Below, piece by piece: positions 1 to 64,000 of a stretch of 64,000 bases of DNA. This DNA is from Cyanophora paradoxa CCMP329. Taxonomy: Eukaryota; Plantae; Glaucophyta. The notes below the pieces were generated by a model. That model did not search any database, was not told where the DNA came from, and was given only the letters and a program-made list of their open reading frames with translations. Both the position numbers and the translations under genes were made by a program. The stretch's first letter is position 1; every line of letters starts with the position of its first letter. The DNA lies in the NCBI GenBank assembly GCA_004431415.1, contig QPMI01000015.1, forward strand, positions 248,001-312,000. The letters run 5' to 3'.

Positions 1-597
1 GACGAGATTTACCCCATCCAGTGCGCCGCCCCCCCCCCCGCCCCTCTCCCTCTCTGTACCCCCACCCCCCTGAGCCCGCCTTCGTTCGCAGGGAGGCGAC
101 GGAGAGCGACCTGGCGGACATGGTGGAGGACATCGCGAACCTCGACCTGGACCGCGACCCCTACCGCGACGAGGAGGCCGCCGCCGCCGTCGACGCCAAG
201 GTTCCCCCCTTCCCCCTTCAGTTTTCTTAGAGAGCCCCGCCGACTGTGGGTCGCAGCTGCCCGACAAGTTCTACCTCAACGGGAAGACGCTGGACTTCGG
301 GCCGGCTGTGGCGCAGAGCGGCTTCCACCGCGTCGAGGCGCTCCGCATGTACCTCGAGCAGCAGCTCGGCGACGCCTGCTTCCGCGACGTGCGCCTGCCC
401 CTCTTTAATTGCGACTGTGCAGACTTGACTTCTTCTGATGTCTTCTGCAGTCGTACGCGTGCATCAAGGAGGCGCGCGATGCGGAGGACGAGGTCGCCTC
501 GGACCGCAAGCTGATGAAGATCATGGGCGCCAAGATCGACTGCGCCTGCCTCATCCACCAGCTCATCTACTGCGAGGAGATTATGTACAGCATGTGA
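1..597 (+). CDS. 3' end of probable NIMA-related (NEK1-like) kinase gene; 5' part lies outside the window
   Basis: Spliced exons give ...LPDKFYLNGKTLDF...SGFHRVEALRMYLEQQLGD...CLIHQLIYCEEIMYSM*, with TGA at 595-597. This resembles the conserved C-terminal domain of NEK1-type kinases. The kinase domain itself is not in the window. Confidence 0.55.
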
Positions 598-898
598 GGG
601 CCTCCATTGTCGTCGGCCCATCGAGAGGCTCGCTTTGCGAGTCGTCTGCGCATGCCTTGTCAAGTTGTGTATCATAGTGCTCGGCCTGGCCCGTCACAGC
701 GTTTCTGCATCTGGGCCCTGAAGCTGTATTCGAAAACGTCGATAGGCTAGGCTAGGAATCAATTCTCTCAGCAGTTGTATGTGAACGCCGCGCAGATGTA
801 CCAGTCGATGTCGTGATTGTAATGTCATAGAATAATACAACACCTCTGCACGCGTACATGTACAAGCCAGATCTCGCAATACTATGATGGCCGCTGAG

Positions 899-3600
899 CT
901 AGAAGCCAAACATGTCGCGGGGCCGCCCCTGCAGGTCGGCGATGCTGATGGAGATGCCGCCGCCCTTGGGCGGCTCCACGTCCGGGGCCCGCCGCTCGCG
1001 GGGCCGCGGGTGCACGCCCTCCCGGTCCTCCTCCGCCGCCGCCTCGTCGCCGACCCGCAGCGCCTCCTCGCGCCAGGCGCGGTGCGCGGCGATCTGCGGC
1101 TCCATCGCCACGCGGCGCGCGTCCTCCTCGCTGTAGGGCCGCGAGACGTGCCGGAAGAGGGCCGGCAGGGCCAGCATCGCGTAGATCGCGAGGCCGGCGC
1201 GGGCGGCCCGGAAGCAGAGGTCAGGCCCCAGGGCCGTCGCGGCGCGGAGCTCGAGGGGATGGAGGGGCAGGGCCCAGGTGAGGGCGGCGGAGGGGACGCC
1301 GGGCTCGAGGGGTACGCGGAGGGCGAGGGCGCGGAGGCGGGGGGCGAGGGCGACGGCGGTGGCGGCCCAGGCCACGGAGCGCCAGGCTGAGTAGGCGGCG
1401 AGGAGGCCGCGGGCGCGGCGGAGCCCCGCGGCGGCGATGTCGTCGGGGGAGGGCGGGCGCGGGGTGCAGCCGGCGGCGGTGCGGTCGCGGGGCCAGCGGC
1501 GCTCGTACGCGGCGAGGAGGGCGCCGATGCCGTCCCTGAGGCGGCGGTGGGCGGCGGCGACGGAGGGCGAGGCGAGGGCGGCGGCGGAGAGGAGGAGCGC
1601 CGCGGTCTCGATGGGAAGGGCCAGCGGGTGGACCGCGCCCCGGAAGAGGAAGGCGGGTACGCGGGCCGCGGCGGCGACGAAGTAGGCGTGGAGGGAGACG
1701 AGGAGGGGGCCGAGGCGGGGTACGTCGAGCAGGAGGCTGGCCTCCTGCAGGGCCAGGGGCGCGGCGAGGAGGATGGGGGGGAGGAGGAGCGCCTCGGCCG
1801 CGCGCCAGCGGAGGACCCACTCGGCGGGTACGATCCCCGCCGCCGCCGCAATGGACGCGACGGTCGCCGCGGGCGTGGCGGGGGCCGGAAGGGGCGGCGC
1901 GGCGGCGGGGGCGCCGGGAGGGCGGGGTCGGAAGCGGAGCGGCAGGGCCGGGAGGGGGCGGGGGCCGCAGGAAGCGGGCCGGGGCGGGGACGGGGACGGG
2001 GCCCTGCGGGGGCGGCAGGTGGAACCGGAAGTTGGAGCGGGCGATGGCCGTGAGGGCCTCGATCTCGGCGGAGGCGGCGGCCGCGGCGGCGGCGGCGGCC
2101 GCGCGGCCGACCTCGAGCGCGGCGGCGAAGTCGGGGGCGAGGGCGGCGCAGGCGGAGGAGAGGGCGGGCACGAAGCCGTGGAAGAGGAGGTGGATAGTGG
2201 CGCGCATGAGGGGGAACGCGACCGCGCAGCCGAGCAGGAGGTCGGCGATGAGGACGGGGATGTTCTGCCCGCGGCGGCCGCCCGACCAGGCGAGGGAAGG
2301 ATCGTTTCCCTGGGCCAGGTGCACGGCCAGGCGAACGGGCTCTACGCAGGGCACGAGGAGGTACCACAGGAGCGCGAGGAGGGGCCGGGGCAGGAGGTTC
2401 ACGGCGCGGGCGAGGGCCGACCACGCCTCCGGGCCGCGGAGGGGCGCGAGGAGGGCGGCGATAGCCTCGAGGGCCCGCGCGGCGGGGGCGGGGAGGCTGG
2501 AGAGGGCCGAAAGGGGCGCGAGGGCGCCGGCGAGGCCGCGGAAGGGGGGGAGCGACGCCACGAGGCGGAAGGGGAGGGCGGCGCCGTGAAGGAATGGGGA
2601 GAGCCAGCCGAAGGGAACGGAGGCGAGGGGCTCGACGGTGCGGCAGAGGAGGAGCCAGAGGGCCCAGCGGCCCCAGCCCGGGAGCACGCGGAGGAGCCAG
2701 CGGTAGGGGGCGGAGAGGGCGCGCAGGAGTCGCTCCTCGTCGGCGGTGTCCAGCACCTCCTGCGCGGCCAGCTCCCTCAGGTCCAGCATTTTCCCGGAGG
2801 ACGTCGGCTCCGCGAGCGGGAGGTCCCAGCGCTCGGCCGCGGCCCGCCGCAGCAGTGCCACGCGGTGCTCTAGCCGCCGACGGCGCAGCGCCGCCCGCCC
2901 CGTCGCGACCTCCGCCTCGAAACGTTCGAGCTCCGCCCACTGCGGGCCGCGCGAGCGCCCGTCGGCTGACCCGAAGCGGTCCGAGAGGTGACGCCCGAAG
3001 CGAGCCCATGCGGGGGGCAGGCGCTCGAGCTGCGAGGCGCGCAGCGGGGCTGAGGCGGTCACCGCCGCGGAAAAGACGAAGAACGACACGGCGGCGCCGT
3101 GCAGCCGGGCAGTCGAGGCCGGCAGGAACCGGAGGGGGCCCAAATCTACCGCCTGCCTCAGATATTCGGGGACTGGCTGGCGTCCGCGAGTACGTCTCCG
3201 CGCCGCCCCTTCAGCGGACGTCTCCGCCGCCGGCTGGGCGGCCGGCGACGACGCGTCGACGAGGGGGTCGTCGGCTTCCCACCACCGACTCTGGGCGGCC
3301 GGCGCCCGGCCGGCGCCCGGCGGGTCGTCGGAGATAGCTTGCGGTGCTGTGTGCGCATCGATCGGCCCGGCCCCCGCGGCGCTCGGGCGCGGCTTCTTCC
3401 GCCTCCAGCGCAAAGTGCGGCCCGCGCCCTGCCAGTGCGTGAGCGGCTCGGGGGCGGCTCACTGGGGCACTCGCGAACCGGAATACCGTTCGCCCGCGGC
3501 GGTGCGATCGGCGCGACGGCGCCGAAGGCCGCGCTGGCTTCCTGCGACCGGTTCAGCCGGGGGTCTCCGCCGGGGAGAAGCGCGCTCAAACCTGCATCGA
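899..3600 (-). CDS. Hypothetical multi-pass membrane protein; start uncertain, with an unexplained frame change near 1900-2000
   Basis: Hydrophobic Leu/Ala/Trp-rich segments occur in ORF 1221..3413 up to about 2000. They continue in another frame (TVASIAAAAGIVPAEWVLRW... then ORF 899..1375) to the stop at 899. Confidence 0.5.
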
Positions 3601-3802
3601 GATCACGCGCTCGCTTGCATCGCGGTGCTCGGGGCTCCGGTAACCAAGGACCCAAGGCGAAGTTTGGGGTACGTGCGCAAGTGCCTTCGAGAGGTCCAGC
3701 AGCAGGCTTCGCGGTGCTTCGCCGCCATTACCACCGCGCCGGGTGCACGCCGCTTTACATCATCGACGCACTCGCTCGAGCCAGCAGCGCCGGCCGCGCC
3801 GA

Positions 3803-4590
3803 ATGAAGGGGACGAAGGGCGATGGATCGCCAGGTTCGCGGCTTCGCACGCGAGTTCAACGCGTCATGCCGAGCCTGACACAGCGCAGTGCCCTCGCTCC
3901 TCCACCACGTAAAGCAGGCGGACACGAAACTAGCAGCGCACATCTTTCACAAGTGTGCCGCGTATCGAACAGTCTGGGAATCGTACTCCTGGAGCGGAGA
4001 TGGCTGGTTCTGGCTTAGCGTCGGCCCGTTGCTCTTTGGAACGATGTACTTCGCCGGCGATTCAGCAGCAGACGTCGTCGCAACCGTCGTCCTAGGGTTC
4101 CTGCTGGACGCTCTCTGCATCCTGCTCATCAAGCTCGTCTTTAAGCGCGAGCGGCCACCGCACAACCGGCCAGATTACCCGTTCTTTGGACCTGACAAGC
4201 ATAGGTGCGCCTGCGCGAGCCCCCAATACCGCGCTTGCGCTGACTCGCTTTCCTTCGCGCAGCTTACCCTCTGGTGCGATGCGTATAAGCGTCGCGCTTA
4301 GCTTTCCCAGCAGGGGGTGTTGACGCGTGCAACCCGCAGGACACACATCGCGGGCCTTCTTTATCGCGTGCTGGGCCTTACACAGGGTTGGATGGACGAT
4401 GCGATCGCTTGTCCTTCTTCTCTGGGCGTTCGGCATCGGCGCCTCCAGGTTAGCATTGGGCCGGCACTACCCCTCGGATGTCTTCCTAGGCTCCGTGCTC
4501 GGCTGCCTGGAGTTCAATTTCCTACGATTCGCTGTGCTAGACAGGGGTTTCTCCATGACCACATTCATATCGAGTCTCTACCAGGCTTAG
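3803..4590 (+). CDS. PAP2-family lipid phosphate phosphatase (PLPP6/PPAPDC2-like)
   Basis: C1 motif KLVFKRERP; C2 motif HSLPSGH, assembled through an 11-nt exon at 4263-4273; C3 motif SRLALGRHYPSDV; transmembrane helices. Confidence 0.85.
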
Positions 4591-5652
4591 CATCTCTCCA
4601 AGATCTAGACCAGCTGCAGCTAGATGTAGGCAGGCTATTGATAGTGTATTTTCATGGAAGGCAAGGCAAGCTGCAGGGACGGACCACACTCTCACTGTCC
4701 GGTAACGGCTGCTCGCGATGACAAATCTGAACATGACGAATTCGAATCTGAAAGCTCAAGGCATGCACAATCTGCAATCAGGCGTCGCCAGGTTGCTTGG
4801 CGAAGTTCGATTGCAACGTTAACAGCTGCAGCTGCCAGGGCTGTGGTCATGGAGTCCATTCAAAAAAAATGATTAAATTAACTCCGCGGCCCAGCCTAGC
4901 CTCGAGCTCGGAGGTCCAGTAACTCTGCGGCCCAGCCTACTAGGCTATAGCTATATTAGCTACGTATACAGGCTAGCGCTAGGCCGCGCCTCGGAGGACG
5001 TCGACCGTCGGACTAGGCCTAGCTATAGCTATAGGCCTAAGATTCATGCACTGCGGCATGCTTATAATTATAACCGTTGAACTTGATAAGATACTATGAT
5101 ATCGCCGAGTCGGCGATAATATCACTGAGTCACTATCATAGTATGTTAATGAGCTCATGATACGTATACGTATACGTATACTATGATATCGATCAACTTC
5201 CAAAGTTTGGCCCACTGCCAGTGGGTTCATGATCATGATCGATAGCCGATGATCCGATGATCATGATCATGATCAGGGCTCCCGGCCGCGGCCCCCCATC
5301 ATGGCATGGCCATCATGGCATGCCCAACCATTGTGCCACGTCACGGCGTTGTGGTTCATGATCATGATCGATACCACTCAGTGACTGATGATCATTGTGC
5401 CACGGTGCCACGCCGTGACGGTGCACGTGGCGTCGGGCACCCCCAAAATCTCACAGCCTGGCAGGGCCCGGCGCGGGGGTCCCCACCCATATGCATGCCA
5501 CCGTCATACACGAAATTTGATCGAAATGTCACCAAGTTACTAAGTATACGTACTAGTTATATAATATTAATTAACTTAGTAACAGCGCTAGCGGGCCCCA
5601 TGGCCAGCCGCTGAGCCGGGGGGACTCAGTGTGACTGCAGGGAGCTGCAGGG

Positions 5653-5695
5653 GAACTCCCTGCAGCTGTAGTCGACTGCCAGCTGCAGGGAGTTC
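5653..5695. repeat. Perfect 16-bp inverted repeat (hairpin/cruciform)
   Basis: gaactccctgcagctg (5653-5668) and its reverse complement cagctgcagggagttc (5680-5695). The spacer contains the palindrome agtcgact. Confidence 0.9.
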
Positions 5696-6061
5696 GAGAG
5701 CTGGCCCAGTGGCCCGGTGGCCATGGGATTCTCCGGATCCCGGATCCACCTCAGCTAGCTAGATCTGCAGGTGACACGCACATGCATATGTACAATTTGC
5801 AATCTGAGATGCAGGCCGATATGCAGGTTTGCATGATCATGACGTAGTACGTATACGTCATTTTTTTTGTACGTCTACATTTTCTATTCAACTCCGCAAC
5901 TTATATATATATGTATATGCAGGCATGCTTTGGAAAATATATATGGAAGCGATTTAGATAAGGCTGAATAGGGATCGTGCCCACCAGCGCGGGTACAGAA
6001 ATCAGAAGCTTTCTACAAGCCAAGGTCCAGCGCGCGCCGAGCAGGTTGTAGCCTCCAGTGC

Positions 6062-8847
6062 ATGCCCCGCAGGTAGCTAAGGCGCGATGGGAGGCGGGGG
6101 AGCGGGGCCCTCAACAGGGCAGCCGCCCCAGGAATCGAGCTCGTCCAGCTCCTTGACCCAGATCCTCGTAGTGCGCTGCCTCGAGCCGTGCACGCTTGCA
6201 CCTCTTCTGATTGCGTGCAAAGGTCGAAGACGACTCATCAACACGAAAGATCGTTAAGCGGTTTCTGGAGAAGCGCCTCCCCGACACGCGGGTTCGCCTG
6301 GACCGTCAACCCGGAGGGCGGGGTTACACTTACGCGCGCTTTGCAGGTCACAGCTGTTACATCCGGATCGGAAGCTATGCAGCTGCTCGAGCAGGGGCAC
6401 CGCTTTGATCTTGTGCTGTCGGACGTGTTCATGCCGGTGCGTCCTCTGGCACCGAGGCGCGCTTAGCGCTAACGCATGTCATGCTGTGCAGGGCATCGGT
6501 GCTGGGCCCGCTCGCTCTCCCCCCGCGCGCGCTTACCCCGCTCGATCAGATGGGCCGCAGCTCGTCGATAAGATGAGGAGGCTGCCCCCGTCGCGCGAGA
6601 CGCCTGTGATCTTCATGTCTGTGACGAAGCGCGTCGAGGTGGTAAACGAGTGCTGGAGGAAAGGCGGTTTTGACTTCTTGAGGTGTACACGCCCGCTGTC
6701 GATGCGTGCCACGATCACTAGCTCACCCCGCGTGCAGCAAACCCCTTAAGTTAAAGGAGATGGAAAAAGCGGTGTCTGATTGCCTGGTCAAGCACGGGCA
6801 CGCTGGACTGCCTGGGGTGTGCCCTGTTCCGTGCTCTCCGTGGGCGGTTCTGTTCACACAGACATGTGCAGATTCCCGGCTCATCTCCGCTTGGACCCGC
6901 TCCACACGAAGACCCGCTGTACATGGAGCCAGAACCCCAGCCTATTCCTTTTCGAAGCAAAACGACAACAGAAGTGGCAATCCACGACTCCCTCAAACGT
7001 CGTCGCGAATCTCTTGCGACAGGCGAGGTCGGGAGCGACCCGGAGGCAAAGAAGTTTCGTATTTTGCATCTTTGCGACGACCTGAGAGCCGAACTGCTGG
7101 GGTGCTCACTTTGTCGGTTTCGCCCTTTTCCTTTTCCTGATTGCCCTTTTGTTCTAGGGAAAGAGCGGCTTTCTGCTATCGAAAAGTGACTGGCGATGGG
7201 CCGATTGGCGTTCACAGCGTTCCCCCGGAGCTCTTGGCGCTTGTCTTCAGTTTCTTGAGTGGCCGTGAGCTCGGGGTAGTCATCCGAGTCTTCAGGGAAT
7301 GGCGCGAAATAGTGCTTAACCACGACGTGCTGGCGAGGAGGTGGGTACACTGTTAATTTCACATTGAAACCGCATGACTCCTCGCTAGGTTTTATCAATC
7401 GAGATACCGGACGTCATACTTCGTTCACAACACTGTTGACTGGAAAACAAGAGTATCCATTATGGCCGACGTGTGCAACAACTGGCGTGCAGGCAGTTGC
7501 CAGGTTTTCGGTGCACCAGGTCAGTAAGCATGGCTGGAAATGTGGTGCATATACCTTTGTGACGCGATGGTCAGGTTTGGACCTAAGCAATCCAAATACT
7601 GTTCGCCAAGTCAGTGTTGGCACGTATCAGCATCGTTTCGCAGCAGCCTCTCACGATGGTATGCCGCTCGATTTCGTTTGGTTGGCTACTGGCTCATGTT
7701 TCCTAGGTTACATCCGGGTGTGGGAGGCACGCAACAAGAGCTTGAATGCCCAAATCCCAACTGGACCAGCAACCACATTCCGTGATGGCGATCGCCCGGA
7801 CTTCTATTTGAAGATTGCGGTGCCTCGCCCAGGAGCTGCACACCGACCAGTGCCCTTTTTGAGGCTGAAACAGTCCTCAGTCGTCGTTGGTTTGTTCGCT
7901 TTTTTTTTCAGATGATTTTGTGCTCACTTCGTCTTGCAGGCTTCAAGGATGGTGCAGTGATTTGTCTCGACACTGATTCTGGTGAATGGGAATGGCATCT
8001 CCAGATGCATCAGGTGGCTTTTCTGTTATGTGTTGATCAGATGTCTTGATCGAAACTGACTGGACTAATTTCGTGTGCACAGTCCTCCAGTATGTTCGAA
8101 GGAATGCACCTGCATGAAAACATGCTTCTGGCGTACACGAAGTCGTCACCAGTTGTGGATGTGTGGGATGTGTGCACCCGATCTCATCTGAAATCGTTTG
8201 TGGGGCATCGAAAACGGGTCAGCTCGTTTTTTGCTCAGTCAACGTTTTTTCCTCATCACAGAGCAGGTCCTCTGCCTGGATTCGGATGGGAACTTCGTTG
8301 CCACGGGCTCTGCAGACAAGACCATAATCGGTTGGGACTTAGACACAGCACAGCGGCTTTCGACATTCGAAGGCCACGAAGGACCAGTGTATGCAATGCA
8401 TATGGGCCGCAACTATATTGCTGCTGGGTCCCATGATCGCACTGTCAAGGTATAAAATTCTTGGCATGTTCGTCTTCATTCCTAATCAATTTCACTAGAT
8501 CTGGGATCGGAGGTCAGCGGAGTGCGTAATGACCCTGTCGGAAGCAGGACACAGAGGGCCAGTCACGTGTGTCCAGTGGGACGAGGTCATGAACAGAGTG
8601 GTCAGCGGAGGCGATGATGCTTTTGTGTGCGTCTGGGACGTTCGCAAGAATCACTGCCTGTCGCGCCTTGAAGACCCGGCTGGAAAGGCAATTTCCATTA
8701 CGTGTATGGCCATTGATGATGAGAAGATCGTGACAGGCCATACGGATGGCGGAGTGCGGATTTTTGTCCTTTTTGCCTTCATTAGTGATTCTTATTCTGG
8801 ATTCTTTATCCATTCAGGTCAACCTCTGGAATTTCCGTCGGGCATGA
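6062..8847 (+). CDS. Response-regulator receiver + F-box + WD40-repeat protein
   Basis: Spliced REC domain: ILVVEDD...DLVLSDVFMPGIDG...PVIFMS...FDFLSKP. F-box: VPPELLALVFSFLSGRELGVVIRVFREWREIV. WD40 repeats: VATGSADKTIIGWD, AAGSHDRTVKIWD, VSGGDDAFVCVWD, VTGHTDGGVNLWN. Intron phases join all three parts in one frame. Confidence 0.8.
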
Positions 8848-9917
8848 GTACAACTGCTGCAGCCAGCAGTGCGAGGAGCTAAATCAGTTCCTATTCTTGT
8901 CCTTTTTTTGCCTTCATTGCCGCAAATTCTTTCAAGCGAGGAGTGAAATCAGTTCTGCATATTCATATTCTTGTCCTTGTGCCGAGCATGTTTACACTGC
9001 GCTCCGTTGCGGAAGGCCCAGCCCTGCAGCAAGCTGTCCGGATCCGGCCGGGAATAGGGCGATTGGCCATGGGGTACGGGGGTTTGGGTTAAGACTTTGA
9101 TGTAAGGGGAACGTGAGACATATGTCTAGTACTACGGTATGATTTTCAAAAGTTCGAACTTCGGTGATGAGAGAGTTTGATTTGAGGGGATTACAGTTAA
9201 CTCGTACTTCACGTAAATAAAAGCGCACTTGAGACTCCGGTCGACGCCCGACGGCTCGGCGGTCGAATATGATAGTATAACGTAATTGACCGTCGGACGT
9301 CGACGTCGACTAGTTTGATTATCAGTAATTCTGAGAAACTTTGATTTGTGCAATAATTAACAAGTGGTCATGCGCATGCATGGAGAGGATTAATTTTGCA
9401 GTTAAAAAAATTGGACATGGCCATCATGGCATGGCTAGTAGACCGTCGGCCAGTCTTGATCACACTGATCATGAGTACTCATTGATCATGACCGTCAGAC
9501 TAGTAGAACTTTCAAATTAAAGCTTCATGATCAAAGTTTGAGTTTGGTCAGAGAGACTTTGATTTGAGAAGAAGAGTATGTATAAGACACGCCCAAGCCA
9601 GCTGTACGGTATTGACGAAAGAATCAATAGAGAGAGATCGAGCAAGTAAAAGACACTTCCAGAATCAAGCCGCTGAGCCGCCGGCGCCCACCGCTCTTGG
9701 GGGGGTACACAAACGTCCTATTCGGCGCCGGAGGTAGCCGGAATTCTAGAGCCGGAGGGAGTCCACCGGGCTCTGATACGAATTCTGATCTGCGAAGCAA
9801 CTCGAGCAAGCGCTGATCTGATCGCCTTCTGCTTGGCGCCATAGTGCGGGCGCGCTGACGCGGGCGCGGTGCCGCCAACCAGCGGATTAGATAGGCACCA
9901 GTCAGATTAGCTTAGCT

Positions 9918-12900
9918 ATGGAGCCTTCGCGCCCCAAACCCGCCACTGGCGGTGAGCTCGTGCTTCCTGTCGCCGCTAAGGCCTCTCGCTCTCTGTGGCT
10001 TACGCTTGCGCAGTGCGGAGCGGACTGAGAGCGGCCATGTCGCGCCAGTTGGCCCCCGCGCCAGCTTTGTCCGCAACGCAGCAGCAGAAGGAGGCCGAGC
10101 GTTTGCGGGGCTTCTACAGCGAGCTCATAGGTGCGAATTCAGCCGTCGCTAGCAGATAGCAAGCTTGACCACCATGCGCACAGGAGGCGATGCGTCGCTC
10201 GAGGACGTGATGACGATTTCCCACGCTGTCCAGCCCGGCCCGCTGCTTATACAGAAGAACAAACCCCAAGGAGCCCCGCTCGGTTCGTTTCAAGCTGCCC
10301 TTGATGCTGCTACTGTGCAATCAGCGGCAATCTCGCAAAGCTGGCACTGCTACCCCATCCCTATAGCTACGCTGCAGAGCGACTCCTGCCGTGCGACGAG
10401 CCGCAATCCTTGCTGATTAATGTGTTCCCTCCTTGCAGCGAGCACATTCGTGGTGCAAGGCGACGGAGCTGATGTGCCCACTGTTCCGCCAAGCAGTGAA
10501 CTCGAAAACGTCGTTCTTCCATCGGTGCACTCCGCTCGCGCTCTCTTTGGAGAGCACCTGTAAGCTGCAGCAGGGGGAGTTTCATCCGCTCGCGCTGGAG
10601 CCGAAGGTCATGGCACCCTACCACCCTGGCCCCGGAAAAACTCCACGGAAGATTGAGATTGAGAGGCATATTGAGATTTATCGAACTTCAAAACATCTGT
10701 CTAACCGAATGTATCAGGAAAAAGCGGCTGTTTGCCGCCCAGCGCATCGAACAGCTTCTCGAGGAGCGGGGAGTTACCTCTGAGCCCCCGACTGTGAACG
10801 GCGGCCCTTCTTTCGTCTCTTTTCTTCCTCTGGAAGCGTTCGACGACACTGAATTTGAGTGCCGCCGTCCACAAGAGTGGATGGCAATGGCGATGGTAGC
10901 TGCTCTGTTTAATATTCGCTGACATTTTTCTCTGGATCACATTATCGATTCGTTCCTCAGGATGGCAATGTATTGCGTGGTGTTCCGGGGAAGGCCCTAA
11001 GGACTGATGCGAATGGAGAGTCACGCTGGATTTCGTGCCGTATGCTTGATGTCAACATCGAGAAGAACACCTACTTGGTCGAGTGGGCTGACACGAAGGA
11101 CCAGATCTTTGTCCACCGGTGCAATGCCTTGTTGAACGTGCGCTTGCTTATTTGTTAACCAATCGCAGGATAAACTTGTGCTTCGATGCTGAGGATCCAT
11201 TTAACTTCGCCAACCGAGTTGCTTCTGCTCACCGAGCACGGTCCCAAGCAGAGGCAGACCTGGTTTGTGATCCAGCTTCTTGCTCGATGGTTCTTTGAGG
11301 CTTACTTTTGAGCAGCGATATCACCTGTTCATCGATGGCATGCCCACAGATGAGATCCCGCAGCTGAGTACAGAGCAGACGAATCGCATCTTGGCATCTG
11401 CTCTGAACACCAAGAAGTTGAAGGAGAAGCCGAGTGTTGAGAATGACCTTCTGAAGGAAGTGAACATTGAGTACGCACGGACCATGAACAGGATTGTGTT
11501 CGACTCTGGGCGGATGGTGGACGAAAGTGATGCGTATGCCTCGCTTGGCTTGCCTCCAGTTGATGATGTTGCAAGAGTTGTTGCATGGTGAGCACTGTTC
11601 TCCATCAAGCTTGTATTACACTCAACCTGTTGCAGGAGTGGTGTGGTCCAAATTCCGGAGCACAACTTCGCAGATCAGTTTGGCGACTTCATGTTCCACT
11701 CCTTCCTTACCAAGAGCGAGATCATCAATGCGATTGGGAAAGTGAAGGCGGAATGCAACCGGATTCGCAAGTCGAGCCTGTTCTTCACCCAGTTCTCCAA
11801 AAGTGTTCGGCTTGAAGAGTTCGAGCAGATGGAGGGCCAGGTCTGCACACAGGTCTCCCAGGACCTCAAGAACAAGTGCGCTAACGTTTTTTGTTTCATT
11901 GCAACTTGTTGTGATTTCCCTCCCTGCAGCTGGATCACGGCATTGAAGAATGGTATCAAGAACAGCTTGAAAGATGTTGGAAAGGGCTGGTTCAATGTGC
12001 ACGAGAAGAACAAGGAGGTGTACGAGCTCAGCAAGCTTAAGAAATTCATGGGCATGATCAACTTCATGATGCAGGTGCATCCACGTGTAGCCCCTCTTAA
12101 AGCTCACAGCTCACAACCCTGAATCCAGGACTCCCTTCGCTCCCTGGTTCAAGACTCGATCAACCAGTATGTCACCTTCCTCACGGGCTGTGCAAGCAGC
12201 ATTGTCTCGATCACGAGCCCAAATGACGTCACGGTTGTCGACCCGGACCCGGCTTCTGTAAGTGATCTTATTCCGCCTCCACTTTGCCTGCCTCTGCTAA
12301 CTGTGATGAGCCAGCTTTTCAAGGATGAGCCGAAGCTTTACGTGTCCATGGTCCCTCGTCGCTGCACTGAACATGATCTGGAGGCTCTGTTCTCGGAGTT
12401 CGGCAAGATCAAGTCCATCACTCTCTTGCGTGATCCTCAAGGGAACTTCAAGTGCAGTGCTTATGTGGTCTTTGAAACCAAAGAGGAGGCACATCTCGCA
12501 GTCTCGTCATTGGATGGCAAGCACACTATGCATGTAAGTGTTTGGAGGAATTGAATATTTAACTGAGTTTAGATCGTTGCTGACAACTTGCATGCAGGGG
12601 GGCCTCTTCCCTTTGCAGGTCGTTTGGGCAGAGACAGAGAAGCAGAAGCAGTACAAGAAAAAGCTTGCGGACCTTGGCCTTCTTGGTCTCGCTTCAATCC
12701 AGACAGTGCGGTCAATCTTACCTTTTCAGTGTGTGGGTTCCTGACAGTGGCTGTTGCAGTCGAATTTGGTGAAGCGCCAGCCTGTCTTCGCGGTTGATCT
12801 GATCCTCCGTGGCAATGAGCTGAAGTACGGGACTCCAACAAACAAGTTTGAAGAGGCTCCGCTCACCCTATTCGACAAGGCTGTCCAGGCAGTGCAGGAC

Positions 12901-15900
12901 ATCCCCCAGCTTGAGCCGAAGGTCATGGAGCATCTTTTCTGGGCGCACATTCCGAACATTGGAGCCGTCCACCCCCTTGAGGAGTGGGTTGTTGCTGCTC
13001 GTGATGTTCTGCGCGAGGCTCTCCGTAAGCCCATCAGTCTTCTTCTCTCTCTCTCTTAGTGTTCACTTGCAGACGGCAGGTCGTGCATTGGTGCCCCTGC
13101 ATGAGTACCTCAAGTCGTACGACAAGTTTGGGGATCTTTTGAAGATGGAGGCATCAGCATACATGGCACAGTACGAGGATGCAAACTATCCTGTGCAGCA
13201 AATGAAGACGGACATCTTGAAGTTCCGTGACCTTGCACAGAATGTCGAGAAGAGGTTTGTCTAATCATTCTTTTTAGCATATACGCACTCACATACCACC
13301 ACAGCATTCCCCTGACTGTCTCTGTGGGTATGTTCCTTGTCAACTGCCAGCAAGTTCGCAGTCTCCTTGCCGACAAGTATCAGGAGATCGCGCGCCTAAG
13401 TGCGTCTCATGTTTCTGTTTGCATATTGAGTTCTAACTAGCGTGCTGCAGTCCAAGCCCTGCTTGTCCGCAAGGCGAAGGAGAAGTGTGACAAGGTCATG
13501 TTCAAGTTTGGTGACATCTCTCGGCAACTGCAGCGTCGTCCCCCTTCCATTGAGGAGCTCATCGATCTCAAGAAGTACATTGGCGGTATTCCAGATATGA
13601 TTGAGCAGCTGCAGAAGGAGATTGAAGACATGCTGGTCAGTGCCTTTGCCATTTATTGTGATTGGCGGCGACTCAATTGTGCACAGACGTACTATGATGT
13701 CCTCGAGGAGTTCAAGCACAATCTAGCACCTGATGAGTTCGACAACAAATGGAATGCCTTTGCCTGGCCTTTGAGGCTGCAGGGCATGGTCACAACAGTT
13801 GTCGAAAGCCTGCAGAATGACCAGGGCCGGATGCAGACCGACATGGTTGGTGAACAGGAGCGCTTCAAGCGGGATGTTGACGACCTTCACATGCTTGTCT
13901 CGAACTTTGCCAAGCACACCGACATCGCCAAGGTCAAGGAAGTCGCCCTTGAAGTCAAGAAGATCAATGCCCAGCTTCAGCAATGCCAGGCAAAGGCTCG
14001 CTTGTTCAATACCCGGGAGCAGCTCTTCGAAATGCCGATTACAGAGTACTCAAGCTTGAACAAGATCGTTAAGGACTTCGAGCCATATTCTCAGCTCTGG
14101 CTCACGACCAACGATTGGCTCAACTGGAAGCAAGTCTGGCTCAACGATCCCTTCACCTCTCTCAACCCCGAGAAGATGGAGAAGGATCTCAACGGAGCCT
14201 GGAAGATTGCCTACAAGCTCCAGAAGCATTTCCAGGATATTCCTGGGTGCAGAGACATTGCCAACCAGATCAAGGCTGAGGTGCACCCTGTCTCATCATT
14301 GGCATTGTGGACCAATCTAAGAGCTTGCCAGATGGACGAGTTCAAGCCTGTGTTGCCCCTCGTAGCAGCTCTTCGGAACCCTGGCATGCGAGACCGGCAC
14401 TGGGAGCAGTTATCCAAGGATCTCGGCTTCCAGATCAAGTTGGACGAAACCTCGTCCCTGGTCAAGGTTCAGCAGATGAACCTGCAGGTTCGCTGTTTTA
14501 TTGTGCATGAGCAACAGACACATCCTAACGCCAATGTTCCAGGACCACCTCGAGACCATCCAGCGTGTTGGTGAAAGCGCTGGCAAGGAGTATGCTATCG
14601 AGCAGGCCCTCGACAAGATGGCGAAGGAGTGGGAGAACATTCAACTGGAACTCGTGGAGTACCGCGAGACTGGCACATTCGTGCTCCGCGGCTCTGATGA
14701 GATCTTCCAGGTATGCATCTGCTCTGCGAAATTTCAAGTTCTCTCTGCTCACGCTGAGAGAGCAGATGCTCGACGATCATATTGTCATGACACAGAGTAT
14801 GAACTTCTCACCATTCAAGAAAGCGTTCGAGGAGCGCATTTCGACATGGGAGCAGAAGCTCACTCTTGCCTCGAACATCTTGGAGGAGTGGCTCGGTGTG
14901 CAGCGCCAGTGGCTCTACCTGGAACCCATCTTTGGGTCTGAAGACATCATGAAGCAGCTTCCTACTGAAGGCAAGCGTTTCACGACTGTTGATCGGACAT
15001 GGCGGAAGACCATGCAGAACGCAAAGATGAACCCCCATGTCCTTGGCTTTTGCAACTCCGAGAAGCTCCTGGAGAGTTTCCAGGAGAGCAACAAGCTCCT
15101 GGACATGGTGCAGAAGGGCCTGTCAGACTACCTGGAGACGAAGCGTGCAGCCTTCGCCCGCTTCTATTTCCTCTCGAATGACGAGCTCCTGGAGATCCTG
15201 TCACAGACAAAGGACCCGAAGGCCGTTCAGCCACATCTACGGAAGTGCTTCGAGAACGTACATAGCCTCGAGTTCATCGACCAGCCGCAGGGCCTACCAC
15301 AGATTACCGCTATGTTTTCTGCGGAAAAGGAGAGGATTCCCTTCCTTGACGTCCTTTACCCGAAGGGCAACGTGGAGATTTGGCTCTCGGAGGTTGAGGC
15401 GAGCATGAAGCGTGCCATTCGCAACCAGATCAAGGAGTCTCTCGCTGACTACTTAAAGATTCCTCGAGGGGAATGGGTTGTCAAGTGGCCGGGGCAGGTC
15501 GTCCTCTGTGGCTCACAGACACACTGGACGAAGGAGGTCCAGGAAGCCATCATGTCAGGCGGTGCAGCGAATGTCAAGAAGTATTACGAGGGGACTGTTC
15601 TCCCACAGCTCCTGACTCTCACGGAGCTTGTCCGGGGCAGCTTACCTCCACTGGCTCGCCTGACTCTTGGTGCCCTAATTGTCATTGATGTCCATGCTCG
15701 GGATGTTGTGGGCAAGCTCATTGAAGCCAACGTGGCATCCGAGAATGACTTTGAATGGGTGAGTCAGCTTGCATTGATCTCGATTATTCAACTGTACCTC
15801 TTAGCCCCCCTCAGGTCAGCCAGCTTCGCTACTATTGGGAGCATGAAGAAGTCATTGTGCGCCAGGTGAACTGCTCGTACCCCTACGGTTATGAGGTCTG

Positions 15901-18900
15901 CCCCATTCTTTTTCCACGACTGTCTGTCTGGCTTGCTCTTGACATCGCACAGTATCTCGGCAACACAGCACGCCTGGTCATCACGCCTCTCACGGATCGC
16001 TGTTACATGACGCTCATGGGTGCACTGCACATGAATCTTGGTGGCGCCCCTGCTGGGCCTGCTGGCACTGGCAAGACTGAGACAACAAAGGACCTTGCCA
16101 AGGCCCTCGCCAAGCAGTGTGTCGTGTTCAACTGTTCGGATGGTCTGGACTATCTTGCTATGGGCAAGTTCTTCAAGGGTCTTGCTAGTGCTGGTGCATG
16201 GGCGTGCTTTGATGAGTTCAACCGCATTGACATTGAGGTGAGGATGTCATCTGCAGGCCTTGTCGCCCCCTGTTTTGACACTGTCGCGGCAGGTGCTCTC
16301 TGTGGTGGCGCAGCAGATCACCACCATTCAGAAGGCCATACAGAACAAGGTCAAGCGGTTCATGTTCGAGGGCACTGAGATTCCGCTCAATCCAACCTGT
16401 GCTGTCTTCATTACGATGAACCCTGGCTATGCCGGGCGCACAGAGCTTCCTGATAACCTGAAGGCACTCTTCCGGCCAATGTCTATGATGGTTCCAGACT
16501 ACGCTCTGATTGCCGAGATCTCTCTTTTCTCCTTCGGCTTCAGCGAGGCAAAGATCAATGCCCGCAAGATTGTCACAACTTTCAAGCTCTCGTCTGAGCA
16601 GCTTTCCTCACAAGACCACTACGACTTCGGCATGCGTGCAGTCAAGTCGGTCATTAATGCAGCTGGCAACTTGAAACGCGAGGACCCTGACATGAATGAA
16701 GAGATTCTCGTTCTACGGGCCATTCGGGACGTGAATCAGCCAAAGTTCCTGTCAGAAGACCTGCCCCTCTTTGATGGTATCATCTCGGACCTCTTCCCAG
16801 GCCTTCAGAAGCCGAAGGTGGACTATGGCGACCTGGAGCTGATGATGAAGGAGGCGACAGTGGAGTCGGGCCTTCAGACAGTCGATTCCTTCCTTGTCAA
16901 GTGCATGCAGCTGTATGAGACAACCATTGTTCGGCATGGCCTGATGCTCGTGGGGCCCACTGGAGGTGGAAAGACCGCCTGCTACAACGTTCTTGCCAAG
17001 GCAATGAGCAAGCTCCACGAGCATGAGCGCTTTGCGAAGGTCAAGATTTACACGCTAAACCCCAAGTCGATCACGATGGGGCAGCTCTATGGCCAGTTCG
17101 ACGACGCGACACACGAGTGGACAGATGGCATCCTTGCCAAGCTTGTCCGCCTTGCAGCTGGTGACACTGCCAAGGACAAGAAGTGGATCATGTTCGATGG
17201 ACCTGTCGATGCTATCTGGATTGAGAACATGAATACTGTGCTGGATGACAACAAGAAGCTTTGTCTCAATTCTGGCGAGATTATCCAGCTGACACCAACA
17301 ATGACGATGATGTTCGAGGTGGAGGACCTGGCTGTTGCCTCGCCTGCAACTGTCTCCCGCTGTGGCATGGTGTATATCGAGCCCAAGAGCCTTGGTGTTG
17401 AGCCGCTCTTTGAGTCCTGGTCAGCAAGTTTGCCGCCTCTGGCGAAGGGGCAGGCGGAGCACCTGCGCGAGCTCTTCAATAACTATGTACCGGACCTGCT
17501 GCATTTCCTCCGCAAACACCTCAAGGAGCCCTGCCCCACCGTCGACACGTCGCTCGTCCAGGGCCTCTTCAATATCCTCAACTGCTTCTTTGCAATTTTT
17601 GTGGCGCATGCTCATGCCAAGCACGAGGATGAGGGCCATAAGCTGCCTGAACTCGCTGAAGTCATTGACGGCATCTTCATCTACGCCCTGATCTGGAGCA
17701 TTGGTGGGACGACTGACCGAGATGGCCGTGCCAAGTTCCACGCCCACCTCCGTGCCCGTATGGAGAAGATGGGTTGCAAGCAGGGACCTCCGGACACTGG
17801 CCTCGTCTATGACTACAAGTTCAACATTGAGACAAAGGAGTGGGTCCAGTGGATGAGCACAATACCCGAGTACAAGCTGGATGCCAAGGCACCTTTTGCT
17901 GACATGATTGTACCCACGGCCGATTCTGTCCGCTCCGCCTTCCTCCTGGACCTGCTGCTGCAGAACCAGATTCATGCACTCTGCGTGGGAGAGACTGGAA
18001 CTGGCAAAACTGTCGTGGTGTCCGAGAAGCTTCTGAAGGGCATGAGTGAAGTCTTCATCCCAGTCTTCATCACGTTCTCGGCAAGGACATCGGCAAATCA
18101 GACACAGGATCTCATCGACTCAAAGATGGATAAGCGCCGCAAAGGCGTCTTTGGCCCTCCAGCTGGAAAGAAGTACATCATCTTCATTGATGATCTGAAC
18201 ATGCCAGCGCGGGAGAAGTACTTCGCACAGCCGCCCATCGAGCTGCTCCGCCAGTGGATGGACCACAAGGGCTGGTACGACCGCAAGACTCTCGAGTTCA
18301 AGCAGATCATTGACGTCAGCTTTGTTGGTGCCATGGGCCCGCCTGGTGGCGGCCGCAACCCCGTCACAAACCGTTTCATCCGCCACTTCAACATGATGAG
18401 TTTCACTGAGCTGGAGAATGACTCGCTCAGCCGCATCTTTAACACAATCCTGAGCACGTTCCTCACTTCAATCTTCCCCACGAATATCTCGGTGTGACAT
18501 GCTCTGCCTCGGGCTTTTGCGACCACAAAAGCTGATGCACTCTCTTCCCGCAGAATGTGGGCCAGAATATGGTGAAGGCATCGATTGAGGTGTACCAGAC
18601 AATCTGTGTGGAGCTCCTTCCGACTCCAGCCAAGTCGCATTATACCTTCAACCTGCGTGATCTTGCCAAAGTCATCCAGGGCATTCTGAACGCAGACGAG
18701 AAGAAGGTTGCCGAGCCTCAGGATCTTGTACGCCTCTGGTGCCACGAGTCACTGCGTGTCTTTTCCGATCGCCTGGTCAACAACGAGGACCGTGACTGGT
18801 TCCGCAACCTCCTCAAGGGCCAGATGCGCAAGCATTTCTCCATGGAGTGGGACGATGTCGTCACGACGGAGCGCCTTATCTACGGTGACTTCCTCGTCCC

Positions 18901-21900
18901 TGGAGCCGACCCGAAGGTTTACACGGAAATCTCGGACCTGCACAAGCTCCAGCGAATTGTGGAGGAGTACTTGGAGGACTACAATAACCAGACAAACAAA
19001 CCAATGAAGCTCGTCATGTTTCTGGACGCAATTGAGCATGTCGCCCGCATCTGTCGCATCATTCGCCAGCCTGGTGGCAATGCCTTGCTCCTTGGCGTTG
19101 GTGGCTCTGGCCGGCAGTCCCTTACCCGCCTCGCGGCCTTCATGGAGGAGTTCGAGCTCTTCCAGGTTGAAATCTCGAAGGGCTATGGCAACAACGAGTG
19201 GCGTGAGGACCTGCGTCGCTGCCTCAAGAAGGCTGGCATGAACGCCACGCCAGTTGTGTTCCTGTTCTCGGACACCCAAATCGTGAATGAAGGCTTCCTT
19301 GAGGACGTCAACAACATCCTCAACAGTGGGGAGGTCCCGAACCTGATGGGTGGCGATGACATGGAGGAGATTGTGACGGCCATGCGGCCGGTCTGCGCAG
19401 CACTTGGTCTTCCCCTCACCAAGACTGGCCTCTACTCGCAGTTCATCTCCCGTGTCAAGTCGAGTGTGCATGTTGTGCTCTGCATGAGCCCCATTGGAGA
19501 GGTCTTCCGCAACCGCCTGCGAATGTTCCCATCCCTCGTGAACTGCTGCACCATCGACTGGTTCTCCGAGTGGCCAGAAGAGGCCCTCCGCTCCGTTGCC
19601 AAGAACTTCCTCGCTGACGTGCAGCTCGGCTCTGCACACGTGCAGCAAGCAATGATCGACATGTGCGTGTACGTGCACCAGTCTGTCGAGCGGAAGTCCC
19701 GCCAGTTCCTTGCCGAGCTCCGCCGCCACAACTACACGACACCCACGTCGTACCTGGAACTGCTTTCCACGTACCAGACACTGCTGGGCGAGAAGCGCAG
19801 CGAGGTGGGCAACCTGCGGAAGCGGTTGGAGATCGGCCTCGAGAAACTGTTGGATACTGCAAAGGAGGTGGAGGTGTTGCAGAACGAGCTTGTAGCGCTG
19901 CAGCCCGTGCTGGCGAAGGCTGTGGAGGAGACGGATTCAATGATGGTGCAGATCGCAAGGGACAAGGAGGAGGCGGACCAGACCAAGGAGACAGTAGAAG
20001 AGGAGGAGAAGACTGCGGCTACGAAGGCTGAGGAGACGAAGGCAATCGCAGACGATGCACAGCGGGACCTGGATGAGGCGCTTCCTGCACTGGAGGCAGC
20101 TGTGGCCTCCCTCAAGAACCTCAACCGCAATGACATCGTGGAAGTCCGCTCCATGCAGCGTCCACCAGCGGGCGTGAAGCTCGTCATGGAGGCCGTCTGC
20201 ATCATGCAGAATCAGAAGCCCAAGAAGATCGATGACCCCAACAAGATGGGCAAGAAGATTGATGACTACTGGGAGCCGGCCAAGGGCCTGCTTGCTGATC
20301 CCAACAAGTTCCTGGAGTCGCTCTTCAACTTCGACAAGGACAACATCCCCGAGTCTGTCATCCAGAAGATTGACCCCTACATCGAGATGCCCGACTTCCA
20401 GGTCGAGAGTGTCGCCAAGGTCTCCAAGGCCTGTACTGCCATTTGCCTCTGGACCCGCTCGATGTACAAGTACTACCACGTCGCCCGCTCTGTGGCCCCT
20501 AAGCGTGAGCGCCTGCGGATCGCCCAGGAGTCGCTGGAGCAGACGATGAAGATCCTGAACGACGCCAAGGCGCGGCTCAAGTCGGTGCAGGAGAAGATCG
20601 CAGAGCTCGAGGCCAAGTACAACGATTCGCTGGCTCGCAAGGAGGAGCTCTCTGCGAAAGTCACGGACTGCAGCTTGAAGCTCGACCGTGCCCAGAAGCT
20701 GATTGGCGGTCTTGGCGGGGAGAAGGACCGCTGGAGCATGACTGTCAAGGAGCTCGAGACTGCCTTCACGAACCTTGTTGGGGACGTGATGGTTGCCGGC
20801 TCGACAATCGCCTACCTTGGCGCTTTCACCGCACCTTTCCGCAATTCCTGTGTGCGGGAGTGGCAGCTTGAAGTCGCCAAGCGGCGGATCCCGCACACCG
20901 CGGGCTGCAGCCTGCGCTCCACCCTTGCAGACCCCGTCAAGATCCGTGCCTGGACTCTGGATGGGCTTCCGACAGACAACTTCTCAGTCGAGAATGGTAT
21001 CATCACGAGCAAGACGAGGCGCTGGCCGCTCATGATTGACCCTCAAGGCGTGGCGAACAAGTGGATCAAGAACATGGAGAAGGAGCGCTCGCTGGACATC
21101 ATCAAGCTCACGGACAAGGACTACCTGAGGACGCTCGAGAACTCGATTCGCTTCGGGCGGCCAGTGGTGCTGGAGGACATCGGGGAGGAGCTGGAGTCGG
21201 CGCTGGAGCCTGTGCTGCTCAAGCAGGTCTTCAAGCAGGGCGGCTCGGACGTGATCCGCCTTGGCGAGAACGTCATCCCCTACCACCCCGACTTCCGCTT
21301 CTACATGACGACGAAGCTCCCGAACCCGCACTACAAGCCCGAGGTCGCCGTCAAGGTCACCCTCCTGAACTTCACGGCCACTCCGGAGGGCCTCGAGGAG
21401 CAGCTTCTGGGCATCGTCGTCGAGAAGGAGCGGCCCGACCTGGAGGAGCAGAAGAACGCGCTCATGGTGTCCAACGCGAAGATGAAGAAGGAGCTGAAGG
21501 AGCTGGAGGACAAGATCCTCTTCCTCCTCTCCAACTCGCAGGGCAACATCCTCGACGACGAGGTCCTCATCGAGACCCTCGCCCAGTCGAAGAAGACCTC
21601 GGAGGAGATCTCGGCCAAGGTGGCGGAGGCCGAGAAGACGGAGCGTGAGATCGACGGGACCCGGCAGCTCTACCGCCCCGTCGCCCTCCGCGCCTCCATC
21701 CTCTTCTTCTGCATCGCGGACCTCAACATCGTCGACCCGATGTACCAGTACTCGCTGCAGTGGTTCACCAACCTCTTCGTGTCCGGCATCGTCAACGCCC
21801 CGGCGGCGGAGTCGCTCGACTCGCGCCTCACTGTTCTCAACGACTACTTCACGTACTCGCTCTACGTCAACATCTGCCGCTCTCTCTTCGAGAAGCACAA

Positions 21901-24204
21901 GCTGCTCTTCTCCTTCATGCTGTGCATCGCCATCCTCAAGGGCATGAACCGCGTCGACGCTCACGAGTGGCGCTTCCTCCTCGCGGGCCCCACGCAGTCA
22001 ACGCCCGAGTCGGAGAACCCGGCGCCGGAGTGGCTCTCCGAGAAGAGCTGGCAGAGCATCCACGCCCTCTCGAAGCTGGAAGCGTTCGGCGGGCTGGAGC
22101 AGGACTTCGTGGCGGACATCAACGAGTGGAAGACCTTCTTCGACGACGACGAGTGCCACCGGAGCCCGCTCCCGGGAGACTGGAATGGCCGCCTGAACAC
22201 TTTCCAGAAGATGCTCGTCCTGCGCTCCCTCCGCATGGATCGCGTCACGCCTGCCATCCAGGAGTTCGTGGCTGAGGAGCTGGGCCAGCGCTTCATCGAG
22301 CCCCCGCCCTTCGACCTCGCCTCGGCGTACAAGGACTCGAGCCCGCTCATCCCCCTCATCTTCGTGCTCAGCACGGGCGCCGACCCCGCCGCGGAGCTCT
22401 ACCGCTTTGCGGAGGAGATGCGCTTCGGGAAGAAGCTGCACGCCATCTCGCTGGGCCAGGGCCAGGGCCCGATCGCGGAGAAGATGATCACGGAGGCGAT
22501 GGAGCGGGGGACGTGGGTTCTCCTCCAGAACTGCCACCTCGCCGTCTCCTGGATGCCGGCGCTGGAGCGCATTGTGGCGAACATGAAGCCCGACGGCGTC
22601 CACCGCGACTTCCGCCTCTGGCTGACCTCCATGCCGAGCCCCAAGTTCCCAGTCCTCGTCCTCCAGAACGGTGTCAAGATGACGAACGAGCCGCCCAAGG
22701 GCCTCAAGGCGAACATCATGCGCTCTTTCCTCTCCTTCGACGACACGTTCCTGTCGGAGAGCAAGAAGCCGGACGAGTGGAAGAAGCTGCTCTTCGCCCT
22801 CTGCATGTTCCACGCGATCATCCAGGAGCGCCGCAAGTTCGGCGCCCTCGGCTGGAACATCGCGTACGAGTTCAACCAGTCGGACCTCTCCGTCTGCATC
22901 AAGCAGCTGCACGACACCCTCGACGAGTACGCGCAGATCCCGTACAAGGTCCTCAAGGTGCAGTTCGGCGACATCAACTACGGCGGGCGCGTCACCGACG
23001 ACTGGGACCGCCGCACGCTGATGACCATCCTCGACGACTACTGCAACCCGCAGCTCCTCGAGGAGAACTACATCTTCTCGCCCTCGGGCACGTACCAGTC
23101 GATCAGCGCCCAGAACCTGCGCGAGTACCTCGAGTACATCCGCTCCCTCCCCACGAACCCGGCCCCCGAGGTCTTCGGCCTGCACGAGAATGCGGACATC
23201 ACGTGCGCCGAGAACGAGACCATCGACCTCCTGAGCACCATCGTGACGATGCAGCCACGGACGGGCTCCGGCGGCGGCAAGTCGCGCGAGGACACGCTGG
23301 CGGAGGTGGCGGCCGAGATCCTGGAGCGCACGCCGGCGCCCTTCCCCGTGGACGACGTGCAGGAGCGCTACCCGACGATGTACAGCGAGTCGCTCAACAC
23401 GGTGCTCGTCCAGGAGGTCATCCGCTACAACCGCCTCCTCGTCGTCATGAAGAAGTCCCTCAAGGACTTCTCGGCGGCGCTCAAGGGCCTCGTCGTCATG
23501 TCCGAGGCGCTCGAGAAGATGGGCAACGCGCTCTTCGACAACCAGGTCCCCGAGATGTGGACGAACAACGGCCTCTGCTACCCCTCGCTCAAGCCCCTCG
23601 CCTCGTGGGTCACGGACCTCGAGGCCCGCATCCACTTCATCCAGAAGTGGATCGACGGCGGCGTCCCCAACGTCTTCTGGTTCTCCGGCTTCTTCTTCCC
23701 CCAGGCCTTCCTCACGGGTGCGCCTCACAGTAGTTTCTCTCCCACGCTCCATTTTCTCACGCGCGCTCTCGTGTCTCGGCAGGCGTGCTCCAGAACTTCG
23801 CGCGCAAGTACGGCCTCCCGATCGACACGATCTCCTACTCTTTCAACGTGGTGGACACTGCGATGGAGGAGACGCTCGACAAGCCGGAGGACGGCTGCTA
23901 CGTGCGGGGCCTCTTCCTCGAGGGCGCCCGCTGGGACTACGACTCGCACGTCCTCACGGAGGCGAAGCCCAAGGAGCTCTACTCTGAGATGCCCATCATG
24001 CACTGGCTCCCCTCCCCCAACCGCGTCAAGCCGACGGAGGGCATCTACGACTGCCCCTGCTACAAGATCCTCACGCGGCAGGGGACCCTCTCCACAACCG
24101 GCCACTCCACCAACTTCGTTCTGACGGTCGAGGTCCCGTCCGACAAGCCCCAGGCCCACTGGATCAAGCGCGGCGTTGCCCTCGTCACCTCCCTCCGATA
24201 CTAG
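9918..24204 (+). CDS. DNAH1: Axonemal inner-arm dynein heavy chain (DNAH1 / Chlamydomonas DHC2 type) with an inserted RRM
   Basis: N-terminal [12 protein letters not shown]...[19 protein letters not shown] is typical of DNAH1. P-loops: [32 protein letters not shown]. Stalk/MTBD present. C-terminus [12 protein letters not shown]...HWIKRGVAL. Confidence 0.93.
12315..12705 (+). other. CELF/Bruno-like RRM domain encoded by two phase-0 exons (12315-12533 and 12598-12705) inside the dynein tail
   Basis: [67 protein letters not shown]|[25 protein letters not shown] introns at 12258-12314, 12534-12597 and 12706-12759, each with a ctaac/ctgac branch-site-like motif. Confidence 0.85.
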
Positions 24205-24712
24205 CCACTGCCCCGCCCGTATCTGTCCGCTTCTCATCCGACTCCGGATCCTGCTACTGTACATTCCTGCTGATATTCATGCCTTAGTTATTGATATTGG
24301 TACAGTTCTCTGTAGCCTAGTAGTGTAATGCCTGATATTTTACGGATTTTTCGTGCGATGCGCAAGCCATCTGCATGCCCCAGCGCACGTGCTCGCTTGC
24401 TATAGCGGAGGCCTGTACATGTAGCTAGAGCTGCGTGATGCGCAGTGTGCGATCGGACGGGGGCCACGGGTACCGGTCCCGCTCCGGCAAGGCTAGCCCC
24501 TGGTAAGCGCGCCTCCGGGAAGCCTGAATTCGAATGCTCGATGCCATGATGGCGCGGACACCCTCTTCCCCGGGCTCGGCTGTAGAGCACGGGGAATGAT
24601 GCAGAAAAAGTTGAATCCTGTCTAGAAAAAGTACAGCCTGACCCTGGTCCTACGCCTCCGAGCATGAAACTAACCTGACATCAGACAATGTTGCCTGCGT
24701 CACCAACTCGAC

Positions 24713-25654
24713 CTAATTCAAGCCGAGGCCGCTGAAAGCGGCAAGAACGGCGTCCGTCTCGGACTCCCGCGCGAAGCGGATGTGCGAGCTGGTTGCGCCA
24801 GTCTCCTCCTCGCCGAAGCGAATGTGAGTGTTCACGCGAACAGCCTCACGCGCCAGCGGGGCGGGGCTCTGCGTCTCGCTGTAGGTCTCGCTATCCTCCT
24901 CCTCGGGCTGCTCCTCGTCGTCAGACTCGCCGGCGTCCTCCAGGCCGCGGGGGTCGAGCGCGACGATCGAGGGCATGGTGGGCTCCACAGCGGTGGCATT
25001 TCCATCGTCTGCGAAGCGTGCCGCGTAAGAATCTTGAAAGTGGGGGCGGCAGCGAGGCCGCTTTCGCACCGTCGAAACGAAGGTGCACGCCGCGGGCAGC
25101 GAACGGCTCGGGGGCCGCGACAGGCGCCTCCTCGACGGGCGCGACCACCGGAGCGATCTCCTCATCGACAACGACGGCGTTGCCGTCCTCGTCGAAGCTG
25201 ATGAACAGAGTCAGGGGCATGACGCGCTCGCATGCAAGGCGCAAGCACCGGATGTGACGGCCCTTCGGGACATCCTCTTTCACTTCCTCATTCTTGGGCT
25301 GCTCGATCGGGGCGGGGATCGGCTGCGCGAGGTCGGGGTGAGCCGGGCACAGTAACCGCTAGCGCGCGCTGGGCTTACCGCGGCGATCGGCTCCGGCTTC
25401 TCGACAGGAGCCGGCTTGTTGATGTTCTCAGATGCGGGGACAGCCACCTTGTTGGTGCGGTCCGCGAGAGGCGACGCCGCCGGCTCGGTGACGGCCTTCG
25501 AGGCGCGCGCGGCGGCGGAAGAGGCACGCGTAGTGATGGGCATGTTTGCTGCTGTGGTACTGGGGCTGCTGGTGGTGGTGCTGGTGCTGGTGCTGGGAAT
25601 GACTCTGCTGGTCTGCTGGTTTGCTGCAACGGCACCTTGGGGGGGTACGCTCAT
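24713..25654 (-). CDS. Hypothetical acidic disordered protein with four H[IL]RF repeats
   Basis: Spliced exons give KGRHIRFDEDGN, RGVHLRFDDDGN, NTHIRFGEEE and SSHIRFARE. Stop at 24713. Confidence 0.65.
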
Positions 25655-25961
25655 CGGCGAAGAGCTCGCTCTTCCGGTCCATCGGGGCGGCTCGAGCTCC
25701 GGCCAGCGCTAACTATAGGAACTGGTTGCGGTCGGCTCAACTTGGCAACTCGTGCCGCAGTGCGCGCGTTATACAGTAGTAGCCGCGCCGGCGCCGGCGG
25801 CAGAGCGCCGCTGGCCCAGTAGTACTCAGTGACCGTAAGCGACGCCGAGTCGGGCGCCGCTACGTATACTAGATCAGCGCCGCGCGCTGAGTCAGAGCGA
25901 CCGTAATTTATAAGCGCCGCGCTACGCAAGATCAGCGCCGGCGCTACTACGCCAGCTTCTA

Positions 25962-26228
25962 GCGTCGCGCGCGCCGCGAACGTCGGACGGCCCTCGCCAT
26001 CCGAGGAACATCTGAGCGTGCTGTTCGCATACCACAAGCACAGCAACACTGACTCTGCGCGCACCCCAGGTCCGAGCGCCACGGCAGGCGCCGCCACGCA
26101 AGCCCAGCGCTAGCTGGGGTTAGATCCCCACGCGCGCGTCGCGCGCGCCGCGACGGCCCTCGCCACCCGAGGAACATCTGAGCGTGCTGTACGCATACCA
26201 CAAGCACAACAACGCTGACTAGCGCGCA
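25962..26228. repeat. Imperfect direct repeat of about 95-100 bp (25962-26063 and 26136-26228)
   Basis: Shared core gacggccctcgcca(t/c)ccgaggaacatctgagcgtgctgt(t/a)cgcataccacaagcaca(g/a)caac(a/g)ctgact. Confidence 0.9.
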
Positions 26229-26254
26229 GGAAGCGCGGGGCGCGGGCGGGGCCG

Positions 26255-29200
26255 TCACAGGTAGCCCGACTCGCGCATGATGCGGCGCACAGTGCTGATC
26301 TCCGACCCGAGCGTCTCGAGGCGCGACTCGAGCTCCTTCTTGCGCCGCCGCTGCTCGGCCGTCTTGCCCGCCGTCGAGGGGAGCCGCGCGTACTCCGCCT
26401 CCAGGCGGTCCTTCTCCACGCAGAGGCCCATGAGCGTCTTCTCGAGCGAGTTGAACTGCAGCTCGTCACGCGTCCGCGGGCCGTCCACCGCGAACGGCAC
26501 AATCTCGCCCTCCCTCCGCCCCGCGGGGGCGGCCGGCGCCGCCGCCGCGGCCGCCGCGGGCGGCGGGGCGGGCCGCGGGGCGGGGGGCGGCTCGGGCGCG
26601 GAGGGCGGCTCGGAGAGGTGGCGCGAGGAGTGGTGCCGGGAGCGCGGCTGCTCCTCGGCGAGCTTGGGCGGCCCCGCGTGCTTGAACTTCTGGTACACCT
26701 CCAGAATCGCCTCGAGCTGCGGCGCGGCGCTCGCGGGCGGGCGGGCGGGCGGGCGGGCGGGCGGGCGGGCGGGCGGGCGGGGGTTGGCGGGGGTATGATG
26801 GGAGGGGCACCTCCTCCTGGCTCGGCAGCCCGTGTTCCAGCGGGTCGATGCGCGGCTGCGGCTCCGGCGCCCGCGGCGGAGGGGCCGGCGGGGGAGGCTC
26901 CGGGGGCGGGGCCGCGCGTAGCGGGGCGGGGTGACGGGCCGCGGCGGCTCGGGCTCGGGCGACGGCGGCTCGTCCCAGGCCATCGCGCGGAGCGGCGGGG
27001 AGCGGTCGCGCTCGCGCTCGTGGTGGCCGTGGACCGAGCCGGCGTCGCTCCCCGTGAAGAGGTTGAAGCTCGTCTGCTGCCCCCGCGCCGTCGAGGGCCG
27101 CGCCACGAGCCCCTGCAGGCTCGTCCGCGGCCGCGCCGCGATCTCCTTGAGCGCCGAGCCCGGGCCCGGCAGCGCCCCCACCGAGGCCCGCACGGGCGAG
27201 GCCGACGAGCGCCCGCCGCCGCCGGCCCGTGCGAGAGCGCCCGCGGCGCGGGCGCCGCGCTCGCCGCGTGCGAGCGCCCGCGGGCCTCTGCGTGCTGCGG
27301 GCGCGCCTCTATGTGCTGCGGGCGCGGCTCTGGCGCGGCAGCGGCCGCCGAGGCCGCGTGGCGGAGCTCGCGGCGGGCCTCGTTCAGCTGCCCGCGCGTC
27401 TCGGCGTGCGCGGCGCGCTCGTCCTGCAGGCCCTTGGTCGCCCCGTCCAGTTTGATCCGCAGCATGTTGCACTCCTTCGCCAGGCGGTCCGCCGCCCCCG
27501 CCGCCTCCTGCCGCCCCCATCAGCGCGGCCCGGCCTCGCCCCGGCGCCCCGCGCCCGCCCGCGCCGCACCTTCTCGCGGCGGACGGCGGCCTGGAGCTCG
27601 TCGCGGAGGACCTCGATCTGCTCCTTAAGCTTGCCCGTGTCGCGCTCACCGGCGGCGGCCTTCTCGCGGGCGCCGTGCAGGTCCCGCCGCAGCGCGTCGT
27701 TCTCGAGGCTCAGCTGCCGGATGGCCGCCACGGCGCGCTTCTGCTGGCCCTCCGCCTCCTCCAGCTTCTCCTCCAGGCCCCGCCGCCCCGAGAGCGCCGC
27801 CTGCTCCTCCCGGTCCCGCTCCTGCAGGGCGCGCTCCTGCTGCGCCCGGCCCCGCGCCAGCTCCTGCTCCAGCTGGCCCACCTGCAGCGGGCCGTCGGCA
27901 AAGCCCGCGGCGCGGGCGGGGGGCGGTGGGGCGCGCCCGCGTGAGGGCCTCGGCGAGCTGCGAGCGAAGCTTGGCCTCGGCCGCGGAAGGCGCCGCGAAC
28001 TGCGGCGGCGGGGGCGCCGCGGAGGCGGAGGCGGCGCCGAGGCTCGGCGCGGCGCCCTGCGGGGGCCCCGGAAGTGAAGCGGACACGCCGGTGGAGGGCG
28101 GCTGCGGCCGGCGGCGGGGCGCCTGCGGGCCGGCTCGCTCGAGAGAAAGGGGGAAGGGGCGCGGGGGGTACGCACGCGAATGACGACGTCGCCGTCGACG
28201 ATCTCCTCGATGCCGGAGGGGGCCTGCTGCTGGGCCCGCCAGTACTGCTCCGGCGCCGGCGCCGCCTCCCACGCCGACGAGGTCCGCGCCGGCGTGGCGC
28301 CGTGCGAGGGCGGGGCCGCCGGGGCGGGCGGGGACGGCAGCGGCGTCGGCCACGCGTTCTCCGCGGCGGTCGTCTGCTGCCCCGCGTCGTGGAACGTCGC
28401 AATGGCTCGGTCCGTCCGCGGCGCCGGGGCCGGCGTTGACGCGGGGCCGGCTGGGGCGCGGGCGCGGGGCCGGCTGGGGCGCGGGCGCGGGTGGCGGGGG
28501 CGGGGGGCCATGGCGACGGCGTAAGGGAAGGCGCCCGGGTGCGCCTGGAGGTACACGGTCTGCGGGGCCGGGATGTACTGCGGGATGGGGACCGGCTGGA
28601 CCGGCGGGGGTGGAGGCGGCGGCGGAGTGGGGGCGGGGGCGGCGGGGGGCGGGGCCGGGGCCGGGGCCGGGGCCGGGGCCGGCGGGGAGATGGCGGCAAC
28701 CGCAGCGGCGACGGAGAGGCGGTTGGTCATCTCGTGGAGGCGGCCGATCTCGGCGTCGTACCGCTCCTGCGCCCGCCCTCAGCAGGGCGGGCGCCAGGGC
28801 GGGGCCCCGGGCAGCAAGGGGGGGACGCGGCGCGCCTTGAGGGCGCGCATGCCGGCGGCGTTGACCTCTTCCTGGACCTCCGTGTTCCGCTTCAGGCTCT
28901 CCAGCTGCCGCTTGATCGGGCTCAGCAGCCGCTCCGCGTCCCCTTCTTGGCCTGCGCGGACGCCTCAGCGACGGCGCGCGACGCGAAGGAGAGACGGCCC
29001 GGCCCGGCGCACTCAGGCGGGTCACGGGGGCGGGCTGCCCGAAGGAGAGCTGGCCGCGCGCCGGGGACGGGTCGAACGGAACCTGAGCCGGCGCTCAACG
29101 GGGCGCCGCAGCTTAAGCGCCGGAGTCGCAAACCTCGCTGATGCGCACGAGGCGCGTGTTGACCATAAGCGACTCGTCCTCTGCGGCCCCGGCGTGAGCT

Positions 29201-30194
29201 GCGCGACACGGGAGGAGAAGTTGGGCCCTCGGACCCTCGCTCTCCGCGTGGGCGACAGCGCTCGCGTTGTCCACCGCGTCGTGTCCGTAGCGGTCGGGCG
29301 CGGGGCCCCGGCGAGACACGAAGGCGGGCGTCGGGGCCGGCGCCGCGGTCGGCGGCGGCCCGTAGAGGACGGAGGCGGGCGAGTCGGGGACGCGGGAGGC
29401 CCGCGACGGCCCGCGGAGGGCGGAGTGGGCGGAGAAGTCGAGCCCGCCGCGCGGGGCGGAGGTGACCTTGTTGCCCTTGTCGCGGCGCGGCGGCTCGGGC
29501 TCGGCATCGAACGTGTCCTCGAACTCGGGCTCGTCTTGCTCGGCGGGCGGCGCCCGCCGCTGCTCCGCGAGGTCGATTTCCCGCCCCAGGATGCGCTCGT
29601 CCTCGCGGTGCGGCCGGTGCCGCGGCGGCGAGGCCCGCGTGGCCAGGGACGGGCTGGTCGCCCGCTGCGGCGCATCCGCGGACGAGGCCTGGGGGGAGGG
29701 CGCGCGGAACGTCGGCAGGCCCTCCCGGCTCTTGATGGCACCCGCCAGGAACCTGCCGAAGGCTTTAGCTAAGCGCCCACTCGCTAGCGCCGCCCGGCCG
29801 CAGCGCTCACTTGTTCAGCGTCTGTGCGCTGAGGCCGCCGCCGCGGGACTTCGGAACGTTATCGCGCAGCGGCACGTTCTCGCCGCCAGCGGGCGGCACG
29901 CTGGACCCGTCCGAGGCGTGCGCTTGCGTGGAGCTGAGGCGGCCGGGCGTCAACGAATCGGGTGGACGGGCAGGCGGGGAGCGCGTACGCAGACCCGAGC
30001 AGGTGGTCGCTCGTTGTCCGAGCGTATTCAATGGCAGCCATCGCCTGAGCCTGCAGGGCGGGCCGGCCAGAGCTCAGCCCGCATCGCTCGCGCGCACGGC
30101 CGGAAGGGCGCACTTTGAAATCGGCTAGGCTACTCAGGACGCTGTCAACTTCCGCGTCCTTGGAGGACCAGTCCTCTGAGAACGCGGAGGACAT
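26255..30194 (-). CDS. Large proline-rich/coiled-coil protein with an M-phase phosphoprotein 9 (MPP9)-like C-terminus
   Basis: Probable start MSSAFSEDWSSKDAEVDSVL at 30194; coiled-coil exons; C-terminus LEKTLMGLCVEKDRLEAEYARLP...KELESRLETLGSEISTVRRIMRE resembles the MPHOSPH9 C-terminus. Confidence 0.6.
26733..26780. repeat. (GCGG)n microsatellite in an intron
   Basis: About 12 tandem GCGG units. Confidence 0.9.
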
Positions 30195-30382
30195 CTTCGA
30201 TGTGAGCTCGCTGCGCGTCAAGCACGACTGGTCGTTGCTTTGGCGTTGTACCCGTCCCCCGGCGCGGTCACTCCGCAAACGTTGTAAACAGGCGCCGATT
30301 GCACGCGCGGCGCGAAGCAGCAGCGATGAAATCATTCACTGAGCAAGCCTGGTCCTGAGCCCGCATCGAGTCCGGTCCAGCG

Positions 30383-33300
30383 ATGTTCGACGCAATCAAG
30401 GGCCGGAGCAGCAAGGCCAAGAAGCAGGAAACAAAAGAGCAGGTAAGCAGATGAGCGGAGCGCGGCGGGGCCGCCGGACCCCCACAACCAGAACCCTGTC
30501 ACCCGCCTGCGCGGGCGGGGGCCGCCTGCATGGAACGCGAATCGAGCGCTGACATTGATCGACGGCAGTTCATCGAGCGTACAAAGCACGAGCGCGAGCA
30601 GCGACGAGACACACGGGTCTTGGAGGCGTCCGTGGTATGCGCCCCTCGGATGAAGCTACGGCTCGCCGGCCCAGCTGACGCCGGCGGCAGCTGCGCCTGC
30701 AGCAATGGGTGCGGCGGATCCAAGAGGCGCAGCGGGTGCGGCGGCAGAAGCGGGAGGCGTGGGACCATGCGTACAGGGACTTCCTGCCGCCTGACTTCGC
30801 GACGCTGGATCTGACGAAGAGCGGCGACTCGCTGCCATTCTCGAAGGTGCAGCCCACGGCGGAGGATCTCTACCGCGTCGTCTCCGACTTCCTGCGCTTC
30901 TACCGGTCCTACGATGAGGCAGACCACCGCCGCCTCCTCGTCGTCTGCCACGTCGTCCTCCAGAGGTGCCCCCGCCCCGCGCTCCGTGCCCCGCGCTGCG
31001 TCGCCGAGCCGCGCGCACGTGCAGCATGGAGAGCACGCAGCCGGAGTACAACTACGCGTCGAACGTGCTGGAGTCTCGCTCGGGGGCGTGGCAGTTCCAG
31101 ATCCGCTCCTTCCTGCTCGTCTGCATGCGGAAGATCTCCCCCCCGCCGACCCTCTCGCTCCCGTCGCTCGCCTCGGCCAGCTCGGGCGGGCCCCCCCAGC
31201 TGCGATCCAGCCGGAGCCTCGGGAGCAGCCGGGCGCAGAGCCGGGCCCAGAGCCGGCTGCACAGCCGCACGGGCAGCCGCGAGCTCGAGGAGATGCTAGA
31301 GAAGGAGCGCACGCTGGAGACGCTGCCCCTCCGCTGCCTCGTCGTCTTCACTGACGCGACCTCCTGGCGGGTCGGCCCCCTCCCCCCGCCGCCCCTCCCT
31401 CCCCCGCGCTCACGCACACCCGCCCCCCAGATCTGCACGACCGTGATGTTCACGGACACGGGCGGGCGCCTCGGGAAGCAGACGTTCTACTCCAGGGCAC
31501 GCCCCGCCCCGCCCCGCCCCGCCCCGCCCCGCCGCCCGCTGAAGCCTTGCTCGCCCCGCCAGATATCGATGGGGTTCCTGGACTTTCTGGTGCAGGAGGG
31601 CCTCTACAACTTCGTGCACACGGGGCTGGAGCGGGCGCTGATGGGCCACAACGCGCAACTGCGCTCGGCGCGCGCCGTCGAGGAGTTCTTCAAGGCGGTC
31701 ATGATGCTGGCCGTGCGTCCGCTCCAGTTCCCCCAGACGTGGCCCATCCCCTCCAAGATCCACGACAAGTACCTCCAGGTCCGTGCCTCGCTTCAGACGC
31801 CCTTGGGTTAAGCTTAGCTCCTTAGCCGCGCGTCTCTCTCGCCTCCTGTACTTCGAGGCCCTTTAGATCGTTTTTGAGGCTCCCTGCGCTTTATCGTGGC
31901 GCCCGACGCTGGACCGGATCCCCTTGGCTTGAACCTAGCTCCCCGCGCCCCTCCTCCTTCTGACGCCCCCCCTCCGCTCAGTTCGCGCTGGCGACTTTCT
32001 CGCACGCGAATGTTGCGGAGCGGCTGCCGCCGACGGCGGCGGGCCTCTACCAGCGCCGCGAGACCTTCTGCGGCTGCGTCATGGCCCTCGAGAACGCCGT
32101 GCGGCCCGGCGCCCCCGCCCCCGTCTACAGACGCCCAGCGCGCCTAAGGAGGCGTCCCCGCGCGCAGGCCTCGGCGGTGCTGCCGAGCCCCCCGATCTCG
32201 ATGCTGGCCGGCCACGAGGCCCGCCTGCGCGCCCTCGTGGGCAACCTCGTGGAGTTCGCCGTACCCTGGCTCCCGTCCCTGGAGGACATGGTACCCCCCT
32301 TCGTGCAGCTCCTCCACCTGGTCTTCACGCTGGACTACGAGTTCCTGTACCCGGGCGCCTCCGGCTCGGGCAAGGCCGGCGGCGTGGTCGGGGACTTGGA
32401 GCCGGGCTTCCTGGCCCAGGTGCAGCACCTGTGGAGCCCGCACTTCGTGCGGCTGCTCTTCCGGCGGCTGCTCGCCCGCGAGGAGCGCAAGCGGGCCGAG
32501 GCGAGGGCGAACGCGCCGCTGGACGGCACGTCGCGGAGCTTCTTCGGCACCAACGAGCTCGGCTTCAACGCGCAGGCGGCCGCCGCCTCCGTCGCGCAGC
32601 AGAAGGATGCCAAGGCCAAGAAGCGGGGGCTCCTGGGGGTCTTCGGGCGGGGCCACGGCGAGGCGCCGGCCCCGCCGCAGGCGCAGGCGGCCGGCGGCTC
32701 GGGCCACTCGGGCGCGGGCGGCGGCGAGGACGAGGGGACGAGCAGCAGCTCCTCCAAAGGCGGGCGCAGCAAGTCGCGGGGCGGGGGTACCATCGGGGGC
32801 CCCAGCATGGCCGCCCTCCGCGTCTCCGAGTCCGTCCTCGTCTGCAGCATGTGCGTGGCGCCTCCCCTCCCACCCCTGCACCCCAGAGAGACACCCCAGA
32901 GCGCTGTGAGCTGCCTTGAGCCGTGCCCGTCCGCCTCTGACGAGGCGACGGTCGGGGCAGGTACGTGGCGCTGGCGCAGCGGCTGCGGGGCCAGCGGGTG
33001 CACATCCTGAACGCCCTAGCCTTCCTCCCGGACCTCCTCGCCGGCGTCTTCCGCCTCGTCCGCGAGAACCGCCTCCTCGAGCTCCACACCCGCCCCTCCT
33101 TCGACGACCCCCTCGTGCGCCCCGCCCCGCCCCCTCTGCTTTCGCTCCGCCCCTTGGCGAAAGTAGATGCATCGCCTTTAAATAAGCGCCGACTCCTTAT
33201 CCTTGTCCTCCCCTTCTCCCTCTCCTCCACCCCACCCCACTCCCCCTCCCCCTCCTCCCCCCCTCCCTCCCCCCTCGCTCAGACGGGCCGCGGCAGAGCC

Positions 33301-35176
33301 CCCTCTTCTCCTTCTTCTGCGAGTGCTACACGCACCTCCTCATCGCCGTCGACGACGAGGGTCCGCCCACTCCTCGCCTCGCCTCTTCGGGTCGGGTCGG
33401 CGCCGACGCGGCCGCAGAGTTCTTCGTGCGGGAGAGCCCCTTCCCGCTGCGGGAGAACGCCATCCTGGCGGACATGCTCAACCGCCTTGTCTTCCGCATG
33501 CACTGGCGCGGCTGCCCCGACGCGCACCTCGCGGGGGCGGCCTCGGCGCTGCTGCACCAGCTGCACGTGCGGGACGCGCGGCGGGCCTTCTGCAGCCCCT
33601 CCATGTGGCTCCTCCAGGAGCGCGACGTCTCCCCGGACGCAGTCCTCCAGGTCAGCTCGAGGCCCTTTTAACACCGTCTGGCGCCGATCTAGAAGATTAA
33701 AAGATTACGCATAAGAATAAGACTCGATCGGGCTGTCCTTCCTGTGGCGCGCCCCGCCCCGCATCTCATCCTTCATTCGCGGCGCAGGAGGCGCTGCAGG
33801 GGCAGCCCCGCGCCCTCGCCGTCCTCAGATCCATCCCCCACGTGTGAGCGCCCAGTACCCCCCTCCCGCCCCTCCCCCCCATCCCCCACCCTCCTCGAAC
33901 CCGGGCGCAGCATCCCCTTCGAGCGGCGCGTGGAGCTCTTCCGCGCGCTGATGGCCCGCGAGCGCGCCGCCCACCAGGCGCGCCCCCTCCCGCCCCCGCC
34001 ACGTCTTTCCCGCCCCGCTCTCAAGCTGAGCGAGCCCGCAGCGGGCTGTGCACATCAAGGTCCGCCGGAACCTCGTCATCGAGGACGGCTTCGCGCAGCT
34101 CGGCGCCCAGGCGAGCGGGCCCCTCCCCAGCCCCACGCTCTCTCCTCCTCCTTCTTAGCGGCGCGGCGGGGGCAGGCGGCGGGGGCGCTGCGGAACCCGG
34201 TGAAGGTGACCTTCGTGAACGCGGCGGGGCTGGAGGAGGCCGGCATCGACCAGCGCGGCCTCTTCAAGGAGTTCCTGGAGGACACCCTCCGCCTTGCCTT
34301 CAGGCAAGCCCCCCGCCTCGTCCTCTTCCCCCCGCCCCCCTGAGGCCCCGCAGCTCGTCGTACGGGCTCTTCGTGCCGAACGCGAAGCGGGACCTGCACC
34401 CGTCCGTCACCTCGGGGGTGGCGCAGCCCAACCACCTCGCCCTCTTCCGCTTCCTCGGGCGCCTCCTCGCCAAGGCCCTCTACGAAGGCATCGTCGTCGA
34501 GGCGCGCCCCCTTTCCCTCTGCTTTTCTTCCCCCCCCATCTACTCACTGCTTCGCCCTTGCCCGCGTGCAGATCCCCCTCGCGCCGTTCTTCCTGCTGAA
34601 GCTGCTGGGGCGCCGCCCGACGATCGAGGACCTGCCCACGCTCGACGCCCCCCTCTACAAATCCCTCTGCTTCCTCAAGACCTACTCGGGCAACGTCGGC
34701 GACCTCTCCATGGACTTCACCGTCACGGACGACCTCGTGACCTCCTTTCCTCCCTCCTCCCGTGGGGGTACGCCCTTGTCTGACCGGCGAGCTCAGATGG
34801 GGAGGAAGGTGGTCCACGAGCTCCGTCCCGGCGGCTCGAAGGTCCGCCCGGCTCGCCAGCTCGAACTTCCCCGATCCGTCTCGAACCCGGGACCTGCCAC
34901 CCGCAGATCTCCGTCACGGAGCAGAACCGAATCGCCTACGTGCACCTCATGGCCGACTACCGCCTGAACCGCCAAGCGCGTACCCCCCTCCCCTGTCTTC
35001 CCCTGTTCTGGTTTTCCTTACCCGCCCCGCAGATCCAGCCCCAGTGCGACGCATTCCTCACCGGATTCTACGTCCGCACCTCTACCCCCTCGCTTTCTTC
35101 CCCTCCCCTCGTGACGTCATTTCCCCCAGGACGTCGTACCCCCCGACACGCTGCGGCTCTTCAGCTCCCCGGCTGA

Positions 35177-35207
<31 letters not shown>

Positions 35208-35930
35208 CAAAAAAGAGGAATTTTGCCCTGCACCCACGCTTTCGCCTCATCCCCCCGCAGCTGCAGCGCCTTATCTCCGGAGACAATGCGGAGATCAGCG
35301 TGGACGACATGAGGCGCCACACACTCTACGCGGGGGGGTACACCCACGACAACAAGGCGAGCCCGCCCTCGTACCCCTCTTCGCACCGCCCTGTCCTAAC
35401 CGGACCAGTTCAGGTCATCAAGATGTTCTGGGAGGCATGCTGGCCGCCACCTGGCCCCGCCCTCGTTTCCGCCGCCCGCGCCTCTGATCGAAGCCGGCTC
35501 GGCAGGTCGTGGAGGAGATGAGCGGGACGGAGCGGCGCGCCCTCCTCAAGTTCGCAACCTCGTGCTCGCGGGTCAGTCGGCCCACATGAAGCCAGTGGCG
35601 CCGCGCATCGCCCTGACGGGCGGGGGTCACGCAGCCACCGCTGCTGGGCTTCGGGCACCTGCAGCCGCCCTTCACGATCCACCAGGTCCAGACGCAGGCG
35701 ACCACCTCCTTCAGCTTCTTCGGGCTCGGCGTGCAGGACACCGACAGGCCCGCCTCGCGCCGCCCCTACCCAGTACCCCCATCCCCCCTGCTTCCTGACC
35801 TCGTCGCAGGCTGCCGACGGCGGCGACGTGCTTCAACACGCTCAAGTTACCCGCCTACAAGAAGAAGAAAACGATGCGAGAGAAACTCCTGCAGGCCATC
35901 TCGTCCTCCTCGGGCTTCGAGCTCTCGTAG
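30383..35930 (+). CDS. HECT E3 ubiquitin ligase, UBE3B/UBE3C (UPL6/UPL7) family
   Basis: N-terminal REQRR + IQ-like segment; HECT motifs [65 protein letters not shown]; C-terminus GFELS*. Confidence 0.9.
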
Positions 35931-36899
35931 CCCCCTCCCCACACGCTCCCCCCCTTCGCATCGGCTCCCCGCCCCCCTGCCTTTGGCCTTCCTGCCTCCT
36001 ACAGCTTGGATGCCTCGTCTTAGTTTACCATACAGTGTCTTGATTCCACGAAACTATAGAAACTACAGACTACTGGCATAATAGGCTGGGCTAACGGGCA
36101 TGGACTTGAGTTCCAGGAACAGCTTCTGCGTTATATTGATCTTCAACGTTCATAGGTAATTGCTCAGCCGCTGAGCGGCTTGAATTCTAGTATCCCGTAC
36201 ACGTAGTACGAACCATATGCATGGCCTGCATGCGCAGCTGGGCCGCCCAGCCTGGCAGCTGCGCATCATGGCATGCAGCCTGGCAGCTGCAGCGGCCCGT
36301 GCATCTCACAGTCTGCCATGATGCCCGCAGCCATGATGCAGCCATGATGGCCAATTAATATTGCAAGTCACTGAGTGGCAGTGGCACTGCGGCATTATCA
36401 TCATGGCATGACCATATGCATGAGTCGACGATGCCATGATGGGGCTGACGGTGAGTTTACGGTTCCTGAGTCGACGTTCCTAACTTGTAACTTTGCAACT
36501 AATTCAATATTAACGTTTAAATGTAAGTCAACGTTGGCCCGTATGCCATGATGCATGTACATCATGGCATCATGGCATGTGCCCGCGGCCCACTGGGCCA
36601 TGGCCAGTGCACGTGGCCTGTGGCCCAATCGGATTCCGGGACCCGGAGCTCGGACCCTTGGCCCGAATTAATTATGAATTTACTAATGTTTAGTGAGACT
36701 CAGTTAATAAGTTGCATGGTCATTGAATCATTGATTGTTAATAAGAATGGCCAAAGGACTAGTTTTAGAGCTACTCTGGTTTGAGGTCATGAGTCTCTGA
36801 GGCTCTAAACTGGGCCAAGTGCAGGCTGGGTAGGTGCAAGCCCTGAGGCTAGCGCTGATTGTATGCATGTTCCCGGCTCAATTGCCACAAACGAAGGGC

Positions 36900-38289
36900 T
36901 GTACATCCGGTGTCTCAGCCGGTCTCTCTGCTTAGGTCTCGAAGGCGATGCGAAAGCCATCATGGAGGGCAGTCAGCCTGTGACGAGCGTATTCCACGAA
37001 ATCAAGAACTGTGGGCTAGGGGAACCATGTCAGTGTGTGCAACACACAAGACAAAATGGAGACAGTACCTCGGAAGCAGCGTTCTCAGCGCGGCAAACGC
37101 TCCAGCAAACCCATTGCAAGTGTGAGACGATGGACATCAAGGCAACCTGCCCTGTCGAGTCATTTCAGAACCCAAACACGGGGAAATGGTCCTTGCCTGG
37201 CGCATCAGGAGAGCGATCTCCCCCGGGCTTGGCTCAGCTCCGCTCCGCCTCTGGAGGTAGCATCGCACGAACAGCCGCTGCACGAGCAGTGAGAGTTTAA
37301 GAGTGCGACCAGAGGGGTACTTCGATCTGTCGAACGTACCTTCTCGTCCTCGGTAGCTGGCGGGCAAATCTCGAAGCCGGGCGGGGTTGTAACTTTGTAG
37401 CTGCGGCGGCGCTCAGTGGAATATAGATTCAGAGGGAGGGGCTTGCGCGCTTGTATCCGAGCTCGTTCAGGAAATTGGCGATGTCAAACGAAATGTAGTT
37501 GGTGCCCGCGTACCTGTGCTGCACGTCACGGCGGGAAAGCACGTTTCGTTCGAACGCATTAAAATCCTCACTCGAAGTCAATAAGCGTCACAGACTCTCC
37601 TTCAACGAGCAAATTCGGAGTATTGAGATCGTTGTGACAGAAGCCGACATCGAAGGACGCGGCGCCCATGCTCTCGAACTGCGCCCTGAGGCGCCCTGCC
37701 TCCGCTCGAAGATCGGAAACGCCGGTGCCTTTAAGAACTGCCTGATACGCGGGCAGGCCGGCGGCGCGCGCAGCCCAATCCTGGACTACCGCCCACAACT
37801 GCGGGTGCTGATCGGCGCCAGGAACACGCGTCTGATGCAACCGTGCCAGCGCCTCGGCGACAGATTTCATAATATCCGGACGCCCTATGAGCTCGTCAAA
37901 TGCCGGTCAAGCGGCGCAGACGCTTGCGGCGCGCTCACGGACGTCCGCTGGCTCCGGGGAAACCCCTCGCGCCATCTCTTCAACACGCCCCCCCTCGAAC
38001 TCGAAGAGCACGCGAGGACAGATGCGGCTCTCCGCGAGAGCGAGCATAGCCTGCGCGGAGGCTGACAAGAGCGCGGCGCCGCTCATGTGAGGATTGCGAG
38101 CACCTGTAGCTCCCGATCTCTATCAATGGGGTGCGACCCGTACACGCGAAGGATGACATCTCCATCATTCCAGCGCGCAGAGTACACGTCGTTCGTGTTC
38201 CCGCCCGCCAGGCGACCTCCGACCTCCAAGCCCGGCGGCAGACCCGCAGGGAGCGCCGGGATCGCCGGGAGCGCCGGACCGGCAGTCAT
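36900..38289 (-). CDS. Choline/ethanolamine kinase (3' end approximate)
   Basis: LAGGNTNDVY, VILRVYG, FCHNDLNTPNLL (Brenner motif), LIDFEYAG, FDIANFLNE, LDFVEYARHRL. Confidence 0.85.
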
Positions 38290-38410
38290 GCAGCGGATAA
38301 AGCTGGCAGGGAGGTGAGGAGGCTCACGGATTGGCGCCGCGGCGCGGACTTCCGAATGTGAAGTGTTGTCGACGTGGGTATTGTATTTACTGCGTTCGCT
38401 AAGTTCTGCG

Positions 38411-39273
38411 ATGTCGAGCGCCTTCTGTAGCCAGCTCGTTCCTTCGGCGCGGCTGGCCGTCGCTGGCTCTTCGGCGGCCGCGCTATGCCCCGCACCAGTC
38501 CAGCTTCGCAGCGGCGTTGCGCCGACGCGCGCGGGCCAGCCCGCCGCGCGCACGTCGCGCCGCTCGTTCCACGTCGAGGCCTCGGTCCGACATCTCTGCA
38601 TGTTTCCTCCCTCCTGCGCGCTCACGCGCGCACGACAGCTCCCGTCGTGGATCGGCTCGCACGTGGATCGGATGTTCCTGGCGGCGGATGCGGCCACTTT
38701 CGACCCGCTGCCGGCCCCCAGTGCAGTACCGGCAGAGGTCGTGGAGGCCGTGGGCGAGGCTTCTTCGCGCTCCGAGTTCACTGACCAGGTCCTAGGTCCG
38801 CTTGACCTCAGCCTGCGGCTGGCGAAGAGCGCGTGCTTTGATTGTGAGCTCTGAGCGTCGCCTGTAGGGGCTTTCTACATTATCTTCTTCGTAGGCTGTG
38901 CGGCGCTCACCGTTTACTCTGTCAAGGTGTGACATCCTCTTCACACTGGCTCTGATTTCGATCTCTGATTTCGATTTTCTGGCAGGTGACCGCCGAGGAA
39001 AATGTACGTATTTAGATCATGCATGTGAATCTCCTTTGCAGCTATTAGCGTTACTGATTTGAAATTGCTGAGCGAAGGAACGGAAGGCACAACGGGCGAA
39101 GGCTGAGCGTGCAAGGAAGGCGGCCGAGGCAGACAAGGATCAGAGCAAGGAGGTAAAGCTTCGTCGAAGAGCTGTGATAATGACGTGCTCGCTCTGAGGA
39201 TCTTGCGATGCTACAGATGAACCGCGAGGCGAGGAGGCGCCTGGAGAAGCTCGAGAAGAAGCGGCGCCAGTGA
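38411..39273 (+). CDS. Small, probably plastid-targeted single-TM protein with a basic coiled-coil tail
   Basis: MSSAF... Ser/Ala/Arg-rich transit-peptide-like N-terminus; TM segment GLFYIIFFVGCAALTVYSV; tail KERKAQRAKAERARK...MNREARRRLEKLEKKRRQ*. Confidence 0.6.
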
Positions 39274-39654
39274 ACGACCACAGTCGATGAGGAAACATCA
39301 TGGCATCTAAATACAGAATGCAGAGAAATAGAGCCAAAAAACGTGGGCTTTTTGGCTTCAAGGGGTTGGACGTCTCGGATTACGGTTACGATTAGGCGCT
39401 GAGGTGCTTGCCCATTGATGGCGTACGGAAGCATGCACAACTCTTTGCTTGCCCATTCTGCCCCGGCGGCCGCACCTAGATGTATAGCAAAGAACCGCGT
39501 GCGCATGCGGATTCGAAGCGCTAGCGCTGGCGCATGCGCAAAGCCGAAACGGCCAAGGGGGTACAGGCACGTGGCCCTAGATTGAGCGGAGATTTCTATC
39601 GGCAAGGTTCGCGCCTCCCGCCCCGGCGACGCGCTCGATTCATCCTCCTCCCAG

Positions 39655-41221
<1,567 letters not shown>

Positions 41222-41917
41222 GCAGATTCTGTTTTTCGCCTAAACAGAGCATGTTAGGTTCCGTCTCGTGAACATGTAGAATCAACAGCGAAATGAACAG
41301 TGCTGTGTATTGTATGTCTAGTTTCTGTTTAAGAGATCAGTCTTCAGAAAATGTATTTCGAGCAATCTGAGTAATCTGATTTTGGACATGAGCATATGCA
41401 TGCAGTGGCTAGCGCTTTGTAAGCACGTGCTGCAGCTGCAGGCGTACGCGTCGGCCGATCATGAACTGAACCTGGGTACGGGGTGCATGTGTGCGTGGAA
41501 TTTTCGAAGCAAGCGAAGTGCCTAGGCCTATATAGCTACTAGCTATAGGCTAGGCCTGCCGCAGTGCTAGCCAGCGCTAGCGATATCGCTAGCTCTCGGC
41601 TCGTAGGCCCATCATCATCGAGTCATCCCAAATTTTTCGAATTCTGGATCCGGCCATCGGACGTTGATGCCCCCCGGGCCGCTGAGCTCTGCAGCTGGCC
41701 CCGGCCCCACATTACTCTCTTACCCCTTACATGTACAGGCATGCATGGCCATGTACATATGTCGATTTGTGCGTGTTGAAGACTCCCACAGACTCCTGCG
41801 TGTTGAAGTCTTCTTAAACGCGTGCACAGCCACTGGGCCGTGACCTAGAGAAAAATGTCGGTTCTCCGCAGCTCACAGTCTGTCAAAGCATCCCTGCTGA
41901 GCCATGAAATTCGAATA

Positions 41918-42734
41918 TCACGAGCTCCACCAGCTACACAAACCAAGCCCGTCTTCAGACACGCTTGCCTCGATCAACATTGGAGGAGTTGCAGGGCCAG
42001 CATTTGCAGCCTTTGCCAATGCTGTGCATGTGGAGTGAGCAGCCAAGTCTCGAGTCAGGCACGGCAATAAAAGCACTGCAAACCTTGGGCCGATCCAGGG
42101 GCACCCATTGGTGGTCCTGTGTTGAAGTGCACTGTCTTCACTCTAAATCTTATGTCCTCCTGCAGATCCATAAACAAATCGTTGCCTTCGAACTTCCAGA
42201 CCCACAGCTGCTCGCTTTTATCGCTGTTTGCACAGCTTTCAGTCAAGAAAAATGTGGACGAGAGAATCACTGACAATACGGATGGCTGTTGAAGGAAATG
42301 ATGAGGAATGAAGATATCGTCGAAGAATCCCAGAGAGACTGTGAAGCAGTGAGATAGAAGGTTTGGTTCGAAATTCGAAATCACCGCACCGTGGACGCCC
42401 TCGGAGGTGCACTCAGCCACCTTGCCCACAATCACTTCATCGATGTGAGGTCGGAAAAGAACAAGCCGAAAGTCGACTTTGACGTGTGCTGCTCCGTCAC
42501 CCGGATAGATGACGGAATCCCCAAGGCTCAGAATGTCGTACACGCCAAGGGCGAGCCCATGGTTCAACAGGATCTGCAGTAATTAAATGCAAGGTGAGCG
42601 CTGAAGTGGGATCGAGCTCGCACCTTGTTTGCATATTGCTGGTTTAGCTCGTGAATGACAACCTCACTCTGGGGCCGTACGAAGTCCGCCGGCGTGATTC
42701 GCACTTGGTCACGCAGAGTCACGAGGTTGAACAT
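41918..42734 (-). CDS. POLR3H: RNA polymerase III subunit RPC8 (C25)
   Basis: MFNLVTLRDQVRITP, PGDGAAHVKVDFRLVLFRP, SLGFFDDIFIP, C-terminus SEDGLGLCSWWSS*. Confidence 0.92.
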
Positions 42735-43391
42735 GCGGCCTGCAGAATTTGTGTACACAACCCCAACACGCTCTCCGCCAAGCGCTGTGCACGTCCAATT
42801 CGAAGCTGCAGCTGCACTGCAGTCCCAACTCTCAGTCAAACTAGCTAGTTAGACCGCACAGTCCGTGCGGAGAACTCTACGGAGCGCTACGGGGCTCGGC
42901 GGAGCTAGCGGGCTCCTACGCGCCGAGTCGCGAAGTTCACGTGGCGTCGCGCAGCGATATAGATCGATCCGGCGAGAGGTCAGCGGAGAGGGGCGGCGTT
43001 TTCGACCTCTCCTCGGTGCTCGAGCTCAGCGCTGGTGCTGGCTAGCGCTCACCCAGCCTGTGACCCAGGTTGCAAAGGGGTACTGCTGGCGCTGGGGCCC
43101 CGGGCCAGCCCATAACATAATCGATATCTAGGCGCTGCCTGGAGCTGTAAGCGTCCTTCCTATCTAGATCTATAGCGAGAGCATGCCAATCATTGAATTG
43201 CAAGCTGCACTTGCACCCAGCTGCAGCGAATTCAAGCCTCATCAAGCCTCGAACCCCAGTACTAGTCACTGAGGGCCCCCCATCCCCTATTGCTCATAGC
43301 TGCCAGAAACCTTCACGCACGTGCTTGCAGCTCTCGCACCCCGAAGTATAGATGCTTGCGCATCGGATGTTCATGCAGGCACGTACACAAT

Positions 43392-44540
43392 CTATTTCTT
43401 CGCATAAGACAGCTGCATCAAGTGTGTCGGCGTGATCTTGAAGTTTTGCAGGGACGCCATCGCAGTCGTCGCTTGGTGCTCGAAGTCGAAATCGATGAAA
43501 GCAATGCCCGCCTTGCCAGGGACCAGGCGTGCCTCCCGGAAACCTGGGAATCTGTGCCAGCAGTAAGTGGCCAAACATATGAGGCCAGAGTACGGCGCTC
43601 ACTGTTGGAAAAGCATCTTCAGCATGAGCTCGTTGGCTTGGTCGGGAAGATTCTGTGCAAAGAGTGTCCTGTTGGGCATTTCGAGGACAGCTGTGCAGGC
43701 ATATGTTAGCTGGCACATCGTAGTGGGCGTAGCGAGGCCCAGATCACCTGCAGGAGTCGGGGAACCGGATCCTTCGGCCGCTGGCGCTGCAGCGGGTGCA
43801 GGAGCTGGTGCAGCATATTGCATAGGTGTCGGACGGGGAGCATGCGCTGGTGCCTGGGCCGGTGCGGAGAGTGGGAACACCACTTTGCCAGATTCCTGGC
43901 CTTCCGCCTGCCCCTTGGCGCCCTTCTTCTTCCGCTTCACTGTGGGGCGGGCTCAGCAGCGCGGGGCCCCAATGCGGTGGGCGCGACGTACGCTTCTTGT
44001 TCATCTCCGTCATGAACTTCTCCGGATCTTCTCTCCTCATCGAGGCGTACGACTTCGTCCTTGCAAAGCTCACACGCTAGTGCGGGTCGGTCATGGTCGC
44101 GAACCGCATGGGGCGAGCGAGGGCGAGGCGGACCATCGGGCGCCCGTAGATGTTGAATCCGTTCAATTCGCGCATCGCGTTCGTCGCACACACAACCTTC
44201 CCTCGCATCAGTGCGATCGGCAAAGCTCAGGGGATGGGACCGCACATTCTCAAACACGATGAACGCCTGGCCGCGCGTTTTCGGAGTCTTGAGCGCAACG
44301 ATGTCGATGATATGACCGTAGCGGCAGAAGACCATGTTGAGCCCCTTCTTGAGCTCTGATGCCCGAGTCGGGACCCGCGCGGTCGCCCAAATCGCCGTGG
44401 CTCGCACCTTCCTTCTTGACCTTCTCGTTTAGGTTCTGCACATACAGGGTCGGATTCGGCAGCACCATCGGCACGCTGCTGGCGCCGGCTTCCCCCGTCG
44501 AGGCCGCGGGTTGCTGGCTCTCATCCTGATCGATTTCCAT
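43392..44540 (-). CDS. U1A/U2B'' (SNF family) snRNP protein with two RRMs
   Basis: PNPTLYVQNLNEKVKK, DIVALKTPKTRGQAF; RRM2 PNRTLFAQNLP...FREARLVPGKAGIAFIDF...MQLSYAKK. Confidence 0.92.
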
Positions 44541-44808
44541 CGCCTCGCCCGATCGTGCGGGTTCGTATTACTTCGCCGGTTCGCAAGTCCGCTGCTACCT
44601 CACGAAACTACCTTGCCCAGCCGGTCGCTTTGTGTCGTACCCCCCTTGTCAGCCCAAAGCCGCCTGATTCCGCTTGAACCCGGCTTTCCAACCTCCGTAT
44701 AGGCTTCCGCATCGCTTCCGTGCACATCCGGTGCTGTTGCACTTCGCGCTCAGGGGTCGTGGATCGTTCTGGCCCGCGAGGCGGCCGCCGCGGCCGGTCG
44801 TGCTCGCC

Positions 44809-46847
44809 ATGATGGAGCCGCACCGGGTCTCGGCGGCCGGCGCGGCCGGTCGCGTGTGGGTCTATGCAGCCGCGTCGGTGGCTGCATTGGGCGTAGCGCT
44901 TGCTGCGGGTGCGCTGTGTGCGGTCGAGCCTCGCAGCCGCGGCAGCTGAAGGCTGGCGCAGATTGGCCGGCGGGCTCTTCGTATTCGACGAATGCAGTGA
45001 TCGCCCTGCTCTCCACAGCGCCGTGGAGAATGGCGCTCGCTTGTAATGCAGCGATCGCTACACTCGCAACCATGCACGCGGGCCTCATCAATTCCATTTT
45101 CGATCCAAGACTACGTGCGGCGGAGATATCGGCGGCTGGAACCAAGGGGGCAGAAATCATGCTCGCCAAATTCGTGTTCCTGGGTGCAATACTCGAAGAA
45201 CCTGATCTGGCCGAAATCGCGGCTTGGGGCGCTTGGTTTTCTGTTACGGGTTACATCCGCATTCTGCAGGTGTGACTAACTGTGCTGATGGCCTCGTGTG
45301 CTGATTGTGACTTACTGTTTCGGTAGACTCTCGTCAAGGAGAGGCTCGGATACGTAAGTCGTTGCTCATTCAGGGCGCGGTCATTCCTGTGGGCTGTTTT
45401 TAACAAACTATGACCTAGCCTTCTGGCCCATCCTTTTACAAACTATGACCTAGCCTTCTGGCCCATCCTTTTACAAACTATGACCTTGCTTGCTGGCCTG
45501 CTGGCCCATCCTTTCGAGATAGTGTCTTTCCTGGTCGACTTTATGGCGCTTTTATTCACCGCCTCGTGATCCACATTCACGTCCATAGGCGGTTACGTAA
45601 GGCGCTAGAGCATCCCATTGTTGGAGTCTCTGAAAGCATTCAGTGTTCAACAGCTTCATGCGTTGACTCCATCATTACATTTCAACCCTCTTCGAATCCT
45701 TACTTTTCTCTAAAGCGTCGTTGTCCCTGTGAACCTGTTTCGATCTATGCCTCATCAGAGAATAGTATTTCTTTCCTAGTCCTGCTTCAACTAATTTTTC
45801 GAAACTACCTTTACTGATCTGAAACTGATCCAGTTGGCATCAATCACCTCGGTGCCGGTCCATGCAAGAGAGCGTCTCGTGGGCCTTCTCAGCGGCATTC
45901 TTGCAACTGTTCTCATTGGTGCACGATCCATGTTTCCGCACTTGGCTGCATCCTCATCTATGTCAGGTGTGGCCACGCTCTTTCGGTCTTTCTACAAGCT
46001 CGGCTTGAGCATATCAACGTTACTGTTACTGGCTCTCGACCCATCAACAATTGTCGTTGATAACTGCAGGATGCTCCTACGGTATGGCGTAGGCAACGTG
46101 GCAGAGGAGGATCGAAAGTTCGTGTCTGTCTGTTTTCAATCGACACAGCTTCTCATACTTGCACAGGAGCGACCTTCTGTTCGTCATTGACGTTGCATGT
46201 GATCTCGGAATTTATCTACTGCTGTTAGCTCATCAGCTGCATGTGCGTTTGACTACCTTAATTGGAAGCATACTAATTGACTCCAGGTCTGGATTATTCA
46301 CGGCGTTTCTTTGACTATCATCGATGGAATACTCCTTATCCAAGTGTGCTAGGTCATTTCTTGTGCTGCCTGCATCATCAGCTGAATATTCCGACAGACG
46401 AAAAGTGTCCTTCTCTCTATGATTCAGCGAATAAAGCAGTACAAGCGTTACCGGGAAGCGTTGAATTTGGTGGACCGCACGTACCCGACAGCTGATCAAG
46501 CGGAACTTGCCACTGCTGATCCGTGTGCAATCTGCATGAGCGAACTCAATGAGACGACAAAGAAGCTCCCATGCGGACATCTTTTCCATCTTGCTTGCCG
46601 TGCGTGCTAGACTGCAATCCTCTTTGTTTTTGTTCGTAATCCATTGACTTTCTTGGCAGTGAGGGCAGCGTTGGAAGTTCAGACGACGTGCCCAATGTGC
46701 AGGAGTCCGGTCTTCAGGCACCAGAACCACCCGAGTTTAAATAGCAGCCCGTCCACATCCGGCAGTGTAGGGCCTTCAGGAGGAGGCGGAGTCCCCCCTG
46801 GAGCAACAAGTGTCGGAGAACCCCGGGAGACTCTTGTAGCACACTAG
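44809..46847 (+). CDS. Membrane RING-H2 E3 ligase, gp78/HRD1 (RIN2-like) family
   Basis: Multi-TM N-terminus (KFVFLGAIL...WGAWFSV) and RING-H2 CAICMSELNETTKKLPCGHLFHLACLRAALEVQTTCPMCR. Confidence 0.85.
45403..45514. repeat. 35-bp tandem repeat (two perfect copies plus one degenerate) in an unusually long intron
   Basis: Unit acaaactatgacctagccttctggcccatcctttt at 45403, 45438 and 45473. Confidence 0.9.
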
Positions 46848-47347
46848 CTTGCAGCAGCATCTGTACAGTCCTTTCAATCGCTTTCAATTCGGTTTTAGGA
46901 TCCTAATCGTAAGCGCAAATTCAGGTGAGAAGGTGACACTTTAATCGTAATCGTAATTGCATTCGCGGTCGGACGTCGGCTGCGACGCCTACGACGTCGA
47001 TGCTACGTCCATAAAGCGTGCTAATCGTCACCGCAAATCCTAAGCTTGCACTTGGACTTGGGCGGCCGCCGTGACTTCCCGTACGCATGCCAAATATAGC
47101 AAGGGGGTAGAACATCATAAGGCAAGCCGGCATCTGCATCGAGCTCGAGAGACCTGGAACGGCTTCCGCTAGCGCCGAGCCTCTGAAGCTAAGCGCTGTA
47201 TCAGCGGCACATTCCGTCGGCATTGCGGTGGCAGCAGACGCGGAGGAAGGTTCTTGAAAGTTCAGCCGCAGCGCACCCACAGGCGTTGCAGGCTCCCAGG
47301 GTCCTCGCAGCAGCGCGCACTTCTATCGCTCCCGCGACCCCGCGACG

Positions 47348-48468
47348 ATGGTGCTCATTCACTTCAAGAATTCAGAGGAGCATCAATTTCTGTGCGAGGT
47401 GCCCGGCGCGACCGATGTAGACCAGGTCATTCGACAGCTCGTTGAGATTCACAACCTGCGGCTTCGTGTGCGTGCCCAACGGCGCCGCCCTTGGGCCGCC
47501 GCAGCGCTAACGCGCCTTCGAAGGTGACCCGCCTCGTTAGCTACGCCAAGGATCTCGTGGACTATGGGCCCGCCAAACCCGAGGATCAGTGGGGTCTTGA
47601 TGATGCTGATGAGAGCGGCGCGAAAAAGACCGAGACTGCGACGTACAAGCCGGATCCCTCTGGCAGGAGGAACGGGAGCTGTGCGCGCGTATCTGCACTT
47701 GCCTTCCGCCTTGCGACCGCTAAACCTCATACAGTCCCCCCCAAGGAGATGGCCGACATCATCAACAAGACCCTCGAGGAAGCGAAAGTAGTTGCATCTA
47801 AGGTTCGTGTGTCTGCGCTTCGTTGCACGTACACACTCCCCTGAATGCTTGCTGCAGAATCAGGTGGATAAGAAGGTCAACATGACAGCCAGTATGCTTA
47901 CAGAGGCTATCGATCGAGTCCGAGGCGCAGTGATGATCGTCTGGCCCATGGGGCTTCCCGAATGGGACCCGGTGAAGCAGATCCTGGAGGGAACAGAGGC
48001 TCTGGACGGCACGCAGGTGAACGACGAATTTGTTGATCAGTTCCGTGATCGATTGTTAATCCGAGTTCGAGCAGGCGAGCTTGGAGGTGCTTGACCCTGA
48101 CACAGCAACCATGTGGTGGGCGGGGAAGCAGCTCTTCCGGGGCCAGCCCCTCAGCAGTTTCGTCGGGAAAAACGAAAAGACGAAGATTGTTGCCAAGATG
48201 CAAAAGGTTCAGCAGCGCGCCTTCGAACCCTTTCCACCATCTGACTCTCGAGCTGCAGAAGGGCTCTGGTGCGCCAGCAAGGGAAGCCCCCATTGATGCA
48301 GAGACTCAGAAGGCGATGATGGCGTTCTACTACAAGAAGCAAGAAGAGCAGAAGAAGCTCGCGGATGATGATGAGGACTCGTACTTGAACTCGGCCTGGG
48401 CCAATCCCAAAGCCTTGAAGCAGCACTTCCTTGGCGTTGGCAGCGACATCTCCTGGAAGCCACGGTGA
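47348..48468 (+). CDS. CFAP298: Cilia- and flagella-associated protein 298 (C21orf59/FBB18)
   Basis: MVLIHFK...YGPAKP...DPSGRRNG...GAVMIVWPMGLPEWDP...WWAGKQL...GKNEKTKIVAK...GAPAREAP...YLNSAWANP. Confidence 0.93.
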
Positions 48469-48552
48469 TCCGCTTTTCTGGAACTCTTGGCCTTTCAGGA
48501 AAAAAAATCCGCCATATCGGAATGGAACATGCTGGGGTGGAGGGGGGCAAAT

Positions 48553-48634
48553 GTAAACAAGCTTGTGCCCTGACCGGTGTGACCTGTGCCTGTGGTAAAC
48601 AAGCTTGTGCCCTGACCGGTGACCCGTGCCTGTG
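48553..48634. repeat. Tandem duplication of about 42 bp downstream of CFAP298
   Basis: gtaaacaagcttgtgccctgaccggtg... at 48553 and 48595. Confidence 0.9.
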
Positions 48635-49280
48635 TGTCTAGCAAATAAAAAAATGAAGTGCCTGGGAGTAGCTATATCTAATATAAAGCTATAGACTTCA
48701 GCTTCATGTTACAAGGTTGATTGGCCTGTGGCCGCCGGAAAAGATTTGGAGCCAGGGATGAGCTATATGTAATACATAACTATATATATAGACTATAGCT
48801 ATTGTTAACTTCATATTACGGCGTTGATTAGCCTGCGCATGCGGCCGCCGGCGCCGGCGCCGAGCGCAAATCTGCGTACCCCCGCCAACATCAGCGAGGT
48901 TCCGCCTGGATTCCGCCACGCCCGGATTCGGTGGACTCGCCGGATCTACTAGCTCTGTGCTATACTCAAGGAGCACGGGCGTACCGGCAAGCCGTAGCCT
49001 CCCTGCATTGCGGCGGTCGTGCTGCAGCGGCGCCCTCGTCGCGTGGCTGTGCAGCGCAAGCGTCAACAGCCGCAGCTTAGCTTAACTCGTTGTTCGAACG
49101 CTCAGCGGAAGCGCCGATCGCCGGGCGTGCCTTCGCGATCTGCGTCCAGCTAGCACTGCAGCGCTCCAGGGCGCTTCTAGGCGCGGCCGCCGTGTGTGAG
49201 CTACGCTTCAAATTGAGCGTGAAGCGCTACAGAGCCTGATCGAGCCCTGCACACCAGCGGTTTAGGCGGCTACGCCCGAC

Positions 49281-52200
49281 ATGGGGTCGATTCACCGTTT
49301 CAAGTTCTCGCAGCTGCTGGGGTCTGTTTACTCCGATGGAAATCTCGTATTCACGACGGACGGGAACTCTTTGATCTGTCCCGTGGGCAATCGCGTTGTG
49401 GTCTACGACCTCCTGAAGTGCGAGCTCCCAGGCGCAGCGCGCTCACTGGCGGCTCGCTCTTTGAAAGCTCACTCGATCAATCCTCAGCCACCGGTCCTTC
49501 GCGCTCGCACACGAGAACAGAAAGAATATTTCGCTTGTCGCTCTTTCTGACGACGGGAATGTCCTCGTTTCTATCGATGGGGGTGCGTACTTTATTCACA
49601 TTTTCCCCGGGGAGTTATTCCGACCATGACCCATATACTACGCAGACGGCCACGCTCTGTTCACGAATTTCCCGAAGCGTGTGCTGCTCCATCAATTTCA
49701 TTTCAAAGAACGGGTACGAGCAGTCAAATTCAGCCCAGATGGACAGTAAGACCTCTTTTTTCAGATAGCTTAGTTTTGTGCTCATTGTTCTATCAGATAC
49801 TTTGCGATTGCAGTCGGCAAGAAAATACAAGTCTGGTTCACCCCGGGCATGCAGCGGGAGTTCCACCCGTTTGTTCTGCATCGAACGTTCACAGGCCATT
49901 TCGATGACACTACATGCATCGACTGGTCCCCCGACTCAAGGTGCTCTGCATGCGGTCCAAGTGCCAGTGGATGGACGCTGACTCGCAAGTTTCAGGTTTG
50001 TCATGGCGGGCAGCCGTGACCAGACAGTGAGGGTGTGGTCCGTCAACCCTATCGAGGGGTACACACCGCCGTCGCTTGCCGGGCACAGAGAGAGCATCAA
50101 AGGCTGCTTTTTTGCCGCATCGGGCCAGCAAGTGCGTCGGTACAAAAAAATGTACCATCGATTCTTCTCACTCCATATCAAATGCAGGTTTACACAGTCG
50201 CAAAAGATGGTGCTCTTTTCGTTTGGCAGAAGGGCGAGTCAGACATCGCTGGGTGGACAGTTCTGGAAAAGCATTTCTTCAAACAAGACTATGCCAAGGT
50301 TAGTCTCTGCATTCATAGCTTGGTGGGGCGCACGAAAATCTGAAGTAAAGATTAGGTTGGATCTGTTTTCTTCCAGAGGAACAGCAACCTTTTGGTCGTC
50401 GGGTTCGAGACTGGGCTCTTTGGCCTTTACGAGATGCCTGAGTGCAACTGCGTGCACACATTGTCGGTCTCCCATCGCAAGCTGTCAGCAGCATCACTTT
50501 CGCCGTCTGGGGAGTGGCTTGCAATCGGATGCGCTCCCCTTGGACAGGTGCGGCAAAACTTCTTGCATGTCGTTCAGATTCCTCTGATCTTCAGTATGTA
50601 AGGTCCTTGTTTGGGAGTGGAAGAGTGAGAGCTGTGCGTTCTCCTGTATTTGCCCGTGTGATGTTCGAACCTGAAATATTTGACCCACAGATGTGATGAA
50701 ACAACAAGGGCACTCCGGAAGTGCTAAGGTCATCGCTTACTCGCCTGATGGGCAGGTTTGTAAATGGCATTTTGACCAACGATGCTAGCACCTGATCACA
50801 TTTTCGCAGCTGATAGCAAGTGGTGGAAGTGATGGCAAAGTAAAGATATGGCAAGCTGCATCTGGCTTCTGTTTTGCTACGCTCACTTGGCACACTGGCC
50901 CCATCACTGGGCTGGAGTTCCTGCCTAATGGCACTGCGATAGTTTCTGCATCCATGGATGGAACAGTGAGGGCTACAGATCTTGTGAGGTCCGCCTTCAT
51001 TGTACTTCGGACATTTTTACTTTTAGAAACCTGGCTTCACAGGTATCGAAATTTCCGAACCATGGTCTCTCCAACACCAGTACAATTCTCTTGCATTGCC
51101 GTGGACCCTAGTGGCGAGATAGTCGCAGCTGGAGCCCTCGATTCCTTTGATGTGTTCATCTGGTCCCTGCAAACAGGACGACTGCTAGATGTTCTTTCTG
51201 CACACACAGCACCTGTGTCATCACTCTCCTTCTCGCCAAACTCGGTATGACGTGCTTGTTGTATTCGAAAAGCCATGCTGACCCTACAACAGGGCCTCCT
51301 GGCTTCGGGCTCATGGGATGGTAGTGTCATCACTTGGGATGTCTACGCTGGCAAGGCTGCGCCCGAGCGTCTGCAACATTCTCGTGAGATATTGGCAGTT
51401 GCATTCAGTCCAGATGGGCGCCAGCTGGTCAGCGCGACTCTTGATGGCTGCCTCCATTTTTGGGACCCTGTCAATGCGTTCGTCGATTTCTTCATCTGCC
51501 TTATTTTATTATTTGCTGATCAGTCTCTCTGGCAGGGTTCTGCAGGGTGTTGTGGAGGGACGGCGAGATATTGCGGTGCTATTTTTTGATTGATCGTTGC
51601 CCTTTTATTAAGAGGACTTACATGCTTTTCAGGGTGGTCGCAAGCTTGGCGACCGAATGACAGCAAAGAGCTCAGCGAGTAACAAACACTTTACCAGGTT
51701 CCGTTTTTATTTTGGGTTTGTTGTTCGTGGGTACGATCTCCGCAGCTGACCATCTTTATGCCCAGCGTTTGCTACACAGCTAATGGGGAAGCTGTGATTG
51801 CTGGTGGCAACAGCAAGTATGTCTGCATTTACGACACAACTGAGAGGCATCTGCTTAGGAGAATTGAAGTATCACACAACCGGTCTTTAGATGGGATGCT
51901 GGACATGCTGAATTCCAAGAGAATGACGGATGCTGGTCCAGCTGATCTCATTGATGATGTCTCTGACTCGGACGATGATGCTCGGGCGAGAGCTCAGCTT
52001 GCACTACCAGGAGTCAAGAGTGGAGACCTGTCATCACGCACAGCACTCTTGGCCGCTCAGTGCGTTGTTATCGGAGACTTGTTGTGCTGCTGGTTCTCAT
52101 GGAGCTAACCTGTGGTGCTTAGGACCAACTGCATTCGGGCTTCTGGCACAGGCGATAGTTGGGCAGCTGCGGCATCTGATGGCATTCTGGTCTACTCCTT

Positions 52201-52816
52201 GGCTTCCGGCATTGCCTTCGATCCTACAGATCTCGAGGAGGAGCTTTCTATCTCGTCCGTAGAGGCAGCTCTCAAGTCGGAGTCTTATTCCAGGGCTCTA
52301 GCTGTGCGTTTCACCGTGTTTCCCAGCCCTTAGCATTGTTGAACAAGCGTTTTTGCAGATGAGCTTGCGCTTGAACGAGGAGCCCCTGGTGAAGGTGGTG
52401 ATAGAATCTGTCCCTGTGGATGACATCGCAGTTACCCTAGATGCTCTGCCAACACCCCTCCTCCCCAGGTTTGGCTTCTCCATTGGTATGCCTTCACCGC
52501 TCATCTGACCATGCCCCGCAGTCTTGCAGACTTCGTGGGTCGTCAGTTGGAGAAAACTCAACTTCTCGAGTCATCTCTAGTGTGGGCGCGGGAGATATGC
52601 CAGCGGACGATCGTAGGCAAGCTGTCGCAGAAGATGATGCCTGCTCTTCGCTGCTTGCACAAGAATCTTCTTAGCCAGTACTCCCAGCTCACAAGAATGT
52701 GCACATCCCTCCAATTCGGATCTCTTCTTGCGAACCTCACTCTTTTTCTTGCAGGTCCGATGACAATATGGGCCTCCTGGAGTACCTCTCGAAAGAGAGG
52801 AAACGACCCCAGCTGA
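49281..52816 (+). CDS. PWP2: Periodic tryptophan protein 2 (UTP1), SSU processome
   Basis: FKFSQLLGSVYSDGNLVFT, MKQQGH, RYRNFRT, AGGNSKYVCIY, FDPTDL, LRLNE; many WD40 repeats. Confidence 0.93.
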
Positions 52817-52914
52817 GCGACCAAGAACCCAACCTAGCAACCACAGAGAATAGCAGTTGATCGTGTTGAAGGCGAGCGCATGGTAATTCAAAAAAAGACT
52901 TTAGGCGAGTGCAT

Positions 52915-55396
52915 CTAGCTCTTGGCGGCAGCCGCGGCGTTGTTAGACGTGAGAGCCATAATGACGCCGATGACGAGGACGAGGAGGGCGCCTCCGACAG
53001 CGAGATACATCTGCCAGTTGATCTTCGGTATCTTCGTGCCAACCTGGGAGCAGATAGCAACTGTGAGCAGAGGGCGAAGGATATGAAGAGAAAACGGGGG
53101 GGGCACACGATGGGGATCTTTGCGGCACCACGCTTCGCCTTCAGCTTCGACTCGATCTCTGAGCGAGCGCTGGGGCGGACTCAGTTTATAGGATCCACAG
53201 CATGCAAGTAAAATTGAGCAAGCGAACCGGGCCTCTGCGAGCTTTGCCGCAGCCTGGCGCTGGGCTATGCTCTGCTGACCGCCCTGCTGCTTCTTGCCCG
53301 TGTCCTGCAAACAGCGTGTGAATCTTTGGCGCGACGACTGAACGAATTCGAGGACGAACGGTATCGGTCGCCTCCTGCGCGCTCTCGACCTGGTCGGTCT
53401 TCTCCTCGCCGGTCTGAGTGTCCTCTGCGGAGGCCTCCGCACCGCTGCCGGCGGCGCCCTTCAACCGCCCCTCCAGCTTCTTCAGCTTCTTGAGCTTGCG
53501 GTCCTCGCGCTTCTTCTCCTTGTCCATACGCTCGCGGTCAGCGCTGCGAGAGCGCGTGTAAGAGGAAACACAACGATTGATCTCTGGAGCGCAGAGACGC
53601 ACCGAGCCACCTCACGCTGCTGCTTCTGCTCCTCGCGCTTCTTGCGACGAGCCTCGGCCTCCGCGCGCTCGCGGGCAACGCGCTCAAGGCGCTGCGCGTC
53701 GGTCTCCTGCGTGTCATCCTGCATAGCGCGTCAGATTTGCACGCCGTGCCCGAGGGAGGCGAGATGCACATCAACGATCGGCTCCTCGACGATCTGAACG
53801 GTCTTGGTCTCGACCTCCTCCGGCGACCATTCCGCCACGCGCTGAGCCTTCGGGACGCCCTTGTCCTTCGACTTCGAGGACTTGGCCTCATCCGCGGCTT
53901 CCGCGGCCGGCGCGGGGGCGGCGCCGTTGGCCTTCGACCCCTTCGCCTTGACAGCCTTCCCCTCCGGCTTGCTCTCCTCGGGGGCGGCACCGGGAACGAT
54001 GGGAGCAGAGGGCGCGGCGGCCGGAGACGAGTCGCCCTCCCTTCGCGACGATGAATCAGGCACTTTGATGCCTAGATTTCGGCCGGGCGAACCATTTTAT
54101 GCCAGCGGAGACAAGCTTCTCGCGCTGGCGACGGAGGAAGTCCTCAATCTCGCGAGTGTCCGGCTTAGCCGGGGTAGCCTTGAACGCTTGCCGGCTCGTA
54201 TCGCGGCGGGTCTTGTAATAAGCCGAAACGAGATCACGGTACTTCTTGCGAATGGCCTTGATCTTGCCGTAGGCCTCATCAACAGCCTTCATGGAAGCCG
54301 CGATGGACTCGCGGACAGCCTTGATCTCGCCCTCAGCAGCCTTCTGCTTGTCACGCAGCTCGCCGAAAGTGGCGGACTCGGCCTGGTTGACGGCGCGGAT
54401 GGCAGCAAGCTCCTCGTTCTTGACCTGTCCGAAGAATTGGAAAAGAACAACCGACGCGGCTGGGCAGAGGCGCACGCGCAGAATAGCGACGAGCGCATCC
54501 TGGTCGTCCTTGCCCTTCGAGAACTCGTCCCACTGAGCTTCATGGGCGCTGGGCGCGATGTTAGGCGAGGACGACGAGTACGGTTCATCGAGACGAAAAC
54601 ACCGAATCTGGTCCTTAAGACCGTTCAGACGCTTGATCTGCGCGAGCATATCCTTCTCCTCCTTGAGCGACATGCTCGAGTGCGCCATATCAAACTCAAG
54701 CTGCCTGCGCGCGGGTCGAAGACGGCCAGAGACGGAAGACGCGATGCGCAGGGACGCTGACTTGATGGCGGCCTCGAGTTCCTGAACGCTACCGTACTGT
54801 AGCTCGCGCTTCTGCTTCTTCAGCTCCTTCTCCTGCGCCCGGCGAGCGGTTCATGATGTGTGTTCGGCAGGCTCAACGTCGCGGGCATCGGCACACCGTG
54901 TCAGTGCGCGAGTTGACCTTCGGCATCAGCTCGTTCTTCTCCTGCATCTTTGCTGCCAGCTGGGACTTCACGGCGTCGAGCCGAACGCGATGGGCCTCGA
55001 CCTCCGCCTTGGCAGCCTGCCGAATCGCGTCCTTGTCGCGGAGGATGGCGCGCATGTTGTTCTGCACGACCGCATCATAAATTGCTGGAATGGTGTGTCC
55101 TCGCAGCGGCGCACGATTTTCTCCTTCTCCTGGGCGGCGAACTGCTCCAGCGCGGCGACTTGAGCATTGACCTCCGCCTCATCCGGGAGCCTGCGCGCCG
55201 TGCCGCCGCCGCGAATAAGACCCTCGCCAAGGCCGGCCCCTCGGCAACGCCCAACGCACACGGCCGGGGCCTCAACGACCTCCTCATCCGCCGCCGCCGC
55301 CGCCGCCTTCTCCTTCGGAGCTGCCGGCTTGGGGGCGCGCTCCTTCTTCGGGCGCTGGGGCAGCGCCTCGGTTGCGACGGATGCTTCCTCGGCCAT
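52915..55396 (-). CDS. Tail-anchored coiled-coil protein (proton pump interactor / BFR1-like)
   Basis: Long coiled coil, HSSMSLKEEKDMLAQIKRL motif, C-terminal TM WQMYLAVGGALLVLVIGVIMAL. Confidence 0.6.
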
Positions 55397-55589
55397 GGCG
55401 CGGATGGGTGAACAGTGTACCCGGTTAGGGGTGGAGGGGGATGCGCTCAGCTCGCTGTACCCACAGATACCAAGAAAAGAAGACGAGCAGAGCACAAGGA
55501 CACCGCACGGACCCACGTAGGCGCTCTGGAACGTGCAGCTAGCTCGAGACAACGCAAAGGCGAGCGGCACAGCTTGGAGCACCGCACAG

Positions 55590-57244
55590 ATGCTGAAGAA
55601 CAAAGTCGATCTAACAGCGGCGGAGAAAGAGGCGCGGGAGATAGCGCGGCGGCGTGCGCTGGAGGAGTCAAGAAGGCCCCGCATTCTGGAGCAGCCGAAG
55701 CAGGTGCGCCGCCGCCGAGGCCGCTAAGACTTTAGCGACGGCGAGATAAGCTATCCACTCGTTGGAGATTCGCTCCTGTGCTTAGCTATAGCCAGGGGTC
55801 AAGGCCGCGTGCGACCCCCTGGATGCTAGCCTAATTGCGGCTCGCGGCTAGCGCCTCGCCTGCGCTTTCTCACTTTACCGCGCCAGCTCAAGATCGGCAT
55901 TGATGTGCAAGCATTAGAGGAGCAAGTGGCGGAGAGGAAAGAGCGGGAGCGGCTTGAGAAAGCGCGCTCGGAAGCCTTCGACTCGGCGGTGGTCGTCCTG
56001 GACCACCAGTTGACCCAGCTGCAGCAGGAGCGCCTGCGCATCAAGAGAGAGATGGCTATGGCAGAGAACGAGTTCCGCGCAACCTTCCAGAGGAAAGAGC
56101 TCCGAAAGGAATACGACCTGTCGGACCCGCAGGCACTTTTACGCGACAAGCCCGCGCGTGTTGGCGACAACGACCCCCGGCTGGGACCTGCTACGCTTCA
56201 GAAATTTGCGGGGGAGGACCTCTCGGCCAAAGCACGGGAGGTACAGCAGAAAGAGCAACAGCGCATATGGTCCGTAACAATGAACCACCGTGACATAGCT
56301 ACAAATCTAATGTGGAGTGCACCAGGCTGGAGACGCAGGTTGCTGAGCGAGAGGCACGGAGGGCAGCTGAGAAGGAGGCAGACATGGCCTACTATGCGCA
56401 CATGGAGGATGTTGACGCCAAGGTGTGGCTTACACTCGTTTACTGCACGCTTCTTTGTAGAGCTCATGTGCTGCCAGCGAGGGGAGATCGAAGATACGCA
56501 CAAAAACGTTCGGAGAGAAATTCTTTCGGCGACGGCCCGCTACAACTTGGCTTTGGCAGACACAAAACGAGATGCGGACAGGGCTGCAGCTGAACGGGAC
56601 GCAGCTGAGGTGCCTTTCAGATCTTTGTTAAGAACTGCTTGGCAGCTCATTCGCCTCCATCAGCGCCTTGAAGAGATCCGGAACGCGCTTGACTCTGACA
56701 TCCTCAACGAGAATCCTGCTCAGGCAATGGTCAGCCTTCGTGTAGTCTCTTCGGTTCTGTTCACTCACAATATTCTACAGAGCCACATGGCCCCGGGCAG
56801 ACGTGTCAGGCGTGATCACTTCAAAGGGATGGCCCCCGAACAGGTGGAAACCATACGAAACATTCAAGAAGTGCAAAGGGAGGAGAACAGGCTAAAGAAG
56901 ACAGCTGAACAAGTGAGCGGGCGCCCCCTGGATTCCGTTCCTCTCCCCGCCTCACAATTGGTCAGGCCGAGGAAGCATGGTGGGCAATGGAGAATGAGCA
57001 CATCAATGCAACGCTGGTCGCTGCAGATGCGGAGGTCACCCGCCTGAGGAGGATGCAAAAGATGGCGGTGCGTCCCATGTAACTGGTTGGTCTAAAGAAA
57101 GCTCACTTTTTGGGACAGCTTTCTGAAGTCCACCGAGCACAATCACGGGAGCACATGATGTCCGAGAGGCACCTGAAGCGCGATGTATATATCAACCCGC
57201 CGACGGCAGCGTATTTTGCTCAGTTCCAGACCACGACCAGATAG
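55590..57244 (+). CDS. RIB43A: RIB43A-like axonemal microtubule inner protein
   Basis: KIGIDVQALEEQV, EYDLSDP, PARVGDNDPRLGPATLQKFAGEDL, RRDHFKGM, C-terminus NPPTAAYFAQFQTTTR*. Confidence 0.92.
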
Positions 57245-57291
57245 TCATCTAGTTCTGCTTTGCATTTGCTCCTACAAGTACACCATGCCTG

Positions 57292-57357
57292 AGCATTTGG
57301 ACACGAACTAAAATTGCAACACTGCGACTAGCATTTGGACGCGAATTGAAGTCGCAA
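57292..57357. repeat. About 30-bp element: two tandem copies here, third copy inverted at 59000-59030
   Basis: agcatttggacacgaactaaaattgcaac; tagcatttggacgcgaattgaagtcgcaa; reverse complement of 59000-59030 is tagcatttggacacacgaactaaatcgcaac. Confidence 0.8.
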
Positions 57358-58059
57358 GGAACTAGGGAACTCCAGTACCACGCCTGATCAACGGTACCAG
57401 GGGAACTCGCAGTACCACTACCAAGCTAGCTATATAGGGAACTCGCAGGCTGTAAAGACGCTGTGCTCTAGTGCCACGCCTGATCAATTGGACCGGCGGT
57501 AGTGCTCGGAAGGTCATCGAGTTCTCCCGGATCCGGAGCTCAGCTGAATCATGAAGCTATAAGGTTGTGACATCGATATAGTTCGAATTCGCGTCGACCA
57601 GCGCACAATTTTCAGCGATGGCTCATGCATATGCGCCGCCTTCCGGCGCACTGCGCGGCAACCGCTATACCGCCGCACGCGTACGCGTGCAGCTAGCGCC
57701 ATGGCCATGGCCTCGAGCTCTACCGCCGCACGCGTGCAGCTAGTGGGAATGCAGGGTGCTGCGGTTGTGCGTGCGCGAGCTCGAAACTAAGCTATCCCGC
57801 GCGCTGCGAGGCTGCAAAGTGGCCTGCTTTTGATCGCCCCTCTACCCCCCAATCGAGCGCTGGCAGCGCTGCTGCGCTGGGCCAGCCTCAGTAAGCAAAG
57901 CTCAGCCCGGTGCGCAATAGTCGAATCGAGCTTAAATCGAGATACCACAGCTCGCAGCTCGCCAAGCGCCGGAGTCCCGGAACTCGAGGATCAGCAGATT
58001 GCCGTATTCTACCGTTTACGCGGAGATCGATTGTATACGGAAGGGCGAAGCTTGCAGCG

Positions 58060-58887
58060 ATGGAATCAGATGGTGGTGAGGCCCTCTCCGTGCCGTCCGG
58101 CCCGGCTGACGCCCGGGTGCCAGAGCGAGGCGCCGTCATCCTGAAAGACATTGACGAGCGAGTGACTGCTGCCGCCGGCGACCGCGTGCGCGGAATAGCG
58201 TCGGGCCCTCTTTCGTTGCTGAGCGCAGCTGCAGGTCAAGTGCCCGCTATGCGGCGACGAGTTCCACTGGCGAGGGCTTGGGCCGCACCGTGCACGATGC
58301 AAGCGCGACCACAACATCCGCACGTCAGGTCTGGGCGCCTCGCACCCCTCGCGCCAAAGGTCCGACCCTGGCGCAAGGCTCCTCGAAGCATGATCGGGAC
58401 CGAGTGCTCGAGCCTGCAAAGCGGAAGCTCAGCCATGATCGGGGATACGACGAGCGCGGGTCTGCGCGGCCTCGGCTTCTGGGAGATGGGAAGGGCAGTC
58501 TTTTCGATCGTCGGGCATCCCGCCAGCCGCTGCGCAAGGAGATCTCGCTGCGCAAGTGGAACACAGGTCGTGGCTACGCAATCGTGTGCCCACGCTCGAT
58601 AGAAGAGCTCTTGCAGATTGCGAGCGAAAAAATGCAGGTCTGGAAACTCGCACTGTCATCTGCTGCCTTTCGTTTTCAGACGCAGTGTGCCGCAGTTGAA
58701 GCTGATGGAGGTGTGGAACATGCACGGGGACAAGATCGAGGACATAGAAGTCATTGCGAATGGCAGGTGCGACGAGAATAAGGGGAGATCATCAATCTGA
58801 GCTCAGTGCTCGTCTTATTCATCTGAGCTCTGCAGTGGGGAGATCTACTACTGTGCCTCGCAACAAGACATGGACAACAATGTATGA
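58060..58887 (+). CDS. Small protein with a C2HC zinc finger and a C-terminal KHA-like domain
   Basis: Exon 58235-58328 encodes CPLCGDEFHWRGLGPHRARC. C-terminus CPRSIEELLQIASEKMQLKLMEVWNMHGDKIEDIEVIANGEIYYC. Confidence 0.7.
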
Positions 58888-59212
58888 ACCGGAGCACACG
58901 AGCCTTGCCCGTAACCCAAGCTCCCTACTCCCGCCACTCTACTTCCGGCCGGCCCACGGCAACGGCGCCGCAGTGTACATCCACACTTGCAGGCCGGACG
59001 TTGCGATTTAGTTCGTGTGTCCAAATGCTACTTCCTCTCATGCAATGAAGAGAATTCATTCTGTCATTCGATGATCGTTTTTTCTTTCATGCAGCATGGC
59101 AGGGCTTAGCGCTAGCAAGCCCCTCGTGTGTGCACTCGTGGTTACCCACTGCTCACTATAATATGATCACACTTGAGGCCCCTGCTGCTTTGGGGCCCCT
59201 CAACTGCCCTTA

Positions 59213-61675
59213 CTACTTCTTGGCTTTCTTTTTGTCCCCCCCGTCCCCATCCTTCTTGGGCTTCTTCTTGGGCTTCTCCTCCTCGCTCTCGTCCTCGTCC
59301 TCATCCGCATCGGAGTCATCGTCAGAACTGCTCGAGCAGCCAATTGTCAGAAGAACGCATTCCCACACCCCGCCACCCAGGACGTACCCAGAGTCGGATT
59401 CCGACTCCTGGTAATCCTCGGCGTCCTCCGGGTCCTCGTCTGACAGCAAACGTCAGCGGAGAGGCGTAGAGAGAACGGCCACAGTCTGTGTGTACCATCG
59501 TCATCATCGAGCTCAGCAAGCACTGTCTTGTGGGCCGCCTCCTGCATGCGAGTGAGGGGAAAGAGGGTGCGGTGAGTGGGGCCGGGCGCACAGCCTCCAC
59601 GGACGCGTTCTTCAGCTTCAGACTCTTCTTCTCCAGGAAGTCGAAGAGGGTCTTGAAGCTGTCCCTCGCCAGGTTGGTGAACTGTATGGTCCCACTGCCG
59701 TTCAGCGTGATCGTGATATCAAAGTTCTGCTCGAAATCAGAGCGTTACAGAAGGTGGAGGGGTGGGCAGCGAGCCTTCGTTGACGTCGATGTCCCCCCTT
59801 GACTGCCCACGCGGGAGAATTCAATGTGCTTGATCTGGCACAGTGTAAGAAGGGTGGCGCCTCACTGCCTGCCCCGCGAGCCTCCTAGGGTGGTTACCTC
59901 GTCGTGCCGAATGTATGTGGGCGGCTTGTGAAGGAAGAAGAAGCTCTTTTCAAGCGGGTAAAGCAAGCCGTCATTGGCCTTCATCGAGCACTTCAGGCAG
60001 CAGGCAGAATCGTCGCCGCTGAAAGGATTTCCGTCAGTTTGCACGTTTGCAAGATGGCCCAGTTGCAGGCAACGAGAACGCACATGCGGAACGAGCCTGG
60101 CCCGAAGACCTTCTTGCCCGTAAGGCCCTTAAGGACCTGCAGGAGGAGGCGGGGCGGTGAAAACGTGTAGATGGGCAGAGCCCGACACACGCATGTAGAC
60201 CTTCGTGATGACGTCGTGCTCTGCTCCGGAGACCTGTTGGCTGAGGCCGCGGTCCTTGTATTTCGTGTTCAAAGCCTCCCTGTGGAGGTGTGGGTGTGGG
60301 AAAGCGTCATGCAGGGGGGCGCCCCATGGGGCGTACTCTGTTATCTTCAGCTGAACGGTGACTGGTGGCTTGTTGATGGCGAACTGCATGATGAGATGGG
60401 GGTAGTGGGTCTGGCCCTGCCGAATGGGAGGGTCCAGCGAGATCTGAGGCAGGCGTCAGGTCCAATGCGCTGCACGAGAAGGGTGCAGGACGCACGACAA
60501 AGAAGACGTGGTTCTTGTCGGGCTTGGGAAGGACGAAAAGGCGCTCGATGGAGCTGTAAAGGACCTGTGCACAGAGTCTCGCACGGGGCCCTCGGGCATC
60601 CGCGAGTGGGTGCGGACCTTGTAGTCGTACGACTTGCCGTGCAGGCGAAGGAAGGTCGGGAACATCTCGAGCTCGTAGCGGCCGCTGCGGCAGCCATTGA
60701 GGGTGGGCGGTTCGGGGTTCAAGCAGAAACACGAACCGGGGAGTAAGCATGCCGACGTCGTCGAAGCGGCAGATGCCATCGCCCGTGTCCACACCAATGT
60801 CGGCCTTCTCTTGAACCGCCTTGAAGAACGCCTGCAACCACTGAGCCTAGTCCGAGGCGGGGCATATAGTCCGCCCGCACCTCTGCGTCCATCTGACCCT
60901 CAATATTGGAGGGCATGTAGAGCCGCATCTCGGCCAGCGATTCGTCCTGAGAGGCGAATCAACCAGAGCGCTGGGCGGTGCACGACAGCGCGGTCACCTC
61001 GCGTCCAATCTGTGTGTCATCCATGTGGAACTCTAGCATGACCTCGTCGCGCTGCTGCCCCATGCGCGAGCCTGTCGTAGTCACGTTGGACACCTCGGAT
61101 AACGGGATGTCGAAAGTCTCTTTGTCATCCGCGCGGAACACGATAGAGCCCCCTGCGGAACAAGTGAACCGGGAAAACGTGCGAGATCCGTACGGCGAAC
61201 CCTGCAGGCCGACCGATCCCCAGTTCCAGCCCTTGGAGCTAAGCTCTGACTTCGTCAATGACAGGTCCGTCTTCGATTTCACGAAGTCTGCCAACAGCGG
61301 GAACTCCTGAGGGGCGGTGCACGTTCAGCGACTGGCGAAGCGAGGGGAGCGCGCGCGCTCACCTTCTCGTTGAACCCCTCGAAGCGATACGAGGTCCCGT
61401 TCTTCAGCGCAACCTTCAGCATGAACGCGTGGAACGATCGCATCCACTGCAGCTCCTGGACCTCGGCCACGCCGACCGTGACGGTCTTGCCTGTGGATTT
61501 AGACTTCCATCCGATCGCTCCTGACGACATCTTAAACGTGCCCGCATTCTGCGGCGCGCGGGAGCGGGTAAGCGAAGGCTGGCCAGCGCCGCTCGCAGGG
61601 ATAGCGGCTCGCCTGGGGTCCTTTGCTGACGAAGAACACATTGTTCACCGTGTAGTCTCCGCTGCCGCCCTCCAT
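59213..61675 (-). CDS. SSRP1: FACT complex subunit SSRP1/Pob3 (no HMG box)
   Basis: SSKGWNWG, DEVMLEFH, LTPRGRY, RLHGKSYDYK, PIRQGQTHY, KANDGLLYPLEKSFFFLHKPP; acidic then Lys-rich tail. Confidence 0.93.
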
Positions 61676-62237
61676 CTATCGCGTTTGTGGAGCGCTCCCA
61701 CGCGAGCCGCGCTCGTGCCGTGTGCGCCTACGCCGGTGCGGCGCGTGCCGAGGAGGAGATGCGCTGCCGGTCTGCTGCGTGCGCGGCGCTCCTCGTCGAA
61801 CTCCCGCGCGACCGACACGGGTACAGCCAGGCCGATCGTAAAAAAAGTCCCTCTCTTTAACGCGCCATCGACATTGTGCATGAAAAGCTAGAACCGCGCT
61901 GGAGTAGCATCCGCCAGCATCCCCGTCGCGCATCGCGCGTAGCCCGAGTGCGCGCCATCCGCCCCGGCCGCGCGCCGCGCGGGTGTCAGCGCCGGACTCT
62001 AGGGCGAGCTAATAGAAGCGCCCATTGGGCTCCTGGACACCGCCCGCGTCGTTTCTGATCCCTCCGACAGGTTTCCGCTGCCGCGCGCAGCTGGGTCGAG
62101 AACGTGCGGAGGCATCGCCGCCTGCGCATTGGTGTCTAGCTGAAGGTTCTGCCGCCGCATCCCCGCCCGCGCGCACCGCGCACCGATTCGGAACTCGTGC
62201 GCAGGTTGCGCGCCATCGATATCGACACCGCTCGAGC

Positions 62238-63461
62238 ATGAGCGCGTACTGGAACCACGAGCGGGTCTCCTTCTCCGAAGGTCCCTGCGCCGTCGTCAAG
62301 TCGAATCCCTACCCGTGGCTTTCGGGAGGCTTCGTCCCGCCCGGGCTCTTCCCGCCGCAGCGGCAGCCGGGCCACTGCGATGCGCATCCCGCGGAGCACC
62401 CGCCGGCCAGCAGCGAGGGATCGGGCGGCCTCAGTGCCTTCGGGAAGCTCGACAGGCACCTGTCCATCCAGGTCCTGTCGCTGCTCGACGGGGCCGGGCG
62501 CGCGGTCGCGTCGCTCGTCTGCCGCGAGTGGCTCGCCGTCATCCGGTCCGAGTGGCCGTGGCGCTCCCTCCGCTCCATCGCCCCGGGGCACTCGATCCAC
62601 GGCTCCGCGGCGCCCGGCCCGGCCTCTAGCCCCTTCCCGGACGACCGGCGGCACCTGCGCTGGCTCGAGTCGGCCGACCTGACCGCGACGCCCGACCTGG
62701 CGATCGAGCTGCTGGGGCTCGTCCAGTGCGCGGGCGGCCTCCGCCGCCTCAGCGTCCGCTTCAACCGGCCCTCCGCGGAGGCCCTCGATGCGGTCGCCGC
62801 CGTCGCCCCGCGGCTCCAGGAGCTCGAGCTGGACTTCGTGTCGCCGGCCGCCTTCGCCGGCGAGGAGGCCGCCTGCACGGAGGCCATGCGGCGCCTCCTC
62901 GGCAGCTGCGGCGAGGTCGCCCGCCTCGCCGTCTCGGGCGGCGGCGAGGGCGCCGGCCCCGGGTCGCCCGCCGCCCTCGTGGACGACGCCGGCGTTCACG
63001 CCCTCGCGGAGAGCGCCGGGCCCTCCCTTCGCTCCCTCCACCTCATCTCGGCCTTTGCGCCGACGCTGCCGGCGCTCTCGGCCCTCCTGGCGCGCTGCCC
63101 CTCCCTCACATGCCTCTCCTTCTCCCGCCAGCGCTTCGAGCCGATCTTCGGCTCCTCCGCGCACCCCCCCGAGTCCGAACCCCGGGCCTCGTCGCCCTGC
63201 CGGCTGCCGTACCCCGCCTACCCCTTCATCGGGAGCTCGGCGCGCGTCGAGGTGCGGGCCGAGGAGCTGGGGCGCGAGGCGGCGGTGGCCGAGGCCGTCC
63301 GCATCCTGGAGTCCATCTACGCGGGGGCCTTCACGCACCAGGCCTCTTCCTTCAGGGCCGCCCCCTCCTTCGCCGACCTCGGCGGCAGCGCCCTCCTCGC
63401 GCACTGCGGGAGCCCCATGCTCCTGCACCGCGCCTCGGTCGACCTCGTCCTCGTCTGCTGA
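62238..63461 (+). CDS. Intronless F-box protein with LRR/RNI-like repeats
   Basis: F-box LDRHLSIQVLSLLDGAGRAVASLVCREWLAV; repeats LRRLSV, LQELEL, LRSLHL, CPSLTCLSF. Confidence 0.75.
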   Translation: MSAYWNHERVSFSEGPCAVVKSNPYPWLSGGFVPPGLFPPQRQPGHCDAHPAEHPPASSEGSGGLSAFGKLDRHLSIQVLSLLDGAGRAVASLVCREWLAVIRSEWPWRSLRSIAPGHSIHGSAAPGPASSPFPDDRRHLRWLESADLTATPDLAIELLGLVQCAGGLRRLSVRFNRPSAEALDAVAAVAPRLQELELDFVSPAAFAGEEAACTEAMRRLLGSCGEVARLAVSGGGEGAGPGSPAALVDDAGVHALAESAGPSLRSLHLISAFAPTLPALSALLARCPSLTCLSFSRQRFEPIFGSSAHPPESEPRASSPCRLPYPAYPFIGSSARVEVRAEELGREAAVAEAVRILESIYAGAFTHQASSFRAAPSFADLGGSALLAHCGSPMLLHRASVDLVLVC

Positions 63462-64000
63462 AGCTCGAGTGCGAAACTTTTCTCGACGTTGGCGTTGCCA
63501 AGTTGTACCTTGCATCACAGCGGTGTTCATCGCTTGTACCATAGTTAGTAATCTATCGTACGGTATTCGCTCTTTCCCTGGTCTCAGACCGACCTCTTTT
63601 GATGTACCTTTGATTTTCTAAATCAGCCCCCGCATTTTGCAGCTGCGTGTAATTTTCCTCGTGTAGAGATGTGCTGCCCGGCAGCAGAACTTTTGGGCCA
63701 CTGGGCCATGCTTCCAGAAAGTTCCGATATCGATGATCAGCTTGCAGGATTCCGAATGATTGAATTTCCTGCCAGCGCCCAGCCAGTGGCGCGACGGTCC
63801 GGATTCTCGTGTCCTCTTTAACGTCCGTAGCCTAGCAGTAGCCTAGTAGCGATAGACAGTCGGACTCGTAGACTCGAATATTTCGATTTTCCGACTCAAT
63901 TTCAGCTTCGGATCATTGGATTCGGTAGAAGGTAGAGGTAGGTATGCCATGATCGGCAGTTCTTGGCGTATTTATTCTACAACGCCGTGACGTGACAGAC

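Follow-up and report, generated by a model that had tools for sequence, protein, structure and literature searches.

Known gates of SCF substrate receptors include light, for ZTL and FKF1, iron and oxygen, for FBXL5, and hormones. The plant proteins ZTL, FKF1 and LKP2 have the architecture LOV-F-box-Kelch, and animal FBXL5 is a hemerythrin-F-box-LRR protein: an N-terminal sensor is followed by an F-box and by repeats that bind the substrate, so that the ligase receptor is itself the direct target of the signal. Known outputs of two-component receivers include transcription, second-messenger enzymes, chemotaxis and bacterial protease adaptors. Examples of the last are RssB, which serves ClpXP with RpoS as substrate, and CpdR; in both, the phosphorylation state of the receiver controls the delivery of substrates to the protease. 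F-box proteins are also known to degrade receiver proteins in trans: FbxA acts on RegA in Dictyostelium, KMD on type-B ARRs in Arabidopsis, and ZTL on PRR5 and TOC1.

The gene analysed here, from Cyanophora paradoxa, encodes a receiver domain (REC), an F-box and WD40 repeats. It shares with ZTL/FKF1/LKP2 and FBXL5 the order of sensor, F-box and repeats, but its sensor would be a phospho-accepting receiver instead of a light or iron/oxygen sensor, its repeats are WD40 and not Kelch or LRR, and the sequence relationship is limited to the F-box. RssB and CpdR feed AAA+ proteases directly, with neither F-box nor WD40, whereas the output of the Cyanophora protein would be eukaryotic ubiquitination. 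The pairs FbxA/RegA, KMD/type-B ARR and ZTL/PRR5-TOC1 likewise link two-component-type proteins to SCF ligases; there, however, the receiver is the substrate and sits on a separate protein, while in Cyanophora receiver and F-box are on one polypeptide. The reading that we prefer, with a probability of roughly 0.55, is that the protein is an SCF substrate receptor with a working two-component receiver at its N-terminus, controlled by aspartate phosphorylation.

A single spliced frame

The gene lies on the + strand, at positions 6087-8847 of the window, the whole stretch of 64,000 nucleotides that was analysed. It has 16 coding exons and a product of 649 amino acids; all 15 introns are of the GT-AG type and measure 48-69 nucleotides. 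The exons were joined by a local script for a check of the frame, which stays open for 649 codons through all 16 exons, and for local alignment with protein P0002. Homology searches were run exon by exon, then with the retrieved database proteins P0001, P0002 and P0122. The order of the domains is REC (residues 26-140), a linker of about 110 amino acids, the F-box (251-295) and about seven WD40 blades. The features are as follows.

5998..6086, + strand: 5' UTR; RNA contigs start at 5998-6020
6062..6076, + strand: uORF of 4 codons (MPRR, stop), from the sole transcript ATG upstream of 6087
6087..6170, + strand: exon 1, residues 1-28, Gly/Ser-rich N-terminus and beginning of REC beta1 (contigs; same in P0001)
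6223..6291, + strand: exon 2, acidic pocket E30, D31, D32, with the codons of D31-D32 at 6229-6234 (contigs, receiver alignment)
6347..6436, + strand: exon 3, phospho-acceptor Asp77, codon 6422-6424, within LSDVFMP (Pfam, contigs, receiver alignment)
6492..6498, + strand: micro-exon of 7 nucleotides, GGCATCG, preceded by cag and followed by gtgctg (contigs, also in P0001)
6550..6682, + strand: exon 5, REC alpha3-beta4-alpha4-beta5, with Ser107 (6618-6620) and Phe126 (Pfam, contigs, receiver alignment)
6738..6816, + strand: exon 6, Lys129-Pro130 (K129 at 6739-6741), REC alpha5 and start of linker (contigs, Pfam)
6872..7101, + strand: exon 7, Pro/Ser-rich linker with KRRR (196-199), KKFR (214-217) and FRI(L/V)HL (contigs, orthologue alignment)
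7158..7340, + strand: exon 8, end of linker and most of the F-box, whose Pfam match starts at residue 251 (7216) (Pfam, contigs)
7389..7519, + strand: exon 9, remainder of the F-box (to 7398), then the helical segment between it and the propeller (contigs, Pfam, orthologue alignment)
7575..7658, + strand: exon 10, WD blade 1, atypical (contigs, orthologue alignment)
7707..7889, + strand: exon 11, last part of blade 1, then blade 2 with conserved insertion PRPG..RPVPFLRL (contigs, orthologue alignment)
7940..8013, + strand: exon 12, last part of blade 2, first part of blade 3 (contigs, orthologue alignment)
8083..8217, + strand: exon 13, blade 3 and first part of blade 4 (profile search, contigs)
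8267..8449, + strand: exon 14, blades 4-5, canonical WD40 (Pfam WD40 51.1 bits, contigs)
8499..8753, + strand: exon 15, blades 5-7, canonical WD40 (Pfam WD40 36.8 bits, contigs; best natural PDB match FBXW7)
8818..8847, + strand: coding part of exon 16, last strand VNLWNF, stop codon at 8845-8847 (frame, contigs)
8848..9000, + strand: 3' UTR; one contig stops near 8978 and two others extend beyond 9000

Four sequencing runs, from four studies, each contain one spliced contig of 2105-2220 nucleotides that holds the whole frame. The contigs begin at about 5998-6020 and reach at least 8978-9000, and the predicted introns are removed exactly at the predicted junctions. The receiver and the F-box/WD40 module are thus on one mRNA, as the original prediction of a single spliced frame had it, and the phase-2 splice that it placed between linker and F-box is seen in the contigs as the joint 7101|7158. 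Two details of its gene model had to be changed. The ATG at 6062, proposed as the start, opens the short uORF, and the coding start is at 6087; and the exon model lacked the micro-exon, between its exons 3 and 4. In all four runs, the letters GCATC stand between the joint of 6437 and 6549. The micro-exon adds G-I-D, which finishes the canonical MPGIDG loop. A first exon model of ours, with a weak donor at 6440, gave MPVHGPQ in its place and was ruled out by the contigs that show the micro-exon.

The public Cyanophora paradoxa model, P0001, is identical to the model of the window over residues 1-401, errs inside exon 11, and is truncated at 410 amino acids, without most of the WD40 region. This discrepancy, together with the fact that the sequencing runs are only presumed to be RNA, could be taken to mean that the fusion is an artefact, either a chimeric assembly or read-through of two neighbouring genes. 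We consider this hardly credible: all 15 introns are missing from the contigs, which must then come from spliced RNA, splicing joins exons across the boundaries between REC, linker and F-box in four studies with the frame open throughout, and the independent transcriptome of another organism shows the same architecture. The flanks of the gene have no repeat copies elsewhere in the window.

The receiver and its one orthologue

On P0001, the Response_reg profile (PF00072) scores 86.6 bits against a cut-off of 30.2, with residues 26-140 covering positions 1-110 of the 111 of the profile; the match ends in exon 6, at residue 140 (6774). Taken exon by exon, the profile gives collinear matches on two consecutive exons, at its positions 25-53 and 57-97. 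The domain aligns with the solved receivers NtrC1, ARR1, SLN1, CheY and RssB with E-values of 1e-8 to 1e-12 (about 4e-9 to 4e-8 for the RssB receiver), and its acidic pocket, Asp, Ser/Thr, aromatic switch residue and Lys are in register with theirs. The spacing is that of CheY: 30 residues from D77 to S107, and 22 from S107 to K129. The motifs VEDD, SDVFMP, IFMS and SKP, cited earlier as signs of a receiver with all its canonical residues, are each found in the sequence, and E30, D31, D32, D77, S107, F126 and K129 do align with the solved receivers. By sequence, then, the domain is one that retains each residue required for Asp phosphorylation.

Apart from its own orthologue, the nearest relatives of the domain are receivers of bacterial-type hybrid histidine kinases, with 28-38% identity and at most 117 bits. 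Those receivers are C-terminal on kinases, whereas in Cyanophora the domain precedes a eukaryotic ligase module. The marks of a plant pseudo-response regulator (PRR/TOC1) were not found: Asp and pocket are retained, a CCT domain is absent in Pfam searches, and the PRR-like protein P0097 is a distant match, to REC only.

The same REC/F-box/WD40 architecture is found in one other organism (P0002/P0122; MMETSP/JGI sample 3300017186, Transcript_27057), with an overall identity of 49%. Pfam recognizes the same three domains there, the F-box-like domain with 33.5 bits and WD40 with 80 bits; searched against the window with tblastn, P0002 gave fragmented matches. In local alignment, identity is 69% for REC, 57% for the F-box, 53% for WD40 and 34% for the linker, so that between the two orthologues the receiver is, on the aligned sequences, the most constrained domain. 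Its pocket, acceptor and switch residues named above are invariant, and about 89% of residues 100-136, which run from beta4 to the first part of alpha5, are identical by count on the alignment, as expected of an output surface in use.

It could be argued that this receiver is an orphan, never phosphorylated in vivo and retained for a constitutive role in structure or dimerisation, much like the plant pseudo-receivers. A survey of the 2012 C. paradoxa assembly reported a single histidine kinase (PMC6324907), and we found no gene for an HPt protein, a kinase or a second receiver in the 64-kb window. However, loss of the acceptor Asp or of pocket residues is typical of pseudo-receivers, and here all of these residues are kept in both organisms despite an overall identity of 49%, which makes the orphan receiver distinctly unlikely.

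Another possibility is that the receiver recruits an HPt protein or hybrid kinase for ubiquitination by SCF, or serves as a phosphate sink, the protein then being a feedback terminator of the phosphorelay. Receivers contact HPt proteins and kinases through the surface round the active site, which is almost invariant between the orthologues, and the trans systems FbxA/RegA and KMD/type-B ARR are precedents for F-box proteolysis of two-component proteins. However, the WD40 region, of the FBXW type that binds substrates, is kept at 53% identity and would be redundant if REC bound the substrate. We regard this alternative as unlikely, and favour a receiver that regulates the ligase receptor.

The F-box exon was searched exhaustively against 1.84 billion representatives, and neither this nor the word searches gave a further REC-F-box-WD40 example. 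A metagenome scan with the alignment of the orthologues gave generic bacterial receivers only, at 23-32% identity; in the ESM Atlas, no cluster with at least 50 members pairs REC with an F-box; and literature searches found no description of such a fusion. The original prediction had named two outcomes that would count against it, separate transcripts and an architecture already widespread and characterised: we found one transcript, and no widespread or characterised equivalent in sequence, ESM Atlas or literature searches. On present evidence, the fusion appears limited to two microbial eukaryotes, one of them Cyanophora; covariation is unusable because the gene is found in two organisms only.

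F-box, linker and WD40 repeats

The F-box is recognized by small margins: F-box-like (PF12937) scores 27.8 bits on the exon and 28.6 on P0001, with a cut-off of 24.3, and F-box (PF00646) scores 20.7-23.3 with a cut-off of 20.5. The positions P-x-E-L-L...W are present, and matches of the exon to PDB sequences are weak (best E 0.06). The segment that follows the F-box has no Pfam match. The cut-off of the WD40 profile, 27 bits, is exceeded C-terminal to the F-box, on exons 14 and 15. WD40 repeats had been predicted, and they stand; their number, given as at least four to five, is corrected, since the sequence has seven WD-type blade endings, as in beta-TrCP.

The closest natural solved relatives of the WD40 region are the SCF receptors FBXW7 and beta-TrCP, and the ESM Atlas model of the orthologue has FBXW7, FBXW11 and sconB/Met30 as its nearest structure clusters. 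With human FBXW7, with beta-TrCP/FBXW1A/FBXW11 and with fungal sconB/Met30 the protein shares the order of F-box, short helical segment and WD40 repeats. It differs from these FBXW-type receptors in having a receiver as its N-terminal regulatory domain, in lacking a recognizable D-domain, in the atypical sequence of blades 1-3 and in the conserved insertion of blade 2. The nearest F-box/WD40 proteins, fungal and beta-TrCP-like, have 26-33% identity; the protein is therefore not an orthologue of beta-TrCP or FBXW7, and the F-box exon search, at E up to 0.001 among the same representatives, matched none of these F-box/WD40 proteins.

AlphaFold2, applied to the F-box-WD40 part of the orthologue with 28 sequences, gives a mean pLDDT of 62.6: it is confident for the last four blades only, and unreliable for all that precedes them, from the F-box through the helical segment to blade 3. 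Blades 1-3 are atypical and their pLDDT falls below 50 (residues 129-228 of the modelled segment), so that a closed propeller is no more than putative.

Some F-box proteins work outside SCF complexes. The protein might also be a receiver-regulated scaffold, its F-box either binding Skp1 without cullin or being vestigial. The F-box scores that barely exceed their cut-offs and the weak PDB matches agree with such a scaffold. However, the F-box is second in conservation among the domains, and it is followed by a helical segment and WD40, the arrangement found in bona fide SCF receptors; a role outside SCF is quite improbable.

In the linker of either orthologue, Pfam finds no D-domain or other known module at E-values up to 10. 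The linker is poorly conserved, but the motif FRI(L/V)HL is kept. KRRR...KKFR, put forward as a bipartite nuclear localization signal, is present; the reading as a signal is weak because the motif is not kept in the only orthologue.

A candidate link from phosphorelay to ubiquitin

As an SCF receptor, the protein would dock onto Skp1 through its F-box, and its putative propeller, of about seven blades, would bind the protein to be ubiquitinated. The phosphoryl donor for Asp77 would be either a hybrid histidine kinase or an HPt protein, and phosphorylation would re-shape the alpha4-beta5-alpha5 face of the receiver, switching the ligase receptor. There are two possible routes: the phosphorylated receiver may drive dimerisation, which in FBXW7, Cdc4 and beta-TrCP is the role of the D-domain just upstream of the F-box, or it may relieve, or establish, an intramolecular inhibition of the propeller or of the F-box. 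All of this is inferred, from phosphorylation of the receiver and contact with Skp1 to the way the switch turns, its input kinase and its substrate. It is tempting, if more tentative, to conjecture a direct wire from His-Asp phosphorelay to ubiquitin, in which a sensor-kinase pathway would phosphorylate Asp77 and so turn the SCF receptor on or off, and for which hybrid kinases or a kinase-type phytochrome of the alga are candidate inputs.

In practical terms, a correct reading of the receiver needs the 7-nucleotide micro-exon. The system is simple to test: replacing one residue, the Asp, by Ala or Glu is expected to hold the ligase receptor in a single state. The fusion protein is, moreover, a natural template for engineered degradation under phosphorelay control.

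The pairing of an intact bacterial-style receiver with F-box and WD40 is rare, and could put protein degradation under direct phosphorelay control. If this is true, ubiquitin-dependent proteolysis would join the outputs of receivers, and Asp phosphorylation the inputs of SCF ligases; RssB and CpdR would have a eukaryotic counterpart in this protein, and the light-gated ZTL and FKF1 a phospho-Asp analogue.

One transcript for receiver, F-box and WD40

Two features of the forward strand are used below:

5998 to ~9000, + strand: compact, intron-dense REC-F-box-WD40 gene (RNA contigs and exon model)
6492-6498, + strand: micro-exon GGCATCG, 7 nt, flanked by cag and gtgctg (RNA contigs)

The exon model was assembled by hand, using GT/AG sites and all three forward reading frames. 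In the final form, 16 coding exons are separated by 15 introns, all GT-AG, and the reading frame is unbroken from the ATG at 6087 to the TGA at 8845-8847. The ATG at 6062, where the original prediction placed the start, lies in the 5' UTR and opens a uORF of 4 codons, which a TAG closes after three further codons. Intron lengths span a very narrow range (48-69 nt, 15/15), and G+C is 0.55 in exons and 0.52 in introns.

Thirteen sequencing runs that match the locus contain about 0.54-0.55 of the sampled words, and DNA-type runs up to 1.00. Since 0.54-0.55 is the value expected for spliced RNA, the 13 were taken as spliced-type. Four spliced-type runs, from four separate studies, were assembled on window positions 5900-9000: each yields a single contig, 2105-2220 nt long, with its start at 5998-6020 and its end at 8978 or beyond 9000. 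All predicted introns are absent from the four contigs, with junctions exactly as predicted after the tool's stated cut shifts. The receiver, linker, F-box and WD40 exons are spliced together and the frame is open, so they belong to the same mRNA, as had been claimed; no contig separates REC from F-box/WD40. This is a real, expressed gene, and an artefactual fusion is extremely improbable.

At the joint 6437/6549, the four contigs all carry five additional letters, GCATC, whose source is the micro-exon; its flanking introns measure 55 and 51 nt. With it included, the receiver loop reads the canonical MPGIDG. The loop residues that it encodes are also found in P0001, a public 410-aa protein (EukProt Cyanophora paradoxa tig00000076_g2376.t1). 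This protein is identical to our model over residues 1-401, then exits exon 11 (7707-7889) by another splice, absent from the RNA contigs, and ends with a frameshifted 9-residue tail. Consequently, the public model is without almost the whole propeller.

The start of the last intron (8753-8790) and the 3' UTR (8886-8925) share a motif, which may be a small duplication: in both copies a 22-nt repeat, at 82% identity, is followed by GCCTTCATT. Loose letters of this motif stand at the end of one RNA contig. ATGATC-rich short repeats lie upstream of the gene (5217-5373), and an identical direct repeat of 18 nt, CATGGCCATCATGGCATG, on either side of it (5305-5322 and 9416-9433, 4111 nt apart); blastn of the flanks against the 64-kb window finds no longer repeat family there. 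Blocks of very high G+C (0.68-0.78) occupy window positions 1-4000 and 26000-36000, over a background of about 0.50-0.60.

Domains and their conservation

A Pfam profile search run exon by exon places Response_reg on exons 3 and 5, as consecutive profile parts (25-53 and 57-97), F-box-like on exon 8 (27.8 bits, cut-off 24.3), and WD40, whose cut-off is 27, on exon 14 (51.1 bits) and exon 15 (36.8 bits). P0001 scores 86.6 bits for Response_reg (residues 26-140) and 28.6 for F-box-like (251-295). A second organism has an orthologue, P0002, a 675-aa protein from an MMETSP culture transcriptome, with the same domain order (REC 82.9 bits, F-box-like 33.5, WD40 80); P0122, encoded on a JGI contig of 2631 nt (sample 3300017186), is this protein extended at the N-terminus. 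Local alignment of our model with P0002 gives 49% identity overall.

Identity to P0002 by region
REC: 69%
F-box: 57%
WD40: 53%
segment after F-box: 36%
linker: 34%

By this measure the REC is the most constrained part. It aligns end to end with the solved receivers of NtrC1, ARR1, SLN1, CheY and RssB (E 1e-8 to 1e-12), and the canonical residues first read from the DNA are in register with them: acidic pocket E30, D31 and D32, acceptor D77, S107 at the Thr/Ser position, and K129-P130. F126 occupies the aromatic switch position and the active-site spacing is CheY-like. The domain is a receiver and not a pseudo-receiver. Its active-site residues are all invariant in P0002, and a receiver that stays unphosphorylated in a structural role is quite unlikely. 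Counted on the local alignment, identity reaches about 89% over residues 100-136, a stretch that runs from beta4 to the first part of alpha5 and takes in the alpha4-beta5 surface, which in receivers moves upon phosphorylation and usually carries the output. In the linker, the bipartite-NLS-like KRRR...KKFR is present as described but is not conserved in the orthologue; FRI(L/V)HL, a short motif located some 30 residues before the F-box, is.

Seven WD-type blade endings can be read in the sequence. Blades 4-7 are canonical and blades 1-3 atypical, with a conserved insertion in blade 2; AlphaFold2, applied to the orthologue's F-box-WD40 part, is confident for the last four only. A closed seven-bladed propeller is what we infer. 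Its best natural PDB matches are FBXW7, then beta-TrCP, and the orthologue's Atlas model has FBXW7, FBXW11 and sconB/Met30 as its nearest structure clusters. Since the nearest sequences, fungal beta-TrCP-like F-box/WD40 proteins, are just 26-33% identical, the protein is of the FBXW kind but orthologous to no named subfamily. A non-SCF role seems very unlikely. Local tblastn with a fungal F-box/WD40 query reveals a further WD40-repeat coding region at about 50800-51530, + strand (E down to 4e-11).

Rarity of the fusion

An exhaustive search with the 60-aa F-box exon over 1.84 billion cluster representatives has just three hits (E up to 0.001):

P0001, 410 aa: 100% identical over the query
P0002, 675 aa: 53% identical over the match
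an unrelated double-F-box protein

Word searches with the orthologue, the F-box-WD40 part and the REC alone show, among the matches listed, no PF00072 + F-box family beyond P0002 and P0001; in the REC search P0001 scores 168 bits, and receivers that belong to hybrid kinases of bacterial type follow at 117 or less. Patterns derived from the orthologue match generic bacterial receivers only when scanned against metagenomes, no ESM Atlas cluster of 50 or more members combines REC with an F-box, and a full-text literature search found no description of a receiver-F-box fusion. The architecture is common to C. paradoxa and the second organism, and the fusion undescribed in the sources searched. These queries, the exhaustive one being short, are by sequence and not by architecture, which leaves room for convergent REC-F-box fusions of unrelated sequence that may exist elsewhere.

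A predicted phospho-switched receptor

The C. paradoxa phytochrome CparGPS1 is said, after Rockwell et al. 2014, to end in a histidine-kinase module. At E up to 0.001, the rest of the window yields no kinase or HPt gene and no second receiver. In the old assembly of C. paradoxa, a survey from 2018 recorded a single histidine kinase (PMC6324907), and CparGPS1 is included in a review list (PMC12558739). The receiver could serve to recruit phosphorelay partners for degradation, which we hold unlikely. The most likely predicted function, with a probability of about 0.55, is that of an SCF substrate receptor switched by phospho-Asp; the switch could plausibly operate by dimerisation or by relief of an intramolecular block.

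To our knowledge, F-box proteins and receiver proteins have been linked solely in trans (FbxA/RegA, KMD/ARR), and receiver control of proteolysis is already known in the bacterial adaptors RssB and CpdR. Judged by its predicted domains, the gene has the anatomy of an SCF substrate receptor gated by a sensor. ZTL/FKF1 and FBXL5 are such receptors too, but their sensors are a LOV and a hemerythrin domain, whereas here it is a receiver predicted to be phospho-accepting. The gene is a new combination of two well-known modules, its function being predicted.
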